Assembly (NCBI GenBank): GCA_041662965.1
Contig: JBAZRI010000003.1
Span: forward strand, 1,331-65,330
Length of the DNA: 64,000 nt
Reading direction: 5' to 3'
Origin: Patescibacteria group bacterium
GTDB taxonomy: Bacteria; Patescibacteriota; Patescibacteriia; Patescibacteriales; GWC2-42-12
Shown: positions 1-64,000 of the stretch, one piece after another
How positions within the stretch are numbered: the stretch's first letter is position 1
Layout of the letters: every line of letters begins with the position of its first letter
Notes under the pieces: model-generated
Told to the model about the DNA's origin: nothing
Database searches by the model: none
What the model saw: only the letters and a program-made list of their open reading frames with translations
Translations under genes and position numbers: made by a program

Positions 1-655
1 TATAATTTTCCGCGGTTAATTTTTTGAAAAAATCTCCGCTCGCGGTTGTTCCGATTTTAATTAATTTATCCCACTGGAGCGGAACTTTACCATACCAATC
101 TTTCTCGCTGAAATTTATGCCGTTGATTAAAATTTTCGCCGGCGCGTTTAAAGAGCTTATATCAGTTTCCCTGTCAATCGGTACGTTGCTTTTAAAATCG
201 TTGCCCTCAAACTCGGAATTTTTATTAATCAGCGAATATTTTCCGTCTGAAGTTTTTTTAAAGCGGATAACTTGTTTGCCTGACGGATTTTGCGGTTGGA
301 TGAATTCATTAATGATTTCTCCTCCGCCATTGATATTCGCGACTTTATAATATTCTATCGGCGGCATGCCGGTCGCATCGGCCGCGTAGTCAACTAATTT
401 TAAATCTTCCAGTTTTACCGGTTCGGCCAGCCATTCAATCTCTCCGTCTGGCTTTACTTCTTCAATCGGTCTTGCGGGAGGCACGCCGATTATATTGGTA
501 TTTTTAGGCTCGGTTAAATACCCGGGATTTGCCTCAATGCTCACCTGCGGTTTCTGTTTCTCGGCTATGTTTTGCCAGCTTAAAAAGCCTAAAAATACCG
601 CTCCGGCCAATAAAAAAACACTAAGTAAAATAATAACAATTTTGTTTGAAAACAT
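1..655 (-). CDS. hypothetical membrane-anchored protein, 3' end cut by the window edge
   Basis: My own minus-strand translation from the ATG at 655-653 (MFSNKIVIILLSVFLLAGAVFLGFLSWQNIAEKQKPQV...) stays open to position 1. It has an N-terminal hydrophobic helix. It is missing from the ORF track because it is truncated. The + ORF 24..350 is its antisense shadow. Confidence 0.55.
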   Translation of the reverse strand, partial: MFSNKIVIILLSVFLLAGAVFLGFLSWQNIAEKQKPQVSIEANPGYLTEPKNTNIIGVPPARPIEEVKPDGEIEWLAEPVKLEDLKLVDYAADATGMPPIEYYKVANINGGGEIINEFIQPQNPSGKQVIRFKKTSDGKYSLINKNSEFEGNDFKSNVPIDRETDISSLNAPAKILINGINFSEKDWYGKVPLQWDKLIKIGTTASGDFFKKLTAENY

Positions 656-740
656 AAATTTATAATTAATAATAAAATTTATTTTTTGTAATTTTACCTT
701 ACCATTTATCGGCTAATATTTCAACTTTACTCTAAAATAC

Positions 741-762
741 AAAAAACACCCCTTTCGGGGTG
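741..762 (-). terminator. rho-independent terminator downstream of ftsZ
   Basis: Hairpin CACCCC-TTTC-GGGGTG at 747-762, preceded on the + strand by A6 (741-746). On the minus strand this reads as a hairpin followed by a U-run. Confidence 0.6.
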
Positions 763-959
763 CTTAATATATAAGGAAATGGATTGTCGTGGCTTCGCCA
801 GATCTCGCGTAGCGATGACGAGATCAAGTCCGCAATGACAAATAATATTTATTTTAAAAAATTTTATGGCCGTAGAGCTTTGCTCGCTATAAAATTTTTT
901 AAAATACCTTTAATTTTTGAAAGTATTGAAAACTTTTTTGTAAAAAGTTTTCAAAGATT

Positions 960-2138
960 TTACATCATCTTCTTCCGAATAAACGCCGGAATGCCGAGTT
1001 CGTCTTCTTCTTCGGCCTCGGCGCTCTTTTTCTGCGCCGGCTCCGATTGCGCCTGCTTTAAAGGAGAAATCTTGCTTTTCTTTTTAGTCATCTGCTCTTT
1101 ATTTTCTTTATCCTCTTCCGCGGTAATATAAGGATTAGGCGTATAAATTCTATCCGAAGAAATAACTTCGCTAACGCCGACGCGGCGGCCGTCAAAACCG
1201 GTCGCCACCACGGTTATTTTAATTTCATCTTTATATTTTTCATCAATTACGGCGCCGAAAATAATTTTTGCGTCTTCGTCAACCGAAGAAGTAATTACTT
1301 TAGCCGCCTCGTTAACTTCATGCATGGATAAATTCGGTCCGCCGACGATCGTGAATAATATGCCGCGCGCGCCTTCTATGGACATCTCTAGAAGCGGCGA
1401 ACTAATAGCCGCCTTAGCCGCTTCAATGGCTTTATTCTCGCCCGAAGCCTGCCCGATGCCCATTAAGGCCGAGCCGGCGTTAGCCATAACCGCTTTAACG
1501 TCCGCGAAATCAACGTTGATTAAACCGGGAACGGTGATTAATTCGGAAATGCCCTGAACGCCCTGGCGCAGTACTTCGTCAACCACCATAAAAGCGTCCA
1601 AGAGCGAAGTTTTTTTATCAATCACCTGTAAAAGCTTATCATTAGGAATGGTAATTATGGTATCCACTTTATCGGCCAGCTCGGATAAGCCGCGCTCGGC
1701 GATATTTTTTCTTTGCGCGCCTTCAAAAGCAAACGGCTTAGTTACGACCGCTACGGTTAAAGCGCCTAAGTCTCGGGCGATCTCGGCAATAGAAGGCGAA
1801 GCTCCCGTACCGGTTCCGCCGCCCAGCCCGCAAGTGACAAAAACCATATCCGCGTCTTTTAGCATGTCGCGAATTTCATTTTGCGCTTCTTCGGCCGAAC
1901 GCTTGCCCAATTCCGGATTCATGCCCGCGCCTAAGCCGCGAGTTATGGTTTTCCCGATATGTATTTTTTTTGAAGCTTTATTATAATGAAGAGCCTGAAC
2001 ATCGGTATTAACCGCGATAAACTCAACTCCTCTGATGCCGGAATCAATCATGCGGTTAACCGCGCTGCCGCCCGAACCGCCGACGCCGATGACTTTTATT
2101 TTAGCAAATGTTTCCACGACTGGTTTTACTTCAGCCAT
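960..2138 (-). CDS. ftsZ: cell division GTPase FtsZ
   Basis: 392 aa. Carries the tubulin signature [29 protein letters not shown], and a C-terminal IPAFIRKK tail peptide. It lies directly downstream of ftsA. Confidence 0.97.
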
Positions 2139-2340
2139 ATTAATAAAATTACGAATTATAAATTACGAATTATGAATTTTATATCCACCGCTTACATATT
2201 TTATCCTCCATTATTCATAATTCTCTATTACAATATTAACCTATAATAAAAAATATATCAAGCCCTTGTTTGCCAAACGGTTTTATGGACTTTTTGCAAA
2301 CTGTATAAAAGATTTATACACTTGACCAGCAGTATTCAGG

Positions 2341-2482
2341 TTGGGTGAAATTTATAAAATTTTCGTGCTCGCCCCGTTAAATAGGCTTCGCCTCCCGCAG
2401 GGATTTAACGGGGCGAGGACTGTTTGAGCTCGAGTAATCTCGAGCGAGTTCCGCAGTAGAAAATTTTATGAATTTAACCCAA
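2341..2482. repeat. nested palindromic repeat, copy A (ftsA-ftsZ spacer), carrying an inner CCCCGTTAAAT hairpin at 2370-2415
   Basis: Outer arms are ttgggtgaaatttataaaattttc / gaaaattttatgaatttaacccaa. The conserved core is GAGGACTGTTTGAG-[stem-loop]-CGAGTTCCGCAGTAG, shared with the copies at 33372, 52011, 56448 and 63919. Confidence 0.8.
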
Positions 2483-2497
2483 CCGCCAGCTAAAAAT

Positions 2498-3763
2498 TTA
2501 CGGTATCAGCGACTTAAACCATTCTTTAACTTGCTCCAGCCCTTTACCGGCCGCGCCGCCGGTCGGCCAGCTTATTCTTGAAGTCTTTTTGCGCTTGGTT
2601 AACTGGTTGCCCCAGGCGACGAGTCCTAAGGCGGTCAGATAATTAACATCATTAACTTTATCAATGGCTAAAGAAATATTTTGGTTAGAGCCTAAGCAGG
2701 CGGGCAAACGCAATTTATTTTTCGCCACCTCCACCAAATCATTTAATTTAGCGCCGCCGCCAATTAAGAAAACTCCGGCCGGCAACATCCCGCTACGGTC
2801 TATCTTTTTTAATTCATTGTCAATTTTTTCAAAAATTTCTTCAACCCGGGCTTCAATGATTTCCGCCACGTATTTTTTAGAAATCACCATGCTGTCTTCG
2901 GAAATATTTTCTTCTTTAGCTAGGTCGCTCGCGTCCACTTCGTCTTTTTTCGTAAATTTATCGCTCTTAGCCGAGCCGTATTCAAGCTTAATTCTTTCGG
3001 CTAAATTAATCGGGCACCTTAAGCCGATAGCCACGTCGGCGGTTATATGCTCGGAGCCGATGGGAATAACCGCGGCGTGGAGCAGTTCGCCTTCTTCAAA
3101 AACCGCTAAACTCGTGGTAGACGAGCCGATATTGATTAAAGCCGCGCCCAGCTCTTTTTGCTTGGCGCCGATAACGACTTCGGCCGCGGCCAAAGGCGAT
3201 AAAACCAGATCTTCAATTTCTAAACTGGTGCGGTAAATCGCTTTGGTTAAATTTTTTATCTGGCTGCTTAGCCCCTGAATAATTAAAGTTTCAACTTCCA
3301 GCCTGACGCCGGTCATGCCGATCGGATCTTTTATGTCTGCCTGGTTATCCACGGAAAATTTAACCGGTATGACATGAAGGATTTCATAATTCGGCGGCAC
3401 GGATAAAGCCTGGGCGGCTTCCACCGCCCGGTTAACGTCATCCTCGGTTATTTCATTATCGCTCCGGCCGACCGCGACCACGCCCTGGCTTTTTTCGCAT
3501 TTTAAATTCGGGCCGTTTATGCCTACCCAGACATTGGTAACCGGCACGCCGATTAATCTTTCGGCTTTTTCCAGGCAGGACGAAATCGCCGAAGTCGCGT
3601 CTTCAATGCTGTTAACCGCGCCCCGGTTTATGCCTTGGGCCGACACGGTAACCGCGCCTAAAATTTGCAATTGTTCGCCTGACTCATTGGCCTTTCTTTG
3701 GCCGACTACCAGCCTGACTGACGTTGAGCCGATATCCAAGCCGGCAATAATATTTTCTTTCAT
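2498..3763 (-). CDS. ftsA: cell division protein FtsA
   Basis: 421 aa actin-fold ATPase with motifs DIGSTSVRLVVG, INIGSSTTSLAVF and LIGGGAKL. It is upstream of ftsZ. Confidence 0.93.
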   Translation of the reverse strand: MKENIIAGLDIGSTSVRLVVGQRKANESGEQLQILGAVTVSAQGINRGAVNSIEDATSAISSCLEKAERLIGVPVTNVWVGINGPNLKCEKSQGVVAVGRSDNEITEDDVNRAVEAAQALSVPPNYEILHVIPVKFSVDNQADIKDPIGMTGVRLEVETLIIQGLSSQIKNLTKAIYRTSLEIEDLVLSPLAAAEVVIGAKQKELGAALINIGSSTTSLAVFEEGELLHAAVIPIGSEHITADVAIGLRCPINLAERIKLEYGSAKSDKFTKKDEVDASDLAKEENISEDSMVISKKYVAEIIEARVEEIFEKIDNELKKIDRSGMLPAGVFLIGGGAKLNDLVEVAKNKLRLPACLGSNQNISLAIDKVNDVNYLTALGLVAWGNQLTKRKKTSRISWPTGGAAGKGLEQVKEWFKSLIP

Positions 3764-3902
3764 AATTATGTCAACTTTTATTAAATGCTTTTTAATGACA
3801 ATGAATACATTATTTATACAGTCTCATTATAACACAAAAATTCTATTTTTAACAATCGCCTAATTGAATTTACAATATAAGTTTCTCTATTGCCGACAAT
3901 TC

Positions 3903-4334
3903 TCACAATAAATACAGATTATAATATAAAATCGCTTTGCCTAAAATATAATCTTTGCAAGGATTAAAGAAGTCTATGCCTTGCGAATTATCCCCTTTGG
4001 TGATAAAACAGCCGTCTTGTTCGCCAATAACCCGATGAACGATTATCCGGCCCCGGGAAGGATCGTAAAAAGCTATAATCTGATTATTTAAATCTTCGCC
4101 TTGAGCTATTGATTTAATAACAACGATATCTCCTTTGGCTATTACCGGCAGCATTGATTCTGATTTAATCAGTAAAATCGGAGCCGGGGCGCCAAAAATT
4201 ATCGGCAAGGAAAAATAAACGATAAAGACTATTTCTAAAATAATCCCCAAGCCAATCTCCAGCTTAAGCCAGTTAAAATTCTTTAATAATTTGCTGTTCA
4301 TTTTCAATCTTAACCAATTTATAATTAATGCCAT
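3903..4334 (-). CDS. signal peptidase I, SipW/archaeal-ER type (S26B)
   Basis: Motifs SESMLP (Ser nucleophile), GDIVV, IIVHRV (His) and TKGDN. It has an N-terminal TM helix. The start is ATG 4334 or ATG 4301; either overlaps the upstream gene. Confidence 0.75.
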   Translation of the reverse strand: MALIINWLRLKMNSKLLKNFNWLKLEIGLGIILEIVFIVYFSLPIIFGAPAPILLIKSESMLPVIAKGDIVVIKSIAQGEDLNNQIIAFYDPSRGRIIVHRVIGEQDGCFITKGDNSQGIDFFNPCKDYILGKAILYYNLYLL

Positions 4335-4926
4335 TCTCTTTCAGAAATAACAAAAAATTATCAATAAATGATACATACGAATCCGTATCATAAACTATAA
4401 CAACTTCTTTGATGGCATAACCGGAGATAATCTTTTGAATATCCCGCGTTTCTTCCTCGCTTTGGCAAAATTTTCCTTTAGAGAGCGGGGTATAATCATA
4501 AGGCCCCGGACTTGGGTTTTGCCAATTGCTCGTGCAAAAATTATCAACAATCACCACGCCGTTATTGTTAGAGATGGCATTCATGAATACTTCTTGATTA
4601 ACTTCGCCTGCTTTAACCGAACTTTTCTCTTTAAATATGGATGGCACGATTATTACGGAATTATTGCCATTAAACGTCTTGCCGACAACTCCGTTTAGAA
4701 CCTTATAAGTGTTAAAATTCAAACCGTTTAAATCGCCTAAAATCAACTTAAAATCACTTTTACCGTTTTTGGCAAAGTAGGAGAAGCTTAATTTTTGCTC
4801 CGTGAATTTAGAACTGATAGCTGAATTAAAATCACTTTGCTTATTTTTCGCGATAACAAACACCAAGGCTAAAACAATCAGCAGGGCGAAAAAAGCCAGA
4901 TTTAATTTTTTATTCTTTCTTTCCAT
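4273..4926 (-). CDS. hypothetical N-terminally anchored protein
   Basis: 217 aa with one N-terminal TM helix. Its ends overlap both neighbours, consistent with an operon. I recognised no motif. Confidence 0.5.
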   Translation of the reverse strand: MERKNKKLNLAFFALLIVLALVFVIAKNKQSDFNSAISSKFTEQKLSFSYFAKNGKSDFKLILGDLNGLNFNTYKVLNGVVGKTFNGNNSVIIVPSIFKEKSSVKAGEVNQEVFMNAISNNNGVVIVDNFCTSNWQNPSPGPYDYTPLSKGKFCQSEEETRDIQKIISGYAIKEVVIVYDTDSYVSFIDNFLLFLKENGINYKLVKIENEQQIIKEF

Positions 4927-7783
4927 TATATTCGTTCAACTCCTTGATATAATTATTGACTTCCTTTACATAGCTGTCGGTGCTGTCAACTTCCGGATAG
5001 AGATAAGTTCGGAGGCCGTGGTAAAAGCCTTGGGACAGGAAGAAATAATCAACAACTTGATCTTTGTCCAGTTTCAGCTCATCGGACTTAAAAGTCAGAT
5101 TGATTGAACCTCCTCTGATAATATGGGCATAATTATAGTCTTGTTTCAGAAGTTTAGAGGTTACGTCCCCGTCTCTTGAGTTAAGCGCTTTGGTCAGTTG
5201 CAGTTCCTCGGTCTTAAATGGCTCGTCTTCAGAAGTTGTTAGGTTTATTTTGTCCAGGCTATGGATGGCTGTCCAGCCAAGCTTTAAAGTAATAATGCCG
5301 TTTTTGTCTATAAAACTGCTAAGATCCACCTTACTAAACTCATTGCTTTTTATGGCTCTGGGATGAAAATCCTGGCCGGCTTTAGCCCATTGTCCTGTTT
5401 TGTCCAGATAACTTGTTAACATTATTGAAGCCGGATAACCTTCCTCAAGCGGGCTGGTAATTAATTTAGGCACAAAATTACTCTCCCAGGAGGTTATGGA
5501 TAGGAAAGGCTTTAAAGCCAAATCATCCACTTTAAACTTTAAGACAATATAGTCGCCCGGATTTTTTCTTATTCTTTTATCATCCGCTTGGCTGATAGCT
5601 TCCAGACATGATTGGCCTTTTTCATCCAGACAGCTAAATGGCTTAATCTCGCCTAGCTTAGAAACGTAAATATCATAATTATCCGAATAGGCCAAAGAAT
5701 CTTTATCATGGACTACTCTGAAAAGCTGAACTCTGTCAAAATTACTCTCTTCCGGCTCTAGTTCCTTAATTTGCAGACTAATTAGATTGTCTTCAATCTT
5801 GGGCTGTAACTTAAGCCTATATATATCCTGGGGCAAAAATGAACGGCCTAATTCATTGTTTTTATACGCCTTCTCAACTTCTTTAATCGTCATGCCATCT
5901 TTTTGGAAATAAGTGCCCATTATGTCATTTTCAATCAGATACTTATCATTTTTGGTTAGAGTGAAGAGGTAGGGGGTGCTCATAGGTGGAGGACATGCCA
6001 CATTCGGTGTAACGCAATATGTTGTCTCTGTCTGCCGCCATCCGCTAGGAGTACACATTCTATAATACCCCGTTTGAGCGCAGGTATCGCAAGCAACTGA
6101 ACCAGTAGACTGAGTAAGCAAGTTTGTCGCCCAGCAAGTTCCTCCGCAAGCAGGGCAAGAAATAGAGCCTCCCGCCGTTGCCTGCGTTGTTCCATCGGGA
6201 AATTTTATGCCTCCGCTTGTTGATTCAATTGTGCCATTCACGGTAAGTTTTTGTCCCGGATTCGCCGTGCCGATGCCGACATTGCCGCTTAAATTTACTC
6301 TGAATAATTGTTCTAACGGACCGCTTATCCCATTGCCTCGGCCGACCACAAAAAGAGCGTTATTTAAATAAGCTCCGCTGGCAGTTGAATTAGAGCCATC
6401 AGTAGACACGGAAAGCACGGGAGTTGTGCCTACATAATACGAACCGCCATTAGTTCCGGCTGAACTAAAAATTCCAGCTCCAGATCCATCGTAAATTGTG
6501 AGTTTTCTAGTTGGCGCCACCGTGCCGATGCCGACATTCCCCTCATTAGTTAAAGTTAAAATATTTTTCTCGCCTGCCGGAGTATTATTCCAAAATCTTA
6601 AATCCTCGGTAGTTCTATCTTGATAAACGCCCCAATGCTTATTTGCTCCGGCTACGCTCTGAATATCAATTTCCGCGTTATCGCCGCTGGCGCCGTAAAC
6701 ATGGAGTAACTTATTGGGAGAAGCCGTGCCGATACCAACCTTGCCTTTTACGCTTCCCGGCCAATCAAATATAATATTACCGCCGCTGTCATTTGATCTG
6801 TTGAAAATAGTCATTAGCCTTGTCGCGGCAGTGAAGGAAAGGCCCATTTCATATTGCGAACCGTCTTGATATCTGCTGGCTATTTTATAATCACCCCAGG
6901 TTGTTCTGATATTCCCGGCCACTTCTAATTTATCCTCGGGCGCCAGCGTGCCGATGCCGACGCTGCCAGCGAAATAAGACTTGGCGGGATTATTAGAATA
7001 AAGCGACCACGTGTTGGCGTTGTAGGCTGTTCCGTCAATATAAACTCCATAATTAGAGGCTGCGGCGTTGCCTTGAAAATATCCGCCGATATTCTGCGCC
7101 GCTCCGGCGCCGGCCGCTTGGGCAACAATGCCGAAATTAGAACCGGTTGTCGCGTTGACCAAAACATTTATCCCCCTATCATTAGCCGCGGCTGATTGAA
7201 TATCAAGTTTATAGGCTGGCGATAAGCCAATCCCAACTTTATTGCCTATAATTAAATTTCCAGCAGGATTAAGCCTTGCCTGCTCAACCCCGCCGACATA
7301 AAACACATGGCTCACGCCTGCCGGCACTATATAATCAAGCTGTGAACCTGAAATTCCGAATCCAAGGACATTAATAGTATCATCATACATTATCATCTTC
7401 GGGTTTGCCCCGGCCGTTGAACTATAGGTTGCCCCTAAATTAATCGCATCAGGAGCCGCGCTGCCTACTGAAGCAAAATTGCCTATTTGTAATTTTTCAG
7501 TCGGATCCATCGTGCCGATGCCGACGTTGCCTTGCCCAACAATTAGGCCGGACACTGCCGGCGCGGTATTAGCAATATATAAAGCGCCTTGCATTGTCTG
7601 CACTAAATTTGAACCGCTGTTTATAGGCGCGGAACAGCCTGCGGTTCCGGACGTACAGGTTGGCGGATTGGCTAAAGGCGCGGTCCAGTCGGCTAAAAGA
7701 GATTGAAAAGAGATAGATAGGCCGAGGGTAAAAATAACGGCGCCAATAAAGAGAAAGGAAATTTTAGAATTTTTTCTAAACAT
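4910..7783 (-). CDS. large secreted fibre-like repeat protein
   Basis: 957 aa with a signal/TM N-terminus. Six spaced copies of G-x-VGIGT/L-x2-P-x2-3-KL-x-V/I, then a Cys-rich knot (CPACGGTCW...CDTCAQTGYYRMC), then an unassigned C-terminal domain of about 350 aa. Confidence 0.75.
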   Translation of the reverse strand: MFRKNSKISFLFIGAVIFTLGLSISFQSLLADWTAPLANPPTCTSGTAGCSAPINSGSNLVQTMQGALYIANTAPAVSGLIVGQGNVGIGTMDPTEKLQIGNFASVGSAAPDAINLGATYSSTAGANPKMIMYDDTINVLGFGISGSQLDYIVPAGVSHVFYVGGVEQARLNPAGNLIIGNKVGIGLSPAYKLDIQSAAANDRGINVLVNATTGSNFGIVAQAAGAGAAQNIGGYFQGNAAASNYGVYIDGTAYNANTWSLYSNNPAKSYFAGSVGIGTLAPEDKLEVAGNIRTTWGDYKIASRYQDGSQYEMGLSFTAATRLMTIFNRSNDSGGNIIFDWPGSVKGKVGIGTASPNKLLHVYGASGDNAEIDIQSVAGANKHWGVYQDRTTEDLRFWNNTPAGEKNILTLTNEGNVGIGTVAPTRKLTIYDGSGAGIFSSAGTNGGSYYVGTTPVLSVSTDGSNSTASGAYLNNALFVVGRGNGISGPLEQLFRVNLSGNVGIGTANPGQKLTVNGTIESTSGGIKFPDGTTQATAGGSISCPACGGTCWATNLLTQSTGSVACDTCAQTGYYRMCTPSGWRQTETTYCVTPNVACPPPMSTPYLFTLTKNDKYLIENDIMGTYFQKDGMTIKEVEKAYKNNELGRSFLPQDIYRLKLQPKIEDNLISLQIKELEPEESNFDRVQLFRVVHDKDSLAYSDNYDIYVSKLGEIKPFSCLDEKGQSCLEAISQADDKRIRKNPGDYIVLKFKVDDLALKPFLSITSWESNFVPKLITSPLEEGYPASIMLTSYLDKTGQWAKAGQDFHPRAIKSNEFSKVDLSSFIDKNGIITLKLGWTAIHSLDKINLTTSEDEPFKTEELQLTKALNSRDGDVTSKLLKQDYNYAHIIRGGSINLTFKSDELKLDKDQVVDYFFLSQGFYHGLRTYLYPEVDSTDSYVKEVNNYIKELNEYNGKKE

Positions 7784-7805
7784 AAATTTTTATTTAAAAA
7801 ATAAA

Positions 7806-8177
7806 TTATTTTTTAAAAATTTCCCAAAAATACGGAAAAAATATAATCGCGCCGGTAATAATCGCGGCCAAAGAGGCTAATAACACTCCGGCCGCCATAA
7901 TATCTTTAATCTCTTTGACATAAGTATTAATTCTCGGCTTTAAAACATCGGTAATGCGCTCAACCGCGCTGTTGGCGATTTCCGCGACTAAAACTAAAGA
8001 GATCACCAGCGTTAAAATCGCCCATTCAATCCGGCTGATGCAAAAATAAAATCCTAAAATTACAACCGCCAAACTGACAAAAGTCTGGATTTTTAAATTC
8101 TGCTCTTCGCGGAAAGTTTTAAATAATCCTTTATAAGCGTAACCGAAGCTTTTAAATAATCTGCTTATTTTTATCAT
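7806..8177 (-). CDS. dgkA: diacylglycerol/undecaprenol kinase (DgkA family)
   Basis: 123 aa with 3 TM helices. YAYKGL and EIANSAVERITD motifs match prokaryotic DAGK. Confidence 0.85.
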   Translation of the reverse strand: MIKISRLFKSFGYAYKGLFKTFREEQNLKIQTFVSLAVVILGFYFCISRIEWAILTLVISLVLVAEIANSAVERITDVLKPRINTYVKEIKDIMAAGVLLASLAAIITGAIIFFPYFWEIFKK

Positions 8178-8629
8178 AAATGCTTCTTAATAAACTCCTC
8201 TCCTATTTTTATCATCTTCTCCCGCTGTTTTTCCGTTTTGTCATTATAACCCAATAGATGCAACAAGCCATGCGTTAAAATAAAAATCAATTCTTTTTCC
8301 GCGCTGTTTTTAAATTGCTTAGCCTGTTTTTTAACCTGATTATAATCAATAATAATTTCTCCGAAATAATCGCCGCCGCCAATAAACGATAAAACATCAG
8401 TCGCCTTATTTAAGCCGCGATAAGTCAAATTTAATTTTTTCATTTCCGCGTCGCCGATAAAAGCCAGAGAAATTTCTTTATTTTTAATTTTATTCACCCC
8501 GTTAAATTGCTTCACACCCCGCTTTAGCGGGGATTTAACGGGGTAAACTCGGCCAAAAACGCTTATGACTTTCTTTACTAGTTTTAAATTAATTTTATAA
8601 TTAGTCTGATTATTAATTTCTATTTTCAT
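8174..8629 (-). CDS. ybeY: rRNA maturation endoribonuclease YbeY
   Basis: HGLLHLLGYND zinc motif and TDVLSF. It overlaps dgkA by 4 nt. It contains an in-frame hairpin-repeat insertion at 8496-8544. Confidence 0.88.
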   Translation of the reverse strand: MKIEINNQTNYKINLKLVKKVISVFGRVYPVKSPLKRGVKQFNGVNKIKNKEISLAFIGDAEMKKLNLTYRGLNKATDVLSFIGGGDYFGEIIIDYNQVKKQAKQFKNSAEKELIFILTHGLLHLLGYNDKTEKQREKMIKIGEEFIKKHL

Positions 8630-8638
8630 ATCAGCCGC

Positions 8639-9685
8639 TTAATCTTTTAAATTAAACGACTTAACCATCATTTGAAAAATATTAAAATACTCCAAAATAT
8701 TTCCGCCGCCCGGATTATAGGTTAAGCTGAATATGTAATTTTGTTTTTTATCAATTAAATATATGTTTAAGCCGTCAGGGCTTTTAATCCCCTGCCAACC
8801 TGCCTGTCCGGTAGGCAGGTTAGAGCCGCTTACCCGGTCGGTTTCATTAATGGTTAAAACGCCGAGCTGCTCCATGTACCAAGCGTCAAGCGCCTGCTTA
8901 TCAACGTTAGGCTGGACGATAACCTGCACGAATTGATTGTCGCCGGTTTTAAACATCAGCGAATCGTCTCCGCCGTTAACGCTGGTTTGCCAAGTCGTAG
9001 GATAAAGCAAATCATAAGAGAAAGTCTTATTCTCATAAAGCGAAATATTGGAGTTAGCGGTTAATTTCCCCGCGCCGGCCGGATTATATAAATTTATAAG
9101 TTCAGAGCCGTCCGTATAGCCGTCGCCGTCGGTATCAGGCACAATCGCGCTGGCATTTAAAAGAATTTCTTCCATATCGGTTAAGCCGTCATTATCGCCG
9201 TCCGCGCCAACGCGCAAACTAAGACCCTCTTCCCCGGACGCAATTTCCGGAGTCGTCGTGGCTATGGTCGTAGTCGCGGTCTCTCCGCCAAGAGGCAAAG
9301 TTGTTATTTCCGTGCCGGTGGCGGTTAGAGCGCTCGAGGCTTCAGGTTTTTTCTCGGTTTTTTCCCCGGCCTGGCTCGCCTCTGTCGGCTGATTATTTTC
9401 CGCGGTTAAAGACGGCTCTTGGGTAATAACTACGCTTGGCTTTCTAAATAAAAAATAATACAAGCCGGCCGAAGCTATCAGTAAAACTACGGCTCCGCCG
9501 ATAATTATTACTAAGCCGGTAGTTTTAGCACTGTCCTTTTTAACCGGCTGATTGCGAAAACGCTCGGGCATGACATGAATAGCTATATTATCGGCTTTAA
9601 CCGGCTCTTTTAGCGCCGGACCTTGAATTTCTTCCTTGATTGCTTCAGTTTGCCCTGATTTGTTTTTTCTAAAAAAATTAAACAT
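8639..9685 (-). CDS. membrane-anchored protein with thrombospondin type-3-like Ca-binding repeats
   Basis: One TM helix, a Thr/Glu-rich linker, and DGDNDGLTDMEE / DTDGDGYTDGSE motifs. Confidence 0.6.
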   Translation of the reverse strand: MFNFFRKNKSGQTEAIKEEIQGPALKEPVKADNIAIHVMPERFRNQPVKKDSAKTTGLVIIIGGAVVLLIASAGLYYFLFRKPSVVITQEPSLTAENNQPTEASQAGEKTEKKPEASSALTATGTEITTLPLGGETATTTIATTTPEIASGEEGLSLRVGADGDNDGLTDMEEILLNASAIVPDTDGDGYTDGSELINLYNPAGAGKLTANSNISLYENKTFSYDLLYPTTWQTSVNGGDDSLMFKTGDNQFVQVIVQPNVDKQALDAWYMEQLGVLTINETDRVSGSNLPTGQAGWQGIKSPDGLNIYLIDKKQNYIFSLTYNPGGGNILEYFNIFQMMVKSFNLKD

Positions 9686-9700
9686 ATTGTAATGGCTGAT

Positions 9701-10354
9701 TTATTTTATTGATTTATCTATTTCATACAACCTGCCTTGGCCGTTGGGATTATAGTTATTTTTAACTTCGGCTCCGTCCTTAAAGCCGTCTCCGTCCGTA
9801 TCAGCCTTCAAAGGATCGGTTTTATAAACTTTTACTTCTTCGCGGTCGGTCAAACCGTCAGAATCGCTATCAGGATTATTAGAATTAATTCCAAGGCCAA
9901 CTTCTTCTTCGTCGGTCAAACCGTCAGAATCGCTATCGACCGGCTGGGCAACTATCGGCTGATTTAGCTGATTAGCGGCATTATTAATTTCTCCCGTAGC
10001 CGGCGCCGTAACTTCGGGCGTAAGCTGATCATTATTAACTTCTTTGTTTACCTCCAGATTAGCCGGAGCGGTTTTTTTAGCCATTAACCTTAAGCCAAGA
10101 TAGCCGCCGCCGAAGACAATAATTAAAACGCCTAGTATCAAGCCGAAAATTATTTTCTTATTTTTTAGCCAGCCATCTTCCGCCGGGATGACGGTCCCGA
10201 TAGCCGGCGGTAAATTAATATCTCTCGGCCTAAGCGCTTCGGGCTTAACGATTTTGTCCACTTCGGAAAAAATGTCTTCGGTTTTAGGCGGCGTCTGACC
10301 GGCCGGCCGAACGCCGCTGCCGGATGCCGCGTTTTTATCCAATTCGTCAAACAT
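9701..10354 (-). CDS. membrane-anchored protein with thrombospondin type-3-like repeats
   Basis: One TM helix and the motifs DSDSDGLTDEEE, DSDSDGLTDREE and DTDGDGFKDGAE. Confidence 0.6.
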   Translation of the reverse strand: MFDELDKNAASGSGVRPAGQTPPKTEDIFSEVDKIVKPEALRPRDINLPPAIGTVIPAEDGWLKNKKIIFGLILGVLIIVFGGGYLGLRLMAKKTAPANLEVNKEVNNDQLTPEVTAPATGEINNAANQLNQPIVAQPVDSDSDGLTDEEEVGLGINSNNPDSDSDGLTDREEVKVYKTDPLKADTDGDGFKDGAEVKNNYNPNGQGRLYEIDKSIK

Positions 10355-10388
10355 AAAGTTATTTCGGGGACTGCCCCCAATTAATAAA

Positions 10389-13300
10389 TTATAATATTGT
10401 TAAATTAATTTCCGCGGATTTGTTGCTTTCGTTGGCTTTAAGGTCTAAAGCGCTAACCGCGAAATAATAAGTAACTCCGGCGGTTAAATTACTGATGGTA
10501 ATCTCACATTGCCCGGTAGCGGCCGAACATTTATTTTTTTCCAAATTAACCGCCGCGCCCAAAGAACCGCTCTCGGCGCCGTAATAAATTTTATAAATCG
10601 CCGTATCGTCCGTATTGGCCGTCCAGCTTAAAGTGGCTTTAGTGGTAGTAGCCGTACCGGCTAAGCCTTGCGGAGTTTGCGGCGCCCAAACATCGGCCGG
10701 AACCGCCGTAGTCTCGTTGGAATAACTGCTCTCGGCTCCGCTCTTATATTTAGCCGTAACCGCGAAATAATATTTTACCCCATTGGTTAAATTGCCGACT
10801 ATCGCCGGATTGGCGGCCGTGCCCGGCAAAGCGGCGGAAATTGATTGGCTGTAACTGCCGGATTTAACGCCATAATAAATTAAATATTTATCAAAAATTT
10901 GATCGGGCGGTACGGCGATAGCCTGCCAAGTCAAGCCGGCCTTGCCGCCCTGCTTAATCGCGTCATTAGTCGTCGTGGCTAGGCCTGAAGCAATGTCCGG
11001 CGTGTCTTCTCTAAAGAAATAAAACTCTTTTAAAATATTTTGCTCGGCTGATGAACCGCGGATTACGGTCGTATCGCTTAAAATAGGCGGTAAATCATCT
11101 ATGGTGCCGGCTCCTTCCGTATCGCGGCAATAATATAATTCAAAATTAGCGTCAGAACAACCGCCGGCCGTGACAGTGCAGTTAACAGACGCATCGCGCC
11201 ACGGCTCCCAGCTACCATCAGCTTTAAAAGGCGGCCAAGGATTAGAACATAAAAAGACATAAATTTCAGCCTCTTTTTCTTTAAACTGCCCGACGGTTGA
11301 TAATTTACTGATTTCATCCTGCGTAATAGTGGTTTTGGCATGAAGCAAAGTATTGGCTTCTTTAACGTTTTGCGCCACCAGCGTTTGAGCCGGATTATCG
11401 TCAAGCGCGTTTTCCCCATTTTTAAACTTCACCACCGATTTATCGTCTATAGTCCAATCCCAGCGCCAATTATAAACATTTTCAATCGGCATGATCGGCT
11501 GATTGGCCGCGTAATATGCCGTAGCGCGGAAAACTTTATCGCCGTCTCTTATGGTATCATAAGCGGCATTAGCCGAATTATCATCGGCCGAATCGTTAAT
11601 TGCCGTGGTAAATAAATAGCCTGACGGATTAATATTAACATAATTAACTAAGCAAATTCCGTTATTGGCCGCGGTATTAGGCTTAGCGGTAAACGACCAA
11701 ATTTTTCCTTTAAAATTAACGCCGTTGAAAGTTTCTTCATTAGTTGATTTCAAGCCTATGCCCGCCTGGCTTAAAACTCCATTATTCATAGCGTCGGCAA
11801 TATCAGAGTCGCCTTTGATTATAACATAATATTTTCTATTGGCCTCTAAAACTTTTTGCAGTTTAAATTCCAGCACGGTTTTTTCATCAGCCGTAACATA
11901 GCCGCCAGCCAGCCCGGAGACAGCGCAAAAATTTCCGGTTAAAGCCTGGGCTTGATTAATGAAAATCTTATTTAATATCGGCAGGCCAGCCAGCCAGCTG
12001 GTTAATCTGGCCAGCAAGCTCGGTTTATAAGCCGCGGTTAGATATTTAGTATTGGCCGGGCATTGGTCAGAGCCATATTCTCCGGCCACGATAATATTGC
12101 CGTTAAAAGTGCTTATTTGCATGGGCTGATCAAAAGTGGCTTTTATCAGGCTGTTGCGGCAAACATCAATGGCGCCGCCAGCCGGCATAGTCTCAATCAC
12201 GCTCGGCCTGGCATGACAGCAAGTATCATAGCCGCAGCCAACCGCGTTAGCATCGCCGCATTCATTGTCTCTGGAACAGCCGCAGCATAACCCGCGCTTA
12301 TCGCCCGAACAAGGCTCTTGGTTAGGTTTACAAGTTAAAAGAGGGTTTAAAGTTCTACAGCTATCCGGCGCGGCCAAAGGATCGCAGCAGCAAGTGCCGC
12401 AATTCGGAGCCGCCGGCCCGTCGCCGTTTTCATTGATACAAGCAAAGCCGACGCATTTATTAATATCGCAGCTCTGCGTTGTGGTGGCGCTACTAAAACA
12501 AGTATTGCCGAATTGAGCTACTGGCCGGCATTTATTATTACATTCAGTTAAAGTCTTATAATTCGGCGAGCTGGAAGAAGCCACGGCCGTATTAGAACAG
12601 CTGCCGGTATTGCATTCATAATAAGCGCAGTAATTATAGGCCGGCAGGCCGGCGGCATACGGCGCTTCGCCGCCGCGGCAAGCATTATTCTTTTCCGCGT
12701 CAACACAGCAGGCGCCCGCGCCCAGGCCGCTGCAAACCGCCGCGTCGCTGATCTGGGCGCAGTCTTGGCAAATGCCGGACGGATTAGCCGTATCAATTAA
12801 ACAGAATTTGCCGCTGGTTCCCGAACAATTGCAGGCCTCGTTATGCTCGGCTTGAGTCGTACCCGCGCTGGCGCAGCCGGAGCAATGGCCATAAGTGTTG
12901 GTATTGGCGGTTATGTCGCTGCCGCATTCGCCTTCGCACTTTAAAGGCGAGCAGCAATCCTCGCTGTCATGGCCGATGCGGCAGCAGCATTCGCAGCTGG
13001 CGTCATCATTCTTCACACATTTATCATCATTGCCGCAAACCGAACCGACCGGGCACAGGCTCTGCTCAACCGCGCAAACGCCATTAACCGCGGCGGCCGT
13101 TTCTTTAAGGCATTTAAAACCCGTAGCGCAAGCCGAACAAGTCGTATTATTTTCCACGCAGCGGCCGCCGGAAATACTGGTCCAGCCGGCCGGGCAAGAA
13201 GTGCTAATTTCTATAATCCATCTATTTTGATTATTATAAGCCAGACAATCAGCCGTGGCAGTGGCCGGAACTCCGCTAAGCGTATAATTAACAACTTTAG

Positions 13301-15752
13301 GCAGAGCGCAGGTTTGGAGCCTAACGAAGAAGGGGCGATTAGATTGAGCCTTTTTAACGCACTTATCAATCGCCGACCGATAGATACATAAATTAGTTTG
13401 GCAAACATTAAAATTATTACAGCTATGGTCGCAAGTACCGGTTTGACTGATTTCACCGCCGGCGTAAGTTGAACATTTTCCCGGCGAATTCGGGCAGAAA
13501 TAGCTTGAAGAGCATTGGCTTAAGCCGTAGCTTGAGCAAGCTTCGCCGTCAGTGCATTCATCATAGCCGTCATTATCCAAATCTCGGCAGCCGCCGGTTG
13601 AACAGCACTCTAAATCACCGCTACATTGATCCGGCTGATTGGGCGGACAGCTATCGCATTGGCCGGTAAGGTGATTGCATTGGTTGGGGGCGCAGCAGTT
13701 AAAGGTAACCGGACTGCCCGGCGGAGCATTAGGTATATCACATTTTTCTTGGCCGATTAAACAATCTCCGGCCACGGTGGAAAACGTCCAGCCAAAACCG
13801 CAGCCTCCGGGCGCTCCCTGGGCGCAAGTGCCGGCCGCGCGGCAGATGCCTGACCAGTAAGTTCCACCGCCGCAGCATTCTTCGCCTAATTCGCATTCGG
13901 AATTAGCCGAACACTTGCCCACGCGAAATGGCAAAGGATTGCTAAGATAGCCTTGATTATTAATTATTCTAAACGGACCATTAACCGAATCAATCGGCAC
14001 GTTATTATCAACTTTCTGATCGGTCCAACTTGTTATGGACGCGTCCTTATTATTAAAATACTGGGCGCGGCCGCTTCCCTGATTAGCGCCGAATCTTTCG
14101 CCGTTAGCGGTTACCGGCCAGCCGACCGGACCGTTATTCGGGTTTAACAGACAAAGGCCGGGATTAAGCGCCTCGTCATTAATGGTAAAATCGGCCGGCA
14201 AACTTACTTTATCGTCAGAATTAGTAACTTCAACTTTATAATCGCCTAAATTATTTACTTCCGGCACTTTAACCACGATATAAGTATTATGCCACCAATT
14301 ATTACGGCAAGGCTCGGGAAAATCAATGTCCGCGTTAATTTTATTGCTTTGATCGGCCGGTAAATAAAATTTCACCGAACTTTTTTGCGCGTTATATATT
14401 TTAAAATTACGGCCATAAATGGTTATGTACTGGCCGGCCGGGCCATTATCCGGCTCAATATAATCAATGGCCGGATTGGTATCCGCGTTATTTATTATGG
14501 TAAAAATAAGATCATTGGAATTAATGTTGTTTGTTTGGACAAAGACCGAATTCCTGCCGTCTCTGATATTAGGCACGGTGGCGTCAACCGAAGTATTGGT
14601 CCAGTTGGCAATATCATTGGCCGCTATCGGACTGGCGCTACTGCCGAAAAAAACCGAATGAGGGGAAAGGTTAAAAGCCGTGCCTTGCACGTTAAAAGCG
14701 TCAGCCAGACCGCCGCTCGCCGGATCAACTAAGCAGATGCCCGGACGGTGAATATTATTGACTGAAAAATCATTAATATGCGCGCCGCGGTTATTATCCG
14801 TGGTGTCATAATAATTTCTGCTGTCAATTACTTTAATCGGCCCGCTAACCGCTCCAGCGGGCACCACGGCGATAATTTGGTTATCTTGCCAGAAACTAGA
14901 ACATAATGGATTAACTTGATTGGGAAAACCGGCAATTTTATCGTCAGCAGGATTATTAGGATCGCCCATAAAAATTACTTGTCCGGTCGTGGTGCCGAAA
15001 TATCCGCCGCCGATGGTAATAAAATTACCAACCGCGCCGTTAGGCGTTGAAGAAGCGTCAATCGGGCTCACCCAGGCGATTAAGGGCGTTTTAATGCAAG
15101 TGCAATTATCACTGGACGAACAAACTAAATTATTGGCGCAGTCGCCGGCTTGGCAGTCGGGCAGATTAGCATCAACGTCGCAGCTCTCGCCTTCTAAAGG
15201 CTGGGTAATCCTTCTGCAGATACAATCAATGCTTGAACAATTAAAACCCGTGGCGCATCGGCCGAACGCGCAACTCATATCTTGCAAATCAGTTAAGCAA
15301 GGATCCCCTTCTCCCGGCAAACCGCCGCCGCCCGGAGGCACTACGCCTCCGCCGCCAGTGTTAGTCGTGCCGTCTCCGCCGGTAGCATTTAATAAACGAT
15401 TTAAAACAAAGCTGGCGATAGCGAACGAAGCTAAGCAAATCACCAAGCCGATAACCGCGCCGATTAATATTTTCTTGGCTTTTTCAATTTTATCCGCTTC
15501 GCCCGCGGCCGTCATCCATAGCCAGCCAGCGTAAATTATCAAGCCCACGGCGATAATGCCTAAAAAACCCAAAAATATTCTAATTATATTGGCCGCGATA
15601 ACGCGCGGGTCGTTAGCCGCGCTTAAGCCCGTGCCTTCGGCGTAGTTTAAGCCGACTTCCGGCCCGGTAGCGGCCAAAACGAAATCAGCCACAGTAAAGA
15701 TAGCTGCAAGTAAACAGATAAAAAATAATAATTTTTTTATTCTAATTTTCAT
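10389..15752 (-). CDS. giant (about 1787 aa) Cys-rich surface protein with an N-terminal TrbC/VirB2-like 'T4SS pilin' membrane domain
   Basis: N-terminus AAGPEVGLNYAEGTGLS...IIAVGLIIYAGWLWMTAAGEADKIEKAKKILIGAVIGLVI (two-helix pilin-like domain), followed by a Gly/Pro linker. Then Cys-rich modules, IPT/TIG-like segments (GNFITIGGGYFG, GQYITIYGRNFK), a long Cys-rich region, and two FN3-like repeats at the C-terminus. I trimmed the start to ATG 15752 because the codons upstream read through a repeat element. Confidence 0.8.
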   Translation of the reverse strand: MKIRIKKLLFFICLLAAIFTVADFVLAATGPEVGLNYAEGTGLSAANDPRVIAANIIRIFLGFLGIIAVGLIIYAGWLWMTAAGEADKIEKAKKILIGAVIGLVICLASFAIASFVLNRLLNATGGDGTTNTGGGGVVPPGGGGLPGEGDPCLTDLQDMSCAFGRCATGFNCSSIDCICRRITQPLEGESCDVDANLPDCQAGDCANNLVCSSSDNCTCIKTPLIAWVSPIDASSTPNGAVGNFITIGGGYFGTTTGQVIFMGDPNNPADDKIAGFPNQVNPLCSSFWQDNQIIAVVPAGAVSGPIKVIDSRNYYDTTDNNRGAHINDFSVNNIHRPGICLVDPASGGLADAFNVQGTAFNLSPHSVFFGSSASPIAANDIANWTNTSVDATVPNIRDGRNSVFVQTNNINSNDLIFTIINNADTNPAIDYIEPDNGPAGQYITIYGRNFKIYNAQKSSVKFYLPADQSNKINADIDFPEPCRNNWWHNTYIVVKVPEVNNLGDYKVEVTNSDDKVSLPADFTINDEALNPGLCLLNPNNGPVGWPVTANGERFGANQGSGRAQYFNNKDASITSWTDQKVDNNVPIDSVNGPFRIINNQGYLSNPLPFRVGKCSANSECELGEECCGGGTYWSGICRAAGTCAQGAPGGCGFGWTFSTVAGDCLIGQEKCDIPNAPPGSPVTFNCCAPNQCNHLTGQCDSCPPNQPDQCSGDLECCSTGGCRDLDNDGYDECTDGEACSSYGLSQCSSSYFCPNSPGKCSTYAGGEISQTGTCDHSCNNFNVCQTNLCIYRSAIDKCVKKAQSNRPFFVRLQTCALPKVVNYTLSGVPATATADCLAYNNQNRWIIEISTSCPAGWTSISGGRCVENNTTCSACATGFKCLKETAAAVNGVCAVEQSLCPVGSVCGNDDKCVKNDDASCECCCRIGHDSEDCCSPLKCEGECGSDITANTNTYGHCSGCASAGTTQAEHNEACNCSGTSGKFCLIDTANPSGICQDCAQISDAAVCSGLGAGACCVDAEKNNACRGGEAPYAAGLPAYNYCAYYECNTGSCSNTAVASSSSPNYKTLTECNNKCRPVAQFGNTCFSSATTTQSCDINKCVGFACINENGDGPAAPNCGTCCCDPLAAPDSCRTLNPLLTCKPNQEPCSGDKRGLCCGCSRDNECGDANAVGCGYDTCCHARPSVIETMPAGGAIDVCRNSLIKATFDQPMQISTFNGNIIVAGEYGSDQCPANTKYLTAAYKPSLLARLTSWLAGLPILNKIFINQAQALTGNFCAVSGLAGGYVTADEKTVLEFKLQKVLEANRKYYVIIKGDSDIADAMNNGVLSQAGIGLKSTNEETFNGVNFKGKIWSFTAKPNTAANNGICLVNYVNINPSGYLFTTAINDSADDNSANAAYDTIRDGDKVFRATAYYAANQPIMPIENVYNWRWDWTIDDKSVVKFKNGENALDDNPAQTLVAQNVKEANTLLHAKTTITQDEISKLSTVGQFKEKEAEIYVFLCSNPWPPFKADGSWEPWRDASVNCTVTAGGCSDANFELYYCRDTEGAGTIDDLPPILSDTTVIRGSSAEQNILKEFYFFREDTPDIASGLATTTNDAIKQGGKAGLTWQAIAVPPDQIFDKYLIYYGVKSGSYSQSISAALPGTAANPAIVGNLTNGVKYYFAVTAKYKSGAESSYSNETTAVPADVWAPQTPQGLAGTATTTKATLSWTANTDDTAIYKIYYGAESGSLGAAVNLEKNKCSAATGQCEITISNLTAGVTYYFAVSALDLKANESNKSAEINLTIL

Positions 15753-15753
15753 T

Positions 15754-16234
15754 GTCATTGCGAGCGCCATTTTTGTCATTCCCGAAGCCGCAGGCTGTCG
15801 GGAATCCAGGGGTTAAACGCATAATTAATATTTATAGCATATCAAGAAATAAATCGTACCAGGTTGGGTTGTCTTTTTCTATTAAATTTATTTTCCATTG
15901 CCGATTCCATTTTTTCAATTGTTTTTCTCTTAATATAGCGTCTTGAATATATTGATATTCTTCAAAATATATTAATTTATCAATTTTATCCCCCTCCGGG
16001 GATAAATATTTAGCCGTGAAACTTTGAGGATTTTGTTTTAATTTATGTTGAAAACTTCTATTGAATAAATCTTTGGTTACTCCGATATATAATGTGCCGT
16101 TTCTTTTGCTCGCCAGTATATAAACATAATAAATATGGGCTTTCTTAGTTGTATTATACATAGCATTCATTTCATTCGCGCCTGGATTCCCGCCTGCGCG
16201 GGAATGACAAAGAAATTGGCTTTCTCGCAATGAC
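15754..16234 (-). mobile_element. GIY-YIG ORF flanked by roughly 55 bp terminal inverted repeats
   Basis: The left end GTCATTGCGAG...GTCATTCCCG..GGGAATCCAGG (15754-15810) is the reverse complement of the right end CCTGGATTCCCGCCTGCGCGGGAATGAC...CTCGCAATGAC (16181-16234). The element fills the spacer between two surface-protein genes. Confidence 0.65.
15832..16170 (-). CDS. GIY-YIG nuclease family protein (UPF0213-like)
   Basis: YYVYILASKRNGTLYIGVT...R...H, then EKQLKKWNR. I trimmed the start to ATG 16170 because the ORF-track N-terminus translates the inverted repeat. Confidence 0.8.
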   Translation of the reverse strand: MNAMYNTTKKAHIYYVYILASKRNGTLYIGVTKDLFNRSFQHKLKQNPQSFTAKYLSPEGDKIDKLIYFEEYQYIQDAILREKQLKKWNRQWKINLIEKDNPTWYDLFLDML

Positions 16235-16243
16235 AGCTAATCC

Positions 16244-17974
16244 TTACTGGCAGCTGCTATTACTGCTCGCCGCGCCGTCGCAACAAGACGGATTGCCGTT
16301 TACCCCTAGTCCGGAACAGGGCGTATAGCAATTCTGGTAAATATCCTTAACGCCGGAATTCAACTCTACCGAATAATCAGTATTTTCATTAAACTGATCA
16401 TGATTAACTTTAGCGGTAGTTTTATTGTCGGCAAAATTATCGCTTTTGGTTATCCAATAGTTATAGCCAGCGCCCGCGCTTCTTAAATTTATGCTTGAAC
16501 TGTTTAAGGACGAGCTCATCAGCAATTTACTAAAAGTAGCTTCCGGCACGGCGGATAAATCCACTCCGCTGCCGCCGACCGGCGGGCTGATATGATCTAT
16601 TTTTGGCGGTATGATATCAATCGTATTATTAGTATTAAACAGCCAATAGTAATCATCGCCTTGGCCGTCATGGGTTTGGCTATTGGCGTTATAAGGCGGT
16701 AAAGCACTTTGCGACTCTGGCCCAACCGCCGTGCCGTCGCCATTGCCGTCAAACGAATTATCCGCCATATCAACTACGCCGTTATAGGGGAAAATGGCCG
16801 AAGCGATATCAGGGTCAAAAGCCGCGGCATTGATAAAGGCCTTAATTTGCTTATCGCCGGGCAGGCAATAAATCGTCTGGCCGCAGGAATTAACGCCGCA
16901 AGCGTCAAAAGTCAAATATTCCACGGTTTCATACTGGTTGGAAATGTAAAAAATGCCTTCAATTATAACATTGTCCGTGTTATTAAAAATCTTAATATTT
17001 TCAAAACCGCTGCCGTCTCTAAAAGCTCCGCTGGCCGAAATCGGATCAACCGCTTCGGAAAAATTTATCTGCACGACCACGTTTCTCGGCTCGGTAGCGC
17101 TGGGCTGGGGAATAATGCTCTCAACTTTCGGCGGCGTGATATCAATAAACGTGCCGACTTCAAACATCCAGTCATAAGCAATATCGCCGATGACGGAGCC
17201 AAAAGCCGGATCGCCGTTGACCTTTTTTATGTTTTTACCTAAGCCGACCGAGTACCAAATCTTTTCCGTGGGCGAACCTAAATATTGCGATGGCTTAAAA
17301 ACAAAAGTTTTATTGTCATCGGTTTTTACCGCGCTAACGTCAAAAGTAACCGCGCCGGCCACGCCGTCCACGGTTTTATAAATTTTAATATTTTGCTGAT
17401 TGATTTTATTGTCAACTATAATCGTCGCCGGATCAATCGCCTCTTTAAAAGTAACCGCGATTTTTGTGTTCCTGGGAATATCTTTTTGGTTGCGCCCGGG
17501 ATAATGGGAATTGATTATGCCTGAACCCAAAGCCGAAATTCCGCCGCCTCCGCCTCCGCCCGGAGGCACGGGAACATTGCCGCCGGCCGCGCCCGTCAGC
17601 CTATTTAAAATAAAACTTACAATGGCGAAAGCCGACAAAATAATTATTAAGCCGATAACCGCGTTTTGCAATATTTTTTTCGCTTGCGTTATTTTTTCTT
17701 CATTGCCTTCAGAAGTCATCCAAATCCAGCCGGCATACATTATTAAGCTAACGGCGATAATGCCTAAAAAGCCGATAAAAATCCTGATAATTCTGGCGAT
17801 AATTACTCTAATATCCTGGGAGTTGCTTAAGCCCGTGCCTTCGGCATAGTTTAAGCCGACTTCAGGCCCGGCCGCGGCCAAGGCGAAATTCGCCAATAAA
17901 AAAATAGCCAAGAGCATAAATAAACATATGCCGGCTATTTTATAAAGCCTATTAATTTTTTTGGTTTTTAGCAT
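16244..17974 (-). CDS. surface protein with an N-terminal T4SS-pilin-like domain, Ig-like (SbsA-type) domains and a Cys-rich C-terminus
   Basis: The N-terminus is a paralog of the giant protein (AAGPEVGLNYAEGTGLS...MYAGWIWMTSEGNEEKITQAKKIL). It has a poly-Gly/Pro linker, ITPPKVESIIP...INFSEAVDP, and ends CCDGAASSNSSCQ. Start trimmed to ATG 17974. Confidence 0.75.
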   Translation of the reverse strand: MLKTKKINRLYKIAGICLFMLLAIFLLANFALAAAGPEVGLNYAEGTGLSNSQDIRVIIARIIRIFIGFLGIIAVSLIMYAGWIWMTSEGNEEKITQAKKILQNAVIGLIIILSAFAIVSFILNRLTGAAGGNVPVPPGGGGGGGISALGSGIINSHYPGRNQKDIPRNTKIAVTFKEAIDPATIIVDNKINQQNIKIYKTVDGVAGAVTFDVSAVKTDDNKTFVFKPSQYLGSPTEKIWYSVGLGKNIKKVNGDPAFGSVIGDIAYDWMFEVGTFIDITPPKVESIIPQPSATEPRNVVVQINFSEAVDPISASGAFRDGSGFENIKIFNNTDNVIIEGIFYISNQYETVEYLTFDACGVNSCGQTIYCLPGDKQIKAFINAAAFDPDIASAIFPYNGVVDMADNSFDGNGDGTAVGPESQSALPPYNANSQTHDGQGDDYYWLFNTNNTIDIIPPKIDHISPPVGGSGVDLSAVPEATFSKLLMSSSLNSSSINLRSAGAGYNYWITKSDNFADNKTTAKVNHDQFNENTDYSVELNSGVKDIYQNCYTPCSGLGVNGNPSCCDGAASSNSSCQ

Positions 17975-18059
17975 GGAAAAAATGAATTTAAAAACTTTGA
18001 CTTTTGCACAGTCTTGTAATAATATTATAACATAAACAAAATAGCAAAAGCAAACAATC

Positions 18060-19529
18060 ATGACCATAAATCAAATCATCAACAACTTTAAGGAGAATAA
18101 CCCCAAGGCTGACCCCACTATGATCCAGCTGGCTTATGAATTCGCCGTTAAAGCCCATTCCGGGCAAAAAAGAAAAAGCGGCGAACCCTATATTCAGCAC
18201 TCTTTGCATACGGCTTTCGTTTTAGTGCAGATTAAAGCCGATATGGAAACCATAATCGCCGGCCTGCTCCATGATATTCCCGAAGATACCGAATTTACGC
18301 TGGCCGATATTGAAAAAAACTTCGGCAAAGAGATCGCTGATCTGGTGGAAGGCATAACTAAATTAAGCAAGATAAAATACCGCGGCATTGAACGCTACCG
18401 CGAAAGCTTGCGCAAAATGTTTTTAGCCATGGCGCAAGACCTAAGGGTTATTTTAATAAAATTCGCCGACCGCCTGCATAACCTAAGGACATTGGAATCT
18501 CTGCCTTTGGAAAAACGCCAGCGCATCGCCCGCGAGACTTTGGAAATTTACGCTCCAATCGCCGGACTTTTAGGCATCTGGCGGTTAAAATGGCAGATGG
18601 AAGATATCTGCTTTAAGCACCTAAACCCGGAAGAGTATAAAAAACTGGCTTATAAATTTGAGGTAGAAAAAAGGCTTGAGCATAACCAATATATTCAAAG
18701 AGTAAAAAATATGCTGGGCGCGAAACTTAAAGAAGCAAAAATTCCTTTCCATATTATCAGCCGTTTTAAGCACCTTTACAGCATTTATCTTAAACTGCAG
18801 AAAAAAGACCGGAAATTTGACGAAATTTACGATGTTTTCGCTTTGCGCGTTATCGTGCCTGACGTTGCTAATTGCTATAAAACTTTAGGCATAATTCATT
18901 CTTTGTGGCGGCCTAACCCCGGCCGGTTTAAAGATTATATCGCCGTGCCAAAGCCTAACGGCTATCGGGCTCTGCATACCACTGTCTACGGCCCGGAAGG
19001 CAAATCAACGGAATTTCAAATCAGAACCGAAGAAATGGATGACGTGGCCAAATACGGCATCGCCGCCCATTGGTCTTATAAAATGGACGGCGGCCATAAA
19101 AACGATTCAAAAAAACAGCCGGACTGGGTAAAGGAAGTTTTGCATATCCAAAAAGAAACCGCGGACACGGCTGATTTTATCAAGCAGATAAAATTTGATG
19201 TTTTCCGCGACCGGATTTTTATTTTTACGCCTAAAGGCGATGTTTTTGACTTGCCGGAAGGAGCCACGCCGATTGATTTCGCTTATTACGTCCATTCGGA
19301 TATCGGCAACCAGGCGGTCGGCGCCAGGGTCAACGATAGAATCGCCACCTTAGACCAGGAATTAAAAAATGGCGACTTGGTGGAAATAACCACGGAGAAA
19401 AAACGCCAAGGCCCGAGCCGCGACTGGCTTAAATTCGTTAAAACCGCCACGGCCAGAAATAAAATCAAGCAAAATTTAAAATCCACCATGATGGATAATA
19501 TTAAAAAATTCATACCGAAGATAAAATAG
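18060..19529 (+). CDS. rel: RelA/SpoT homolog, (p)ppGpp hydrolase + synthetase + TGS domains
   Basis: HD motif LLHDIPEDT, synthetase motifs RFKHLYSIYLKL and YRALHTTV, and TGS motif IFIFTPKGDVFDLPEGATPIDFAY. At 489 aa it has no ACT-type C-terminus. Confidence 0.92.
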   Translation: MTINQIINNFKENNPKADPTMIQLAYEFAVKAHSGQKRKSGEPYIQHSLHTAFVLVQIKADMETIIAGLLHDIPEDTEFTLADIEKNFGKEIADLVEGITKLSKIKYRGIERYRESLRKMFLAMAQDLRVILIKFADRLHNLRTLESLPLEKRQRIARETLEIYAPIAGLLGIWRLKWQMEDICFKHLNPEEYKKLAYKFEVEKRLEHNQYIQRVKNMLGAKLKEAKIPFHIISRFKHLYSIYLKLQKKDRKFDEIYDVFALRVIVPDVANCYKTLGIIHSLWRPNPGRFKDYIAVPKPNGYRALHTTVYGPEGKSTEFQIRTEEMDDVAKYGIAAHWSYKMDGGHKNDSKKQPDWVKEVLHIQKETADTADFIKQIKFDVFRDRIFIFTPKGDVFDLPEGATPIDFAYYVHSDIGNQAVGARVNDRIATLDQELKNGDLVEITTEKKRQGPSRDWLKFVKTATARNKIKQNLKSTMMDNIKKFIPKIK

Positions 19530-19545
19530 AAAAATAATAAAAAAA

Positions 19546-19575
19546 CCCTCGCGATAAGCGGGGGTTTTGTTTTTA
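19546..19575 (+). terminator. rho-independent terminator of the rel gene
   Basis: Hairpin CCCTCGC-GATAA-GCGGGGG followed by TTTTGTTTTT. Confidence 0.7.
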
Positions 19576-19654
19576 AAATTAAAAAGCACTTAATAAAAAA
19601 TTAGAAATGGGCGCGGGAGGCTTTATACGGCCTCCCGCGAAAGAATGAACAGGA

Positions 19655-19831
19655 CTAGTAAACTAAATCCAAACTGAATAAATAATTACTGGGCATGCCT
19701 CCTCTTTGGATAAATTGCCCCCTTGTTATGCCCTTTTTTAAAACTTCGCAAATTTCTGCCGCATTTTCGTCATCTGCAGTTATTAACGTTTTTCCCTTTT
19801 CCGAAAAAAAACGTTCTTCTAAATCTCCCAT
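19655..19831 (-). CDS. small hypothetical protein (58 aa)
   Basis: ATG 19831 is preceded by AGGAGGAGG, a strong SD. An upstream TTGACA-17-TATTGT lies at about 19947-19919. A hairpin at 19611-19638 lies downstream. I recognised no motif. Confidence 0.4.
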   Translation of the reverse strand: MGDLEERFFSEKGKTLITADDENAAEICEVLKKGITRGQFIQRGGMPSNYLFSLDLVY

Positions 19832-20181
19832 AAGCACCTCCTCCTAAAGATTATTTTATTAGCCCAATTCTAATTTTTTATTATAAATTTTAAAGGACAA
19901 AATCCATAAATTAATAACTAAACAATAGTCTAAATTTTGCTGTTTGTCAATTATAATCCGGCCTAATTTTAGAGATAAATTTCAAACAAAACCGGAGATG
20001 CCTATCGCGTAATCTGCGCTGCGCCCGGAGACAGAACTGCGGCTAAAACAGCCGGCTCTTATGGCTCATGCCTACTCGCCCATTGGCTCATTTCCACCAT
20101 TTGAGCCATTAGCTTAAAACGATGGAGTTTTATTGGCATCCTTAATAAATTATTTCCTAGCGCCGGAATATAGGCGCATAT

Positions 20182-20529
20182 CTATAACTTATTATGCTTG
20201 GTATGTTTTCCTTTGGCTTTTTCAATCGGATATCTCCTGGCTGTTTCAATAAGTTTTTTTGGCAAAGCCAAGCTAATATTAATATTTAAATCATGCGACA
20301 TTAGTAAAACCCAATACAAAACATCTGCCAATTCGTCGGCTATTTCATTTTTATTTGTTTTTACATACTTTTCCATTTCTTGCTTATTTTTCCATTGAAA
20401 ATGCTCTAAAACCTCCGCCGCTTCCAACGCTAAAGATATAGCCATGTCTTTTGGATTGTGAAACTGTTTCCAGTCTCTTTCATCGCGAAATTTTATAACC
20501 TTTTTTGTTAACTCATTGATATCAGACAT
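20182..20529 (-). CDS. MazG-like all-alpha NTP pyrophosphohydrolase (DCTPP1/YpjD-like)
   Basis: FRDERDWKQFHNPKDMAISLALEAAEVLEHFQW and ADELADVLYWVLLMSHDLNI fit the MazG-type EExxE/D four-helix pattern. Confidence 0.8.
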   Translation of the reverse strand: MSDINELTKKVIKFRDERDWKQFHNPKDMAISLALEAAEVLEHFQWKNKQEMEKYVKTNKNEIADELADVLYWVLLMSHDLNINISLALPKKLIETARRYPIEKAKGKHTKHNKL

Positions 20530-20636
20530 ATTTTATAACTTATTTAAATTATATCTTATTTATCTTAGATTAAACCAAAATGCTTTTTTATATAATTTTC
20601 AACTTCTTTAATAATTTTTATATTATCAATTATCTA

Positions 20637-21251
20637 TTATCTGTTTAAATCTAGCAAAGCTATTTCAACCGGCGCGGAGCTAACGCCAAAATATTTTGCT
20701 ATCGGTCTGGCTAAATATTGATTAAGAATTTTTGGGTCTATTTCAGTTATTTTAATTTGATCTTCAGAAATAAATTGATTAATCACTTTTTTTCTAATTT
20801 CATATAATTGACCCCGAGGAATTAATAAAAAATTGGCAAAAATATGCGCTTGTGTTTCCATAAAATGGTATTGATCTCCCGGTATTTCATCATAAAACCT
20901 GTTAAAATCATCGGCATCGCTAATTCCAAATTGTTCATATAAATTTTTATGCAACGCCAAATGGCCGATTTCATGGGCATATGAAAATCTTAATCTATTA
21001 TTATTTTTATCTGCTTCAAATAAATCATAATCTACGCAAATCTGTTGCCAAGACGAAGTTATATAAGCATCAATATTAAACAATTTAAATAGGCCTGGCT
21101 TGAATATAATATCCATCCTTAAATTAACACTGATTATTTTTTCTATATCCACCGGAATTATGTCGTTCCAATATTTTTTTCTAAATAGCTCGGCGGCATC
21201 GGAAATTTCTCCCTTGGTTAGAAAGGGCACTTTAACGCTCTGAAAATTCAT
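20637..21251 (-). CDS. ImmA/IrrE-family zinc metallopeptidase
   Basis: HEXXH motif within YAHEIGHLALH. It lies 4 nt downstream of an XRE HTH gene, which is the canonical pairing. Confidence 0.8.
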   Translation of the reverse strand: MNFQSVKVPFLTKGEISDAAELFRKKYWNDIIPVDIEKIISVNLRMDIIFKPGLFKLFNIDAYITSSWQQICVDYDLFEADKNNNRLRFSYAHEIGHLALHKNLYEQFGISDADDFNRFYDEIPGDQYHFMETQAHIFANFLLIPRGQLYEIRKKVINQFISEDQIKITEIDPKILNQYLARPIAKYFGVSSAPVEIALLDLNR

Positions 21252-21255
21252 TTTT

Positions 21256-21636
21256 TTATTTATTATTTTTTATTAGCTTAAATAACGCCTCTATTTCTCG
21301 CTTGGTCGGCTTCTCGTCTCTCATAGTCCGAAAAAACGCCGGCAGAAGTTTAACTGTATCTGCGTCGGAAAGTATATCTTCCGGTATGATGCCTTGAGCG
21401 ATCGCAGCGCAGTCAATAAAATCATTCAGTTCTTTTTTATTTGGTAATAATCCAAATATTTTAGTCCACTTTATGAGAGTATTTTTATCCGAAGGCGGAG
21501 CCATTTTTCCTCTTTCAATTTTACTCCAATTACTAGGATCATAATCGGCTAATTTACATATTTCCCTTAGGCTAAGGTTTTTTTCAATTCTTAAATTTTT
21601 TAACAATTCGCCGAATTTTTGTAGATTTTTTTTCAT
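21256..21636 (-). CDS. XRE-family helix-turn-helix regulator
   Basis: LKNLRIEKNLSLREICKLADYDPSNWSKIERGK, an HTH_3-like motif. Confidence 0.75.
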   Translation of the reverse strand: MKKNLQKFGELLKNLRIEKNLSLREICKLADYDPSNWSKIERGKMAPPSDKNTLIKWTKIFGLLPNKKELNDFIDCAAIAQGIIPEDILSDADTVKLLPAFFRTMRDEKPTKREIEALFKLIKNNK

Positions 21637-21676
21637 TGATTCACCACCTCTCTAGTTTTTTAATTAATATTAAATA

Positions 21677-21715
21677 AGTGTGGTATTATTTTACCACACT
21701 TAAAAATATTGTCAA
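21677..21715 (-). promoter_or_regulatory. promoter plus palindromic operator of the XRE/ImmA pair
   Basis: On the minus strand, TTGACA (21715-21710), a 16 nt spacer, then TAAAAT (21693-21688). A 10 bp inverted repeat AAGTGTGGTA / TACCACACTT (21677-21701) spans the -10 box. GAGAGGTGGTGA precedes the ATG. Confidence 0.55.
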
Positions 21716-21725
21716 ATTGTTTTAC

Positions 21726-22538
21726 TTATTTACCACTTTTAATTTTTCTTACTTTTTCAGCCTTCTTTACCCTGGTATGCGCTTTGCCGATGCCGTCCGG
21801 CGTAGGTAAATTCTCCGGCATAGTGCCGCCCAAACCCTGAATGGTGTTTCTGACTTTTTGGCCGACTTCATAATGGGCCAGATTAGCGCTTGTCTCTCCT
21901 TTAATATTTTCTCGCCTGATTTTAGCGTCGGCCTGCGTGGCGCGAAACAGATTGGCCGCCAACTCTTCACTGCCCATATGGTCAAGAATATGCTGTGTCT
22001 TTTTAAGATTCTTGCGATTATGGATGTCTTGCATGGTAAGGCCGCCGTAAAGCCCTCTGTAGCCGTAATTTTGAAAAATCGCGTAATTTTCTACACCGGC
22101 GATTGAGGCCGCCTGGGTTAAGCTTACATTGTGTTTTTTCATCTGCTCTCGCAAAAATACGCGCTTATTATCCTCAATTAAATTATCCGTCTTTTCCTGC
22201 CGGCGGGTTTGGATGGCAAAATAGGTCTGCCCTTTGGCGACTACGACTTTTGTCGGATCTGAATTTTGCATGACAAGATAACAAGCGTAACGGGAAAGAT
22301 ATATGATTTCCACGGGTTTTTCCGCTCCTGACCCAATCTTAACCATTTCGTTAGCTTCAACGAAATGGTTGTGGATAACCTCACCGCTATTCCCGCAGGC
22401 AATTTTCGCCCTTTCTATAACTCCGAGAAAATTGCGATAATCCGTGTATTCCAGAACTTTAGCTAAGTCGCGCGACGACCAATATCCCTTGCCATTATTA
22501 TCAAGCCGTTTAATATCTTCAAATTGATTTTTACTCAT
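21726..22538 (-). CDS. dinD: DNA-damage-inducible protein D-like (Bro-N type N-terminal domain)
   Basis: 270 aa. I recall close similarity to E. coli DinD over FEDIKR...WSSRDLAKVLEY..YRNF..VIERAK.AC.NSG....HF.E...MVKIGSGA...SRYACYLV.QN.DP.K...A.GQTYFAIQTRRQE. Confidence 0.8.
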   Translation of the reverse strand: MSKNQFEDIKRLDNNGKGYWSSRDLAKVLEYTDYRNFLGVIERAKIACGNSGEVIHNHFVEANEMVKIGSGAEKPVEIIYLSRYACYLVMQNSDPTKVVVAKGQTYFAIQTRRQEKTDNLIEDNKRVFLREQMKKHNVSLTQAASIAGVENYAIFQNYGYRGLYGGLTMQDIHNRKNLKKTQHILDHMGSEELAANLFRATQADAKIRRENIKGETSANLAHYEVGQKVRNTIQGLGGTMPENLPTPDGIGKAHTRVKKAEKVRKIKSGK

Positions 22539-22569
22539 ATTATTAGTATTTCATTAAAATCTATTTATA

Positions 22570-22598
22570 ATTATATACGAACAAAATACGAAATTCAA
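22570..22598 (-). promoter_or_regulatory. candidate promoter of dinD with direct repeats
   Basis: On the minus strand, TTGAAT (22598-22593), 17 nt, then TATAAT (22575-22570). The spacer holds two TTCGTAT direct repeats (22592-22586 and 22581-22575). Confidence 0.45.
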
Positions 22599-22602
22599 TA
22601 AT

Positions 22603-24096
22603 TTAAATATTATTCTTAACCAAAAAATCTTTTAAAACCATAGTGGCCTTGCAATCATCTTCATTATATTCCAAAATTCTTTTTAATATTTTTTCATCTT
22701 TGGTTTTTAAATATTCATTATACCATTGTATTGATAAAGCGCCGGAGGGCGTTTCGTCCCGCCATTTGAATCCCAGATAGACGGCAATCTCTTTTATAGA
22801 ATAACTCCCTAGTGGCCAATCGGTGTGCTTATAAATTATATCCATATATAAATCAATAGTCTTCTCCCGCGCGAAAAAGTCTTCCAGCTCGTCTTCGCTC
22901 ACGACTTCTGGGTATGTCTGGCGCATTTTTTTATAAACCGTCTTTTCATAAGGCGAATAATAATAAACCGCGAAGTCATCTTTCGGTAAAGTTCTGATGT
23001 AATCCCAAAATTTTTGCCAGGCAATTTTTTCACCTTCTGCCGTATTGCTTTCGGCTACGAAGCTTAAAAACCTTTCTTTACCGTTTTTTCTTTCATACAC
23101 GCCGTGAAGATAGACTAAATTTTGCGTCGGGTCGGCTTCAATATCAAAAAATAATTCCGTGGAAACTTCGGGCAAATTAAGATGCTCATAAATAACCGGT
23201 TTTTTAGTATTGGCAACGATATTGGCTCGAATAATTATTTTTTCAATTGTTTTCTCGCCCACGCCCGGTAAAAACTTTTTATTAGCCTTTTTCCGCGCCG
23301 CGATAACCGCGATATCTAATTGTGCGATATCTTTTACGCTATTAACCCCTAGCTGTTCAACAATAACATCTCGCTTGCTTCGTCCCAAATAAAATATATT
23401 GGTTAAGTCGTCACTTTCCTTACACCACTTTTTACAGCTTAAATACCAAGGGCACAATTTGCAAATAGCCGAACTGGCCGGTAAATTCTGCTTTTTATTC
23501 TTTATTAGCGCATCCGCCTCTTCTTTTATTTCTTCATACGCTTCCCACCAAGTCTCGGGACTGCGAACACCCATCTTATCATCTAATTTATATTCCGCTT
23601 CTTTTTCGTTTATATCAATAATCAAACCTATATTGTTTTTGGCAAATCCTTTTTCTTTTAATAATCCAGCGTAAACGCATAATTGCACGGCGTAATGCTT
23701 TTTTAGCCTGCCTTCGCCATCTTCGCTCTCCCCCTCATAGCCCAATCCAGCCTTAATATCAATTGGCAAATAATTACCATCGGATTGTTTTCTTAATAAG
23801 TCTGGTATGCCCATTAAATTCTCGCCTTTTAAAACTCCCTGATATATTAATTCATCACCGCGCTTCATAGCTTCCATAGCTAAATCAGCGGCCCGATCAA
23901 ATCCAATTTTACTTAAATCCGTAAACCCACCCAGCTTGCTGACCACTTTCTTTTCATGCTGGACGCCCCGATCCCAAAGCAATTGAACGAACGGATTAGT
24001 TTCTTTAATTTTCTCCTCTTGCGGACCCCAAACATCCCGCCACACCCGATGTGGACATTGGAGATAATTATATAGCTTTGAAGCGGTTATGGACAT
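22603..24096 (-). CDS. Cas4/RecB-like PD-(D/E)xK nuclease with a C-terminal RNase H-like domain (TM0106-type)
   Basis: N-terminal Cys (YLQCPHR), PIDIKAG (D-x-K), QLCVY (QxxxY), and a CKLCPWYLSC Cys cluster typical of Cas4-type Fe-S nucleases. The C-terminus has FFDIEADP...YLHGV...YNEDDC, an RNase H-like exonuclease fold. Confidence 0.8.
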   Translation of the reverse strand: MSITASKLYNYLQCPHRVWRDVWGPQEEKIKETNPFVQLLWDRGVQHEKKVVSKLGGFTDLSKIGFDRAADLAMEAMKRGDELIYQGVLKGENLMGIPDLLRKQSDGNYLPIDIKAGLGYEGESEDGEGRLKKHYAVQLCVYAGLLKEKGFAKNNIGLIIDINEKEAEYKLDDKMGVRSPETWWEAYEEIKEEADALIKNKKQNLPASSAICKLCPWYLSCKKWCKESDDLTNIFYLGRSKRDVIVEQLGVNSVKDIAQLDIAVIAARKKANKKFLPGVGEKTIEKIIIRANIVANTKKPVIYEHLNLPEVSTELFFDIEADPTQNLVYLHGVYERKNGKERFLSFVAESNTAEGEKIAWQKFWDYIRTLPKDDFAVYYYSPYEKTVYKKMRQTYPEVVSEDELEDFFAREKTIDLYMDIIYKHTDWPLGSYSIKEIAVYLGFKWRDETPSGALSIQWYNEYLKTKDEKILKRILEYNEDDCKATMVLKDFLVKNNI

Positions 24097-24110
24097 TTAT
24101 TTTTATTTGT

Positions 24111-24452
24111 TTAGATAATTCCAAAGTGTTTCTTAAGATAACTTTCGACTTCTTTAATAATTTTTATATTTACCTCCCCTATTTTATGAATAAACCTTAA
24201 TTTATCATAGCTAATTATGTGATGTACTTTTATAATTGAATCTTCATATAATCTATTGCTAACGTCTTTTTTGATAAAAATATCATCTCTATGACGATTA
24301 CCGGAAGAAGATAACGGCATAATCGTAACTAAATTAACGGCGGTAATTAAATTATTAGCCATAATAATAAGCGCCGGACGGTCGTTATAATATTCGTGCC
24401 CAACGCTTTTTTCTTCGGCCAATTTAATCAACCAGATTTCCCCCTTTTTCAT
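24111..24452 (-). CDS. MazF/PemK-family endoribonuclease toxin
   Basis: 113 aa. KKGEIWLIKL...DRPALIIMAN...VTIMPLSS matches the PemK/MazF pattern (GdIw...RPvlVvs...vvPlTs). Confidence 0.8.
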   Translation of the reverse strand: MKKGEIWLIKLAEEKSVGHEYYNDRPALIIMANNLITAVNLVTIMPLSSSGNRHRDDIFIKKDVSNRLYEDSIIKVHHIISYDKLRFIHKIGEVNIKIIKEVESYLKKHFGII

Positions 24453-24454
24453 AT

Positions 24455-25189
24455 TTACTTAAGATTTTTATAATAATTAGCTGCCGCTTCCGAAATTGAA
24501 CCTAAAGCTTTAAGCGCGTCGCGGCCGGCGGCATCCTGCATGTCTTCAAACGAAGAAGTTTTAATTACATTTTTTATTAAACCATTAATCATATAATTAT
24601 CGTCAGCATGAATATAAATTGGTTTAAAATTTTCCGATGATTCGGAAACCAGCGCGATTTGATCCTCCCTTTTATCCCAAAAAAACTTTTTAATATTGGC
24701 ACATCCTTCAATAACCGATAGCACATAGTCGCCATTACGGGGATTTTTATTATCAGGATCAACTAAAACATAATCGCCATCTTCTATTGTCTGTACCCCA
24801 TTAACTTTGGCGCGGTTCATTGACGGCCCTTGAGCGCGTACTGCGAAAATATTTTTTACCTTGCCGATTAAGCGCCGCGATATTCTCAAATAGCCTTCTA
24901 AATTTTCCTCGGCAATAATTTTAGCTTCGCCGCAATCGGCTCCGCCGTAAATCGGCACGGCCACGATCTCGCTAACGCCCTGTTTTATTTCCGAATTAAT
25001 TAATCGCGCTTCACCGGTTTTTTTATCTATTTCAATAAATCCCTTTTTCTCTAATTGGCTTAAATGATGGCTGATTTTTTGCGGATGGCTTTCGTCAACC
25101 AATAAGCCAATATCTCTAAGGCTCATTTTTTCCATATTAATCTTAGAAACGATTTTTAATAGTTTTTCTTGTATGGGATGCAAATGCAT
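24455..25189 (-). CDS. LexA-like repressor (winged HTH + S24 peptidase) with a C-terminal extension
   Basis: N-terminus is LexA-type wHTH (MSLRDIG...ISHHLSQLEKKGFIE). S24 motifs are VPIYGGADCGE (cleavage-loop region), GPSM (Ser) and ANIKKF (Lys). About 45 aa follow the S24 fold. Confidence 0.8.
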   Translation of the reverse strand: MHLHPIQEKLLKIVSKINMEKMSLRDIGLLVDESHPQKISHHLSQLEKKGFIEIDKKTGEARLINSEIKQGVSEIVAVPIYGGADCGEAKIIAEENLEGYLRISRRLIGKVKNIFAVRAQGPSMNRAKVNGVQTIEDGDYVLVDPDNKNPRNGDYVLSVIEGCANIKKFFWDKREDQIALVSESSENFKPIYIHADDNYMINGLIKNVIKTSSFEDMQDAAGRDALKALGSISEAAANYYKNLK

Positions 25190-25219
25190 AAAATTTTATG
25201 ATTATTTATACTTATCCAC

Positions 25220-25248
25220 ATTATAGACTAAGAACAATGTTTTGTCAA
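25220..25248 (-). promoter_or_regulatory. consensus sigma70-type promoter of the lexA-like operon
   Basis: On the minus strand, TTGACA (25248-25243), 17 nt, then TATAAT (25225-25220). The spacer contains the small palindrome AACA-T-TGTT. Confidence 0.65.
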
Positions 25249-25275
25249 GTTTTTTATAATTACTCGTCAAGTCTC

Positions 25276-25304
25276 TTGACGGCTATTTCTATTTTTGCTA
25301 AAAT
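25276..25304 (+). promoter_or_regulatory. divergent promoter toward the DUF2188 gene
   Basis: TTGACG (25276-25281), 17 nt, then TAAAAT (25299-25304). The -35 box overlaps the GTCAAG-N3-CTTGAC palindrome at 25266-25280. The leader is about 140 nt and has two hairpins. Confidence 0.55.
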
Positions 25305-25453
25305 AATAAATAACCCTTAAAAATCAAAACGGGTTAGACCAATAAAGGCCTTACCCGCTTGAAAATGTGCGGCCGATTATCCGCACAAACGCTCTTAATA
25401 ATTAAAGGATAGCACATTCTCAATTTTTGGGGAATAATAATTAATTTATACTT

Positions 25454-25693
25454 ATGTTACCGAAATTTACACTTAGTCTGAATGACGAAAAAGATGTGTG
25501 GCAACTTAGAAACGATATGACAAACAGAGTTCTGAAAAACTTCGACACTAAGGGTGAAGCCTTAGAGGGTGGGGTTATGAAAGATTTGCTTGGGAACAAT
25601 GGTGGATCAGTAAAGATTCAAAAAGAAAACCACATATTCCAAGAAGAAAGGACATACCCTCGCAGCAAAGACCCTTCTGAATCCAAAGGTTAA
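25454..25693 (+). CDS. DUF2188-like small protein
   Basis: 79 aa. W.L.....R....F.TKGEAL......, then KIQKENHIFQEERTYPRSKDPSESKG, resembles the DUF2188 pattern (...I..E.tYG.DP.PpkG). Confidence 0.6.
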   Translation: MLPKFTLSLNDEKDVWQLRNDMTNRVLKNFDTKGEALEGGVMKDLLGNNGGSVKIQKENHIFQEERTYPRSKDPSESKG

Positions 25694-25705
25694 TAATCAT
25701 CAAAA

Positions 25706-25735
25706 ACAGGAAGCTCAAAGCTTCCTGTTTTTATT
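25706..25735. terminator. bidirectional terminator between the DUF2188 gene and the HEPN-like gene
   Basis: 9 bp stem ACAGGAAGC / GCTTCCTGT with a 5 nt loop, flanked by A5 upstream and T-runs downstream. Confidence 0.7.
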
Positions 25736-26477
25736 TTCCCTCTACCGCCCTTATCTCCTCCTCCCCCAGTCCATACAACTCATTAATTTCTTTTAATCGA
25801 TAAACTTCAAATCTTTTCAAATAATCTACAACCATTTTTGTTTTATCTTTAGTATCTATCTTCGCATTATCATATATTATATTAGTAGAAATTAATTTCG
25901 ATAAAAACATATCTATTATCTTTTCAATAATATTAAAAAGTTTCCTAATTTCCTCGCCGGTTATATTTATTTCATCTTTTTTTATATCATCGTGAGCGAG
26001 ATATTGATCGCGATAAGTTTTTAGTCGTTTAATAATTTCCTTATTTTTCTCAATGTCAGATTGGATTGCTAATATATCTTCATATTTTACGCCCTTATAT
26101 TCTCTAATAAGCATAGCGATAAAATTTGGATCTTGCCCTTGGCTATATTCTGCGAAGTCACTTACAGATAATTTGGCTATATTACTTTGCGTATAGTTAA
26201 TTATCTTCGTAACATGGAGTGAATTATCGGCAATATCAAAAAACTTAGCAAGCTCTAAAAAGAAATAAACACGCAGAGCTTCTTTTAAAGGGAGAAAAAA
26301 ACTACTAAAATCTTTTTCTATAATCTTCTTATTCTTTTCCAATGTGTCTTGCTCAACTGCACTGGGATCAACTAATTCAATAAGTGTTTCAAATATATGA
26401 AAAGCGGAGAGTGCCTTAAAATAACGACCCTCTATATTTTTTATATATGAAATTATCGTGTTAAATTCTTGACTCAT
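25731..26477 (-). CDS. HEPN-like protein (Rx5H motif), possibly AbiU2-like
   Basis: 248 aa, predicted all-helical by composition. Single R-DQYLA-H motif (YRDQYLAHDD). Its ATG overlaps the stop of the upstream R-M gene (TAATG). Confidence 0.5.
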   Translation of the reverse strand: MSQEFNTIISYIKNIEGRYFKALSAFHIFETLIELVDPSAVEQDTLEKNKKIIEKDFSSFFLPLKEALRVYFFLELAKFFDIADNSLHVTKIINYTQSNIAKLSVSDFAEYSQGQDPNFIAMLIREYKGVKYEDILAIQSDIEKNKEIIKRLKTYRDQYLAHDDIKKDEINITGEEIRKLFNIIEKIIDMFLSKLISTNIIYDNAKIDTKDKTKMVVDYLKRFEVYRLKEINELYGLGEEEIRAVEGK

Positions 26478-29173
26478 TATTTTTTAATAATATTAATCTC
26501 CTCTCCCGTCAACCCATACAGCTCATAAACTTTTTTATCAATTTCTTTATCCGTCTTTTCAATTTCTTCTTTTACCCCATTATATTCTTTATCGTCCATA
26601 ATCGGGTCTAATTTTTGCAGTTCTTTATTTTTTTCCAACATTTTGTCAACTAATTTCACTAATTCATCGTGTTTGGCTTTTTCATTTTTTTTCTTAAAAT
26701 CTATCTTATAAATCGGTATTTCTTTTAAATGATTTATCTTAATTTCTGCGAATAATTTTCCTTTGCGCGGTTGTATGGCTAAAAAATACCATGTACCTAA
26801 TAAAGAATTTAAAATTGCTAAAACATATTTCAAGCTAATCTGATTTTCTAAATTTTTATATAAAACGAAAAAATTATTGCTCGCATAAAAGTTTTCTTCG
26901 TCAATCGAAGCTATAATTCTATCTCCAGTTCTTCTCACTAATATTTTTTTATTAACAAAATATTCCTCTCTGCCCAAATTAGCATACTCCTTTTTATCTC
27001 TATCAATTATTTTTTTATCATATATGACATATTTACCCGCCCATTTTTTTGAATATCTATTAATTTCATTCCCTTTAAATAATAACTTCTTACAAAGTTC
27101 TGAGCTTGAAGAATCAATAAATAATTTTTTTCTTACATTACCAGAATGGATTCCTTCGTGTATCTCAAAATTTTTTCCTAAATTTGCAGAAACATCGTCT
27201 AGTTTTTGTTTTAATTTTAATATATTATCATCAAAATATAAGTTAAATTTATTATCTTTATTTTCTAAAAATATAATCTGTTTAATTTTTTTATTTTCAC
27301 TATTAACTATAACATTCATTAAATTGCTATCTCTTTTTATTTTGACTTTTTCTTTTCTTAAAATCATTACTACGGAATCTAAGTTTACCCCCGCGAAAGC
27401 CATTCCAGTATAATAAATATTGGTTATAATAAAATTATCTAAAATTATCTTTCTAATCAATGGATAATTTTTTAACAAAATAATATCAGGCAATATAAGC
27501 CCTAAAAAACCATCTTCTTTTAATAAATTAAAAGACTTCTCTATGAATAAAGCAAAGGTATCTACGATGCCACTACCTGCTATAAAATATTCTTTATAAT
27601 AATCCTTTTCTTCTTTAATAATTTCTGCACCCCATGGCGGATTACCGATTATCACGTCAAAACCTCCTTGTTTAAAAACCGGTTCAAATTTTTTCTGCCA
27701 ATTAAACGGCTTTTTTTCTTTATAATTTTCACCGAAATATTTTTTTAATTCCTCTTCTTTGCCCGAAATCAAAGAATTGCCGTTTTCTATATTATGGGCT
27801 AAATTAGGCAAAAGCTCTCTTTGCCCTAAGACTTTTAATAATAAATTCAATTGAGCGATTTCTACGGCTTCCTGATCTAAATCCACGCCATAAATATTTG
27901 AAGTTAAAATACTTACTTTTCTGGCATAATTTTTCATAATATCCGCGTCAAGCTCATTATTTTCTCTTTTAATATGGTTATCTAAAACTTCAAAGGCTTT
28001 AATTAAAAACGAGCCCGAACCGCAAGCCGGATCTAAAATTTTAATTTTCCCTGCCTCAAAACCTGACTTACCTTTTAATAATTCGCCCAAAGTATTTTTT
28101 ACGATGTAATCCACGATATATCTCGGAGTATAATAGATGCCCTGTGATTTTCTTTTGCCTGATTTTTTATCTTTTTCTTCCTGCTGAATCTGCCCTAAAT
28201 ATTGCTCATAAATACTGCCTAAAATATCGGCGTTGATAGAAGCGAAATCATAACGGATGCCTTTGGTGTTTTTATATAATTCTTTAATAATTCTTGCCAA
28301 TAGCTCATCTTCATATATAAGCGTATCGCAAATAGCCGGTAAAAATAATTTGCTGTTATAGCCGTCATTATAATCCCTAAATAATTTCTTCATTTCATCA
28401 GCCAAATTTAATTTGCCTTTGCCATCTTCCCAATTTCTAACGATTTCCCTTAACTTTTCGCCTTCAATTTTTCTGTCTTCGGTCGTCCTGATAAAAATCA
28501 GCCTGTCCAAAAGCCTTTGCACGCTCTCGGCAATTTGCTTATCGCTTAATTTTTTATCCCCGTTCCAGCCTTTTAAATCTTTAAACAGCAACGACCGCCA
28601 TTTTACCAAATCATCGGCTAATAATTTATCTACCGCTTCTTTTTTTGGTTTTTTAAAATTGGCTTCCGCGTATTTGTCTAAATCGCCTTTTAGCATTGAC
28701 TCTTTAGACAACCACCAAAGCTTTTCGTCTTTTAAATAATCTTTATAATTTATTTCAAAAATCAAGCTTCTCTCCGCGTCCGACTCGTCCCATTCGGCGT
28801 TATAAACTTTTATACCTTCAAAATCAGTTAAAATCGCCCAAGGCACGCTTTTATGCCAGGCATAAGAAATGGCTTGCTCGCCATGCTTAGCTTCCCTTAA
28901 ATCCACGCTTGGTTTTTTAGCCTCAACAAAAAATTTAATGACGTCATTAACATGAAAGGCGTAATCGGCGCGCCCGCCGGAAACCTGCGTTTCCGAAGTA
29001 ACTTCATGATTGGATATATTATTATAAACATCCCAGCCCAAAGCCTGAAATAAAGGCAAAATAAAATCCTTACAAGTCATTGACTCGTTTTTCTTCTTAA
29101 ATTCAGCCTCGGTTAAGGCGGTGAATTTATTTACCAGCCGCTCAATTTGTTTTTTAGCTTCTTGTTTATTCAT
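26477..29173 (-). CDS. Type IIG restriction-modification enzyme (fused PD-(D/E)xK nuclease and N6-adenine methyltransferase)
   Basis: N-terminus GRADYAF...FFVEAKKP (D...ExK). SAM motif I is ILDPACGSGSFL and motif IV is IIGNPPWG. A long C-terminal region is a putative target-recognition domain. Confidence 0.85.
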   Translation of the reverse strand: MNKQEAKKQIERLVNKFTALTEAEFKKKNESMTCKDFILPLFQALGWDVYNNISNHEVTSETQVSGGRADYAFHVNDVIKFFVEAKKPSVDLREAKHGEQAISYAWHKSVPWAILTDFEGIKVYNAEWDESDAERSLIFEINYKDYLKDEKLWWLSKESMLKGDLDKYAEANFKKPKKEAVDKLLADDLVKWRSLLFKDLKGWNGDKKLSDKQIAESVQRLLDRLIFIRTTEDRKIEGEKLREIVRNWEDGKGKLNLADEMKKLFRDYNDGYNSKLFLPAICDTLIYEDELLARIIKELYKNTKGIRYDFASINADILGSIYEQYLGQIQQEEKDKKSGKRKSQGIYYTPRYIVDYIVKNTLGELLKGKSGFEAGKIKILDPACGSGSFLIKAFEVLDNHIKRENNELDADIMKNYARKVSILTSNIYGVDLDQEAVEIAQLNLLLKVLGQRELLPNLAHNIENGNSLISGKEEELKKYFGENYKEKKPFNWQKKFEPVFKQGGFDVIIGNPPWGAEIIKEEKDYYKEYFIAGSGIVDTFALFIEKSFNLLKEDGFLGLILPDIILLKNYPLIRKIILDNFIITNIYYTGMAFAGVNLDSVVMILRKEKVKIKRDSNLMNVIVNSENKKIKQIIFLENKDNKFNLYFDDNILKLKQKLDDVSANLGKNFEIHEGIHSGNVRKKLFIDSSSSELCKKLLFKGNEINRYSKKWAGKYVIYDKKIIDRDKKEYANLGREEYFVNKKILVRRTGDRIIASIDEENFYASNNFFVLYKNLENQISLKYVLAILNSLLGTWYFLAIQPRKGKLFAEIKINHLKEIPIYKIDFKKKNEKAKHDELVKLVDKMLEKNKELQKLDPIMDDKEYNGVKEEIEKTDKEIDKKVYELYGLTGEEINIIKK

Positions 29174-29179
29174 GTTTTT

Positions 29180-29208
29180 ACTCTATCATTTCTCCGCTAA
29201 TATTTCAA
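29180..29208 (-). promoter_or_regulatory. promoter of the R-M gene; geometry implies a near-leaderless mRNA
   Basis: On the minus strand, TTGAAA (29208-29203), 17 nt, then TAGAGT (29185-29180). Only 6 nt separate the -10 box from the ATG at 29173. Confidence 0.55.
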
Positions 29209-29222
29209 CTTTGTTAAAATAC

Positions 29223-29251
29223 AAAAACACCGCGGCTAAAGCGGTGTTTTT
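29223..29251. terminator. bidirectional terminator downstream of 29264..29692
   Basis: Hairpin CACCGC-GGCTAAA-GCGGTG flanked by A5 and T5. Confidence 0.65.
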
Positions 29252-29263
29252 ATGCGGAATTAA

Positions 29264-29692
29264 TTATTTTTTGAATTTCTTATAAACCAGCAATCCACCT
29301 TGGGCTAAAAGCCAACCAACTGCGAAAAAACAAATCATTATTATCAAACTGCCGATATCTTCATTTTTTAAATATCTTAAATTTTCTGTTGCAATAATTA
29401 AAATAATGCCAATCCAAAATAATACCGTACCAATTATATAGACTGCCCAGGCGGTCTTTTGTTTTAATAATGAAAAAGCAAAAATTGCCAGCCAAAAAAT
29501 ATAAAAATAAATAAACCCCTCATAGTTGCAACCCTTATCTCCCATTTCTAATAAAAATAATCCGCCACCACAATGGGCATTCAATAAATTAATATGCAAA
29601 TATCCGCCTATTGGAGCTAAAATTAACGCTAAAATAACAGAACCGACATAAACTGACAAAATAATCAAAACATTTTTTAATTTTTGATTCAT
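29264..29692 (-). CDS. hypothetical integral membrane protein
   Basis: 142 aa with about 4 TM helices. It overlaps the upstream lipase-like gene by 4 nt. Confidence 0.55.
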   Translation of the reverse strand: MNQKLKNVLIILSVYVGSVILALILAPIGGYLHINLLNAHCGGGLFLLEMGDKGCNYEGFIYFYIFWLAIFAFSLLKQKTAWAVYIIGTVLFWIGIILIIATENLRYLKNEDIGSLIIMICFFAVGWLLAQGGLLVYKKFKK

Positions 29693-32460
29693 AAATTTTC
29701 TCTTAAATAATTAATATCACTTATTATTATATCATATCCCCGCAGATTAATCTGGTTTTGCTTTTTAGCCGTATTTAATAATTTTTCTATTATGTCTAAG
29801 CTGCGATCAATGGCCTTAGCTCTATTTTTCTTTAGGTTATCCAATTTTTTATCATACTGTTCAATTAATTTCTGCTTTTGCTTATCTGTTAATCTTTCGT
29901 CATCCTGCGTTTTCCTGATCAATTTTTCAATTAAATCCTGCTCTTTATCAAAATATTTAGCTTCTATTTTTAAAAGTTTAAACGCGCTGATTAATAATGG
30001 CTTATAAATTCTGCCTTTAAGCCAGCCTCGGCCATATATTTCTTCAATATCGCTGATAGTACTATTTATATCGGCGACAATTTCAAAATTTATCTGCGTT
30101 TGCGCTTGATTGCCGGCTTTATCTATGGCTTGAATAATTAAATTATGCTGACCCAAGGCATAGTCAAATAAATCAACTGTAGTCGTGTCCACCGCTTGAC
30201 CATCAATCATTATGATTGTAGTGGCAATACCGGAAAAATCGTCCATGGCGCTATAATCTATAACTAAATTATCGCTACGTAAATATTTATCATCTTCTAC
30301 CGGCTTATTAATAGTGACAACCGGCGAAATAGTATCTACCGGCTCTAAATCGCTTAGAGGATTTTCCGACACGGCTATATATTCTATAGTAAAATCTCTT
30401 TGCATATCTGGCTGAATATTGCCGCTAAATTCCTGATCAATTTGATTATTATTATCTATTAAGCTAGCGCTTAATTTATATTCTCCCTGCCCCGTGCCTT
30501 GTAATTCCATTTTGTATTCCCCTTCTATGGGATCAGAGATAACCGCGAATTCAGCGTCAGTCTCAAAACCGGAATAAAACGCACCCGGAATTTCATTAAC
30601 CGCTTGGCCGCTTAAAAAATCCTTGCCCAGCCTTTTACCATCCGGCGCCACTATCACGAAATCAGCCGGAGAAAAAATTCTAAATGCTAATAATATATTG
30701 GGTATTTTATTATCATTAATTTCTACTACGGGTAAATTACCGGTTAAATATTCTATTACCTGTTTTTGTGCTTTACTAGGCAAACTTTCATGCTCGGAAT
30801 TATTAATCTTAACGGGCGAAAACATAGAAGAGCTTAATTCGGATACTGAACCATCACCAGCTAATCTGATTGATTCTTCGGCATAACCATTTTCCCACAT
30901 GGGCCAATATGGCTCACCCGAACTTACTTTAATGGCATTAATAGTGTTGTCGCCCGTATCACCAATAAAATTCATTATTTTTATGCCGCTATTGGTAAAC
31001 TGATTTATTTTATCCAATGAATTAATATTTTCTAAAAATGTATTATACGGATAATTATTTGGATAATTGACTTTGTCGTAAATTCTAAAATTAGCTTCTT
31101 CTAAATTTTGTAAATATGCATAATCCGGCAATAACTGTCCAACTGATTTTACATAATCTTGTATATAATTAAAAAGTGAATTATAACCTCTAGCATGAGC
31201 TTCTTGTGTAAATACTAATTCTGATATTTTAGCTTTAAAACCCTCAAAGCCTGTGGCGCCTTCCCATTTTAAATAACTTTCCGGCGATCCTTTATGCGGT
31301 GTGCCTAAAAATACTAATTGATCTATGTCGCCGCCATAATAATCGCTTTCCGCATAAGCCCGCGCGACTAATCCGCCCATGCTATGAGCTACAATATCAA
31401 CTTTATCGCAATCGCAAATGCTTTTTACTTCGTTAATTTTCTGCTTTAGCTGATAAGCGCTTAAAGTATTATCCTGCCGCCATTCATACGGAAAAGCGAA
31501 CAAATTTTTACCTTCCTCGTAACCTGCATATTTTAACGCCTGCCAGAGATTATCGTATGTATGTAAAATTGGATCTAATTCCCATCTGCCATTAACCTCC
31601 CAGCTCCCCATAATCCCGGGCACTAAAATTACCGGATTAAGTTCAGCTGGTTCTTCTTCCGGCACCCAAGGCTCGGTTAAAAACGGCTGATAGCTGATAT
31701 TGCCGCCGATCATCGTGCCTTTTATATCCTCTGATCCGCTAACTTGCTCCGACACGGTCGGTCCGTTTTCATGCCCCCAATAATTACTCACCGCGTCAAT
31801 TAGATTAGCGCCCATATTTATTATGCCGGCGCCGCCGCAATAAATCATATTAATGCCCATGTCTAAAGGATCTTGATCAAGGCAAAAATCAGGATTATAA
31901 ATATTGGAATAATTTATTCTAACGTCCGGCGCCTGGCCGACCGCGATATAACCGTTATTATTGATAACCGAACTATGGCTAAGCTTGAATTCCGCGCCCT
32001 GATTAATATCTAATAAATAAACCGGACTGCCATCATACGACCCGCCGTAGCTGATTTTGGCATAATCAATCTTAATTATGGCGCCTGGATCATTTACCGA
32101 TATGCCATACCAATCGCCCGGCGCCGGCATAGTCGCGGCGCCATCACCGTTAGTATCTCCACCCGCGCTATCGTCTTTTAGTGAAGTTATAACTACCGGC
32201 TCGGCCGAACTGCCTCTAATATCCAATTCTCCCATGACTAAAATCATGTTATTAGGCGCCAGTTTAATTATTACCCCGGCCTCAATCGTTAACTTCACGC
32301 CCGACATAACCGCTAAACCGCCGTCGTCTATCACTCTTACCTCGCCTTTATTCCAAACCGTATCAACAGTCATTTCAGCCGCTTTAGCATTTTGTGCGAA
32401 AACAAAAAACCATGCCAAAATAAATATCGGCATGATAAATAAAAAAATCCTCCTTGGCAT
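29689..32460 (-). CDS. secreted alpha/beta-hydrolase (lipase/LCAT-like) with a beta-helix N-domain and Ig-like/coiled-coil C-domains
   Basis: Signal peptide, PGIMGSWE, and the nucleophile elbow AHSMGGLVAR (GxSxG). C-terminal Ig-like segment (FSGIATTIIMIDGQ) and a Lys/Glu-rich helix. Confidence 0.7.
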   Translation of the reverse strand: MPRRIFLFIMPIFILAWFFVFAQNAKAAEMTVDTVWNKGEVRVIDDGGLAVMSGVKLTIEAGVIIKLAPNNMILVMGELDIRGSSAEPVVITSLKDDSAGGDTNGDGAATMPAPGDWYGISVNDPGAIIKIDYAKISYGGSYDGSPVYLLDINQGAEFKLSHSSVINNNGYIAVGQAPDVRINYSNIYNPDFCLDQDPLDMGINMIYCGGAGIINMGANLIDAVSNYWGHENGPTVSEQVSGSEDIKGTMIGGNISYQPFLTEPWVPEEEPAELNPVILVPGIMGSWEVNGRWELDPILHTYDNLWQALKYAGYEEGKNLFAFPYEWRQDNTLSAYQLKQKINEVKSICDCDKVDIVAHSMGGLVARAYAESDYYGGDIDQLVFLGTPHKGSPESYLKWEGATGFEGFKAKISELVFTQEAHARGYNSLFNYIQDYVKSVGQLLPDYAYLQNLEEANFRIYDKVNYPNNYPYNTFLENINSLDKINQFTNSGIKIMNFIGDTGDNTINAIKVSSGEPYWPMWENGYAEESIRLAGDGSVSELSSSMFSPVKINNSEHESLPSKAQKQVIEYLTGNLPVVEINDNKIPNILLAFRIFSPADFVIVAPDGKRLGKDFLSGQAVNEIPGAFYSGFETDAEFAVISDPIEGEYKMELQGTGQGEYKLSASLIDNNNQIDQEFSGNIQPDMQRDFTIEYIAVSENPLSDLEPVDTISPVVTINKPVEDDKYLRSDNLVIDYSAMDDFSGIATTIIMIDGQAVDTTTVDLFDYALGQHNLIIQAIDKAGNQAQTQINFEIVADINSTISDIEEIYGRGWLKGRIYKPLLISAFKLLKIEAKYFDKEQDLIEKLIRKTQDDERLTDKQKQKLIEQYDKKLDNLKKNRAKAIDRSLDIIEKLLNTAKKQNQINLRGYDIIISDINYLRENL

Positions 32461-32490
32461 AAAATAATTAATAAAAATTATTATGCTTTA

Positions 32491-32519
32491 ATTATAGCAT
32501 AATTTATTTCCTCGTCCAA
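32491..32519 (-). promoter_or_regulatory. candidate promoter of the lipase-like operon
   Basis: On the minus strand, TTGGAC (32519-32514), 17 nt, then TATAAT (32496-32491). The palindrome ATTATGCT...AGCATAAT overlaps the -10 box. Confidence 0.5.
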
Positions 32520-32522
32520 CAC

Positions 32523-32557
32523 AAAAAAACACCCCCGATCGCTCGGAGGTGTTTTTT
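32523..32557. terminator. bidirectional terminator downstream of yqeY
   Basis: Hairpin CACCCCCGA-TCGC-TCGGAGGTG flanked by A7 and T6. Confidence 0.65.
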
Positions 32558-32569
32558 ATATATTTCAAC

Positions 32570-33019
32570 TTATTTCGCTAATATCTTCTTTACTATCTCC
32601 CCGACTTTCCCGCCGTCGGCCTTGCCTTTAACGCGCGCCATCGTTTGCCCCATAATTCTGCCAAAATCAGCCGCACCGGCCGCGATTACTTCTTTAACAA
32701 CTTTTTCCAGCTCATCGTCAGACATCTGCTCGGGCAGATATTTTTCCAAAATTTTTATTTCGCTGTTTTCTTTATCAACTAAATCCTGCCGGCCGCCGGC
32801 CGCGTAAGCTTCAACCGAATCGCGGCGCTTTTTTATCTCGCTGGATAAAACTTCAAGCGCCTGCTCATCAGTCAGTTCGGCCTGGCCGTCTTTTCTTAAA
32901 GTTATTTCCTTATTGCGCGCGGCCGCGATCAGCATTCTTAAAACCGACGTGGTTTCCGCGTCTTTGCTTTTCATGGCCAGCACTAAATCCTGATTAATTT
33001 GTTCTAATAGTTTAACCAT
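32570..33019 (-). CDS. yqeY: GatB/YqeY domain protein
   Basis: LNQDLVLAMKSKD...LRMLIAA..NKEI......LTDEQ..EVL..E.KKR.DS...Y...GR.DL..KE..E..ILE.YLP. Start trimmed to ATG 33019; the track start is TTG. Confidence 0.8.
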   Translation of the reverse strand: MVKLLEQINQDLVLAMKSKDAETTSVLRMLIAAARNKEITLRKDGQAELTDEQALEVLSSEIKKRRDSVEAYAAGGRQDLVDKENSEIKILEKYLPEQMSDDELEKVVKEVIAAGAADFGRIMGQTMARVKGKADGGKVGEIVKKILAK

Positions 33020-33036
33020 ACACAATTAAGAAATAA

Positions 33037-33083
<47 letters not shown>

Positions 33084-33092
33084 TTTTCCCAT

Positions 33093-33329
33093 TTACCATC
33101 TTCTTCTCGGCTCTTCTTCAAGCTTGCCGATTTTCTTTAAATATTCTCTTTTTGATCTTAATTTCATGCCGACTAAAGCGCGTTTCTTTTGCTGGGTCTT
33201 ATTAATTTTCGGCTGAACATGCTGAACCTGGCGGGCCAAATATAATTTGCCGCTTTGCTGAAGTTTCTTATTGAATCTTCTTAGAAAACTCTCAAAACTT
33301 TCGCCTTTTTTTCTTTTGAATTCTGCCAT
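33093..33329 (-). CDS. rpsU: 30S ribosomal protein S21
   Basis: 78 aa, basic. ESFESFLRRFNKK and KREYLKK match the S21 pattern. Confidence 0.9.
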   Translation of the reverse strand: MAEFKRKKGESFESFLRRFNKKLQQSGKLYLARQVQHVQPKINKTQQKKRALVGMKLRSKREYLKKIGKLEEEPRRRW

Positions 33330-33371
33330 AAGTCCACCTCGCTTTCTATAATATATGTTTTTCTCTGGCTA

Positions 33372-33515
33372 GCTCCGTGAATAATGGCAAATTTTCGTGC
33401 TCGCCCCGTTAAATCCCTACGGGAGGCGAAGCCTATTTAACGGGGCGAGGACTGTTTGAGCCCGAGTAATCTCGGGCGAGTTCCGCAGTAGAAAATTTGC
33501 TGTTATTCACGGAGC
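33372..33515. repeat. nested palindromic repeat, copy B (hisS-rpsU spacer), inner CCCCGTTAAAT hairpin at 33401-33446
   Basis: Same core as copy A, GAGGACTGTTTGAGCCCGAGTAATCTCGGGCGAGTTCCGCAGTAG. Outer arms are gctccgtgaataatggcaaattttc / gaaaatttgctgttattcacggagc. Confidence 0.8.
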
Positions 33516-33541
33516 CACAACTGTCTTATAATAATTTTTAT

Positions 33542-34927
33542 TTATGCTTTCTTCAACGGACTGCCTAATCTTTTTTCAATTTCCACCACCACTTTTTTAT
33601 AATCAACTATTTCCTGAATGCCTGATTCCATGTCCCGGATTAAAATCGTGCCGTCCATGATTTCTTTTTGGCCTAAAATCAAAGTGTATTTTACCCCGGC
33701 CTGATTAGCCATCTCCAGCTGGCTTTTTAAGCTGTCTTTGGTAAAAGCCTGGCGGACCTTAAAGCCGTTCTTCCTTAATTCTTCAAATAAAACCATTATT
33801 TTTCTTCTGGCCTGATCGCCTAAGTGGGCTAAAAACAAATCGCCTTTTTCCTCGTCTTTTAACGGGATGCTTTTTTCTTTTATCTTTAAAATCACCCTTT
33901 CAATGCCGATGGCGAAACCGCAAGCCGGAGTCGGCCGGCCGCCCATGTATTCCACCAAGCCGTCATAGCGCCCGCCGCCGCCCATGGCGTTCTGCCTTGA
34001 TTGCTCTTCGCCCGGCTTGCCCTCCTGGCTTTCCGCGGCGGAAGGCCAAATTTCAAACACAGTCCGGTTGTAATAATCCAAGCCCCTGACTAAAGTTGAA
34101 TTTAAATTATAGGGTATGTTTAATTCGTCCAAATATTCCAAAACTTTTATAAAATGATTGCGGCAGTCATCGCATAAGCTATCAACTATTTGCGGCGCGT
34201 CAACGGCGATTTTCTGGCACTGCTTTTCTTTGCAGTCTAAGAGGCGCAAAGGATTTTTCGCCAATCTTTTTTTGCAGTCATTGCATAATTTAGCCCGCCG
34301 CCCGCGCTCTTTATAAAAATTTTCCAGCTTGACTAAATATTCCTTGCGGCATGAAGCGCAACCCACGCTGTTTATTTGAATAATGACTTCCAGCTGCAAT
34401 TCTCTGAAAAAATAATAAGTTATGGCGATTAATTCGGCGTCGGCCACCGGGCTGGCTTCGCCGATATTTTCCAGATTAAACTGGCTGAATTGGCGGAAGC
34501 GGCCGGCCTGCGGCTTATCATGCCTAAAGACTTGTCCGAGCCAAAATAACTTTACCGGCTGGGGCAGATTAAACATGCCATGCTCAATATATGATCTAAC
34601 AATGCCGGGCGTGGCTTCGGGGCGGAGCGCGATCCTTTCTCCATTTTTATCAATGAAAGAAAACATCTCTTTAGTGACAATATCCGAACCGCGGCCGCTG
34701 GAGCGTTCAAACAATTCCAAATTTTCTAAAACCGGCGTATCCATCCGCCTAAAGCCGTAAGACCGGGAAAGTTCAACGGCTTTTTTAATGACTAAATTCC
34801 AATACTTATATTCATCCGGCAAGATATCTTTCGTGCCTCGAAGCCGCGAAATAAACCTGTTTCTCCTGATCCGGGAAGCTTTGTCTTCGGCTTCTTTGTT
34901 TTCTTTTTTCTTAAAAAATTTTGGCAT
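33542..34927 (-). CDS. hisS: histidyl-tRNA synthetase
   Basis: LRPEATPGIVRSY, FRHDKPQAGRFRQFSQ (motif 2), GGGRYDGL (motif 3), and a C-terminal anticodon-binding domain. Confidence 0.95.
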   Translation of the reverse strand: MPKFFKKKENKEAEDKASRIRRNRFISRLRGTKDILPDEYKYWNLVIKKAVELSRSYGFRRMDTPVLENLELFERSSGRGSDIVTKEMFSFIDKNGERIALRPEATPGIVRSYIEHGMFNLPQPVKLFWLGQVFRHDKPQAGRFRQFSQFNLENIGEASPVADAELIAITYYFFRELQLEVIIQINSVGCASCRKEYLVKLENFYKERGRRAKLCNDCKKRLAKNPLRLLDCKEKQCQKIAVDAPQIVDSLCDDCRNHFIKVLEYLDELNIPYNLNSTLVRGLDYYNRTVFEIWPSAAESQEGKPGEEQSRQNAMGGGGRYDGLVEYMGGRPTPACGFAIGIERVILKIKEKSIPLKDEEKGDLFLAHLGDQARRKIMVLFEELRKNGFKVRQAFTKDSLKSQLEMANQAGVKYTLILGQKEIMDGTILIRDMESGIQEIVDYKKVVVEIEKRLGSPLKKA

Positions 34928-34937
34928 ATTACATTAT

Positions 34938-35028
34938 GTCATTGCGAGAAGCGTCAGCGACGAAGCAATCTCACGTACTCGGATGATAACCAGAGATTGC
35001 TTCGCTTCTTACAGAAGCTCGCAATGAC
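34938..35028. repeat. ORF-less GTCATTGCGAG...CTCGCAATGAC palindromic element
   Basis: The termini are identical to the outermost ends of the GIY-YIG element. Inner inverted repeat GAAGCAATCTC / GAGATTGCTTC. It sits 11 nt upstream of the hisS ATG. Confidence 0.7.
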
Positions 35029-35048
35029 AAACTATTTAAAATTATTTT

Positions 35049-35612
35049 TTAATAATTATATGCTGGCGCGGAAAAAACGTCTATCCGGCTGAACGGCCAG
35101 CCGCGGAGCAAAACTCGGCCGGTAATTAATTTTTTATCCACCGGGCCGAAGCTTCGGGAATCTTTTGATGAATTCCTGTTATCGCCTAAAACATAGTACT
35201 CGCTGTCGCTTAAAGTTATAATTTCTTCGTTCAAACCGTAGGTTTTATCGCCTGATTGCAAATACGTTTCTTCAAGTTTTACGCCCAAAGGATTGGCTTG
35301 ATTATAGACATAAGCAAACCCGTCTTTAATTTGAATCTTTTCTCCGGGCAGGCCGATAATGCGTTTTATAAAATACTCTTCATGGTTTCTTGGATACTTA
35401 AAAACTATTATGTCGCCTCGCTCGGGCGTATGAAAGCGATAGCTGATTTCATCAATTATCAAATATTCTTTATCGTAAAAATTAGGCTCCATGGAAGCGC
35501 CCTTAACATAAAACGGCTGGATCAAGTAATACCTGACTGGGATAATAATGGCCAAGGAAATCGCCACTACTTTAATTAATTCAAAAACATAGCTGAAAAA
35601 ATTTTTCACCAT
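35049..35612 (-). CDS. lepB: signal peptidase I (bacterial LepB type)
   Basis: GASMEPNF (Ser), IKRIIGLPGE (Lys box) and GDNRNSSKDSR. Confidence 0.9.
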   Translation of the reverse strand: MVKNFFSYVFELIKVVAISLAIIIPVRYYLIQPFYVKGASMEPNFYDKEYLIIDEISYRFHTPERGDIIVFKYPRNHEEYFIKRIIGLPGEKIQIKDGFAYVYNQANPLGVKLEETYLQSGDKTYGLNEEIITLSDSEYYVLGDNRNSSKDSRSFGPVDKKLITGRVLLRGWPFSRIDVFSAPAYNY

Positions 35613-35784
35613 AAAAATTGCTTATCTGATAATAAATAAGCTTATAACATAATTAATATTTTGTCTACCCATTATTATAACAAGTTAATCAAAAAAAAAC
35701 AATAAAAAATCCCCGCGTAGGCAGGGATAAAAAGATAAGGAGCCAAGAATTCCATAAATTTCAGGAATTCAAGGCTCCAAAGGC

Positions 35785-36282
35785 TTACTCGCGGAGACGA
35801 ATAAATCGATCGTCGCCGTCAAAAACATCATCCAACCAATGGATATTAAGCGCCCATAACCGGCAATTCCAATAAAAGTAGACTACTCCGCGGCGACGGT
35901 CGCCATTCAGTAAAATAGTGCGAGGCATAATAAAATAATGCTCGTCGCGCGACTCAACGGGAAAAATTTCCTTTCCCTCGGCCTGCTCTTTAAGCAATAT
36001 GGCGGCTAAGCCTAGGCTGCCATAAGCCTGGACTTCGTCAGCCAGACGGAACATTGTGCTGCTGCTAATAAACGGCTGATCTTTTTGAACGGGGCAAAAA
36101 GAGTAATCCAGATTAACAAGATTAATTTTACCTTCTGGATTGTCGCTCTCCACGCTCCAGCCTTTATGAACAAGACCGGTGTCTTGGGCTTTAAGCGGCG
36201 CAATAACACCGCTAACCGATTTTCCGGCTCGCAAAACAGAATCATCTTTTTTTAACGGAGTTCGTATTTTCATTAGCGTCAT
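35785..36282 (-). CDS. hypothetical protein
   Basis: 165 aa ORF followed by a hairpin and T-run at about 35740-35784. I recognised no motif. Confidence 0.5.
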   Translation of the reverse strand: MTLMKIRTPLKKDDSVLRAGKSVSGVIAPLKAQDTGLVHKGWSVESDNPEGKINLVNLDYSFCPVQKDQPFISSSTMFRLADEVQAYGSLGLAAILLKEQAEGKEIFPVESRDEHYFIMPRTILLNGDRRRGVVYFYWNCRLWALNIHWLDDVFDGDDRFIRLRE

Positions 36283-36432
36283 TTTTCCATCTCCTTCTAT
36301 GAAATATGATTATATTTAAGGTGCGATCTTGACTATAATTTATATTATAAAATATAATTTACGTCAAGTATTAAAATTATAATTTTAACATGAAAATTAG
36401 ACTAATTTTAAAATAAGTTGTAGATTGTAATT

Positions 36433-37926
36433 ATGGATAAAAAAATTGATTTATTAAATCCAAAGTTAGGCCAGCCTGAAATCATAGGAAAAATGCCGAT
36501 AAAATCAAATAAAAACCCTAGCGCCGGGCAATTTAAGCCCATAGGGTTTATTTTAATTTTTCTCCTGGTGGTTTATGTAATTTTTTCTTTTAATAAAACG
36601 CCGGAAGAAAAATCATCTTCCTGGTTCTATAATCTGCCGATTATCAGCCAGATTAAGCATCTGGTGGAAAGCGCGGACGCTAAATTAAAAGGCGAAGCCG
36701 ATGACCGGATAAATATTCTGCTGCTCGGCATCGGCGGGAAAAATCATGACGGCGGCCTTTTAACCGATACGATAATGCTGGTTAGCCTGAAGCCGAGCGA
36801 AAAAAAAGTGTCTTTGCTTTCTATCCCCCGCGACCTGGCCGTGCCGATAGAAAATATGGGCTGGCGGAAAATTAACAGCGTTAACGCTTACGCTGAAATG
36901 AAAACTCCGGGTACGGGCGGTTTAGCGGTCAGCCAAACCATCAGCGATATTTTTAAAATCCCGATTGATTATTATGTCACCGTGGATTTCGCCGGCTTTG
37001 AAAAAATTATTGACGATCTGGGCGGCATTAAAGTTAACGTAGAAAATACTTTTGACGATTACGCCTACCCGATATTAGGCAACGAAGACGCCCCATGGGA
37101 GCAAAGATTTGAGCATCTGCATATTGACAAAGGCGAGCAAACCATGAACGGCGAGCTGGCTTTAAAATACGTCCGCTCCCGGCATGCTTACGGCGTTGAA
37201 GGCTCGGATTTCGCGCGCTCGCGCCGGCAGCAAAAAGTCTTGGAAGCGGTTAAAGAAAAAGTTCTGTCGCTTAATGTTTTATTCAAGCCCGGCATGATTT
37301 CCAAAATAATTTCCGATATTAATGAAAATCACAGCACCAATTTAAAAATTTGGGAAATTGTTAAATTATGGGGGCTGGCTAAAGATATAAAAAGCGAAAA
37401 CATCGCCACCCGCGTGCTTGATAATAGCCCGAGCGGCCTGTTAGTTGATACGATCGGCCTGGACGGCGCTTACCTGCTCTCTCCCAGAAGCGGAGATTTT
37501 TCGGAAATAAAATATTTGGTTAACAATATTTTTTCCGACGCGCCGGCGACCGATAAGGAAAAAGTCAAAATGGAAAAAGCCACGGTTGAAATCAGAAACG
37601 GCACCTGGATAAACGGACTGGCCAATAAAGCGGCCTTGGATTTGGAAAAATACGGCTTTACTATCGCGCGCATCGGCAACACCAGCCAGAAAAATTTTGA
37701 AAAATCGGTAATTTACGATTTAACTTACGGCGGAAAAATTCAAGCCTTGACGATTTTAAAAAATAGAACCGACGCTAATATCGCTTTGGGCATGCCCGAA
37801 TGGCTGATAGATGAGCTGGCCAAAGAAATTCTGGGCGAAACCAACCCGATCCAGCCTGATTTTATTTTAATTCTCGGCCAAGCCGCGGACGAAACGCAGT
37901 CAGGCGCGGTTAATACGGAACAATAG
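36433..37926 (+). CDS. LytR-CpsA-Psr (LCP) family cell-envelope phosphotransferase
   Basis: TM anchor, INILLLGIGGKNHDGGLLTDTIMLVSL and LSIPRDL, plus a LytR_C-like C-terminus. Confidence 0.85.
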   Translation: MDKKIDLLNPKLGQPEIIGKMPIKSNKNPSAGQFKPIGFILIFLLVVYVIFSFNKTPEEKSSSWFYNLPIISQIKHLVESADAKLKGEADDRINILLLGIGGKNHDGGLLTDTIMLVSLKPSEKKVSLLSIPRDLAVPIENMGWRKINSVNAYAEMKTPGTGGLAVSQTISDIFKIPIDYYVTVDFAGFEKIIDDLGGIKVNVENTFDDYAYPILGNEDAPWEQRFEHLHIDKGEQTMNGELALKYVRSRHAYGVEGSDFARSRRQQKVLEAVKEKVLSLNVLFKPGMISKIISDINENHSTNLKIWEIVKLWGLAKDIKSENIATRVLDNSPSGLLVDTIGLDGAYLLSPRSGDFSEIKYLVNNIFSDAPATDKEKVKMEKATVEIRNGTWINGLANKAALDLEKYGFTIARIGNTSQKNFEKSVIYDLTYGGKIQALTILKNRTDANIALGMPEWLIDELAKEILGETNPIQPDFILILGQAADETQSGAVNTEQ

Positions 37927-38055
37927 GTAAAATGACAAATTTCCAATGACAAATGTCAAATCAATGTCAAATGGCTAAATAACAAATTAATTAATTTTTT
38001 GACATTTAGATTTTGGATTTGATTTGACATTAGTCATTTGTTATTATAAAAATTT

Positions 38056-39489
38056 ATGGAAGAAACAAAAGACAATAGTAAATTTCTCCCTCTCGTCGTT
38101 ATTTTCGGCCGGGCCAACGTCGGCAAATCAACTTTGTTTAATTGCTTAACCGAAAAACGCCAAGCCTTGATTTCCAATATCGCCGGCACCACCCGCGACT
38201 CTAACCTCGGCCAGGTTAAATGGAACGGCCGCGGTTTTGAAATTGTGGATACCGGCGGCATTATTGACTTAAAGCATCTGACCGAAAAAGGCGCCTCTAC
38301 CGACGAGATTGCCGACCAAGTGCAAAGGCAAGCCAGCCAATATTTAAAGCGGGCCGATTTGGTTATTTTTTTAGTTGATAATAAAACCGGCCTATTGCCC
38401 CAGGACAAAGCCATGGCGCTTTTAATTAAAAAAAATGTTGACCCTAATAAGGTTATTCTGACCATCAACAAAGTTGACGCCCCTCGCGACCATTTAAAAA
38501 CTTCCGAATTCTATAAATTATCATTTGGCGAACCTCGCCCGATTTCCGCGGCTAACGGCTCGGGCACCGGCGATTTGCTTGATCTTATAGTTAAAAAATT
38601 AAAATTAGAAGACGAAGAAGATGAAAATGAGGATAAAAAAGAAGCCCGGGAATTAGCAGTGAAAACAGCCGCGGAAAATTTAATCAAAGTTTGCATTATC
38701 GGCAAGCCTAACGTCGGAAAATCCAGCCTGTTAAATTCCCTTTTAGGCTACGAGCGGGTGCTTGTCAGTCCGGAGCCGCATACCACGCGCGAACCCCAGC
38801 ACACAAAAATAATTTACCGGGGCCTGCCCATATTATTGATTGACACGGCCGGCATCAGTAAAAAAGGCGCGAAAACCAAAGGCTTGGAAAAATTCGGCAT
38901 TGCCAAGTCATTAAACGCTTTATCTAAAAGCGACATCGCTTTAATGACCTTTGATATCAGCCAGGATATTACCCATCAAGACGCCAGGCTGATTGAAGAA
39001 ATCGTTAACGCCCAAAAAAGCTTTATTTTTATCGCCAACAAATGGGATAAAATTAAAGAGCGGAACACAAAAAAATACACCGATTATATTTACGGCAAAC
39101 TGCCTTTCGCCCGCTTCGCGCCCATCCAATTCACTTCGGCTCTAACCGGCGAAAAAATAAAAAAAATCCTGGACTTAACTTTGCAGATCGCCGAAGAAAG
39201 AAAACTAAAGCTTAGCGATTCCCAGCTTAATAAATTCCTGTCGCGCATCGTTAAAATTCATCGGCCGGCCAAAGGCAAAGGCGTTAAGCACCCGAGAATC
39301 CGCGAATTCAAGCAAACCCAGACTAACCCGCCGAAATTTGAAATGAAAATCGGCGCCAAAGAGGATCTGCATTTTTCTTATATCCGCTTTATTGAAAACC
39401 GCCTTCGCGAAACTTACGGCTTCTTAGGCACTCCGCTGTCCATCAGCGTAGCAAAAAATAAGAATGTCCACGGGCTGCATAAAGATTAA
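38056..39489 (+). CDS. der: ribosome-associated GTPase Der (EngA)
   Basis: Two G domains (GRANVGKST...DTGG and GKPNVGKSS...DTAG...NKWD) and a KH-like C-terminus. Confidence 0.95.
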   Translation: MEETKDNSKFLPLVVIFGRANVGKSTLFNCLTEKRQALISNIAGTTRDSNLGQVKWNGRGFEIVDTGGIIDLKHLTEKGASTDEIADQVQRQASQYLKRADLVIFLVDNKTGLLPQDKAMALLIKKNVDPNKVILTINKVDAPRDHLKTSEFYKLSFGEPRPISAANGSGTGDLLDLIVKKLKLEDEEDENEDKKEARELAVKTAAENLIKVCIIGKPNVGKSSLLNSLLGYERVLVSPEPHTTREPQHTKIIYRGLPILLIDTAGISKKGAKTKGLEKFGIAKSLNALSKSDIALMTFDISQDITHQDARLIEEIVNAQKSFIFIANKWDKIKERNTKKYTDYIYGKLPFARFAPIQFTSALTGEKIKKILDLTLQIAEERKLKLSDSQLNKFLSRIVKIHRPAKGKGVKHPRIREFKQTQTNPPKFEMKIGAKEDLHFSYIRFIENRLRETYGFLGTPLSISVAKNKNVHGLHKD

Positions 39490-39638
39490 AAAAACCCAAA
39501 CCTCAATGACCAATAACCAAACAAATCCCAAAACAATAAACTAAACAATAAAAAATTAAAATTTGGGGCTTGTGATTTTATTGGGTATTGGGATTTGGAA
39601 ATTGGGATTTAATTATATTTCCAAAAATTAAAAATTAT

Positions 39639-40214
39639 ATGCAAATAATAGTCGGCCTGGGCAATCCGGGCGAACAATACGAGTACACCAGGCATAACGC
39701 CGGTTTCATGGCGCTTAACGTTTTAGCCGAGCGCCTCGGCCTAGTCTGGAAAACTAATAAAAAATTTAAAGCTGAAACGGCCGAAGGCCAAAACCTGATT
39801 TTAGTAAAACCGCTGGATTTCATGAATAATTCCGGCCTGCCGGTCAGCGCGGTTTTATCATATTACAAGCTGCTACCGAAAAAACTTGGCATTCTAAAAA
39901 CAAAAAATGCCGATTTATCGGAAATTTTAACCGTTATCCATGACGACTTGGATATAGAGCTCGGTAAATATAAAATTTCCCTGGACTCCCGAAGCGCCGG
40001 GCATCGGGGCGTTCAGTCTATTATTGACCAGCTTAAAACTAAAAATTTCCAGCGTATTAGAATCGGCATTAAAACACCGCCATTAGAAAAAATTCCGGCG
40101 AACTTGGCACGCAGAAACGAAGTGGAGGCGGCCAAATTCGTCCTGCAGAAATTTAATAAAGAAGAAGAAAAAACTATAAATCAATTAATTCCTAAGGCCA
40201 CTAAAAAACTATAG
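39639..40214 (+). CDS. pth: peptidyl-tRNA hydrolase
   Basis: MQIIVGLGNPGEQYEYTRHNAGF and HDDLD. Start trimmed to ATG 39639 because the track N-terminus translates a word repeat. Confidence 0.9.
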   Translation: MQIIVGLGNPGEQYEYTRHNAGFMALNVLAERLGLVWKTNKKFKAETAEGQNLILVKPLDFMNNSGLPVSAVLSYYKLLPKKLGILKTKNADLSEILTVIHDDLDIELGKYKISLDSRSAGHRGVQSIIDQLKTKNFQRIRIGIKTPPLEKIPANLARRNEVEAAKFVLQKFNKEEEKTINQLIPKATKKL

Positions 40215-40232
40215 CATTTGAACTTACTCTTG

Positions 40233-40362
40233 CGAGCCTAGAAAATTTAGTGGAATTTTTAGGCGGAAGCGAGGATAGATAATTTATTTGCTTGAGCCGT
40301 TTAGGCGAGTTATAAATTATCCCGAGTGCAGCCTAAAAATTCCCTAAATTTTCTCCAGCTCG
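40233..40362. repeat. divergent member of the nested palindromic family (copy F)
   Basis: 32 nt arms cgagcctagaaaatttagtggaatttttaggc / gcctaaaaattccctaaattttctccagctcg. The interior retains GCGAGGA...TTGAGCC..GGCGAGTT. Confidence 0.5.
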
Positions 40363-40419
40363 CGATTTTTGCGCCGCTTTATTAAAAAAGCGGCCCCGAG
40401 CGGAGCGGAAATAAAAAAA

Positions 40420-40456
40420 CGGGAGTCAGCTTATGCTGTTCCCGATTTTGTTTTTT
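40420..40456. terminator. bidirectional terminator
   Basis: Hairpin CGGGAGTCAGC-TTAT-GCTGTTCCCG flanked by A7 (40413-40419) and ATTTTGTTTTTT. Confidence 0.6.
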
Positions 40457-40753
40457 ATAATATCCACAATTCTGCCTAGAAGCCCAGGGATAACCCCGAT
40501 TTAAGGCTCCGGCTAAACCAGGAGGGAGGCTTAACTTTCACCGCTCCTAGGCAAAATTCTAAATACTATTTGTTGAGCATGTATAAAATATGTTATCATG
40601 AAAAAAGATAATTGCCAAAAATTAGATAGGTATAAAATAGCGCCCAAGATGCTACTTGCTTAGAAGGGATGCAAAATTTATAAATAATTAAGGAGGAAAA
40701 CTATTTATTAATTAGGCCCTTAAGCAAGTAACAGACTGGACGCTATAAAATTT

Positions 40754-40804
40754 ACCCCGTTAAATCCCAATCAAAGTTGGGACGCAAAGCGTATTTAACG
40801 GGGT
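40754..40804. repeat. CCCCGTTAAAT...ATTTAACGGGG hairpin element
   Basis: The 12 nt arms are identical to the copies at 2370, 8496 and 33401. The loop has its own hairpin, CCCAA-TCAAAG-TTGGG. Confidence 0.7.
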
Positions 40805-40818
40805 GAATTCAATAGATT

Positions 40819-40847
40819 ATATTATCATAACTTAAACCGTATGTCAA
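40819..40847 (-). promoter_or_regulatory. candidate minus-strand promoter in an ORF-free spacer
   Basis: On the minus strand, TTGACA (40847-40842), 17 nt, then TAATAT (40824-40819). It fires away from dprA into the structured region. Confidence 0.5.
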
Positions 40848-40888
40848 GGCTTATTTCCAATAATTCTACAGCAGACAAATTACAAAAA

Positions 40889-40918
40889 TTGGGCTAAATT
40901 TGGTAAAATTTAGCCCAA
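40889..40918. repeat. core-less mini-hairpin related to copy D of the nested palindrome
   Basis: ttgggctaaatttggtaaaatttagcccaa equals the outer arms of copy D without the core. The right flank cttcatgcaattaa is homologous to the flank of copy D, cttcatgtagttaa. Confidence 0.6.
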
Positions 40919-40945
40919 TCTTCATGCAATTAACTTAAATAATAT

Positions 40946-42037
40946 ATGAACGATCTTAAATATTGGCTGGCGCTAAGCCATTTTTATAAATTCGGCCCGG
41001 TCAAATTTAAAAAATTAAAAAACTATTTTTCTGATATTGCCAGCGCCTATAAAGCCTCGGCGAAAGATTATGTCCGCGCCGGCATTGAAGAGAAAGTGGC
41101 CGAAGAATTCATGATTTTCAAACATCAGGTTGAGCCGGATGAATTATTGGAAAATTTAAACAAAGAAAAACTAAAAGCTTTAACCATAGAAGACCCGTCT
41201 TACCCGAAACTTTTAAAGCAAATTTACGATCCGCCTTTTATTTTATATTACCGCGGCTCGCTGGAAGCTTTTAACGGTTTTCTCTTAGCCGTGGTGGGCG
41301 CCAGAAAATACAGCGCCTACGGAGCGCAAGTCACGGAAAAACTAGTCAGAGAGCTGGCTTTTAATAAATTAACCATTGTCAGCGGTCTGGCCTTAGGCAT
41401 AGACACTCTGGCCCATGCGGCCGCCATCGAAGCCGGCGGAAAAACCATCGCGGTTTTAGGCTCCGGCTTAGACCAGCAAAATATCTACCCTTCGCAAAAC
41501 CGCTATCTAGCCGATAAAATCCAAGCTCACGGCGGACTAATTTTATCAGAATATCCAATCGGCACCATGCCTTTAAAACATCACTTTCCCCAAAGAAACC
41601 GCATAATTTCCGGCTTAACGAGCGCTACTTTAGTCATTGAAGCCGGTGAAAAGTCAGGCGCTCTGATTACGGCTTTTCACGCTTTAGAGCAAAACCGGGA
41701 AGTTTTCGCCGTGCCCGGCAGTATTTATTCCGGCTCTTCGGAAGGCACTAACCGTTTAATCACTATGGGGGCTAAATTGGTAGCCGGCGCTAAAGATATT
41801 ATTGAAACTCTGAATTTAGCCGAAGCGGCCGCCTATATTGAAAACAAAAAAATAATTCCGGAAACGAACGAAGAAGAATTAATTCTCGCCCGCTTGTCTT
41901 ATGAGCCGGCGCATATTGACGAGCTTAAGCAATTGACAAAACTTGACACCTCGGTTATAAATAGTACACTTACTATCATGGAAATGAAAGGCATGGTAAA
42001 AAATTTAGGTAATATGCAATACGTGCTAGCCAGATAA
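40946..42037 (+). CDS. dprA: DNA processing protein DprA (Smf)
   Basis: GARKYSAYG, IVSGLALGIDTLAHAAAIEAGGKTIAVLGSGLD, SEYP and RNRIISGL. Confidence 0.9.
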   Translation: MNDLKYWLALSHFYKFGPVKFKKLKNYFSDIASAYKASAKDYVRAGIEEKVAEEFMIFKHQVEPDELLENLNKEKLKALTIEDPSYPKLLKQIYDPPFILYYRGSLEAFNGFLLAVVGARKYSAYGAQVTEKLVRELAFNKLTIVSGLALGIDTLAHAAAIEAGGKTIAVLGSGLDQQNIYPSQNRYLADKIQAHGGLILSEYPIGTMPLKHHFPQRNRIISGLTSATLVIEAGEKSGALITAFHALEQNREVFAVPGSIYSGSSEGTNRLITMGAKLVAGAKDIIETLNLAEAAAYIENKKIIPETNEEELILARLSYEPAHIDELKQLTKLDTSVINSTLTIMEMKGMVKNLGNMQYVLAR

Positions 42038-42072
42038 ACATAACTTGTCATCACCATGACATTTATTTTTTT

Positions 42073-44319
42073 ATGAAATTAGTCATCGTTGAATCTCCAA
42101 CCAAAGCGAAAACCATAGCTAAATTTTTAGGCTCTGATTTCAATATTGAGTCTTCTTTCGGCCATGTCCGCGACTTGCCGGTAAGCAAAATGGGCATTGA
42201 TATTGAACATGACTTTGAGCCTAAATATGTCGTGCCGGCCAAAGCTAAAAAAAACCTTAAAATACTTCAAGCCTTAGCCAAAAAATCAGATAAAATCATC
42301 TTGGCTACCGACGAAGACCGCGAAGGCGAAGCTATCGCTTGGCATTTGGCCGAAGCTCTTAAAGTTGATCTAAAAAAAACCGACCGCATTGTCTTTCATG
42401 AAATCACTAAATCGGCGATTGAGCAAGCTTTAGAACACCCGAGAATTATTGATATGAAATTAGTCAACGCCCAGCAAGCCAGACGAATTCTTGACCGGCT
42501 AGTCGGCTACGAGCTCTCCCCTTTCTTATGGAAAAAAGTGGCTAAAGGCTTATCGGCCGGCCGCGTGCAATCCGTAGCCGTCCGCTTAATCGTTGAGCGC
42601 GAGCGGGAAATAAAAAAATTCATTACCGATGAATATTGGAGCATAACAGCATTGCTTTCCCCCTCTCATTACCAAGGAGAGGGCCGGGGTGAGGTTCCGT
42701 TTTTAGCCAGATTGAATAAAATTGATAATAAAACCATCAATAAGCTGGAAATTAAAAACGAGGAGGAGGCTAAAAAAATTTTAACCGCGCTTAACGGGGT
42801 CGAATACGTCGTCGCTAATTTGGAAAAAAAACAAACTAAAAAGCAGCCGCCCAAGCCTTTTACGACTTCCAGCCTGCAGCAAACCGCCAATCGCTGGCTC
42901 GGCTTCTCGGCCAAGCAGACTATGATGATAGCGCAGCAGCTTTATGAAATGGGCTTTATAACTTACATGAGGACCGACTCGCTGAATTTAGCGGAAAAAT
43001 TTTTGAGCGAAGCAGCCGAATATTTAACCGCTAACTTAGGCTCTACCTACGCGCTTTCATCCCCGCGCCGCTTTAAAACTAAATCCAAAGGCGCGCAAGA
43101 AGCGCATGAAGCTATCCGGCCGTCCGAAGCCTCGCGCGCTCCGGAAACGGTTGAAAGCGACCTGAATCCCAACCAAAATAAATTATACAAATTAATCTGG
43201 CAGCGCGCCTTAGCCTCGCAAATGAGCGAAGCCATAGTTGATGCTACCGTGGTTGATGTTGATGCTAAAAATACCCCCTACCAATTCAGGGCTAACGGCC
43301 AAATTTTAAAATTCAAAGGTTACTTAAAAATTTATCCGGAAGCCAGCCAGGAAATTGAACTGCCGGAATTAAACATAAAAGAAAAGCTGGAGTTAGAGGA
43401 AATAAAGCCGGAACAGCATTTTACCAAGCCGCCGGCCAGATATTCGGACGCCGGGCTGGTTAAAGAATTGGAAAAATACGGCATCGGCCGGCCGTCAACT
43501 TACGCTCCGACCATAGCGACCATCGTTGACAGAAATTATGTCCAGCGCGACGAGAACAAACGTTTAGGGCCGACCGATATTGCCTTCGTGGTTAACGACT
43601 TATTGGTTGAGCACTTTCCTAAAATCGTGGATTTCCAATTTACCGCCAAGCTGGAAAACGATTTGGATTCAATCGCTGACGGCAACGTTGAATGGCAGCC
43701 GGTAATTAAAGAATTTTATGAGCCCTTTCACGCAAATTTAGAAAATAAATACGAAGTTATAAATAAAAATGACATCATGCCTGAAGAAAAATCAACCGAG
43801 GTGTGCGATAAATGCGGCGCGCCCATGATCATTAAAACCGGCCGTTACGGAAAATTCTTGGCTTGCAGCGCTTTTCCTGAATGTAAAAACATTAAATCAA
43901 TGCCCGGCGCGGATAAAAACGGCAACGGCCAGGCCGACAGCGAAGAAATTAAGGAGCTAAAAGAAAAATACAAAGCCGAGGTTTGCGAAAAATGCGGTTC
44001 GGCTATGGCGGTTAAAGTCGGAAAATTCGGCCCGTTTTTAGCCTGCTCGGCCTACCCAAAATGCAAAAATTTAAAAAATATCGGCGGCGGGAATAACGGC
44101 ACCGGCATAACCTGCCCGGTTTGCGGTAAAGGCGAAGTCGTGCAAAAGCGCAGCCGCCGCGGCCTGTTTTACGCTTGCAACCAATATCCAGCCTGTAAAA
44201 CCGCTTTCTGGGGTAAACCGACCGGAGAAAAATGCCCGGATTGCGACGCCCTATTGATTGAAGACGCTAAAAAGGGCGAAGTTAAATGCTCCAACAAAGA
44301 TTGCGGATATATAAAATAA
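42073..44319 (+). CDS. topA: DNA topoisomerase I
   Basis: Toprim domain MKLVIVESPTKAKTI...DEDREGE, active-site region ITYMRTDS, and four C-terminal Cx2C...Cx2-5C zinc ribbons. It contains an in-frame repeat at 42659-42696. Confidence 0.95.
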   Translation: MKLVIVESPTKAKTIAKFLGSDFNIESSFGHVRDLPVSKMGIDIEHDFEPKYVVPAKAKKNLKILQALAKKSDKIILATDEDREGEAIAWHLAEALKVDLKKTDRIVFHEITKSAIEQALEHPRIIDMKLVNAQQARRILDRLVGYELSPFLWKKVAKGLSAGRVQSVAVRLIVEREREIKKFITDEYWSITALLSPSHYQGEGRGEVPFLARLNKIDNKTINKLEIKNEEEAKKILTALNGVEYVVANLEKKQTKKQPPKPFTTSSLQQTANRWLGFSAKQTMMIAQQLYEMGFITYMRTDSLNLAEKFLSEAAEYLTANLGSTYALSSPRRFKTKSKGAQEAHEAIRPSEASRAPETVESDLNPNQNKLYKLIWQRALASQMSEAIVDATVVDVDAKNTPYQFRANGQILKFKGYLKIYPEASQEIELPELNIKEKLELEEIKPEQHFTKPPARYSDAGLVKELEKYGIGRPSTYAPTIATIVDRNYVQRDENKRLGPTDIAFVVNDLLVEHFPKIVDFQFTAKLENDLDSIADGNVEWQPVIKEFYEPFHANLENKYEVINKNDIMPEEKSTEVCDKCGAPMIIKTGRYGKFLACSAFPECKNIKSMPGADKNGNGQADSEEIKELKEKYKAEVCEKCGSAMAVKVGKFGPFLACSAYPKCKNLKNIGGGNNGTGITCPVCGKGEVVQKRSRRGLFYACNQYPACKTAFWGKPTGEKCPDCDALLIEDAKKGEVKCSNKDCGYIK

Positions 44320-44580
44320 AGGGAAAAAATAAAAAAACAGTTTGGCTCTCCCGTGTTCGCATTTTAAATACATTTCAAAATCACCCGGGGGTTCGGGGGT
44401 TGGAGTTGGCGCCAAGGCTTACAGCAGGAAGATTAATTAATAAGATAGCCAATCGGAAACCCCCGAGACTTTTTGCTTACTTTTTAGTCATAAAAAGTAA
44501 GTCCTAGCGAAGCGCCACGAATGCCAAAATTTTCAAAAAAGTATACAAAATTATTTAAATAAATATTTAATAAACAATTA

Positions 44581-44609
44581 AAAAAGAGCTATTTAGCTCT
44601 CTTTTTTTA
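44581..44609. terminator. bidirectional terminator
   Basis: Hairpin AGAGCT-ATTT-AGCTCT flanked by A5 and T7. Confidence 0.6.
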
Positions 44610-44627
44610 TTTTACAAATTTATTTTT

Positions 44628-44942
44628 TTATCCGGCCGCGGTTAATAAGGCGTCAAAAATAAAGCGGGTCAGGCTATAAGCCGCGAGAATTATAATCAAA
44701 CCGATGACCGATTCGGTTAAAACTTTTTTCGCCGATAAAACTTTCGCCTCATTCCCGGCCGAAGTCATCCATAAAAATCCGCCGTAAATAATCAGGCCTA
44801 AAAATATTATCCCGATCAGCGATAAAAAAGTGCCGATTAAGGCGCCGATAATCTCCGGGATGGATCGGGGGTTACTAAAACCGGCCGCTTCCGCGGTTGT
44901 TTTTAAATACTCCATCATTTTTTGATATGCCGAATCGTTCAT
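44628..44942 (-). CDS. small TrbC/VirB2-like 'T4SS pilin' domain protein
   Basis: 104 aa. IIGALIGTFLSLIGIIFLGLIIYGGFLWMTSAGNEAKVLSAKKVLTESVIGLIIILAAY is the same two-helix domain found in the large surface proteins. Confidence 0.75.
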   Translation of the reverse strand: MNDSAYQKMMEYLKTTAEAAGFSNPRSIPEIIGALIGTFLSLIGIIFLGLIIYGGFLWMTSAGNEAKVLSAKKVLTESVIGLIIILAAYSLTRFIFDALLTAAG

Positions 44943-44959
44943 AATATCTAACTCATTAA

Positions 44960-45259
44960 TTAATTTTTACGCGCTTGCTTCTTTTTTTCCGCCCGATTTT
45001 TCATAAGTTCCACTAATTTTTTTACGCCTTCCATGATTAAGGGCAGATAAGAAGCGCTATGCTCAATTTTTTCTTTTACCATTTTTACGAGTTCATCAAA
45101 CTTATTAAGCCGCTCGCGAGTTTCTTTCAGCACTTTAAAAAACTGCTGTAAAATTCTGGCTAAATAATAAATCGCCCAGCAAGAAAATATGGTAAATAAT
45201 AAAACCGATAAGGCAATAATTATATTTAATAAATCGCGGCTATCGTTGATTAACGGCAT
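44960..45259 (-). CDS. hypothetical membrane protein with a coiled-coil tail
   Basis: 99 aa with one TM helix. It ends 17 nt upstream of the pilin-like gene. Confidence 0.5.
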   Translation of the reverse strand: MPLINDSRDLLNIIIALSVLLFTIFSCWAIYYLARILQQFFKVLKETRERLNKFDELVKMVKEKIEHSASYLPLIMEGVKKLVELMKNRAEKKKQARKN

Positions 45260-45340
45260 AATATTATAAATTAAAATTTAAAAATCAAAATGTAAAATAA
45301 TAGCTTAAAACCTAACCACCCGCCTGATTATAATTTAAGT

Positions 45341-46180
45341 TTACTGCAAATCCAATCGTTTTTTAATTTTTCCGACGATCTCTTCGGTCGTGAAATGCGC
45401 TTTGACCAAATAGTCATTCGCTCCTAAATCCAAAGCTTTTTTATTATCTTCTTCCTGGCCTAAATTAGTAAGCATAATAACCGGCACATTCTTAACCACT
45501 TTATTGCTATGCGAACGGATTTCTTTTAAGACCTCAAAACCGTCCATAGCCGGTAAAATAATATCCAAGAGAACAACCGCCGGCATAAATTCGCCGACTT
45601 TTTTTACGGCGTCTTCCCCGTTGGCCGCCACGGCGACATTAAAACCTTCTTTCTTTAATTTTTTATAACAAATATCGCGCAGAAACGAATCGTCTTCAAC
45701 CAATAATACTTTAACGCCGTCGCTGGTGTCTTCTTCTTTTTCTTTATCAGTTTTCTCTTCTTTTCCATTATTAGCCCCGGCCGGATTGTCCAATATTTTT
45801 TTTACTTTTTCCACGACCTCGGCCGGATTAATCTGGGTTTTAACTATATAATCAGCCGCGCCCAATTTTTTTATTTTTTCTATTTCAACGTCCTGGCCGG
45901 AATTGGAAATTACGATTATCGGAATTTTATTATCTTTTTTTTGCAAATTTTCCAAAACTTCATAACCGTTCATTATCGGCATAATTATATCAAGTAAAAT
46001 CATATCCGGCCGCCATTCTTCAATTTTATTCAAGCCGTCTTCTCCGTTAACTTCCGCCGCCACTTCAAAGCCTTCAAGCTTAAATTTTGACGATAAAACG
46101 CTGGCCAAAGCATCCTCGTCTTCAATTATTAAAACTTTTTTATTTCCCTCGTTGGAAATTTTATTTTTTTTAGTTGGCAT
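45341..46180 (-). CDS. response regulator with two receiver domains and no output domain
   Basis: Two REC units: VLIIEDE...DMILLDIIMPIMNGYEVL...K and VLLVEDD...VVLLDIILPAMDGFEVL...K. Confidence 0.85.
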   Translation of the reverse strand: MPTKKNKISNEGNKKVLIIEDEDALASVLSSKFKLEGFEVAAEVNGEDGLNKIEEWRPDMILLDIIMPIMNGYEVLENLQKKDNKIPIIVISNSGQDVEIEKIKKLGAADYIVKTQINPAEVVEKVKKILDNPAGANNGKEEKTDKEKEEDTSDGVKVLLVEDDSFLRDICYKKLKKEGFNVAVAANGEDAVKKVGEFMPAVVLLDIILPAMDGFEVLKEIRSHSNKVVKNVPVIMLTNLGQEEDNKKALDLGANDYLVKAHFTTEEIVGKIKKRLDLQ

Positions 46181-46199
46181 ATAAATTTTATATAATAAA

Positions 46200-48320
46200 C
46201 TATAAATTAGCTGTCTTATTGATTGGGATAAAAAAGCTTACTTCCGTGCCCTTGCCTTCTTCGCTTTTTAAGCTAACCTGGCCGTCATGCTTTTCAATAA
46301 TATTCTTGACGAGAAATAAGCCCAAACCGGTCCCTTCGGTTTCTAACTTAACCACATTAGCCGCCCGGAAAAACTTAGAAAACAGTTTCGGCTGATCCTC
46401 GGCCGGGATGCCGACTCCTTGGTCTTTAATTTTAACATGAAAATACTGTTTGTCAACTTCAATAATCACTTTAATTTTACCGTATTCGGGAGTATATTTT
46501 ATGGCGTTAGAGAGTAAATTCTGTAAAACCATAATCATTCTTTCTTTGTCTAAAAATACTTTTGGCAATTTAGGCGGTTTTTCAACCGTTAACTCTTGAT
46601 GGCTTTTAACCGCCAGACTCTCAACATTGCTGATGGCCGTATCTAGGACTTCTTGAAAATTAACTCTTTCAAAGTTAAAGCCAAATCGGCCTTCTTCAAT
46701 GCGGGAAACATTTAATAAATCATTAACCAGCCTGATAATTCTTTCGTTGCTTAAATAGCCTTTATTTAATAATTCTTGCTGTTCTATGCTTAACTTCCCG
46801 GCATCACCGTCCAAAATCATCTTAATTACCCATTTAATAGCCGACAAAGGGGTTCTTAATTGATGGGCGGCGATGGAAATAAATTCTGATTTCATTTTAT
46901 CAATGGCCTTCTCGCGCGTAGTGTCATAAAATATTTTCATAACGCCAAGCGGTTCATTGTTAAGGCTTAAGACTTTGGCCGTAATAACTTTAAAAGTTGT
47001 TCCTTGGGCATCTTCTTTTAAGCTGGCGTCTTTCAAGGTAATTTCTTCGGATATAAAATTATGGTCTTTACCACCTTCGCTGATTGGCTTGATTTCATAA
47101 TCGGTTTTAATAATTGGCTTGAAATTAGACATGCTGAATTTATTATCCGTAGCTACCTGCCGGCCCAAATCGGCGCTATTTAAACCGAAAACTCTGGAAG
47201 CGGCCGGATTGATCATGCCGATTTTATAATCCTTATCTAAAACAATAATTGGATCGGTAAAATTGGCGATAATAGCTAAAGTTTTATTTTCTTCTTCCTC
47301 CATTTCCCGCCTGGCCTCGGTATTATCTTCCAATATGTTAATCAAGGCTTTTTTTGATTGGTCCAGCTCCTTAACTTTAATTTGCAATTCATTGGTTTTT
47401 TTATTGACTATTTTTTCCAAGCTTAAATTCAGCTCTTCTAACTTATCGGCCAATTCTTCGGCTCTTTCCTCTTTTTCAACTTCTTTATTGGTTGACCTGA
47501 TTAATAAATAGCCGATCATTATATAAAGCAAGAACACGGTAATATTAACCAGCCTTGCCCGCATGTCTTGAGTTAAAAATATTTGGGCCAATAAAATCAA
47601 GCCGATTAAAGCCACGAGCAATTCGGTAAGGATAACTTTAATTTCAAACAGCTTTCTTTTGATAATGGCGTAAGTGGCTAGGCCCAGCCAGACAATTGAA
47701 AAATAAACCGGGGCGTCAAGATAGGAAAAAAATTTTTCCGGGAAAAAAAGCGGTAAAATTCCGTAAAAAAGAAAAGCGCCGAAAAAATAAACCGAAATAC
47801 CGGTTATAAAATATTTCATTTGCAGCCTTTTAGCGCCGATGCTTTTACGGTAAAAGCTGATTAAATAATAAAAAGGGATAATCAGCATCGGTAAAATTAA
47901 AACTCTGGCCAGCTGATTTAGCGGACCGGCCGTGGCCAGGCCGATAAACGGATATTGGTTGGAAACTTCATAAATTATATAAGGCGTGGCTAAAGAAATA
48001 ATGGATATGGCCGCTGATAAGCCATACCAAAAAATAAATTTTAATTTAAAAAACTTGGTTTTCCCCGTGAAATAATAAATAAAAATCACGTAAGAGCTGG
48101 CGGCTAAAGCGGTAAGCCAAGTCGCCTTAGTCCAGAACAGTTTGTTATCGAAAAAGAACACTCCAGCCCAAGCGAAAGCCGAAATCGCCGAAAAAAAAGC
48201 CACCCAGCCCAAATAAAAAGCTTCTTTGCTTTTGCCTTTTGACCAAATCAAAAAAGCAAAAATGCATTGCAAAAAAGCCGCGAGAAATAAGGCAATCGGC
48301 CTAAGCTGGGCTAAATCCAT
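46200..48320 (-). CDS. sensor histidine kinase (multi-TM, PAS-like, HisKA, HATPase)
   Basis: About 8 TM helices, H-box SIAAHQLRTPL, N-box LLSNAIKYT, and DQGVGI / GTGLGL. Confidence 0.88.
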   Translation of the reverse strand: MDLAQLRPIALFLAAFLQCIFAFLIWSKGKSKEAFYLGWVAFFSAISAFAWAGVFFFDNKLFWTKATWLTALAASSYVIFIYYFTGKTKFFKLKFIFWYGLSAAISIISLATPYIIYEVSNQYPFIGLATAGPLNQLARVLILPMLIIPFYYLISFYRKSIGAKRLQMKYFITGISVYFFGAFLFYGILPLFFPEKFFSYLDAPVYFSIVWLGLATYAIIKRKLFEIKVILTELLVALIGLILLAQIFLTQDMRARLVNITVFLLYIMIGYLLIRSTNKEVEKEERAEELADKLEELNLSLEKIVNKKTNELQIKVKELDQSKKALINILEDNTEARREMEEEENKTLAIIANFTDPIIVLDKDYKIGMINPAASRVFGLNSADLGRQVATDNKFSMSNFKPIIKTDYEIKPISEGGKDHNFISEEITLKDASLKEDAQGTTFKVITAKVLSLNNEPLGVMKIFYDTTREKAIDKMKSEFISIAAHQLRTPLSAIKWVIKMILDGDAGKLSIEQQELLNKGYLSNERIIRLVNDLLNVSRIEEGRFGFNFERVNFQEVLDTAISNVESLAVKSHQELTVEKPPKLPKVFLDKERMIMVLQNLLSNAIKYTPEYGKIKVIIEVDKQYFHVKIKDQGVGIPAEDQPKLFSKFFRAANVVKLETEGTGLGLFLVKNIIEKHDGQVSLKSEEGKGTEVSFFIPINKTANL

Positions 48321-48328
48321 AAAAATTA

Positions 48329-49144
48329 TTAATTATTTTTTGACTTATTTTCCAAATCTTTTATTTTATTTTTTAACTCAATCATTTTTAATTCCCTGCC
48401 TACCGTCTGTTTTTGAAATCTCTCCAGTTCGGCGACTTTACCGTCTAGCTCCCGGTTAGCCGCGGTTAATTCCCGGCCACGCTTAGTAAGATTCTTACTT
48501 TGCTCGTCTAGCTGCTGCATTTTTTCTTCAAATGATTTTTCGCGCTTAAACAGCATTTTAGCGCCATGGCCGGAGAATGACCCGACTATCACGTAAAAAA
48601 TCGCGATAGTTATAGTTTTAGTTAAAGCGATGGGCAAGCTTTGAAATTCTATGGTTGGCAGGCCGTAACGGGGAATATGGCTGATAATTCCGTAATACTC
48701 GGCGATAATTAATAAATTAATTGAAGCGCCGGCGGCAATGGCGGTTATGATTGAGCCTTTAGAGCCGAAAATCAATGAAGCTGAAACCACGGGCAGAAAA
48801 AAGAAAACCGTGGAGATGCTTTCAACTCCGCCGGCCGAATGCATAATGATGGTAAAAAAAACCAATTCAACGATAATCTGCGTATAGCTGATTAAAGCCA
48901 GCAATTTTTCGGAAAAAACTTTTTCCACTTTTTTTTGCGCGAAATGCAAAGCAATATTTATGGCGGAAAAAGCCACGAACAATAAAACCATGGCGGCGAA
49001 AGAAAACTCAACGTTAGAATGGCTGATGGTTTTAGTTAAAATGCCGATTAAAAGGATGCCAACCATGTAAACCCAGCGAATTTTAATAATCCACGCGTTA
49101 GTGACAATCCTTCTTTCTAAATTTACATCAAAATTTTTCGGCAT
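48329..49144 (-). CDS. multi-TM protein with a C-terminal coiled coil, co-operonic with the kinase
   Basis: 271 aa with about 6 TM helices. The tail is EEKMQQLDEQSKNLTKRGRELTAANRELDGKVAELERFQK. Its stop is 8 nt from the kinase start. Confidence 0.55.
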   Translation of the reverse strand: MPKNFDVNLERRIVTNAWIIKIRWVYMVGILLIGILTKTISHSNVEFSFAAMVLLFVAFSAINIALHFAQKKVEKVFSEKLLALISYTQIIVELVFFTIIMHSAGGVESISTVFFFLPVVSASLIFGSKGSIITAIAAGASINLLIIAEYYGIISHIPRYGLPTIEFQSLPIALTKTITIAIFYVIVGSFSGHGAKMLFKREKSFEEKMQQLDEQSKNLTKRGRELTAANRELDGKVAELERFQKQTVGRELKMIELKNKIKDLENKSKNN

Positions 49145-49166
49145 AAATTACAGCGATAAAAAACGC

Positions 49167-49988
49167 TTAAAAAATCGCGAAGAGCTTAAGCCAATCCCCG
49201 ACCGCTAGCTCCTGCGCCCTGATTTTCGGATTAAAGCCGGCCTTAGTTATTTTATCCTCGGCTTCAGCCTGATTAATCATCAGGCCGGCCGCCAAATTAT
49301 TCTTTAGCATTTTTCTTTTGGCGCTAAAGCCGAACTTCACCAGCCGAAAAAATTCTTTTTCCTTTACTTCCGGCTTTTCGCTCTTAGCTTCTAGTTTTAT
49401 TATTGCGCTATCAACTTCCGGCGCCGGCCAAAAACACTCCCTGGAGACTAACTTAATTATTTCCGGCTTGGCATAAAATTGCGCTGACACGGCCAAGAGG
49501 CTCATTTTCCCCGGCTTAGCCGTTATCCGTTCGGCCACTTCTTCCTGTAGCATCAGCACCATAAGCTCGGGCTTTATTTCAGTTTCCGATAAAAATTTTC
49601 TTAAAAAAAATGAAGTGATATTATACGGCAGATTCGCCACAATTTTATACCCCTCTTTAGCAAAGGACGGTAGAGAGGATTTTAATATATCGCCATTCAC
49701 CACCTCTACATTTTTAATCCCCTTGGCCGCTAAGCCGATACGCAAAACTTCGGCTAGTTTATCGTCAAGTTCAACGGCGATTACCCGCCCGGCTTTTTTC
49801 GCCAATTTGGCTGTTAAAAAACCCAAGCCGGGGCCGACTTCCAAAACCGTATCGTTAGACGTCAGGCCGGCCGCGGCCGTAATCTGGTCATAAATCTCTT
49901 CTTCTATAAGAAAATTCTGACCCTTAGAACGCGCCGGCTTGATATCGTAGAGGCGGCAAAGTTCTTTGGTTTGTTGGAGTAAATCCAT
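49167..49988 (-). CDS. rsmA: 16S rRNA (adenine1518/1519-N6)-dimethyltransferase
   Basis: GQNFL, VLEVGPGLGFLT and ANLPYNIT. Confidence 0.92.
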   Translation of the reverse strand: MDLLQQTKELCRLYDIKPARSKGQNFLIEEEIYDQITAAAGLTSNDTVLEVGPGLGFLTAKLAKKAGRVIAVELDDKLAEVLRIGLAAKGIKNVEVVNGDILKSSLPSFAKEGYKIVANLPYNITSFFLRKFLSETEIKPELMVLMLQEEVAERITAKPGKMSLLAVSAQFYAKPEIIKLVSRECFWPAPEVDSAIIKLEAKSEKPEVKEKEFFRLVKFGFSAKRKMLKNNLAAGLMINQAEAEDKITKAGFNPKIRAQELAVGDWLKLFAIF

Positions 49989-50000
49989 TTCTTGTTTTTC

Positions 50001-50516
50001 TTATTTAATCTTATCTCTAAATCCTGCTATAATATAATCAGCAACTTTTACAATTCTATCCAGCAAATTTGAATCAGCCTTGCTCATGCCGCAGCCAGAA
50101 CAGCCGCCGGGCGTTGCTAACACACCGTTGTCCATTTCAGTCATAGTCATGCCTGCGGCAATAATTGAATCGCCCGGCTTATATCCGGCCATTGAAGTTT
50201 GCGTCTTGGAAAATAAAGCCATGGTGCCGGAACCGCCGGCCATAGTGCCGTTAATCTCCGATTTGGTTGGGCAGGTTGCCTCATTTGTTATTGTTGCACA
50301 TAAGGTACTGCCCGTACCAATACAACACCTGCAACCAGCCGCAGTACAACATGATAAACTACATTGTATTTCCTTAGTATTGGTTAAACCTATCGGATAT
50401 GAATAAGTTCCAGAAGCTTCCACGGCTTTCTGCCAGCGAACTTTTGGCAAATAATAATAATATCCGCTGACTAAAATAATAATGATAAAAGTCAAAGCTA
50501 AAAGTAATTTTCTCAT
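50001..50516 (-). CDS. hypothetical membrane-anchored Cys-rich protein
   Basis: N-terminal TM helix, and the Cys-rich stretches CSLSCCTAAGCRCCIGTGSTLCATITNEATCP and GGCSGCG. Confidence 0.5.
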   Translation of the reverse strand: MRKLLLALTFIIIILVSGYYYYLPKVRWQKAVEASGTYSYPIGLTNTKEIQCSLSCCTAAGCRCCIGTGSTLCATITNEATCPTKSEINGTMAGGSGTMALFSKTQTSMAGYKPGDSIIAAGMTMTEMDNGVLATPGGCSGCGMSKADSNLLDRIVKVADYIIAGFRDKIK

Positions 50517-50547
50517 AGTAACTTTATTATACCATTTTTTATAAAAT

Positions 50548-51489
50548 ATGAAAAAAATTTTCCTTATCAGCTTAATATTTTGCCTAATATCGCCTAATAT
50601 TGCTAAAAGCGCCGCTTTGCTAGCAGGCAGAATATTACTGCAAATTGAAGAAAAGGGCCAGGCCTGGTATGTTCATCCGGAAAATCAAACCAGATATTAC
50701 TTAGGAACGCCGACCGACGCTTTTAATCTAATGCGGAAATTAAGCATTGGCATCAGCGATAAAGATTTGACGAAAATACCAATCGGTATTTCGGACAATA
50801 ATTACCCAGACAGCGATTCGGATGGCCTTTATGATAATTTAGAAGACGCTATCGGCACGGATAAACAAAATAAAGATACTGACAATGACAGTTATAACGA
50901 TAAAGAAGAATTGGACAACGGATATAACCCTCTTGGCGAGGGAAAACAACCTGTTGATAAAAAATTCACTCAAAAAAATTCCGGAAAAATATTTTTGCAG
51001 GTGGAAAAAAATGGCGAAGCTTGGTATGTTGAGCCCTTAGCGCAAAAACGATATTTTTTAGGACGGCCGGCCGATGCCTTCAAAATAATGAAAAACTTCG
51101 GTCTGGGAATTACTAACGCTGATTTGCAAAAAATTCCTATCAGCCTTTTGTTGATTAATGATATCCAAAATACGGATAATCCTGCGCCTATTACAACCAC
51201 CGGAGATGTAATGCAATTAGCGGCCGCGGCCATAAGAAAAGTTAACATAGAGCAAACCCTGTTGTATTTCACACCCAACATGCATAAATCAATTGAATAC
51301 TCTCTGCGACATATGAGAAAAGAAGATTTGCTCATACTGGCAAATATACTTTCCGGCAGCAGCCTGCAGTCGACTACGGAAAACAAAAAAGCCTATTTTA
51401 ATGAAGTGTATTTTCAAAACGAAAAACATCAGGTATATTTTTACGTAGAAAAACAGCCGGATGGCAAATGGCTGATAACGAATTTATAA
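50548..51489 (+). CDS. secreted protein with an internal domain duplication and TSP3-like repeats
   Basis: Signal peptide. Two units of about 55 aa (GRILLQIEEKGQAWYVHP...RYYLGTPTDAF and GKIFLQVEKNGEAWYVEP...RYFLGRPADAF), plus DSDSDGLYDNLED and DTDNDSYNDKEE. Confidence 0.6.
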   Translation: MKKIFLISLIFCLISPNIAKSAALLAGRILLQIEEKGQAWYVHPENQTRYYLGTPTDAFNLMRKLSIGISDKDLTKIPIGISDNNYPDSDSDGLYDNLEDAIGTDKQNKDTDNDSYNDKEELDNGYNPLGEGKQPVDKKFTQKNSGKIFLQVEKNGEAWYVEPLAQKRYFLGRPADAFKIMKNFGLGITNADLQKIPISLLLINDIQNTDNPAPITTTGDVMQLAAAAIRKVNIEQTLLYFTPNMHKSIEYSLRHMRKEDLLILANILSGSSLQSTTENKKAYFNEVYFQNEKHQVYFYVEKQPDGKWLITNL

Positions 51490-51530
51490 CACTACAATTA
51501 TTTTTTGTATTTGAAAATGATAATTTAAAT

Positions 51531-51569
51531 AAAAAGACACGCTTACATTAGGTTAAGCGTGTTTTTTTA
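51531..51569. terminator. bidirectional terminator
   Basis: 9 bp stem ACACGCTTA / TAAGCGTGT flanked by A5 and T7. Confidence 0.65.
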
Positions 51570-51989
51570 TTTCGCCGTCAATAAAATTATGCTAATGGTT
51601 CCGAGAATCAACCCGGCTAAAACCGTCGGGCTTAGGCTTTCTTTAAAAATAAAAACTCCGGCTAACGCGCCTACTATAAGGCTACCGATGCCGTAAGCCG
51701 GCATGGCTACGGATAAAGGAGCGCCGAATTTAAAAGTATAAAAGAAAAAAATGATCCCGGAAGCCAAGAGAACGCCTGTCAGACTAGAAATATAATAACC
51801 TTTGGCCGAAAAATTAACCCCTCCGTTATAAAAAGCGTAAATTAAAAAAGGAATGGCTACGAGCAATTGGGCTAACGAGATAATAAAAAGTGCCAAAAAA
51901 TAATTTATTTCATTGCCTAAAAATTTGAATAAAACATCAGAAAAAGTCCAAGCTAAAATTGTCAAAATTAAAAATAACAGCCAAAGCAT
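51567..51989 (-). CDS. small EamA/DMT-like membrane transporter
   Basis: 140 aa with 4-5 TM helices. The N-terminus AWTFSDVLFKFL is typical of EamA-type half-transporters. Confidence 0.6.
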   Translation of the reverse strand: MLWLLFLILTILAWTFSDVLFKFLGNEINYFLALFIISLAQLLVAIPFLIYAFYNGGVNFSAKGYYISSLTGVLLASGIIFFFYTFKFGAPLSVAMPAYGIGSLIVGALAGVFIFKESLSPTVLAGLILGTISIILLTAK

Positions 51990-52010
51990 AATTTTATTTT
52001 TATTGTCACG

Positions 52011-52107
52011 CTTGAGTTAAATTTAGAAAATTTTCGTGCGAGGACTGTTTGAGGCCGTGTTAAGCGGCCGAGTTCCGCAGTAGAAAATTTTCTAAATTTA
52101 ACTCAAG
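52011..52107. repeat. nested palindromic repeat, copy C
   Basis: Perfect outer arms cttgagttaaatttagaaaattttc / gaaaattttctaaatttaactcaag. The core is CGTGCGAGGACTGTTTGAG-GCCGTGTTAAGCGGCC-GAGTTCCGCAGTAG. Confidence 0.85.
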
Positions 52108-52162
52108 TTCTACTGTTGTCGTAATCAGTATAATTAAATTACTATATTTACTAACTTCCCTT

Positions 52163-53026
52163 TCACAAATCCTTTACTTTCCGCATATATTCTATAACTC
52201 CTTTCTCGCAATGATTTTCAGTATAATCAACAGCAAAATCCATTTTTTTATCAGCTAAAAGCTCTCTTTCTCCAACAAAAACAAATTGCATTTTTAAACC
52301 GCGCCGATTAAGCTCTTCGGCCATGGCGACATCGGATGGGCTATCGCCAAAAGCGATAAATTGTTCCGGTCTAATTTTCTTTTTATCAAGCCATGCCAAC
52401 GCTCTTCCCGCCCCGAGGTGCTTGCCGACATGCTTATTTTCTATATCAGTCGCGATGCGGGAAGGGTCAATTTTATAGTCATCGGTCAATTTATATTTTA
52501 CTAATAACTCAGCCAACGCTTGATTTAATAAATTCTGCTCCTCTTTAAATTTTTCCAACTCTAAATTATCAAGCATCTCTATTGAAATCATCGTTTTTTT
52601 GGTCTTATCATAAAACATTGTTGCCGAGAATCTTTGATTTACTAAAGCCATCACTTCTTTTTGTAGCCATTCAGGGACGGATATGGACTCATCAATATAC
52701 AGCTTCTTTTCTCCTTGGTCATTAAAAGTTACCGTTACCGCCCCTTTTTCGCCAACAGCTAATAAATTATGTAAAATTTTTTTATTAGCCACCATTTTTT
52801 CCAAAGGCTCAATAATTTTTTCCAACATAAAATCCGTAGCTCGGCCCGTGTTTAGCGCTACCGGTTCGCCTGCTTCCAACCTTTTAATTAATTGAAAAAA
52901 TATTTCTGGTTCTGTCACCTTTTTTTCGCTAGGATGGGTTAACACGCCGTCGACATCAAACAGCCAAGCATGTTCAACCGGCTTAAACTGCTCTTTATTT
53001 TCTTCTTTTATTTTTTCTTCAAACAT
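52163..53026 (-). CDS. HAD-superfamily hydrolase (phosphatase-like)
   Basis: Motif I is LFDVDGVLT. The C-terminal motif is FGDSPSDVAM. A cap region lies between them. Confidence 0.7.
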   Translation of the reverse strand: MFEEKIKEENKEQFKPVEHAWLFDVDGVLTHPSEKKVTEPEIFFQLIKRLEAGEPVALNTGRATDFMLEKIIEPLEKMVANKKILHNLLAVGEKGAVTVTFNDQGEKKLYIDESISVPEWLQKEVMALVNQRFSATMFYDKTKKTMISIEMLDNLELEKFKEEQNLLNQALAELLVKYKLTDDYKIDPSRIATDIENKHVGKHLGAGRALAWLDKKKIRPEQFIAFGDSPSDVAMAEELNRRGLKMQFVFVGERELLADKKMDFAVDYTENHCEKGVIEYMRKVKDL

Positions 53027-53040
53027 ATTTTATTTACCGC

Positions 53041-55935
53041 TTAAATCACAATATTAATCAGCTTCCCTTTAATAAATATTATTTTCACCACTTCTTTTCC
53101 CTCCAGCCATTTTATGATTTTTTCGCTTGCCAAAGCGATTTTTTTTGCTTCATTTTCGCTAATATCAGCCGAAACTTCAATCATATCGCGCACTTTGCCG
53201 TTTATCTGAATAACTAAATTAATAGTTTCGTCTTTAACCATCACCGGATCATATTCCGGCCATTTTTCTTTAAAAATACTTTGCTTATACCCTAACCCGG
53301 ACCACAGCTCTTCGGCCAAGTGCGGCGCGAACGGACTTAGAAGTATCAAATATAAAGTATAGTGTATTGGATATATTTTCTCTTCTTTCTCCAAAACATT
53401 AGCTAATATCATTAAAGCGCTAATTGCTGTATTAAATCTTAAATTTTCAATATCTTCAGTAACCTTTTTAATGGTTTTATTGACAATTAATTCCAACTTT
53501 TTTTCTCCTCCTTGATACTTTATACTTGATACTTTATACTGCATTTTCCAGATTTTCTCTAAAAATCTAACCTGGCCGATAATGCCTTTAGTATTCCAGG
53601 GCTTCATGTCTTCAAGCGGCCCCATAAACATTTCAAACAAGCGCAAAGCGTCGGCGCCGTACTGCTTTACCACGTCGTCAGGGTTAACCACATTACCTAG
53701 AGACTTGGACATTTTGCGGCCGTCTTCGGCTAAAATTATGCCTTGATGCCTTAATTTCTTAAACGGCTCGTCAAAATCAATATAGCCCAGATTATGCAAA
53801 ACTTTGGTAAAAAAACGGGAATAAAGCAAATGCAAAACCGTGTGTTCGGCGCCGCCGACGTATAAATCAACCGGCAGATATTTTTTTATCATGGCTTTAT
53901 CCGCGAAGGCTTTTTTATTGTTCGGGTCAGAGTAGCGGAAATAATACCAGGACGAGCAGACAAAAGTATCCATAGTATCCGCTTCCCGGCGCGCCGCGCC
54001 GCCGCACTTCGGGCATTTTACTTTATGAAAACTTTTTGATTTCATTAAAGGCGACTCGCCGGTTGGCATAAAATCCACGTCAGTCGGCAGTTTAACCGGC
54101 AAATCTTTTTCCTTGACCGCGACCTCGCCGCATTTAGCGCAATAAATTATGGGAATCGGCGCGCCCCAATAACGCTGGCGCGATACCAGCCAATCGCGGA
54201 TTTTATAATTTACTTTTTTAAAGCCGATTTTTTTCTCCTCCAGCCAGGCGGTGATTTTTTCCCTCGCTTCTTCCGAGGTTAGGCCGTTATATTCGCCTGA
54301 CTCAACTAAAATTCCGTCATCGCAGTAAGCAAAATCGCCGTGAAAATATTTTTTCCAGGCGAATTGCTGATTTTCAACGTTAATAAAAGATTCAATCTCA
54401 TTCTCCGGAATCCAAACTGCTTCATGCCTATCTTTCTCATTTTGATCAACAATCTCTTTTTCTTCATTCTCTAAATCAAAAATAAGATAATAAAAATGCG
54501 CGATTACATTTGAGCCTTTATGCGGCCTATAAAATTCGGCGTAGGTGGAGCCAGGAATTTGTTTTACGAATTTTAAATTTTTGTAGCCGGTCTCTTCTTT
54601 AATTTCTCTTAGCGCGGCGCCAACCAAGCCTCCTCCGTCAATCCCGCCGGTCGGAAAAGATTGCCAGCCGGTTATGCTCCATTTTAGGCAAAGATATTTA
54701 TTATCTTTCGGATTCTTTACGATAGCGCAAACTACTTCGCGTTTTTCCGTCTCCTTATCGGCTTTCGCCGGATTTTTTTGATCCAGCCAATAAGGAACAA
54801 TAACATTTTTTATCGGCAAATTATATTTCTTGGCGAATTCAAAATCACGCTCATCATGCGCCGGCACGGCCATAACCGCGCCGGTGCCGTAATGGGCTAA
54901 AACATAATCGGCCGCGAAAACCGGAATAGTTTCATTATTAAAAGGATTGATTAATTCCACGCCCTCTAGCTTAACGCCGGTTTTTTCTTTAGTATCGGCC
55001 ATTCTCTGCAGTTCGGTTTTCTTTTTAGCCTGGTTAATATATTCTTCCACTTCCGGCCAATTAGTAATTTGATTTTTTAGATCCTGAATCAACTTATGCT
55101 CCGGAGCTATCACGGCATAAGTCATACCGAAGACCGTATCTAAACGAGTCGTATAAACTCTAATTCGTAATTCGCAATTCGTAATTCGCAATTCAAATTC
55201 CGCGCCAGCGGATTTGCCGATCCAATTTTTCTGCGCCGCTTTAGTTGATTCCGGCCAGTCAACTTTATCAAGACCGTCTAGCAAGCCCGAGGTAATGCGT
55301 TTCTCGGCCTCCGTAGCTTTAGCGAAGGACGGCTCTATAAAATCGGTAATCTTAAAAAACCATTGCTCCAGATCTTTTTGACTCACCGGGTTTTTACAGC
55401 GGTCGCAAACTCCGCCCTCGGCCTGCTCATTAGCCAAAACCGTGTGGCACTTACCACACCAATTCACCTTGGCCTTATTTTTATAAGCCAAGCCGTTTCT
55501 GTATAGCAAAAGAAAAAACCATTGCGTCCATTTATAATAATCCGGATCGGAAGAATTCACTTCTCTGGACCAATCATAAGAAAAGCCCATCATCTTCATC
55601 TGCTTGGTGAAATTCTCAATGGCTTTTTCAGTGGTGATTTTAGGATGGGTTTTCGTCTTAACCGCGTAATTTTCCGCCGGCAGGCCGAAAGCATCCCAGC
55701 CCTGCGGATGCAAAACGTTTTTGCCTTTCATCCTTAAATAGCGCGATATAATATCCGTCGCCGTGTAGCTTTCTACGTGGCCGGCGTGCAGTCCGTTAGA
55801 CGACGGATAAGGGAACATATCCAAAATATATTGTTTGTCCGCCCGGCTTTTATCGTCGGCCTGAAAAAGCTTCGGCTGTTTAGCCCAAAATTTTTGCCAT
55901 TTGGCTTCTATTTTTTTGTGATCATACTTTTCCAT
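53041..55935 (-). CDS. leuS: leucyl-tRNA synthetase with an inserted Nudix-like domain
   Basis: HAGH (HIGH), KMSKS, editing-domain edges TTRLDTVFGMTYAVIAPEH and YGTGAVMAVPAHDERDFEFAKKY, and RDWLVSRQRYWGAPIPI. At 964 aa it is longer than the roughly 800-880 aa I recall as typical. Confidence 0.95.
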   Translation of the reverse strand: MEKYDHKKIEAKWQKFWAKQPKLFQADDKSRADKQYILDMFPYPSSNGLHAGHVESYTATDIISRYLRMKGKNVLHPQGWDAFGLPAENYAVKTKTHPKITTEKAIENFTKQMKMMGFSYDWSREVNSSDPDYYKWTQWFFLLLYRNGLAYKNKAKVNWCGKCHTVLANEQAEGGVCDRCKNPVSQKDLEQWFFKITDFIEPSFAKATEAEKRITSGLLDGLDKVDWPESTKAAQKNWIGKSAGAEFELRITNCELRIRVYTTRLDTVFGMTYAVIAPEHKLIQDLKNQITNWPEVEEYINQAKKKTELQRMADTKEKTGVKLEGVELINPFNNETIPVFAADYVLAHYGTGAVMAVPAHDERDFEFAKKYNLPIKNVIVPYWLDQKNPAKADKETEKREVVCAIVKNPKDNKYLCLKWSITGWQSFPTGGIDGGGLVGAALREIKEETGYKNLKFVKQIPGSTYAEFYRPHKGSNVIAHFYYLIFDLENEEKEIVDQNEKDRHEAVWIPENEIESFINVENQQFAWKKYFHGDFAYCDDGILVESGEYNGLTSEEAREKITAWLEEKKIGFKKVNYKIRDWLVSRQRYWGAPIPIIYCAKCGEVAVKEKDLPVKLPTDVDFMPTGESPLMKSKSFHKVKCPKCGGAARREADTMDTFVCSSWYYFRYSDPNNKKAFADKAMIKKYLPVDLYVGGAEHTVLHLLYSRFFTKVLHNLGYIDFDEPFKKLRHQGIILAEDGRKMSKSLGNVVNPDDVVKQYGADALRLFEMFMGPLEDMKPWNTKGIIGQVRFLEKIWKMQYKVSSIKYQGGEKKLELIVNKTIKKVTEDIENLRFNTAISALMILANVLEKEEKIYPIHYTLYLILLSPFAPHLAEELWSGLGYKQSIFKEKWPEYDPVMVKDETINLVIQINGKVRDMIEVSADISENEAKKIALASEKIIKWLEGKEVVKIIFIKGKLINIVI

Positions 55936-55978
55936 AATGCGTTTATTTTATCCTAAAATTGGCGAAAAGGCAAATAAA

Positions 55979-56422
55979 TTATTTTTTATAAATCAACCAA
56001 TTCTTTTTATCTTTCAGCCTGACTAATACATATTCTCCTTTTAATTTTTTACCAACTAAATTAAATTTCATACTGCCCCGCTCCAGACTGCCGTCAAGCG
56101 CCTGCCATTTACCCTGATCATAAATTTCTACCGTGCCGGCGCCGTACTCGCCTCGCGGAATCACGCCGGAAAAATTTATATAATCAACCGGATGGTCTTC
56201 AACTTCAACCGCCAATCTTTTAACCCCGGCTTTTTCCGGCACGCCTTTAGGCACGGCCCAAGATTTTAAAACTCCGCCGTGCTCCAACCGAAAATCATAA
56301 TGCAAATGGCTGGCTTGATGCTTCTGTACTACAAAACGCGACAAATTCTGTTTTTTCACCGCGCCTTTCGGCTCGGGCGTCACGAAAAATTTTCTTTTGG
56401 CTTGATACTTTTCTAAAGCCAT
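55979..56422 (-). CDS. stand-alone LigD-type 3'-phosphoesterase domain protein
   Basis: FVVQKHQASHLHYDFRLE..GVLKSWAVPKG.........LAVEVEDHPVDY..F.G.IP.GEYGAG.V.I.D.G matches the LigD PE domain as I recall it. Confidence 0.85.
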   Translation of the reverse strand: MALEKYQAKRKFFVTPEPKGAVKKQNLSRFVVQKHQASHLHYDFRLEHGGVLKSWAVPKGVPEKAGVKRLAVEVEDHPVDYINFSGVIPRGEYGAGTVEIYDQGKWQALDGSLERGSMKFNLVGKKLKGEYVLVRLKDKKNWLIYKK

Positions 56423-56447
56423 ATACTTAATTATATTTATAATAATT

Positions 56448-56546
56448 GCTTGGGCTAAATTTGGTAAAATTTTCGTACGAGGACTGTTTGAGGCAGCGTA
56501 GCTAGCCGAGTTCCGCAGTAGAAAATTTTATAAATTTAGCCCAAGC
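56448..56546. repeat. nested palindromic repeat, copy D
   Basis: gcttgggctaaatttggtaaaattttcgtacGAGGACTGTTTGAGgcagcgtagctagcCGAGTTCCGCAGTAGaaaattttataaatttagcccaagc. Confidence 0.85.
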
Positions 56547-56642
56547 TTCATGTAGTTAATAATTTTATAAAAGCAGGCTTAATCCGGATAAAGGACTAAG
56601 CCTGCTTGAAATATAAGCGGAGATTATCCGGCTCTCGCAACC

Positions 56643-57254
56643 TTACTTTTTATTGCCATTACGTATTTCGTCCTTAATCATCGGAGCGATTACTTCTCTA
56701 TGAAAGTTAAAAGCGCAAAAAACCGCTACGGCAATGACGGTAGTCCATAAGCCGTCCTTATTGCCTTCGGCTGATTGGCAAAAATGAGTGGTCTTAAAAA
56801 TATTGCCGCTGGAAATATAAATCTGTTTTCTTTCATCCCAGGCTTTGTCCGGGTCAAACTCAATGCCTAAAGTCGTGGCTAACATGGTCGCGGCCAAATC
56901 TTCGGCGTATTCGCCGGTCTTTTTCGCCACTTCGCCGAAAGAATGGTGCTCGGATAAATAGCCGTAATTATTTTCATCGCTCGGCTTGGCTAAGCCGATG
57001 GCGGCCGAAACCAAGCGGTTAGGCTCGTTGGTCTCGCTTTTGGCCATAACGCAAAAAACTATTTGGCCGGGATAAAGCATTTTTTCGCCTTTTTCCTTGG
57101 AAACAACATGGCAATTAGGCGGAAAAATACTGGAGACAGTCACTAAATTGCATTTTTCAATGCCGGCATTTCTTAAAGCTCGCTCAAAAGAAGCCAGCTT
57201 GTCCTTATGGACGCCGACCCCTTTGGTAAAAAACATTTTCTTTGGTGTGAACAT
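56643..57254 (-). CDS. pdaD: pyruvoyl-dependent arginine decarboxylase
   Basis: FFTKGVGVH...[24 protein letters not shown] contains the self-processing Ser-Ser site typical of PvlArgDC. Start trimmed to ATG 57254. Confidence 0.85.
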
Positions 57255-57330
57255 ACTCTTTTCTTTCTTTTTTATTATTAAGTAAAAAAACAAACGCCTG
57301 ACAGCGTGGTTTAATTATACAGCTTTCAAA

Positions 57331-57468
57331 TTATTTTGCAATGATTATTTTTTGCAGCTTTTTTACGGCCGCTCCGCTGACCCGCATGCGTTTTCTTTTT
57401 CTTTTTTCTCGCGCCTTAAGCCGCTTTTCCATTTCCCGCTCCAGTTTGTCCAAACTTTGTTTATTCAT
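57331..57468 (-). CDS. possible small basic protein (45 aa)
   Basis: My own translation: MNKQSLDKLEREMEKRLKAREKRKRKRMRVSGAAVKKLQKIIIAK. It is below the ORF-track size cutoff and I identified no SD. Confidence 0.3.
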   Translation of the reverse strand: MNKQSLDKLEREMEKRLKAREKRKRKRMRVSGAAVKKLQKIIIAK

Positions 57469-57638
57469 AAATAAATGTTATAATATTTATACCCCATAAA
57501 TCTACAAATCAACTACGAATATGCAAATATTTTATAATATATTTTTCTATTATTCGTAAATTTGTAGCAGATTTGTAGATTTGCGGGAGAGATATGTGTT
57601 AGTTAATTTAATGATAAAGCTAATCTCAATAAATTTCA

Positions 57639-58367
57639 ATGATAAATATTACTAAGCCATTCTATAAAACTTGGTGGGGCGCGGGTTTAGCCGTTATTTT
57701 AACCGCGATTTTAATTTTTATAACGGCAATCGGCTTTTATTTTTTTGCCAGCGTGAAAAAATCTAAATTAGAAATAAGCCAAACCGGCCTGAAATTAAGC
57801 GGACAGCAATATAGCGCCGCCGACGGCGATCATTATTGGCTGAGCGCGGACAAAGCTAAAATTACCATAGTTGAATTCGGGGATTTCGCTTGTTCGGACT
57901 GCGGAAATGCTTTTTATACCATTAGAGAAATCAGCTTAAAATACAAAGACGACGTAAAATTGATTTGGCGCGATTACCCGGCTCAAATATGCTCGGATAT
58001 TTTAACCTTGGCGGGTAGATGTACCGGCGAACAGGGCTTATTCTGGCCTATGCATGATAAGTTATTTCAAAACCAAACCGCCATAATTTCCTTGATCAAT
58101 CCAAACGAAAATCAATGCAGCAACGACGATAAGATAAAAATTACCGAACAATTACTAATTTTAGCTAACCAGATCGGCGTTGATACAGCCAGATTTAACG
58201 ATTGCCTAACCAAGCAAAAATATCTGCCGCAAATTCAAAAAGACCTGGCGGACGGCCAAACCTTCGGCATTACCGGCACGCCGACCTATTTTATCAACGG
58301 CTATAAAATTGCCGGCGATATACCGTATGATGTGTTTATTAAAATAATTGAGGAGCTTAAAAAATAA
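57639..58367 (+). CDS. DsbA-like thiol:disulfide oxidoreductase, membrane-anchored
   Basis: N-terminal TM helix, thioredoxin-fold CxxC (FACSDCGNAF), and GTPTYFINGYKI. Confidence 0.8.
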   Translation: MINITKPFYKTWWGAGLAVILTAILIFITAIGFYFFASVKKSKLEISQTGLKLSGQQYSAADGDHYWLSADKAKITIVEFGDFACSDCGNAFYTIREISLKYKDDVKLIWRDYPAQICSDILTLAGRCTGEQGLFWPMHDKLFQNQTAIISLINPNENQCSNDDKIKITEQLLILANQIGVDTARFNDCLTKQKYLPQIQKDLADGQTFGITGTPTYFINGYKIAGDIPYDVFIKIIEELKK

Positions 58368-58376
58368 TTTTATATT

Positions 58377-58916
58377 ATGATACAAATCAGAATCCACGGC
58401 CGCGGCGGCCAAGGTGTAGTAACGGCCGCGGAATTAATCGCTATTGCCGCTTTTAAAAGCGGAAAGCAAGCGCAAGCTTTCCCTTCTTTCGGCGTGGAAA
58501 GAACCGGCGCTCCGGTGGAAGCTTACGTCCGCCTGGATGATAAGCCGATCATAATCAGAGAGCAGATTTACCGACCGGACATCTTAATTATTCAAGATGC
58601 CAGCCTGCTTGAAACTACTGATATGGCCAAGGGCGCGACCAAAAAAACCATTACTATTATTAATACGGCAAAAAACAAACAGGACATGAAAATTAATCTG
58701 CCTCAAGCCAATATTCAGACGATTGACGCCACTAAAATCGCTTTGGAAATAATCGGTAAAAATATCGTTAACACGGTAATCTTGGGCGCTTTCGCTAAAA
58801 TAACCGGCTTAATCGGCCTGCCAGAGCTTAAACTGGCAATTGAAGAAAAATTTTCCGGCAAGCAAAATTTAATTGATAAAAATATTAAAGCCGTGGAAAA
58901 GGCTTACCGAATATAA
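58377..58916 (+). CDS. porG: 2-oxoacid:ferredoxin oxidoreductase gamma subunit
   Basis: IRIHGRGGQGVVTAAELIAIAAF and SFGVERTGAPV. Confidence 0.88.
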   Translation: MIQIRIHGRGGQGVVTAAELIAIAAFKSGKQAQAFPSFGVERTGAPVEAYVRLDDKPIIIREQIYRPDILIIQDASLLETTDMAKGATKKTITIINTAKNKQDMKINLPQANIQTIDATKIALEIIGKNIVNTVILGAFAKITGLIGLPELKLAIEEKFSGKQNLIDKNIKAVEKAYRI

Positions 58917-58926
58917 TTTATTTTAT

Positions 58927-59184
58927 ATGAAAATCACCGTTCAGCCTTCTACTTCCATAACAAATAAAACCGGCTTCTGGCGCACCAACCGGCCGAAATT
59001 TATATATGAAAAATGCACCTCTTGCGGCATCTGCACGCGTATTTGCCCCGAAGGCGTAATCAAAAAATTTTCAGATAAAGCCAAGCCTTATTATGATTGC
59101 GATCTTGATTTTTGCAAAGGCTGCGGCTTATGCGCCGTTGAATGCCCGTTTAAGGCCATAGAAATGGAATTAGACGAAAAATAA
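58927..59184 (+). CDS. porD: 2-oxoacid:ferredoxin oxidoreductase delta subunit (2x[4Fe-4S])
   Basis: CTSCGICTRICP and CKGCGLCAVECP. Start trimmed to ATG 58927. Confidence 0.85.
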   Translation: MKITVQPSTSITNKTGFWRTNRPKFIYEKCTSCGICTRICPEGVIKKFSDKAKPYYDCDLDFCKGCGLCAVECPFKAIEMELDEK

Positions 59185-59193
59185 AATTATTTT

Positions 59194-60423
59194 ATGGACA
59201 ATAAAAATAAACAACAAATTTTAGAAGGTTCCAACGCCATAGCGCAAACTATCAAGAATATTAAACCGGCGGTTGTTTCCGCCTACCCGATTACCCCGCA
59301 GACCCATATTGTTGAAGATCTGGCTAAATTTAAAGCCGATGGAGAAGCGAATTACGAATACGTGCGCGCCGAATCTGAATTCGCGGCCGCTTCTATCGTC
59401 TTAGGAGCGTCAGCCGCCGGCGCGCGCGCTTACAGCGCCACCAGCTCGCAAGGGCTTCTCTTAATGGCCGAGGTTATTTATAATATTGCCGGCATGCGCC
59501 TGCCGATTATTATGACTTGCGCTAACAGGGCCGTATCAGCTCCCATAAATATCTGGAACGACCAGCAGGATGTTATGGCGGTTCGGGACGCGGGCTGGAT
59601 TTTACTCTTCGCGGAAAACCACCAGGAAGCGGTCAACCAGCATATTATGGCTTTTAAAATCGCCGAGCAGTTGAAATTGCCGGTCATGGTTAATGTTGAC
59701 GGCTTTATTATGACGCATAGTTATGAGCCGGTGTTTATCCCAACGGCCGAGCAGATTAAAAAATATCTGCCGGATTATAAGCCTGAAACCGGCCAATATT
59801 TAGACGCGGCCAATCCGGCCACTTTGGGCGCTTTAGCCACGCCGGCGCATTATATGGAAATCAGGCAGGAACTGCATGACGATTTAATTTCCAGCTTAAA
59901 AATTATAGATCAAGAATATAAAAAATATAAATCATTAATTGGAAATTGGAAATTGGAAATTGGAAATTTGGAGAATAAATTAAAAAATAAAATTGATAAT
60001 GGTTTAATTGAATACGTAGGTCCAGATAAACCTGATACAGTCCTTGTAGCCATGGGTTCGGTCTGCGGCACTATTAAACAAACCGTTAGCGAGCAACCGG
60101 GAAAACCCCTCTCCTTACTAAGGAGAGGCGGGGGTGAGGTTGGCGTTTTAAAAATAAAATGCTTCCGCCCGTTTCCGGAAAAAGAAATTTTAAATATTCT
60201 TAAATCCGCTAAGCATATCGCGGTTTTAGATAAATCCATTTCTTTAGGGCAAATCGGCTGTCTGGCCTCTGATATTAAAGCTATCGCCCAAGGCAAGATT
60301 AAGGCTAATATTTCAAATTTTATAGTTGGCCTGGGCGGGCGGGACATAACCGGGGAAATGATTAAAAAAATAATTAAGCAAGCGGGCAAAAATATTAATG
60401 GAGCGATATTTGTTGGAAAATAA
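59194..60423 (+). CDS. porA: 2-oxoacid:ferredoxin oxidoreductase alpha subunit
   Basis: GSNAIAQ...AYPITPQT...ESEFAAASIVLGASAAGARAYSATSSQGL. It contains two in-frame repeat insertions, at 59938-59972 and 60106-60141. Confidence 0.9.
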   Translation: MDNKNKQQILEGSNAIAQTIKNIKPAVVSAYPITPQTHIVEDLAKFKADGEANYEYVRAESEFAAASIVLGASAAGARAYSATSSQGLLLMAEVIYNIAGMRLPIIMTCANRAVSAPINIWNDQQDVMAVRDAGWILLFAENHQEAVNQHIMAFKIAEQLKLPVMVNVDGFIMTHSYEPVFIPTAEQIKKYLPDYKPETGQYLDAANPATLGALATPAHYMEIRQELHDDLISSLKIIDQEYKKYKSLIGNWKLEIGNLENKLKNKIDNGLIEYVGPDKPDTVLVAMGSVCGTIKQTVSEQPGKPLSLLRRGGGEVGVLKIKCFRPFPEKEILNILKSAKHIAVLDKSISLGQIGCLASDIKAIAQGKIKANISNFIVGLGGRDITGEMIKKIIKQAGKNINGAIFVGK

Positions 60424-60433
60424 TAATAATTTT

Positions 60434-61132
60434 ATGCTAAAATCCTTTCCTAAAATCCTAACTATCTTTTTCTTGGCGGTTTTCATTTTCCAGCTGGCCT
60501 GTTTAATTTTTCTCTTTGCTTTGCCGCAAGCCGGCCAGGCGGCCGACCCGGCTAAATTCACGCCGCAAGTCGGCATAGGCACGGATTTTCAAGCAGGAAC
60601 ATCATATGTGCCTGACGGCTCAACCGCGATGATAGGGCAATATATCAGAGCGATTTATAAATACGCTATCGGCATAGTCGGCATTTTAGCCGCCGTGGTT
60701 TTAATGATCGGCGGCGTGATGTGGATTGTGGCCGGCGGCTCGTCCACCATGATCGGCGAAGCCAAATCCTGGATCGGCGCTTCGCTTACCGGTTTGGTTT
60801 TAGCCTTAATGTCATATTTAATTTTAGCCACGATTAACCCGGCCTTGGTGGATTTAAAAACTACGGAAATTAAAAAAGTTACATCGCCAACACAAACTAG
60901 TCTTGATGCCTCAGCTCCCTTAAGCGGTAATGGGACTAACTGTTGTGACGGAAATAACGATACTCAATGTTCATCCGGATATATATGCAACATGTATATG
61001 ACAACCAGCGCTTGTATGGGTAGAGGTGTCTGCGCAGTAAAACAAAACTTAAATGGGCAGTGCGGTGAAAATAATGATTGTGTCAGCAATAATTGTGACG
61101 CAGGTACTTTGGCAACACATAGATGCCAATAA
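60434..61132 (+). CDS. T4SS-pilin-like domain protein with a Cys-rich C-terminus
   Basis: YIRAIYKYAIGIVGILAAVVLMIGGVMWIVAGGSSTMIGEAKSWIGASLTGLVLAL. C-terminus CCDGNNDTQCSSGYIC...GQCGENNDCVSNNCD. Start trimmed to ATG 60434. Confidence 0.7.
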   Translation: MLKSFPKILTIFFLAVFIFQLACLIFLFALPQAGQAADPAKFTPQVGIGTDFQAGTSYVPDGSTAMIGQYIRAIYKYAIGIVGILAAVVLMIGGVMWIVAGGSSTMIGEAKSWIGASLTGLVLALMSYLILATINPALVDLKTTEIKKVTSPTQTSLDASAPLSGNGTNCCDGNNDTQCSSGYICNMYMTTSACMGRGVCAVKQNLNGQCGENNDCVSNNCDAGTLATHRCQ

Positions 61133-61135
61133 AAT

Positions 61136-62212
61136 ATGCTTTTAAAAAACCTCAAAAAAATTAAAATTATATCTATAATTATAACTATTCAGTTTTTTGG
61201 CTTGTTGTTTTTCGTATTTTCATCAACTGCCTTGGCTGTCGGACTGGGAGGCGCTTGTTCCGGTCCTAGCGATACAACATGTGATAGCGGACTTGTTTGC
61301 AGACAAACAGGTGGAAGTACAATGGGCGGAGCGACAATTCATACCTGTATTCGAGGAAATAATTTGTTGAACACCACTATGCCAAAATTTAATATACCAG
61401 ATATCAAGTTGCAAATAGACATACCCGGGCTTAATCTAACTAAAGGCAGCGCTATAAAATGCACCGAGCAAAATGGCAAAAAAATTTGCAATATGCCTTG
61501 GATCGGCGAATATATCGCCGGTATTTATAAATATGCCATCGGCATAGTCGGCATTTTAGCCGCTGTGGTTTTAATGATCGGCGGCGTGATGTGGATTGTG
61601 GCCGGCGGCTCGGCTACCATGATCGGCGAAGCCAAATCCTGGATCGGCGCTAGTTTAACCGGTCTAGTTATTGCTTTATGCTCTTATATTATCCTTTATC
61701 AAGTTAATCCGGCCTTGGTAGGATTTAACGGATTGAATATACAAATAGTTGACCAAACTCCGGTTCCGGCAGACTTAAAAGCTTTTGCCGAAAAATGTAA
61801 GCCCACCGAGAGTGGAGAATGCTCTGTCTCAAAAATGGCTATTTTTGGCGATAAAGCTAGAGAGGCTTCAGCAATCTGCATGGCTGAAAGTTCAGGAGTT
61901 GCTAATGCAAAAAATACTTTAACCAAATGCGACAATGGCAACTATTACGCAGTTTGGGGATTATTCCAATTTAATTTATCAGCTAACTATTTAATGGATG
62001 AAAATAATAATAGACTAAATTGTCCCGATGCTTTTGGCAACAGAGCATGGGTTAATAGCAGTCCGACTTGCACTGTAATAAATGTTGATTTATATAATCA
62101 ATGCGTAGCCGCCGCCTCTAACCCGGCCGTTAGTATTAGCAACGCAAAAAGATTAGCTGGAGGTTCCGGCTGGGGTCCATGGGAAGCTAACAGTAAATGG
62201 TGCAATTTTTAA
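61136..62212 (+). CDS. fusion of a Cys-rich module, a T4SS-pilin-like domain and a lysozyme/transglycosylase-like domain
   Basis: The pilin-like domain is nearly identical to the upstream paralog. The C-terminus ICMAESSGVANAKN...WGLFQFNLS resembles the catalytic Glu-Ser and GLxQ motifs of SLT/Rpf-type muramidases. Confidence 0.7.
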   Translation: MLLKNLKKIKIISIIITIQFFGLLFFVFSSTALAVGLGGACSGPSDTTCDSGLVCRQTGGSTMGGATIHTCIRGNNLLNTTMPKFNIPDIKLQIDIPGLNLTKGSAIKCTEQNGKKICNMPWIGEYIAGIYKYAIGIVGILAAVVLMIGGVMWIVAGGSATMIGEAKSWIGASLTGLVIALCSYIILYQVNPALVGFNGLNIQIVDQTPVPADLKAFAEKCKPTESGECSVSKMAIFGDKAREASAICMAESSGVANAKNTLTKCDNGNYYAVWGLFQFNLSANYLMDENNNRLNCPDAFGNRAWVNSSPTCTVINVDLYNQCVAAASNPAVSISNAKRLAGGSGWGPWEANSKWCNF

Positions 62213-62221
62213 TTTAATTTT

Positions 62222-62437
62222 ATGCTCTACTTCACTAAATACGCTGAAAATAAATTTGATATACTGAATAAGCATAAGGTTTATTTTACCCGCGAACAAG
62301 TTGAAGACGCGGTTGGCGCTCCGGAAAAGGCAGGGAAAAAAGGAAAACTCTTGACGGCGCAGAGAGAAAATATAAAAGTAATTTATAAAAAAGAAGCGGA
62401 AATAATTAAAATTATAACTTTTTACCCGATTAAATAA
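62222..62437 (+). CDS. DUF4258-like small protein (putative toxin-like)
   Basis: 71 aa. YFTKYAENKFDIL....V....V, ending IKIITFYP, loosely fits the DUF4258 pattern. It is paired with a DUF2283-like gene 4 nt downstream. Confidence 0.4.
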   Translation: MLYFTKYAENKFDILNKHKVYFTREQVEDAVGAPEKAGKKGKLLTAQRENIKVIYKKEAEIIKIITFYPIK

Positions 62438-62441
62438 CATT

Positions 62442-62651
62442 ATGCAATACGATATTGAGGCTAATATAATATCCTGGGAGATCGCTAAAGATCCGATTGA
62501 CCATGCCATAGATTTTGGCAATTTTATTATTCATTTGTCAAAAGCGAAAAAACCGGTTTTAATTGAAATACTGAACGCATCTAAGTTTGCCGGGCAGATG
62601 GATAAGATAAAAATTGAAGGCCTTAAAAAGCAGATGATGGAAACGAACTAG
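62442..62651 (+). CDS. DUF2283-like small protein (putative antitoxin-like)
   Basis: MQYDIEANIISWEI and PVLIEILNASKF resemble the DUF2283 pattern (YD.EAD.lyi...ivGIEIL.AS). Confidence 0.5.
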   Translation: MQYDIEANIISWEIAKDPIDHAIDFGNFIIHLSKAKKPVLIEILNASKFAGQMDKIKIEGLKKQMMETN

Positions 62652-62781
62652 AAATTTTCAATTACCAATGATCAATTTTCAATAAATTATAAAATTATCA
62701 ATTAAAAATTATAACCTTGAAAATTCATTGATAATTGTAAATTGAAAATTGATAATTAAAAGATTTAAAAAATAACAGAAT

Positions 62782-63708
62782 ATGAATAATATAATTACAG
62801 CAAAAAAATCAACGAATATTAACCCCTCTTTACTCGCGCCCGGCCATCGCGGCTGTGCCGGCTGCGGCCAGATGATTGCCGCGCGAACCGTTGCCGACGC
62901 TTTAGGGCCGAACACCATTATCGCTAATGCTACCGGCTGTCTGGAAGTCGTGACCACGCCTTATCCCGAATCAAGCTGGGGCCTGCCCTGGATCCATTCG
63001 CTATTTGAAAACGCCGCGGCCGTGGCCTCGGGCATCTATGCCGCCCTAAAAACCCAGGGCAAAGACAAAGAGATAAAAGTAGTGGCCCAGGGCGGCGACG
63101 GCGGCACCTTTGATATCGGTTTCGGCCTGATTAGCGGCATGTGGGAGCGAGGCGAAAACATCCTTTATGTCTGCTATGATAACGAAGCCTACATGAATAC
63201 GGGCGCGCAAGCCAGCGCGGCCACGCCCTGGGCGGCCGCGACCTCTACCACTCCGGCCGGAACTTCATCCGATATCAGCGGCATCGGCTCGCATTTTATG
63301 AAAAAAGACATGCTGGCCATCGCCTTGGCGCACGGCCTGAAATATGTCGCCCAGACTACGGTCGCTTATCCTTTGGATATTATTAAAAAAGTTAAAAAGG
63401 CCGTAGCCACTCCCGGCCCGTCGTATCTGCAAATTTTAGTGCCTTGCATTCCGGGCTGGAAAATTGAACCCAGCCAAACAATCCAATTGGCTAAATTAGC
63501 CGTGCAAACCGGCATCTATCCGGCCGTGGAATATGTAAACGGCCAGCCCGGTGAAATAATGAAATTACCGGCCGAGCGCCCGCGGGTAGAAGACTATTTA
63601 AAGCCCCAAGGCAGATTTAAGCATTTGTTTAAAGACGAACGGGGCAAAGAGCAGATCGCGCATATCCAAAGATTGGCGGATGAGAATGTAAAAAAATACG
63701 GACTATAA
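62782..63708 (+). CDS. porB: 2-oxoacid:ferredoxin oxidoreductase beta subunit (TPP-binding)
   Basis: GHRGCAGCG, GGDGGTFDIGF and CYDNEAYMNTG. Confidence 0.9.
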   Translation: MNNIITAKKSTNINPSLLAPGHRGCAGCGQMIAARTVADALGPNTIIANATGCLEVVTTPYPESSWGLPWIHSLFENAAAVASGIYAALKTQGKDKEIKVVAQGGDGGTFDIGFGLISGMWERGENILYVCYDNEAYMNTGAQASAATPWAAATSTTPAGTSSDISGIGSHFMKKDMLAIALAHGLKYVAQTTVAYPLDIIKKVKKAVATPGPSYLQILVPCIPGWKIEPSQTIQLAKLAVQTGIYPAVEYVNGQPGEIMKLPAERPRVEDYLKPQGRFKHLFKDERGKEQIAHIQRLADENVKKYGL

Positions 63709-63731
63709 TTTTTACCAAACAAACCTTTTCT

Positions 63732-63810
63732 GTCATTCCGGCCTTGAGCCGGAATCCAGGTTTAGACGCTACGAATAAGTTTCTGGATTGCGGGTTAAAC
63801 CCGCAATGAC
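63732..63810. repeat. ORF-less GTCATTCC...GCAATGAC palindromic element
   Basis: GTCATTCCGGCCTTGAGCCGGAATCCAGG, then 21 nt, then CTGGATTGCGGGTTAAACCCGCAATGAC. The end motifs match the inverted repeats of the GIY-YIG element. Confidence 0.65.
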
Positions 63811-63918
63811 AATACTATTTTCTCCAAACAAAAAAGGCACTATGGCTTTCGCCGCAATGCCTTTTTTGTTTTTATATCTAAAAGAACAAATAAATAATAA
63901 TTATTAAACTCTGCAAAG

Positions 63919-64000
63919 GCTTGGGCTAGTCATTTTTCGAAGCGAGGACTGCCTGCCTGCCGGCAGGCAGGTTTGAGCCCGAGTAATCTCGGACGAGTTC
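63919..64000. repeat. nested palindromic repeat, copy E (cut by the window edge), carrying a CCTGCCTGCCGGCAGGCAGG insert
   Basis: gcttgggctagtcatttttcgaagcGAGGACTG[cctgcctgccggcaggcagg]TTTGAGCCCGAGTAATCTCGGACGAGTTC. Confidence 0.75.

Follow-up and report, generated by a model that had tools for sequence, protein, structure and literature searches.

A candidate mobile hairpin repeat in Patescibacteria with an internal loop shared across bacterial phyla

The known hairpin repeats of bacteria, such as REPs, MITEs and Rickettsia palindromic elements (RPEs), are each confined to particular lineages, and the parts they conserve are their ends. REPs are 20-40 nt long and have a 5' GT[AG]G foot, and each REP family is tied to its own RAYT and its own lineage; RAYTs (TnpA-REP) are the Y1 HUH transposases that mobilise REPs and REPINs. 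IS200/IS605 elements have two different subterminal hairpins, a fixed target tetranucleotide and an active strand that lies on the lagging-strand template. IS608-type elements have a strong orientation bias relative to replication. Integron attC sites are defined by structure and are recognised on one folded DNA strand, which has a paired box, a central spacer that stays unpaired and has extrahelical bases, and a terminal stem-loop that varies. A further point of comparison is I-R3, a class I zinc-dependent DNA-hydrolysing deoxyribozyme that was selected in vitro and is composed of the strands GTTGA/AG and TAGTTGAGCT with two flanking helices. To our knowledge, I-R3 is artificial and has no natural counterpart.

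Here we describe a repeat found in a 64,000-nucleotide stretch of DNA, called the window below, from a Patescibacteria group bacterium (GenBank assembly GCA_041662965.1, contig JBAZRI010000003.1, positions 1,331 to 65,330). An earlier note on this DNA had proposed six copies of a nested palindromic repeat, all in one orientation; all six were found at the proposed places and all are on the + strand (Table 1). The core of the repeat has the layout GAGGACTGTYTGAG-[hairpin]-GAGTTCCGCA. Its 5' part, the 14-mer GAGGACTGTTTGAG, occurs four times in the window, always on the + strand, against a chance expectation of 0.07, and its 3' part, CGAGTTCCGCAGTAG, also occurs four times, where 0.75 occurrences are expected even with three mismatches allowed. 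We built a covariance model from 52 copies, taken from other genomes and from the window, and searched the window with it. Copies A to D scored 54.5-56.4 bits (E value about 1e-14), and no match was found on the minus strand of the window. We think there is about an even chance that the element, a non-coding imperfect palindrome of ~90-145 nt, acts as a non-autonomous mobile repeat.

Table 1. Copies of the repeat, their parts and related hairpins, in window positions (scores in bits are from the covariance model)
Feature	Position	Strand	Description
Copy A	2339..2484	+	ftsA-ftsZ spacer; 54.6 bits
Parts of copy A	arms 2339-2364 and 2459-2484; 5' core 2415-2428; apical hairpin 2428-2445; 3' core 2446-2455		
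Hairpin nested in copy A	2369..2414		second hairpin family (CCCCGTTAAAT...ATTTAACGGGG); site between GTGC and GAGGAC
Copy B	33372..33515	+	hisS-yqeY spacer; 55.6 bits
Parts of copy B	5' core 33447-33460; 3' core 33478-33487		
Hairpin nested in copy B	33401..33446		same 46-nt hairpin and same position as in copy A; interior inverted
Copy C	52011..52107	+	56.4 bits; cleanest of the copies; arms a perfect 25 bp
Parts of copy C	5' core 52040-52053; 3' core 52070-52079		
Copy D	56448..56562	+	hairpin 56448-56546, then 3' tail TTCATGTAGTTAATAA; 54.5 bits
Copy E	63919..64000 in the window, ~56 nt more beyond its edge	+	between convergent TPP-enzyme gene and rpoC
Palindrome in copy E	63952..63971		20 nt, perfect, CCTGCCTGCCGGCAGGCAGG; inserted in unpaired CTG^TTTGAG
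Copy F	40233..40362	+	diverged relative; 10.5 bits, E value 0.8
Arms-only hairpin	40885..40922		identical to left arm of copy D; 3' flank in common with copy D
Second hairpin family, solo copy	40755..40803		same family as the hairpin nested in copies A and B
Second hairpin family, further copy	8497..8543		inside ybeY, inserted in frame

The shared core that had been attributed to every copy is intact in A to D, is present in E in two pieces and is badly diverged in F. Copy E is complete on the parent contig (L238, 11137-11250) and scores 18 bits because the 20-nt perfect palindrome splits its 5' core. Copy F retains the core remnants GCGAGGA..TTGCTTGAG..CGAGTT..CCGAGTGCAG, parted by an added ~10-bp helix, and is at best a decayed relative. 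The arms are less uniform than the core: those of copy B belong to a different subfamily (GCTCCGTGAATAATGGCAAATTTTC), and those of copy E represent a second arm subfamily (..TTTTTCGAAGC / ACGAGAAAAA..) that was met again in the larger set of copies from the lineage. The arms-only hairpin either arose by deletion or is an arm element that is unoccupied. All genes flanking the copies are housekeeping genes (ftsA/ftsZ, hisS/yqeY, HAD hydrolase/EamA, PvlArgDC/LigD_N and pth/dprA). The copies were said to lie in spacers at gene 3' ends, and they do, with the placement of copy E corrected to a spacer between convergent genes; copy D has the PvlArgDC terminator on one side and the start of LigD_N on the other.

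One strand of the element folds into a long hairpin with an outer helix (P1), an internal loop and an apical helix (P3). P1 is made of the lineage-specific arms, and P3 is free in sequence. The internal loop is asymmetric, with GAGGACTGTYTGA on its 5' strand and GAGTTCCGCA on its 3' strand (14 + 10 bases), and holds a short invariant helix, GGAC/GTTC or the same shifted by one step of register. In the 52-copy alignment the loop reads GA-GGAC-UGUYUGA on the 5' strand and GA-GUUC-CGCA on the 3' strand, which allows GGAC/GUUC pairing with one G.U included. The two registers of this short helix are each supported by rare variants: G4-C6' from G4->C with C6'->G (L067, L021), and G4.U5' from G4->A (L114) and U5'->C (L019). 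The sole common variant of the loop is U10->C. In the same alignment P1, where it abuts the cores, and P3 covary, and the loop between them is invariant. Across the 52 sequences, 89% of P1/P3 cells were paired, compared with 30-41% when partners were slid by 1-3 columns, and changes on both sides were seen in 87 cells, compared with 31 in shuffles; seven of the eight variable pairs had double changes. Thus the stems stay paired while their sequence changes, as the earlier note had claimed, both in the window and across the 52 sequences. Covariation by itself does not tell whether the element works as RNA or as DNA, since the arms of any palindromic DNA repeat remain complementary. The predicted fold of the whole unit was much more stable than that of shuffled sequence in either form: -49.2 kcal/mol as RNA (z -10.7 relative to shuffled sequence), -29.7 kcal/mol as DNA on the core strand (z -10.5) and -27.4 kcal/mol as DNA on the complement (z -9.3).

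Some copies carry the same parts in a different order. In 21 copies the 3' core comes first, followed by a capped P1 and then by the 5' core, and the outer helix, left open, is P3. These forms are circular permutations of the others, the closed helix being P1 in some copies and P3 in others. A permuted sub-type found in Coriobacteriia and Hydrogenedentota has correlated changes on the two strands, with GCG-CAGTTCC accompanied by GAG-CAC.

By its FtsZ and by record names, the source organism is close to Candidatus Falkowbacteria. Close relatives of the source organism provided sites for comparison. The ftsA-ftsZ spacer is 359 nt long in the window and 126-144 nt long in three relatives (L123-L125) whose FtsZ is 94-97% identical to that of the window, and the difference is copy A; those three relatives had no copy in 63 kb. 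At the copy D locus, one relative (L127, PvlArgDC 94%) has an empty site, and another (L126, 97%) has kept one arm and the shared flank, a remnant that fits deletion between TTATAAA repeats. These empty and partly deleted sites bear out the mobile hairpin that had been listed as one option for the repeat. Copies decay or are split by insertions (E, F and the L126 remnant), and copy number is very different between relatives. In the lineage of the window, the element behaves as mobile DNA, with recent insertions at gene ends.

We searched metagenomes with the form of the repeat found in this lineage and obtained at least 108 stretches. Among the matches listed, the unit is 87-145 nt long in 82 related copies and has AT-rich flanks. 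The flanks share 0-2 nt in 78 of these 82 copies, which is not beyond chance and gives no target-site duplication, and comparison with the empty site at copy D likewise gave none; neither a clear target motif nor a fixed 5' flank was found in the 82 copies. CATG was found 2-4 nt past the 3' foot in 26 of the 82 copies, compared with 4-5 in control windows, and this tail on one side makes the unit asymmetric. The palindromes nested in the copies of the window sit in unpaired segments (GC^GA in A and B, CTG^TTTGAG in E), as expected if the single-stranded loops of folded DNA are targets.

The core is not private to the source genome. We searched one genome per species with the bare 14-mer and found at least 120 loci, although about half of such matches arise by chance. 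The 11-mer GAGTTCCGCAG was also present in 66 of 121 loci among the matches listed, mostly 6-38 nt downstream of the 14-mer and with self-complementary flanks. A chance 11-mer within ~100 nt has a probability on the order of 1e-5 to 1e-4 per locus, so this co-occurrence is not chance. Among these listed matches, the core was found with lineage-specific arms in about 13 phyla, and the 24-base core (14 + 10) had the same letters in about a dozen phyla. By record title, the carriers include Gamma- and Betaproteobacteria, Myxococcota and "delta proteobacteria", Campylobacterota, Spirochaetota, Melainabacteria, Patescibacteria, Actinomycetota (many of them Coriobacteriia), Lachnospiraceae, Bacteroidota, Omnitrophota, Latescibacterota, Nitrospirota and Hydrogenedentota. 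Cultured carriers include Dechloromonas hankyongensis, Niveibacterium, Enorma massiliensis, Collinsella tanakaei, Olsenella, Ellagibacter and Adlercreutzia, so the question of what the element does is directly testable. The base composition of the arms follows that of each host, as would be expected of elements that have long resided in each lineage and not of contaminants. In Beta- and Gammaproteobacteria, the motif is found in each arm of ~500-bp inverted-repeat elements, in copies paired on opposite strands 230-330 nt apart, and these elements also hold related GAGNNNCGCAG modules. A BLAST search of plasmids with a 36-nt consensus gave a simplified Ralstonia variant as its sole match. The same consensus had no match in E. 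coli genomes, a weak result as variable stems break the alignment, and the exact two-part pattern had 0 matches in IMG/VR viral contigs.

We determined how the copies are oriented relative to the flanking genes and to GC skew. In the mixed-phylum sample, 8 copies were in the ++ arrangement, 12 in --, 11 between convergent genes and 2 between divergent genes. Of the 33 copies that could be classified, 31 have at least one gene ending beside them. Across phyla the element thus takes either orientation relative to genes, which a cis-acting mRNA element would not do. The Falkowbacteria-type copies, 96 among the matches listed, have a strong strand bias. At tandem sites among the matches listed, both neighbouring genes are on the strand opposite to the element in 56 cases and on its own strand in 8; the core strand has negative GC skew in 52 of the 54 listed loci of at least 4 kb, and all nine listed loci with multiple copies have them co-oriented. 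The idea that the copies are oriented regardless of gene direction therefore fails in this larger sample of the lineage: the shared orientation is real, and it reflects a strand rule rather than indifference to gene direction. The mixed-phylum sample had no common orientation relative to GC skew (40 of 72 loci negative). Neither this tracking of strand within the lineage nor the cross-phylum conservation or circular permutation had been part of the earlier note.

The mismatches and loops of the hairpin also bear on the choice between DNA and RNA. Transition mismatches on the core strand comprised 54 G.T and 28 A.C across phyla, and 81 G.T and 15 A.C in the lineage set among the matches listed, the latter counts being inflated by shared ancestry. 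The strand that bears the wobbles is the C-rich strand, and by the usual skew rule it is the leading-strand template; the complementary strand, which is the lagging-strand template, has the CATG tag 5' of the hairpin, a layout that is REP-like. P3 is capped mainly by GNA triloops, including GCGAAGC, GCGTAGC and GCGCAGC, and GCGAAGC is the classic extra-stable DNA mini-hairpin. In the Falkowbacteria type, 26 of 96 P3 caps among the matches listed have two or fewer unpaired central bases and are thus perfect or near-perfect palindromes, and no enrichment of GNRA or UUCG loops was found among P3 caps. No promoter or terminator signal was found at the elements. No element was called as an intrinsic terminator (GC-rich hairpin with a T run), and copy D is downstream of a separate intrinsic terminator, in agreement with the view that the repeat is not a simple terminator. 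Together, loops, orientation, nesting, mismatches, strand bias and the lack of a promoter or terminator signal point to a folded DNA strand over an mRNA element.

To search for a partner of the repeat, we performed all-against-all clustering of the ORFs within 3 kb of 66 loci and found no recurring gene family. The ORFs of the window are housekeeping genes per Pfam, with no transposase among them, and the genes between paired copies are likewise housekeeping genes only, without a transposase. A transposase found between two copies in one locus (L063) is that of an independent IS, which has terminal repeats of its own and sits midway in a composite element. No RAYT gene was found in the window, in the 66 loci or in 1.68 Mb of carrier DNA, and tblastn against the 1.68 Mb of carrier loci gave no match to an IS200-like TnpA with IS608 and IS200 TnpA queries, which is a weak test.

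The Infernal search against Rfam that the earlier note had suggested matched no family: Rfam 15 at the gathering threshold gave 0 matches in the window, and none in a search of the 40.2-40.95 kb spacer. On 18 motif-bearing foreign loci, only an unrelated tRNA and TPP riboswitch were found. At E values up to 10, copy C had just sub-threshold matches to miRNA hairpins, with the hammerhead, twister, pistol, hatchet, hairpin and HDV models unmatched, which leaves the ribozyme-like option raised before without a matching model even at that threshold. A full-text literature search with the core strings and their complements returned unrelated primers only, and the literature on hairpin repeats, CPR repeats, new ribozymes and REP/RAYT systems gave no matching description. 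Bulge-helix-bulge motifs, mimicry of 23S/5S rRNA, dif/Xer sites and a coding mini-ORF were dismissed on direct reading of the sequence.

The repeat resembles several described systems in part. Like REPs and REPINs, it is a short extragenic palindrome at gene 3' ends with G.T in its stems, and its proteobacterial copies come in inverted pairs, as REPs often do; it also has an unpaired tag beside the foot of the hairpin on one strand, CATG/GTAG here as compared with GT[AG]G in REPs, and REPs too are thought to work as folded single-stranded DNA. It differs in that its unit is ~100 nt long, its conserved part is an internal loop common to phyla, and there is no universal GT[AG]G foot, most phyla having GCC or GCG after the core. 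In the lineage of the window, GTAG is found 3' of the hairpin on the core strand. Assignment to the REP/RAYT class was rejected, as GT[AG]G at the foot of a 20-40-nt hairpin is lacking and the unit measures 87-145 nt. With IS200/IS605 elements and PATEs, their miniature derivatives, the repeat shares the lack of target duplication, hairpin-based strand-specific features and strong orientation bias, but it has a single large hairpin, its wobble-bearing strand is on the opposite strand, and TnpA was not found in the weak tblastn test above. It is like attC in being defined by structure rather than sequence; the attC core sites RYYYAAC / GTTRRRY are absent, and the copies are dispersed singly among housekeeping genes, where attC sites would lie in cassette arrays near intI. 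Like RPEs, Correia elements and other MITEs, it is a small palindromic repeat spreading within genomes, whereas each of those families is found within a single genus or family of hosts and has its conserved sequence at the ends instead of in an internal loop. The second hairpin family, with its in-frame copy in ybeY, is RPE-like in this respect. None of the features named here as defining REPs, MITEs or attC sites was found in the repeat, although its way of life, as a small folded repeat at gene ends, is the same.

I-R3 is likewise a two-helix junction with conserved bases on both strands; its enzyme strand TAGTTGAGCT resembles CTGTTTGAGC of the 5' core, and its other strand, like that of the repeat, begins with GTT. 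GTTGA/AG is otherwise unlike GAGTTCCGCA, and the 5' core has an extra GAGGAC and one extra T. We did not assign the repeat to I-R3, with which it has only the stretch GTT(T)GAGC in common, and because the other strand differs we regard the resemblance as a lead only.

The explanation we favor, at roughly even chances, is a new kind of hairpin repeat, similar to REPs and MITEs, in which a folded single strand, probably of DNA, is recognised at the invariant internal loop that the phyla share. The internal loop would be the recognition site, and possibly the site of cutting and joining, of a trans-acting factor that would act on a folded single strand, most likely DNA exposed in replication, and this interaction would let the unit copy itself into AT-rich spacers. 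Several observations stand against this explanation: no partner protein, target duplication or clear target motif was found; a recognition site identical across phyla is unlike the lineage-specific REP/RAYT or MITE systems; and the wobble-bearing strand is placed opposite to the IS200/IS605 rule. The strand bias, moreover, is limited to one lineage and is absent from the mixed-phylum sample. It is possible, though we think it unlikely, that the repeat instead carries a small structured RNA motif, bound by a conserved RNA-binding protein or acting as a new small ribozyme, that rides a selfish repeat; the loop would then be an RNA module of the k-turn-like or tandem-GA type, and expression would be needed from master copies only. 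An invariant loop with free helices and permutation is the pattern of hammerhead and twister, the invariant helix holds a G.U, wobbles favor one strand and the RNA fold is very stable (the z score of -10.7 above). We take the 3' part of the loop to be k-turn-like, as it has, in this order, a C-stem, a bulge of 5 nt, GA facing GA and a stem, and CUGUUUGAG..CGAGUUC loosely recalls CUGAUGAG..CGAAAC of the hammerhead. The GA opposite GA beside P3 is indeed invariant, but the bulge is 5 nt (UGUUU) compared with the 3 nt of a k-turn. A hammerhead was rejected, as the junction is two-way and not three-way, the cores CUGUUUGA and GAGUU differ from CUGANGA and GAAA, and there was no covariance-model match. 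Also against structured RNA are the failure of every Rfam model, ribozymes included, at E values up to 10, the random orientation relative to genes across phyla, the wobble-bearing strand being antisense to genes in 56 of 64 Falkowbacteria-type tandem cases among the matches listed, the absence of a promoter signal, and loops that are GNA triloops or perfect palindromes and not GNRA/UUCG. A related proposal, which overlaps this one in that a new ribozyme is included there, is that the internal loop is itself active, as a natural self-processing single-stranded DNA or a new small ribozyme class, with cleavage and ligation chemistry that would move the ~100-nt hairpin without a dedicated transposase. 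Such a loop would explain the same 24 bases in ~13 phyla, both permutations and the lack of a partner gene, but we give it only a slim chance.

We consider it improbable that the element is mainly a structure that serves its host at gene ends, as proposed for REPs, with spread being secondary; it might stabilise mRNA 3' ends, keep transcription units apart or be bound by a universal DNA enzyme such as gyrase, a type IA topoisomerase or primase. A universal host partner would fit the cross-phylum conservation, co-orientation with replication could underlie the strand bias, and all but the two divergent cases of the 33 classifiable copies are at a gene 3' end. Against this, very close relatives lack the element both in 63 kb and in the orthologous spacers, so it is dispensable. 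Moreover, copies have decayed or been interrupted by insertions (E, F, L126), relatives differ greatly in copy number, and no known binding-site motif was recognised. The arms could also be the terminal inverted repeats of an ordinary MITE, specific to its lineage and moved by a DDE transposase of the cut-and-paste type, with a shared core that is a coincidence of common descent. Such an element would account for the long inverted arms, the small size, the many copies in spacers and the presence/absence polymorphism. We find this very improbable. DDE-type MITEs have conserved ends and a variable interior and duplicate their targets; here conservation is reversed, with arms that vary between and within genomes and an invariant center, and target-site duplication is lacking, a 3' tail makes the unit asymmetric, permuted forms exist, and the lone transposase between copies belongs to the IS with its own terminal repeats.

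Under the favored explanation, the core probably marks a site, widely shared and so far undescribed, that is recognised on a folded single strand. In contrast to the lineage-specific repeats described so far, the 14 + 10-base loop is invariant from Patescibacteria to Proteobacteria, Actinomycetota, Bacillota, Bacteroidota, Spirochaetota and others, a pattern that points to a widely shared partner or an intrinsic activity, undescribed so far. A DNA-level recognition site of this kind, if true, would define a mobility system or DNA-processing activity that is new and very widespread. The repeat also has practical consequences, as it can serve to mark recent change in the genomes of uncultured lineages, and it breaks metagenome assemblies: two short-read contigs of the same organism end inside copy D.

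The second hairpin family, a palindrome separate from the main repeat (the ~100-nt hairpin element with a conserved two-part core, copies A to F), is represented by four copies in the window, which share a conserved 11-bp stem around a variable interior. Two of these copies are nested in main-repeat copies A and B, and their interiors are inverted relative to each other, which suggests either inversion of the loop between the stem repeats or independent insertions at the same site. A further copy lies within ybeY, where it accounts for 17 extra residues compared to the YbeY of a close relative (L123), and this in-frame hairpin resembles an RPE insertion into coding sequence. Copy E of the main repeat is interrupted by a further palindrome, which could have arisen by snap-back or template switching, or could represent a third mini-element.

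Repeats and gene-free segments of the window
Position	Feature	Context
2369-2414	second-family hairpin	nested in copy A
33401-33446	second-family hairpin	nested in copy B
40755-40803	second-family hairpin	
8497-8543	second-family hairpin (CCCCGTTAAAT...ATTTAACGGGG)	in frame in ybeY (ORF 8174-8629, minus strand)
63952-63971	perfect 20-nt palindrome CCTGCCTGCCGGCAGGCAGG	inserted into unpaired part of copy E
33030-33098	7-nt unit ACTTTAT, ~8 tandem copies	immediately upstream of yqeY start
53496-53564	ACTTGAT/ACTTTAT stretch	within leuS reading frame
40215-40945	730 nt without genes: copy F, solo hairpin, arms-only hairpin, 26-nt inverted repeat	pth-dprA interval
40637-40746	26-nt inverted repeat	pth-dprA interval
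~2150-2215	second window-specific segment, ~60 nt	ftsA-ftsZ spacer, adjoining ftsZ start
57493-57587, 37938-38045, 62646-62767	long imperfect inverted repeats rich in AT, each arm 31-37 nt	spacers upstream of genes

The core motif of the main repeat, or a simplified relative of it, was also found within larger elements of other bacteria. In a Sulfuricella genome (L063, 1935-3451), an insertion sequence with a DDE_Tnp_1 transposase gene and its own terminal repeats occupies the centre of a composite element, both arms of which carry the motif. On the megaplasmid of Ralstonia pseudosolanacearum GMI1000 (L122, 302,9xx), a simplified relative of the motif, GGGGAGGCTGTCTGAGCGAAGCGAGTTTGCCTCCCC, lies within a longer palindrome; of the loop, this relative retains just one half, UGUCUGAG/CGAGUUU, and the simplified form was found again in 128 Ralstonia records. 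A Patescibacteria-style copy of the main repeat is also present at a locus from a record titled Gammaproteobacteria (L006), and the taxon label of that record may be wrong.

The main repeat breaks short-read assemblies: two Logan contigs of the same organism (L128 and L129) both end inside copy D, ~125 nt past the PvlArgDC stop codon.

Several other repeats and spacers of the window were recorded alongside these families. The stretch within leuS is related to the tandem repeat that precedes yqeY, and the segment adjoining the ftsZ start is missing in the three close relatives that lack copy A (L123-L125; FtsZ 94-97% identical). No Rfam family matched the stretch between pth and dprA, in which several inverted repeats lie together with copy F.

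Follow-up and report, generated by a model that had tools for sequence, protein, structure and literature searches.

A putative mobile adhesin cassette with its own minimal Sec11/SipW-type signal peptidase in a Patescibacteria genome

In the 64,000-nucleotide stretch of a Patescibacteria group bacterium contig analyzed here (hereafter, the window), three overlapping minus-strand genes, in the order A-B-C, encode a large secreted protein, a small membrane-anchored protein and a second signal peptidase. The reading that, on balance, we prefer is that of a mobile trimeric-adhesin module that carries its own minimal peptidase, C, together with an anchored partner, B, that is weakly M14-like and lacks zinc. 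The initial annotation presented this locus as a dedicated system for fibre processing and assembly, analogous to that of Bacillus. The linkage, the fibre nature of A and the extra, intact peptidase stand, but the cassette shows no homology to TasA, TapA or SipW, and the fibre repeats are not what is conserved with the peptidase. The relevant features are as follows.

2498-3763: ftsA, flank that, together with dgkA, brackets A-B-C
3903..4301, minus strand: gene C, 132 aa ('signal peptidase I' in NCBI); 143 aa if started at 4334
Ser49 4155-4157, His89 4035-4037, Asp104 3990-3992, Asp110 3972-3974, minus strand: catalytic residues of C (invariant columns)
4273..4926, minus strand: gene B, 217 aa; ATG at 4926, stop 4273-4275
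~4849-4902, minus strand: transmembrane helix of B, aa ~9-26, N-terminal anchor
4910..7783, minus strand: gene A, 957 aa ORF, stop 4910-4912 ('hypothetical protein WCV70_02095' in NCBI)
4913..5980, minus strand: C-terminal head domain of A, aa 602-957, from STPYLF (homologue alignments and AF2 model)
5981..6172, minus strand: Cys-rich neck of A, aa 538-601 (8 Cys; AF2 pLDDT below 50)
6173..7531, minus strand: shaft of the A fibre (aa 85-537), bearing the six GNVGIGT..P..KL repeats (matches to PDB 8OND, PHROG families and phage tail fibres)
7691..7783, minus strand: predicted Sec-type signal peptide of A, aa 1-31 (from comparison of N-termini; putative cleavage at SLLA-DW by the -3/-1 rule)
7806..8177, minus strand: dgkA, upstream flank of A (Pfam DAGK_prokar)
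35049..35612, minus strand: LepB, housekeeping bacterial-type signal peptidase I, full-length (Peptidase_S26, 1.7e-42); outside the cassette, context only

The coordinates agree with the layout described initially: A overlaps B by 17 nt, and B, with its hydrophobic stretch at aa ~9-26, overlaps C by 62 nt if C starts at 4334 or by 29 nt if it starts at 4301, the latter start being favored because both the homologues and the NCBI call agree with it. The separate, normal LepB is likewise present where it had been placed.

The cluster recurs far beyond the window. Among the close homologues of C, B is located directly upstream in 12 of the 12 related contigs with visible upstream DNA, and A precedes B in each of the 10 contigs long enough to show it. 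Homologues of C adjoin both B and A in L001, L003, L005, L008, L010, L014, L015, L017 and L018, and adjoin B as far as the contig end in L002, L004, L013 and L016; in a metagenome scan seeded with the peptidase only, six of the seven matches were cassettes. The search for conservation of the cluster that was initially suggested recovered it across the related contigs, and the check for a peptidase unlinked to fibre-like genes in relatives gave no refutation of the initial proposal. These observations support A, B and C as a conserved, co-inherited unit, with the peptidase subfamily found only beside B and A-type proteins. In archaeal and bacterial contigs alike, B and C are strictly adjacent, usually with reading frames overlapping by 1-62 nt, so that the two genes are probably translationally coupled.

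The cassette is present on Patescibacteria contigs as well as on archaeal, DPANN-like ones, the latter recognizable by archaeal markers (ribosomal protein S17e, histone and CDC48 in L005; Cdc6, Hjc and RNase P p30 in L006; intein-containing aRF1 in L015). In rough neighbor-joining trees built without bootstrap, from a contig set that includes several short metagenome fragments without a taxonomic label, the A head, B and C each split into the same two clades, of which clade I mixes archaeal and CPR members. Given its presence also in DPANN archaea, the cassette seems to move between Bacteria and Archaea as a single mobile unit. In the window genome, it is inserted between dgkA and ftsA: the window and the syntenic Parcubacteria contig L012 share the 607aa, 1796aa, TSP3, 348aa, YbeY, DgkA, FtsA and FtsZ proteins (30-78% identity), and dgkA and ftsA are adjacent in L012, A-B-C lying between them only in the window.

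The sequence comparisons support A as a fibre protein whose shaft is homologous to those of the Bdellovibrio fibre Bd2133 and of phage tail fibres, which bears out the fibre-like nature and the six spaced GNVGIGT-type motifs noticed initially. The motifs, of the form [G/K/S]xVGIG(T/L)..P..KL, start at aa 85, 181, 273, 347, 415 and 500 (DNA 7531-6227, compared with the earlier 'about 6232-7540') and are not a product of chance: the protein aligns to the solved fibre Bd2133 (PDB 8OND) over aa 364-577 (E 4.9e-13; aa 364-537, E 1.6e-12, when the N-terminal half alone is the query) and matches PHROG tail-fibre families (5.6e-15 and 3.4e-13) as well as annotated tail fibres of cyanophage and pelagiphage. 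The shaft ends with GGIKFPDGTTQATA, and the shaft of Bd2133 ends likewise immediately before its tip.

Bd2133 belongs to the MAT (mosaic adhesive trimeric) fibres of Bdellovibrio bacteriovorus, which are trimeric, with adhesive C-terminal tips (PMC10769870). The non-S74 group of these fibres shares with A a homologous shaft (E about 1e-12), GNxGIGT..P..KL repeats and, in Bd2133, the ...GGIKFPDG..Q.TA motif at the end of the shaft, after which comes a beta-rich C-terminal tip of the non-S74 kind; both also have a Sec signal peptide and are predicted to be surface adhesins. The comparison pertains to the shaft and tip: in MAT fibres, the N-terminal domain (~130 aa) is constant and the tips vary, whereas in the A family the head is constant and the stalks vary. 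Furthermore, unlike the case of A, no dedicated peptidase or B-like partner is reported for the MAT genes, and the MAT host is a diderm predator whereas the host of A is a CPR bacterium. By these alignments, A appears to be a MAT/tail-fibre-type adhesin rather than a polymerising matrix subunit, and its fibre may be trimeric.

The matches to tail fibres of phages could also mean that a degraded prophage left behind both a tail fibre, A, and its assembly chaperone, B. This origin is scarcely credible given that A starts with a Sec signal peptide and B is membrane-anchored, the flanking genes are dgkA and ftsA, with phage genes absent there, the head has no match among 50,697 phage genomes, neither B nor C matches a tail-fibre or assembly PHROG (C shows weak S24-repressor-type matches alone), and the cassette is conserved as precisely three gene types.

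The initial annotation stressed the GNVGIGT repeats, but the constant partner of the peptidase turned out to be the C-terminal head (356 aa) together with the Cys-rich neck, not the fibre repeats, and the stalks differ. The head is the cassette-defining module. Head homologues are 33-47% identical to the A head, and 1254 representative proteins match the domain at E<=1e-3; a Cys-rich stretch like the neck (8-14 Cys within the 80 aa preceding the head) is found in most homologues. In the window, the stalk is a Bdellovibrio-MAT/phage-like beta-helix; other members have decapeptide repeats, Cys-rich modules or a collagen triple helix in its place. The close family member P0037 starts with a type IV pilin N-terminus (N_methyl) and P0028 (=L009_A), by eye, with a Flp-like GQTSLEY N-terminus, both of which put the head at the distal end. 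The AF2 model of the head (pTM 0.81, with pLDDT above 90 for the greater part) predicts an all-beta fold in which two sandwich/jelly-roll-like subdomains are accompanied by a terminal helix. The head matches no Pfam or NCBIfam model, and its fold matches, to CBM32, the Eph ligand-binding domain and APC10, are only partial.

A collagen stalk followed by a C-terminal beta head that nucleates the trimer and bears the binding surface is the layout of Bacillus anthracis BclA and of C1q. Three A paralogues in L010 resemble it in that the head immediately follows a G-X-Y collagen triple-helix region (Pfam Collagen); the A head differs from the BclA and C1q/TNF-like heads in its size of ~356 aa and its two sandwich subdomains, and TNF/C1q likeness was not detected in the fold comparison. 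From its context, the head is probably the part of A that binds a ligand or nucleates the trimer.

A small protein encoded after a large secreted one is also the order of polymorphic toxin loci, and the close family members P0042 and P0044 carry Hint/pretoxin-HINT modules before the head; these organisms are, moreover, episymbionts that act on host cells. The C-terminal domain of A could accordingly be imagined as a delivered effector or toxin, with the variable N-terminal parts as delivery stalks and B as a membrane-anchored immunity protein. We consider this highly improbable: the polarity is opposite to that of polymorphic toxins, the C-terminus of A being constant and the N-terminus variable; the large double beta-sandwich with lectin/CBM-like parts is not an enzyme-like fold; in distant relatives, the domain lies inside secreted multidomain proteins whose final module is a T9SS sorting domain; and the co-inherited peptidase would be left unexplained.

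The assignment of C to the SipW/ER-type (Ser-His) peptidases made initially holds: C scores 58.1 bits against TIGR02228 (signal peptidase I, archaeal type; cutoff 51.85), and a profile built from C and related sequences matches human SEC11C (3.6e-10) and SEC11A (5.1e-9). The Ser-His-Asp set is intact, S49, H89, D104 and D110 being invariant across the alignment, as are the motifs SDSMxP, VHRV and TKGDNxxxD, which align to SEC11A and SEC11C. By these signatures, C is classified as a minimal S26B (Sec11/SipW-type, Ser-His-Asp) signal peptidase I, additional to LepB. Like Sec11/archaeal signal peptidase I (MEROPS S26B; SEC11A, SEC11C, PDB 7P2P, 7P2Q), it has SxSMxP, VHRV and TKGDN...D and one N-terminal membrane anchor. 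Unlike Sec11, cassette-type C is a private copy within an adhesin cassette, coexisting in the CPR host with a LepB-type enzyme, and forms a distinct, much shorter subfamily (117-133 aa) that ends ~25 residues past the GDN motif and has no C-terminal hydrophobic PYIG segment (IPYIG in the archaeal relative L019, VPYIG in SEC11).

We infer that C removes the signal peptide of A. As recognized initially, the N-terminus of A is signal-like, with the Sec-type succession of MFRKNSK, a hydrophobic run and QSLLA-DW; LGLS(I/V)SxxSLxAxW(T/S/Q)AP is found also in the CPR homologues L001_A/P0035, P0024 and P0040. Every full-length cassette-linked A has a Sec-type signal peptide, with V/L/T at -3 and A or S at -1, a cleavage region that looks acceptable to C or to LepB alike. 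Such a generic-looking site would suit a C that is a general archaeal-type enzyme, which in a DPANN donor merely lay beside the adhesin genes and was transferred along with them, and that is, in CPR, redundant with LepB or active on multiple substrates rather than specific for A. The same possibility draws on S26B being the native peptidase type of archaea, on the nearest non-cassette relative of C found being an archaeal enzyme adjoining RNA polymerase and TFS genes (L019), and on the head domain occurring without adjoining B and C in L009 (Omnitrophota MAG), L011 (Planctomycetales MAG), L012 (Parcubacteria) and L007, so that A-type proteins do not always depend on nearby B and C. It is nevertheless unlikely, although to be taken seriously, considering that the cassette peptidase is a distinct subfamily without the segment that L019 retains, that it always follows B, usually with an overlap, in both archaeal and bacterial contigs, that its tree mirrors those of A and B, and that a housekeeping gene is unlikely to keep a fixed arrangement over 33-50% identity divergence.

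B appears to be a type-II membrane protein: its hydrophobic stretch lies inside an N-terminal helix that spans aa 2-39 in the AF2 model, followed by an alpha/beta ectodomain (pLDDT 78.7, pTM 0.73). No sequence relatives were found in Pfam or PDB. The fold matches are M14/AstE/MpaA-like and weak (E 4e-4, TM 0.39-0.49), so the likeness of the ectodomain to M14 carboxypeptidases is slight, and it is incapable of binding zinc. B has not a single histidine; its invariant residues include G64, D65, G68, N120, N129, F130, C131, W135, C154, S156, E157 and E159. From its topology, linkage and this fold match, B might, very tentatively, hold or assemble the matured fibre at the membrane, or serve C as an accessory subunit.

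Taken further, the latter option would make B the obligatory partner of a truncated C, as Spc3/SPC22-23 is for Sec11, with the B-C pair processing A and B not being a fibre anchor at all. The strict B-C adjacency with its overlaps, the shortness of C compared with SEC11 and the Spc3-like topology of B (N-terminal anchor and external domain) are compatible with such an enzyme. We regard it as doubtful, however, because SEC11 is paired in eukaryotes with a beta-sandwich (PDB 7P2P), unlike the alpha/beta, weakly M14-like ectodomain of B, and no sequence similarity of B to any SPC subunit was found.

The closest parallel to an adhesin module with its own peptidase is the tapA-sipW-tasA operon of Bacillus subtilis, in which the matrix fibre proteins have a dedicated S26B signal peptidase of their own (PMC9245690). 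Both are small operons that combine an ER/archaeal-type peptidase, with intact catalytic residues and beyond the LepB-type one, with secreted surface or fibre and accessory proteins. Homology to this operon extends no further than the peptidase superfamily: the SipW equivalog model gives C 28.5 bits (cutoff 190), and the Peptidase_M73 and SipW-cognate signal peptide models have no match in the cassette. TasA/camelysin subunits are jelly-rolls that form polymers through donor-strand exchange, whereas A is a 957-aa tail-fibre-like adhesin; TapA is a beta-sandwich whereas B is alpha/beta, M14-like and anchored; and the cassette, unlike the operon, is ordered A-B-C and crosses the boundary between bacteria and archaea. 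Since TasA, TapA and the SipW equivalog have no homologues here, the likeness is one of operon logic only. Signal-peptidase-family genes also lie inside surface-fibre loci in streptococcal pilus islands, where the S26A-like SipA/LepA no longer possess their catalytic residues and serve as chaperones of sortase-built pili; C, by contrast, retains Ser, His and Asp, and the cassette has no sortase or LPXTG motif.

In the adhesin module as we envisage it, A would be exported via Sec and form a fibre, putatively trimeric, in which the signal peptide is followed by the beta-helical shaft, the disulfide-rich neck and the distal double beta-sandwich head that would bind a ligand or nucleate the trimer. 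C, anchored by one N-terminal helix, would cleave A near SLLA-DW on the outer side of the membrane, and in these cells, which lack an outer membrane, B might hold or assemble the mature fibre at the membrane or else assist C. Because its own processing enzyme is aboard, such a module would function in bacteria and archaea alike. A tiny symbiont of the Patescibacteria/CPR carries a putative phage-tail-fibre-like adhesin together with a membrane helper and a private archaeal/ER-type peptidase, and the presence of a second peptidase in a CPR bacterium has an evolutionary explanation, namely, a cassette held in common with DPANN-like archaeal contigs.

The unit analyzed here is a cassette of three overlapping minus-strand genes, designated A, B and C, and the same window also encodes LepB, a normal bacterial-type signal peptidase I:

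7783..4910, minus strand: A, fibre-like protein, 957 aa
4926..4273, minus strand: B, membrane-anchored protein, 217 aa
4334 or 4301..3903, minus strand: C, signal peptidase, 143 or 132 aa
35049-35612: LepB (Peptidase_S26 match, 1.7e-42)

A and B overlap by 17 nt, and B and C by 62 nt, or by 29 nt if the second ATG of C, which is the start used by NCBI and in all homologues, is taken as the start. The descriptive statements of the initial annotation, that is, the gene layout, the overlaps, the signal peptide and six repeat motifs of A, and the separate LepB, all hold.

The peptidase C is assigned to S26B, the ER/archaeal-type signal peptidase family. It scores 58.1 bits with TIGR02228 (archaeal-type signal peptidase I; curated cutoff 51.85), compared with 28.5 bits for the Bacillus SipW equivalog NF046067 (cutoff 190), and its scores with the Pfam S24 and S26 models are under the respective cutoffs. 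The profile built from C and its relatives matches human SEC11C (3.6e-10) and SEC11A (5.1e-9). The residues S49, H89, D104 and D110 are invariant among the seven sequences compared, with Ser-His(-Asp) instead of the Ser-Lys dyad, and the motifs SDSMxP, VHRV and TKGDN...D align with SGSMEP, VHRV and TKGDNN of SEC11A/SEC11C. Taken together, the TIGR02228 score, the SEC11 matches and the aligned invariant catalytic residues indicate that C is an S26B enzyme that, judging by its sequence, appears to be active. The protein is unusually short, ending ~25 residues past the GDN motif, without the C-terminal PYIG segment. This segment is kept in a more distant archaeal peptidase (contig L019), which is encoded beside RNA polymerase and TFS genes and is, therefore, presumably a housekeeping copy.

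Protein A starts with a Sec-type signal peptide ending in QSLLA, with the putative cleavage before DW, and contains six GxVGIG(T/L)..P..KL motifs that start at aa 85, 181, 273, 347, 415 and 500. There is no Pfam match at E<=1, Peptidase_S74 included, and no NCBIfam match, and the nature of the shaft emerges from comparison with proteins of solved structure: aa 364-577, or aa 364-537 when the N-terminal half alone is the query, align to the crystal construct of Bdellovibrio Bd2133 (PDB 8OND, which covers Bd2133 residues 662-1031 only) with E-values of 4.9e-13 and 1.6e-12. The alignment takes in the end-of-shaft motif GGIKFPDG..Q.TA. Bd2133 is one of the mosaic adhesive trimeric (MAT) fibres, in which a signal peptide precedes a long, trimeric shaft of beta-helical structure and the C-terminal tip is adhesive; an S74 chaperone ends some of these proteins but not others (PMC10769870). 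Another feature of the class is a conserved beta-rich N-terminal domain of ~130 aa behind the signal peptide. By virtue of its homologous beta-helical shaft, A is a member of the MAT/tail-fibre class, but the S74 subgroup is defined by a C-terminal S74 chaperone-protease that A lacks, so that A corresponds to the non-S74 subgroup of PMC10769870. The shaft is followed by a 64-residue stretch with 8 Cys, hereinafter the neck, and then by the head, a C-terminal domain of 356 aa that differs greatly in composition.

The shaft also matches PHROG tail-fibre families along with annotated cyanophage and pelagiphage tail fibres, and such a phage-like protein could come from a prophage remnant. The head, however, has no match among 50,697 phage genomes, and the PHROG and phage searches led us to reject prophage origin for both the head and the whole cassette; a prophage remnant is the most improbable of the explanations considered.

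Homologue searches, seeded with C, then with the head and then with B, brought together the related contigs L001/L002, L003/L004, L005, L008, L010 and L013-L018, the last six from a peptidase-only scan. The three-gene cluster is conserved among these: in each of the 12 contigs where the DNA upstream of C is visible, B immediately precedes C, and an A-type protein is encoded upstream of B in all 10 contigs that reach that far. The overlap between B and C, 1-62 nt long, is usual among the close homologues of C. An IS200/IS605-type Y1 transposase gene lies between A and B in L001 (8848-9276), and L002 is arranged likewise. In L010, three tandem A paralogues are followed by B and C (9380-15843); this contig comes from a MAG labelled 'Candidatus Peribacteria', and only translation under genetic code 25, where UGA is a sense codon, leaves its genes intact. 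The A proteins linked to C carry signal peptides, and the region LGLS(I/V)SxxSLxAxW(T/S/Q)AP is common to several of those from CPR (Patescibacteria-type) bacteria. The cleavage-site sequence of A does not separate the specificity of C from that of LepB, and a reading of C as a passenger in the locus, not the enzyme dedicated to A, is given a low probability.

Homologous cassettes differ sharply in the stalks of their A proteins. The GNVGIGT beta-helix is found in the window and L014, decapeptide VTxAKLxD repeats in L005 and L015, Cys-rich modules in L003 and L008, and a collagen G-X-Y triple-helix stalk in all three A paralogues of L010 (by eye; Pfam Collagen, 60-63 bits for the two compared with Pfam). 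The constant part of the A proteins is the C-terminal 356-aa domain that starts from (S)TPYLF, with 33-47% identity, and a Cys-rich neck is also usual. Thus, the GNVGIGT repeat is one of several interchangeable stalks, and the fibre repeats, which had been considered as the travelling partner of the peptidase, are rejected in that role in favor of the head as the real partner of B and C.

The head has no Pfam or NCBIfam model and, in a profile search, no sequence match in the PDB; both the head and B represent unannotated families. The exhaustive profile search detected 1254 representative proteins at E<=1e-3, 40 of these at E<=1e-30. In close relatives, the head is C-terminal to Ig-like, TSP1 or Hint modules, or to a type IV pilin N-terminus, and in distant relatives a ~270-aa core is embedded in multidomain secreted proteins that also contain, for example, Peptidase_C25, NHL repeats and T9SS sorting domains. 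The AlphaFold2 model of the head (29 sequences; pLDDT >90 over most of the domain, pTM 0.81) shows beta structure throughout apart from a terminal helix, while the Cys-rich neck comes out as disordered. Foldseek comparison of the head with the PDB and BFVD gives partial jelly-roll matches only, over 150-180 residues, to CBM32, Eph receptor ligand-binding domains and APC10; there is no convincing whole-domain homologue among these, and the head is not assigned to any of them.

Given that it caps trimeric stalks of the collagen or beta-helical kind, or else is attached to a pilin N-terminus, the head is best read as the distal binding and trimer-nucleating part of the protein. By analogy, A itself would be a trimer, to which the collagen stalks that precede the same head in L010 point indirectly. 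Pilin-type N-termini occur on head proteins outside CPR and DPANN (an archaeal group), namely, the protein P0028 encoded at 3337-4947 of L009, from an Omnitrophota MAG, with a Flp-like GQTSLEY N-terminus (by eye), and the protein P0037, with a type IV pilin N_methyl motif; such N-termini suggest that the head may be displayed on pili as well.

Protein B comes from a small family of 11 clusters, with no sequence relatives in Pfam (no match at E<=1) or the PDB (profile search) and, in NCBIfam, sub-threshold matches only, to FtsL and PRK15486. The AlphaFold2 model (pLDDT 78.7, pTM 0.73) has an alpha/beta domain behind a long N-terminal helix that holds the membrane anchor. The best fold matches, M14 carboxypeptidases, AstE-like enzymes and MpaA, are weak (Foldseek E 4e-4 to 4e-3, TM 0.39-0.49), and one B homologue has a weak Pfam Peptidase_M14 match (E 0.17). 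The HxxE...H zinc ligands are not conserved: no His is invariant among the 11 B sequences, and the window B contains no His at all. This rules out a zinc carboxypeptidase, and we reject B as an active enzyme of the M14 carboxypeptidase or amidase kind. The invariant residues of B comprise GD..G, DNFC and C.SE.E, along with a pair of Cys, one on either side of a flexible loop, a pattern of conservation that suggests a binding or a catalytic site. If B were an accessory subunit of the truncated C, the two would form a two-subunit enzyme, a reading with somewhat less in its favor than a passenger peptidase. A toxin and immunity system encoded by the cassette is considered quite improbable.

The cassette is found in both domains of life. 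L005 is archaeal by its neighboring genes for ribosomal protein S17e, archaeal histone and CDC48, L006 by Cdc6, TrmB, Hjc and RNase P p30, and L015 by aRF1, the gene for which adjoins the cassette (4006-4809, minus strand) and holds an intein remnant. Upstream in L015 (545-1081, plus strand), a 178-aa protein shares the unusual A-protein N-terminus, MRIExNIxxxHxLVILLFI...GLVVAYGG. The window, L008 and L012 belong to Parcubacteria/Patescibacteria. In neighbor-joining trees, which are midpoint-rooted, without bootstrap and, accordingly, indicative only, the head, B and C each show the same two clades, with the archaeal and CPR members interleaved in clade I; in the trees of A and C, the window is paired with L015, an archaeal contig. 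Only about a dozen cassette loci are known to us, so that the system is rare and not a general mechanism. Heads unaccompanied by B and C are found as well, in MAGs labelled Omnitrophota and Planctomycetales.

The neighbors of the cassette in the window are bacterial: FtsZ, FtsA, DgkA, YbeY, RelA/SpoT, TopA, Der, HisRS, LeuRS and giant proteins with a T4SS-pilin-like N-terminus. The window and L012 are syntenic over nine genes (FtsZ, FtsA and DgkA are 78%, 72% and 54% identical, respectively), and dgkA and ftsA, adjacent in L012, are separated by A-B-C in the window; the A homologue of L012 is at a different position, with neither B nor C alongside. The Rfam scan of the window detected no RNA elements at gathering thresholds, and the promoter and terminator scan found no clear terminator after C, the sole promoter-like site being in front of ftsA. 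This site (3747-3774, minus strand; TTGACA, 16 nt, TATTAT; 11 of 12 matches) is sigma-70-like and near-consensus, with the -35 element inside the 139-nt spacer after C and the -10 element overlapping the first codons of ftsA, which suggests that, once the cassette had been inserted, ftsA either retained a promoter of its own or acquired one.

Several other genes of the window are of note. Two giant secreted proteins, of 1796 aa (10389-15779, minus strand) and 607 aa (16244-18067, minus strand), combine an N-terminal T4SS_pilin domain with TIG, Big_5 and fn3 domains and long Cys-rich stretches, and are kept in L012 at 35% and 43% identity, respectively. Between the giant surface protein and ybeY, two membrane-anchored proteins with bacterial thrombospondin type-3 (TSP3) Ca-binding repeats are encoded (8639-10354, minus strand), also conserved in L012. 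An 898-aa type IIG-like restriction-modification fusion (26477-29173, minus strand; HSDR_N, Eco57I/MmeI methylase and TaqI_C specificity domain) is encoded where the window is richest in AT (low-GC stretch at 26001-28000, GC 0.275) and is probably a horizontally acquired defence gene. The leucyl-tRNA synthetase (53041-55935, minus strand) carries a NUDIX domain insertion (aa 399-516) straight after the editing domain, and a 497-aa protein (22603-24096, minus strand) is a fusion of a PD-(D/E)XK/Cas4-like nuclease domain with an RNase_H_2 superfamily domain.

The proposal that A-B-C is a dedicated fibre-processing system was modeled on tapA-sipW-tasA, where SipW processes TasA and TapA (PMC9245690). 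The two systems are alike in operon logic, in that the peptidase gene is conserved in an operon with secreted partners. The proposal is supported in part, for the conserved unit of an active-looking S26B peptidase and a fibre protein; homology between the two systems is limited to the S26B superfamily. Pfam and NCBIfam detect no TasA/camelysin (Peptidase_M73) domain and no SipW-cognate signal peptide (TIGR04088) in A or B, B with its predicted alpha/beta fold, not a beta-sandwich, does not qualify as a TapA-like accessory protein, and TasA/TapA/SipW membership is accordingly rejected. Near the operon of the archaeal bundling pili (ABP), no dedicated peptidase gene has been identified (PMC9245690). 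No description of the A-B-C cassette was found in the literature on CPR/DPANN and signal peptidase. Thus, A-B-C appears as an operon of the known kind in which an ER-type signal peptidase is dedicated to a surface fibre, and the novelty lies in the partner families and the unusual inter-domain distribution.

Under the mechanism we propose, A would be exported via Sec, and C, anchored beside the translocon, would cut off the signal peptide of A. A would then assemble into a trimeric fibre with the conserved head at the tip, and B, made in step with C, would retain the fibre at the cytoplasmic membrane, the single membrane of these cells, or assemble it there or, alternatively, serve as an accessory subunit of the truncated C. 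This scheme as a whole is favored by a modest measure; we place more confidence in the view that the module is conserved and mobile and includes an active S26B peptidase along with a fibre adhesin, and less in the specific roles. A private peptidase would make the module independent of the processing enzyme of the host, which fits its presence in both domains. A broader interpretation, offered tentatively, is that A-B-C is an undescribed, domain-exchangeable surface-display system that combines a minimal private S26B peptidase, a membrane partner with a zinc-less carboxypeptidase fold, and adhesins whose stalks are interchangeable and whose new head is shared; it would serve host attachment by ultrasmall CPR/DPANN episymbionts and would be transferable across the divide between bacteria and archaea because it depends on neither the signal-peptide processing nor the anchoring machinery of the recipient.

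To our knowledge, the mechanism by which CPR and DPANN attach to their hosts is largely unknown, and the cassette is a concrete, testable candidate. It supplies a candidate adhesin head that is predicted to be well folded, has no Pfam, NCBIfam or PDB counterpart and belongs to a superfamily of >1,000 representative sequences. If the proposal is correct, this would be a second case, independent of the Bacillus TasA paradigm, in which a surface fibre has an ER-type signal peptidase dedicated to it. The three-gene unit occurs in both domains and its gene trees agree, so that it stands as a clean case of a secretion-dependent trait transferred between domains; this also suggests a reason for the three-gene arrangement, namely, that the unit brings its own processing enzyme.

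Follow-up and report, generated by a model that had tools for sequence, protein, structure and literature searches.

We place the locus described here in the Ssn family of GIY-YIG nucleases, as an SRM–ssn–SRM module in a Patescibacteria genome (near Falkowbacteria), and we assign this explanation as a whole a probability of roughly 0.78. The Ssn family, which corresponds to the CDD model cd10448, was described in 2025 by Chenal et al. (Nat Commun; PMC11893778), and the locus is a new example of that already known system. The comparisons below show family membership, architecture, conservation, turnover and selection. That the protein cleaves single-stranded DNA (ssDNA), where it would cut and what role it would play are predicted by analogy with characterized members of the family. 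Within the window (the whole 64 kb stretch of DNA that we analyzed), ssn and two inverted arms occupy the entire spacer separating two surface-protein genes:

15753–15764, plus strand: outer half-site TGTCATTGCGAG on the downstream side of ssn, abutting the giant surface-protein gene at its ATG (15752)
15774–15810, plus strand: SRM-type hairpin downstream of ssn, TGTCATTCCCG–(14-nt loop)–CGGGAATCCAGG, in the opposite orientation to the upstream hairpin
15832–16161, minus strand: ssn, gene for a 109-aa single-domain GIY-YIG nuclease (first residues MYNTTKK; alternative ATG at 16170)
15987–16004, minus strand: palindromic in-frame 18-bp insertion TATCCCCGGAGGGGGATA inside ssn, adding LSPEGD
16181–16209, minus strand: upstream SRM/NTS hairpin TGTCATTCCCGCGCAGGCGGGAATCCAGG, forward on the ssn sense strand
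16224–16235, minus strand: outer half-site TGTCATTGCGAG upstream of ssn, 8–9 nt past the stop (16244) of a 607-aa surface-protein gene

A preceding sequence-only reading had placed the ends of the element 9 nt from the upstream stop and next to the start of the giant gene. Both junctions hold: 9 nt separate the element from the stop at 16244, and the conserved terminal base, 15753, abuts the ATG at 15752.

A single-domain nuclease of the Ssn family

The GIY-YIG call made in that reading was correct. The ssn product matches PF01541 with an E-value of 8.7e-15 over residues 14–95 of the 112-aa version of the ORF (15832–16170), and no second domain accompanies the GIY-YIG domain in a domain search, in the alignment of homologs or in an AF2 model. 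For the comparison with Neisseria, we used a gonococcal ORF that has the published length and the residues Y6, Y17 and E64, in place of the N. meningitidis protein. Pairwise BLASTP against this 94-aa N. gonorrhoeae SsnA ortholog gave 48% identity from end to end (100 aligned columns, E-value 2e-32), and tblastn of the ssn protein against an N. gonorrhoeae chromosome gave an E-value of 6e-22. Ssn membership was defined by an E-value <1e-10 to Neisseria SsnA (PMC11893778), and the window protein falls below this threshold. Y6, Y17 and E64, the residues mutated in the Neisseria SsnA study (PMC11893778), are all retained in the pairwise alignment, and the positions with which they align (Y17, Y28 and E82 in the numbering of the 112-aa version) are invariant among the aligned homologs.

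The homologs retrieved number >7,999, have a usual length of 99 aa and are spread over phyla at >50% identity; many sit on very short contigs. The TATCCCCGGAGGGGGATA insertion is missing from 25 of 25 aligned homologs and from the related lineage L087, and occurs nowhere else in the window or, the same genome excepted, in any of the 212 loci examined. The six added residues fall in a low-confidence loop of the AF2 model, which has GIY-YIG topology and consists of the GIY-YIG core alone. The best PDB fold matches to this model are 1ZG2 (the top match, E-value 1.3e-3, 28% identity), Slx1 and I-TevI, with no solved Ssn structure among the matches, and a profile search of PDB sequences returned none at E ≤ 0.01. 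1ZG2 is a UPF0213/YhbQ-type single-domain GIY-YIG protein of similar size that belongs to another subfamily, and we know of no hairpin association for UPF0213/YhbQ proteins. An NCBIfam search found no family for the ssn protein, and a protein search seeded with the Dechloromonas homolog recovered close Rhodocyclales-type relatives alone, without reaching Neisseria.

The sequence-only reading had cited GIY-YIG domains as homing or mobility nucleases. A free-standing GIY-YIG homing endonuclease gene would spread by cutting an empty double-stranded allele, which is then repaired by copying, and the catalytic domain, the intergenic position and the existence of empty alleles are consistent with such a gene. 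The GIY-YIG catalytic fold is indeed shared with I-TevI, the Seg proteins and I-BmoI, but those enzymes have a C-terminal DNA-binding domain and cut double-stranded DNA, whereas the window protein comprises ~100 aa of catalytic core, without a DNA-binding domain, and belongs to an ssDNA-specific family. To our knowledge, homing endonuclease genes carry no hairpin inverted repeats, and hairpins of the kind seen here are also found without any gene. The closest characterized relative cuts ssDNA only; cleavage by characterized Ssn members adjoins a hairpin and does not extend to double-stranded DNA (PMC11893778). We consider homing very improbable, and membership in the Ssn family replaces that part of the sequence-only reading.

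Composite arms and their hairpins

The arms had also been described as terminal inverted repeats of ~55 bp. Inverted arms are present, and the motifs reported for them (GTCATTGCGAG, GTCATTCCCG and CGGGAATCCAGG) were located at the positions given, but the repeats are not continuous. Each arm is a composite of the outer half-site TGTCATTGCGAG, a non-homologous spacer of 9–14 nt and a complete hairpin of the form GTCATTCCCG–loop–CGGGAATCCAGG, and the loops of the two hairpins differ in length (14 nt versus 4 nt). GTCATTGCGAG has four exact sites in the window (15754–15764 and 34938–34948 on the plus strand, 16224–16234 and 35018–35028 on the minus strand) and two one-mismatch sites, compared with 0.42 expected; six sites were reached in 0 of 100 shuffles. 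The one-mismatch match at 52205 sits within an ORF and looks like chance. GTCATTCCCG sites are found at 15775 (plus) and 16199–16208 (minus). CGGGAATCCAGG sites lie at 15799–15810 (plus) and 16181–16192 (minus), with one-mismatch copies at 63749 and 39980, giving four sites in the window against 0.22 expected.

The upstream hairpin (16181–16209) folds with an 8-bp stem and a 4-nt loop, and it alone among window sequences matches the published SRM pattern (shuffled mean 0.05). It fits the NTS consensus CGTCATTCCCGCGMAVGCGGGAATCYRG from GTCATT on; the 5′ C of the consensus is replaced by T, which still fits the SRM pattern because the pattern has H. An identical hairpin flanks ssn in L055, and the same hairpin starts the orthologous spacer in L216. 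The downstream hairpin (15774–15810) misses the published pattern because of its long loop alone, and is identical, loop included, to that of L087. The key determinants for Ssn recognition are GTC 5′ of the palindrome and C immediately 3′ (PMC11893778), and all of the window hairpins carry both, including those of the second class described below.

Stable folds at intergenic sites just past stop codons could also mark ordinary transcriptional or RNA-stability elements (terminators, attenuators or REP-like stabilizers) whose adjacency to a nuclease gene is incidental, and an NTS-like hairpin is part of FtrB, an sRNA model in Rfam. Terminator prediction called none at the ssn arms, however, where the hairpins have no following U-tract, and an Rfam search of the window gave no match. 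Across phyla, the GTC and AATC flanks of the hairpins keep their sequence to a degree that a stem alone would not demand, and the hairpins show a strong, specific association with ssn. This explanation is extremely unlikely in our judgment, although the hairpins may have an RNA-level side effect.

The downstream arm also bears on the reading of the giant surface-protein gene. It holds in-frame ATGs at 15756–15758, 15768–15770 and 15777–15779, and a public gene call places the start of the giant gene inside the arm; for annotation, this means that gene callers are misled at the giant gene by start codons (ATGACA) lying within the hairpin arm. The junction between CAATGACA and the ATG of the giant gene is also present in L215, and the surface genes are 2–57 nt apart in relatives without the element. 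The giant gene has probably been co-transcribed with its upstream neighbor all along, and read-through across the element is plausible because no terminator is predicted.

Association of hairpins with ssn across phyla

A forward hairpin within 200 nt upstream of the gene together with a reverse one downstream is found at 45 of 75 ssn homolog loci from Patescibacteria, Bacteroidota, Pseudomonadota, Planctomycetota, Nitrospirota and others, compared with 2 of 134 control windows. This link does not extend to the outer half-sites. The sequence-only reading had treated the outer 11-mer GTCATTGCGAG as part of ssn units generally, but only 1 of 80 metagenomic loci with a composite arm has ssn nearby, and we reject the outer 11-mers as the true ends of ssn elements in general. 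The orientation logic of the hairpins is not universal either, because those around ssn point outward in Neisseria and Dechloromonas and inward in the window. Literature searches for the literal 11-mers returned unrelated primer sequences alone, and a search combining GIY-YIG with MITEs or terminal inverted repeats returned nothing relevant.

ORF-less elements and a second hairpin class

Besides the single ssn, the 64 kb show three ORF-less elements, and ORF-less hairpin relatives occur in other genomes as well. The elements in the window, with dprA as context, are:

781–838, minus strand: degenerate single-orientation unit (TGTCATTGCGGA + GTCATCGC…CAATCC), downstream of ftsZ
34937–35029, no strand: pair of inverted ‘type-2’ hairpin units (GTCATTGCGAG–variable hairpin–CGAAGCAATCTC) forming a doublet without an ORF, with the lepB stop on one side and the hisS start on the other
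40946–42037, plus strand: dprA (PF02481, E-value 5.7e-81)
63731–63811, no strand: pair of complete inverted SRM-type hairpins forming an ORF-less doublet 23 nt past the porB stop, its 22-nt spacer conserved

Three of these had been noted earlier as palindromes or partial copies related to the ssn arms. The relative at 63732–63810 is ORF-less, as described, and resolves into two complete inverted hairpins; its fold has a z-score of −5.35. In its kin in L116 and L183 the spacer is conserved and the stems have changed, and the flanks differ in L116. The palindrome at 34938–35028 shares the GTCATTGCGAG ends and is likewise ORF-less, but it is a doublet of a different hairpin class. It folds stably (−28.4 kcal/mol, z-score −7.6), has an orthologous copy in L089 and is represented by an empty site (14–33 nt) in L084, L086, L214 and L215. 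The unit at 781–838, previously taken for a half-copy, is degenerate and of a single orientation; it folds weakly (z-score −1.1), and its assignment as a hairpin unit is tentative.

GTCATTGCGAG is part of a second class of hairpins, one that is found clustered with the first. This type-2 class, GTCATTGCGAG…CGAAGCAATC, escapes the published SRM pattern, and its architecture is also present in Ignavibacteriota and Bradyrhizobiaceae loci. The spacers in the arms of ssn may be collapsed type-2 units.

Turnover and age at the orthologous spacer

The orthologous spacer was compared in 11 related lineages, of which five are empty and six are occupied in four different ways. Its contents among these relatives are ssn, a non-coding module (no match in an Rfam search), a palindrome, a 16-nt footprint-like remnant or nothing. 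The L082 site holds an ORF-less palindrome bounded by the same TGTCATTGCGAG terminus, and the L215 spacer holds the 16-nt remnant TGTCATCACAATGACA, with the same right junction as the window. No direct repeat that could represent a target-site duplication flanks any of the four window elements or the L082 palindrome. Such duplications are also absent from IS200/IS605-type elements.

Divergence between the window and L087 is similar for ssn (dS 0.80) and for relA (dS 0.65), and the ssn dN/dS of 0.045 for the same orthologous pair indicates strong purifying selection. Vertical residence is further supported by the downstream arm, which is identical in these two genomes. The polymorphism therefore mostly reflects loss or replacement and not recent transposition. 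Judged from these comparisons, ssn is an old, vertically inherited resident that has repeatedly been lost or replaced, and not a recent insertion. Import by recent recombination from an L087-like donor was rejected, in that segments of the flanking genes in the window are no closer to L087 than they are to other relatives. Searches with the window RelA and Ssn for a strain-level empty site found none and recovered the same genome alone, 100% identical over 13.5 kb.

These data bear directly on the possibility that the locus is an active autonomous IS-like transposon with the GIY-YIG protein as transposase and the ORF-less palindromes as MITE- or REPIN-like derivatives. Terminal inverted repeats bound ssn, and the Ssn authors themselves noted the IS-like look of a gene between inverted repeats (PMC11893778). 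The presence/absence polymorphism, the TGTCATCACAATGACA remnant in L215, the doublet families with conserved spacers in differing genomic contexts, the many homologs on very short contigs, as repeats are, and the distribution of the family across phyla at >50% identity all point the same way. However, ssn has diverged together with the host genome and shows no trace of having moved recently; the 64 kb hold a single ssn copy, target-site duplications were not found, and composite arms adjoin ssn elsewhere in 1 of 80 cases. GIY-YIG enzymes are, moreover, hydrolytic nucleases for which we know of no strand-transfer or rejoining activity, and the published Ssn work shows cleavage only (PMC11893778). 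We regard an active transposon of this kind as quite unlikely. The autonomous/MITE-like pair of mobile elements proposed in the sequence-only reading is partly supported: the inner inverted hairpins accompany this GIY-YIG family in many phyla, ORF-less relatives exist and orthologous loci are polymorphic, so that neither of the two observations which that reading had named as refuting it was made, but neither recent transposition nor target-site duplication, sought as that reading had suggested, is seen.

Relation to known systems

The window module most closely resembles Neisseria SsnA and its NTS repeats (PMC11893778). Both have a single-domain nuclease of ~100 aa with the same catalytic residues (48% identity to the Neisseria ortholog), an NTS-type hairpin, hairpins on both sides of the gene, further intergenic copies and adjoining surface-protein genes. 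They differ in that (i) the window host belongs to Patescibacteria, a phylum without mention in the main text of the paper; (ii) the window hairpins point inward; (iii) the window arms are composite, with a second-class outer half-site that the published pattern misses and (iv) the window protein has a 6-aa insertion and an activity that is predicted.

REP/REPIN repeats and their RAYT (TnpA_REP, HUH Y1) offer a second parallel. A RAYT gene is likewise single-copy, flanked by its own short hairpin repeats and vertically resident over the long term under purifying selection; the ORF-less inverted doublets with conserved spacers resemble REPINs, and the mixed hairpin types in tandem clusters resemble BIMEs. 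The folds are unrelated, however: RAYT is an HUH tyrosine transposase that acts through covalent intermediates, whereas Ssn is a hydrolytic GIY-YIG nuclease, and we know of no transposition activity for an Ssn-type enzyme. IS200/IS605 ‘peel and paste’ elements share small size, subterminal hairpins recognized as ssDNA and the lack of target-site duplications, but they use another enzyme family, and the window ends are symmetric inverted hairpins in a lineage with no evidence of movement. Neisseria dRS3 repeats and minimal mobile elements hold variable cargo between conserved flanking genes. The window site is comparable in being one intergenic site with cargo that differs by lineage and is bounded by dRS3/NTS-type hairpins; a shared route of exchange, by transformation and homologous recombination, would be hypothetical for the window site.

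A model for the window module

By homology, the window Ssn would bind the GTC-ATTCCCG...CGGGAAT-C hairpin in ssDNA only and would cut a few nucleotides 5′ of it. Given the inverted orientation of the inner pair, cutting is predicted just beyond ssn on either side, once per strand, within the short spacers that separate these hairpins from TGTCATTGCGAG. The ORF-less palindromes, which are doublets of this hairpin class or of its sister class, are probably further substrates, in the manner of REP/REPIN repeats and RAYT. One enzyme may not serve both classes, however, because NmSsnA activity is lost when the palindrome sequence is changed (PMC11893778). The module, which strong purifying selection maintains, occupies an intergenic hot spot 5–10 nt past the stop of the upstream surface-protein gene, where the content between the hairpin termini (ssn, a non-coding module or a palindrome) has been swapped or deleted across lineages.

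The likely function, extrapolated from Neisseria as the one organism in which it has been described, would be the cutting of hairpin-bearing ssDNA during transformation or recombination. DprA is a recombination mediator for incoming ssDNA. The presence of dprA in the window matters here, given that transforming ssDNA is what SsnA acts on in Neisseria (PMC11893778). Such cutting would shape exchange in the neighborhood of the adjoining surface-protein genes, and might also influence how the repeats spread.

A more far-reaching idea is that the SRM–ssn–SRM modules and the ORF-less doublets, including the GTCATTGCGAG…CGAAGCAATC class, form a true mobile system driven by a GIY-YIG single-strand nuclease. 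We think this unlikely. Were it true, it would imply a transposition or copy mechanism without precedent among known transposase families, and the swapped cargo and the TGTCATCACAATGACA remnant in L215 would be traces of excision and reloading.

Implications

Patescibacteria are tiny episymbionts that are thought to rely on DNA uptake, and the Ssn family now extends to them. The orthologous site series shows hairpin-bounded content being replaced or lost in the course of evolution, with the nuclease gene itself under strong purifying selection, a kind of series absent from the main text of the original paper (PMC11893778). The second hairpin class, found across phyla, keeps the GTC…AATC framing and could help in finding Ssn enzymes that have new ssDNA specificities. 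Such specificities are of interest to biotechnology.

Layout of the ssn locus

The 109-aa ssn gene lies between two surface-protein genes and is flanked on each side by an arm made up of an outer half-site, a spacer and an inner hairpin.

Features of the ssn locus in the window
16244–18067, minus: upstream surface protein, 607 aa (T4SS_pilin and Big_5 domains)
8–9 nt: gap from the stop codon of that gene to the upstream outer half-site
16235–16224, minus: upstream outer half-site, TGTCATTGCGAG
14 nt: spacer from outer half-site to upstream hairpin
16209–16181, minus: upstream inner hairpin, TGTCATTCCCGCGCAGGCGGGAATCCAGG
16161–15832, minus: GIY-YIG ORF (ssn), best start 16161 (MYNTTKK), stop 15832
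15810–15774: downstream inverted hairpin, CCTGGATTCCCG-(14-nt loop)-CGGGAATGACA
9 nt: spacer from downstream hairpin to outer half-site
15764–15753: downstream outer half-site, CTCGCAATGACA
15752, minus: ATG of the giant surface protein, immediately after the half-site; 1787 aa (T4SS_pilin, TIG, Big_5 and fn3 domains)

The sequence-only reading described terminal inverted repeats of ~55 bp. Inverted repeats are present at those positions, but they are not continuous; the arms are composite, and with this correction the coordinates and distances given in that reading hold. Both inner units form an 8-bp stem when folded as single-stranded DNA. The repeat motifs far exceed chance in the 64-kb window, with 6 sites for the outer 11-mer (0.42 expected) and 4 for the 12-mer motif (0.22 expected). 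The GC content is ~41% and the giant surface proteins are pilin-headed; together with the sources named for the closest RelA and Ssn homologs, this points to a Patescibacterial host near Falkowbacteria.

A Patescibacterial Ssn homolog

The Ssn family comprises single-domain GIY-YIG proteins of ~94 aa (CDD cd10448; PMC11893778). As described there, Neisseria meningitidis Ssn binds a hairpin repeat, NTS (CGTCATTCCCGCGMAVGCGGGAATCYRG), exclusively in its single-stranded form and cleaves upstream of this hairpin at a distance of a few nucleotides; cutting depends most on the GTC before the palindrome, and binding on the C right after it. The same source reports at least one copy of its hairpin search pattern (SRM) near 71% of Ssn homologs, and copies on both sides of 42% (PMC11893778).

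A tblastn search of a plasmid collection matched the window Ssn to two N. gonorrhoeae chromosomes filed as plasmids (E 6e-22). One of these, a 2.17-Mb chromosome entered in PLSDB (NZ_CP119142.1, 1881119–1882588; L213), carries a 94-aa ORF (L213:589–870) with NTS copies on both sides and with Tyr6, Tyr17 and Glu64, exactly the residues mutated in PMC11893778. The window protein aligns with this ORF over its full length (BLASTP, 48% identity, E 2e-32), and all three residues are aligned. An AF2 model of the window Ssn (pLDDT 66) has the GIY-YIG beta-beta-alpha-beta-alpha topology, and among PDB folds it is matched best by 1ZG2 (a single-domain GIY-YIG protein), Slx1 and I-TevI; PDB sequence profile and fold searches found no solved Ssn structure. 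The upstream hairpin follows the NTS consensus from GTCATT on, with a T for the 5′ C that the H of the SRM pattern permits, and is the one match to that pattern in 64 kb (shuffled mean 0.05). Judged by these similarities, the window locus is a Patescibacterial member of the already described Ssn/SRM system and does not encode a homing endonuclease.

Two features of the individual genes may be recorded. The gonococcal ssnA ortholog in L213 has no in-frame ATG; its 94-aa frame begins with ATT (589–591), and a nearby ATG (594–596) is out of frame. The window ssn contains an in-frame 18-bp palindrome with a perfect stem, TATCCCCGGAGGGGGATA (15987–16004), which adds LSPEGD in the loop preceding the third strand. 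None of the aligned homologs carries this insertion, nor does the orthologous L087 copy, and the palindrome has no second occurrence among all sequence compared.

Hairpins flanking ssn in other phyla

Ssn homologs number more than 7,999 and are typically 99 aa long. We sampled 80 reference-genome loci with homologs (48–68% identity) from Patescibacteria, Flavobacteriia, Alpha-, Beta- and Gammaproteobacteria, Planctomycetota, Nitrospirota, Chloroflexota, Omnitrophota and others, and scanned for GTCAY with a stem of 6 bp or more beginning at the A and closed by C. A forward hairpin within 200 nt upstream together with a reverse hairpin within 200 nt downstream was found at 45 of 75 loci, with a median hairpin-to-gene gap of ~28 nt, versus 2/134 in each orientation in control windows >1.3 kb away. 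At a minority of loci, those of Neisseria and Dechloromonas among them, the hairpins point outward instead.

At three loci (L001, L003 and L059), mirrored tandem arrays of GTCATTCCCG half-sites flank ssn on either side, outside the complete hairpins (~2300–3050; periods 22–35 nt, such as the five units of 30 nt in L003). The outer half-sites of the window element are features of the same kind. Protein match lists place a large share of Ssn homologs on contigs of 0.4–2 kb, consistent with assembly breaks at flanking repeats, short contigs also being the norm in that collection.

ORF-less hairpin elements

The ORF-less relatives noticed earlier in the window proved to be hairpin doublets, of two different classes, accompanied by a degenerate copy.

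ORF-less elements in the window
63731–63811: doublet of two inverted SRM-type hairpins, GTCATTCCGG...CCGGAATCCAGG and GTCATTGCGGG...CCCGCAATCCAG
34937–35029: type-2 doublet; unit GTCATTGCGAG + variable internal hairpin + CGAAGCAATC(TC)
781–838: degenerate single-orientation unit

The 63731–63811 doublet is REPIN-like. Its 22-nt spacer is kept in elements on two other metagenomic contigs (L116 and L183) with different stems, and the flanking context of the L116 doublet also differs. The type-2 units keep the GTC...AAT-C framing and are unmatched by the published SRM pattern; the string GTCATTGC is absent from the main text of PMC11893778. Doublets built in this way are also present in Ignavibacteriota (L027) and Bradyrhizobiaceae (L040).

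Composite arms of the form GTCATTGCGAG-N5-30-GTCATTCC are present in at least 120 metagenomic stretches. Among the matches listed, an ssn gene lies close to the arm at 1 of 80 loci, and the matches form BIME-like clusters in which type-2 and type-1 units are arrayed in tandem. The outer 11-mers of the window element are thus part of a hairpin cluster rather than general ends of ssn units. An NTS-like hairpin, GuCauuCcCGCGuAGGCGgGaauC, is also included in the Rfam consensus of the Francisella FtrB sRNA (RF02748); a weak FtrB match at L216:7030–7111 (E 0.67) is owed to this hairpin alone.

Turnover at orthologous spacers

Using the divergently transcribed neighbour RelA as an anchor, we took the orthologous locus from 11 related lineages and compared the spacer between the 571–904-aa gene and the giant gene (1632–2124 aa); L211 and L212 are the same genome as the window.

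Content of the surface-gene spacer
Window, L087: ssn element
L089, L216: SRM hairpin on the upstream side, followed by a conserved non-coding module of ~165–230 nt that appears structured
L082, L083: ORF-less type-2 palindrome bounded by TGTCATTGCGAG...CTCGCAATGACA
L215: 16-nt palindrome TGTCATCACAATGACA, with the junction CAATGACA/ATG as in the window
L081, L084, L086, L088, L214: AT-rich sequence only, 21–125 nt

The presence/absence polymorphism expected of a mobile element is therefore found: the site is occupied in 6 and AT-rich only in 5 of the 11 relatives. In 6/6 occupied lineages the content begins 5–10 nt past the upstream stop codon, and the L087 downstream hairpin is identical to that of the window, loop included. 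In L215 (7040–7070) the spacer has shrunk to TGTCATCACAATGACA right before the ATG, two element termini joined with 2–4 nt between them, an arrangement like the footprint of an excision or a deletion. The upstream gene has lost its stop codon and its frame runs into the remnant. Spread or removal of the repeats by the nuclease is compatible with this remnant and with the spacer turnover, but deletion at long palindromes and allele replacement by recombination would fit both equally well.

The hisS–lepB spacer behaves like the surface-gene spacer, holding a type-2 doublet in the window and L089 and being empty (14–33 nt) in L084, L086, L214 and L215. An unrelated AT-rich palindrome of 100–154 bp (ATAACCAATAACCAAGATACAAG... 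and complement) occupies it at L082:21252–21355, L088:13677–13830 and L216:12628–12727.

The non-coding module (~165 nt, 82–86% identity) occurs at L089:6875–7100 and L216:6805–6985, directly following the SRM hairpin where the window carries ssn, and in the window at 44365–44535 (minus), downstream of a small gene near topA. Two long helices are predicted in it, Rfam gives no match, and no compensatory changes were seen among the three sequences. It may be a small RNA or mobile non-coding cargo.

Elsewhere in the window, a low-GC stretch (27–39% GC, ~19600–33000) between relA and hisS is a variable island. It encodes an HTH/M78-peptidase pair, a Cas4-like/RNase H protein, an MmeI/Eco57I-type restriction-modification enzyme and a large lipase-like protein; its composition differs in L082 and L084, and it is missing in L086, L088, L089 and L214–L216, in which yqeY and hisS come almost immediately after relA. 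Leucyl-tRNA synthetase (53041–55935) has a NUDIX domain (residues 399–516, E 1.8e-13) inserted past its editing domain.

For ssn, comparison of the window with L087 gives dS 0.80 and dN 0.036. Set against a dS of 0.65 for relA, these values and the dN/dS of 0.045 indicate that the gene has diverged at the pace of the genome and is under strong purifying selection. The gene segments flanking the window element show no greater similarity to L087 than to other relatives, which is evidence against a recently imported ssn allele; the site of the closest relative, L081 (relA dS 0.34), is empty. No target-site duplication is visible at the four window elements or the L082 palindrome. The simplest reading is that the surface-gene spacer was occupied long ago and that loss and replacement of its cargo then occurred repeatedly; recurrent site-specific insertion at this spacer is a possible alternative. 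The proposal of a pair of mobile elements thus survives in part: inverted hairpins, ORF-less relatives and spacer turnover support it, but divergence of ssn in step with relA speaks against recent transposition.

Expression of the giant gene

The giant gene was correctly said to lack a native 5′ region, the element end adjoining its ATG at 15752. This loss is old, because L215 shares it. The arm supplies in-frame ATGs, and the public gene call begins the giant protein within the arm (1793 aa). In L215 and in each of the five empty lineages except L214, whose AT-rich spacer measures 125 nt, the surface genes are 2–57 nt apart, leaving little room for a separate promoter, and the two genes were therefore probably co-transcribed already without the element. 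The window ssn is oriented the same way as both. No terminator-like sites were found at the arms, and promoter-like matches are weak, with no significant enrichment (6 versus 3.1 ± 1.8 expected). Transcriptional read-through from the element into the giant gene is plausible on this arrangement.

Possible mechanism and implications

By homology with the characterised enzymes, Ssn would recognise the hairpins in single-stranded DNA arising in replication, repair or DNA uptake, and would nick 5′ of GTCATT. With inward hairpins, the two predicted cut sites would bracket ssn, one per strand, inside the outer half-sites. Chenal et al. 2025 likened NTS-ssnA-NTS to an insertion sequence and to REP/RAYT, with mobility not demonstrated (PMC11893778). 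In Neisseria, Ssn restricts integration of transforming single-stranded DNA bearing the repeats (PMC11893778); dprA is present in the window. NTS copies in Neisseria cluster near surface-protein genes (PMC11893778), and the window ssn module likewise lies between two such genes. To the described system the locus adds (i) turnover at orthologous sites, (ii) long-term purifying selection on the nuclease gene and (iii) a second conserved hairpin class.
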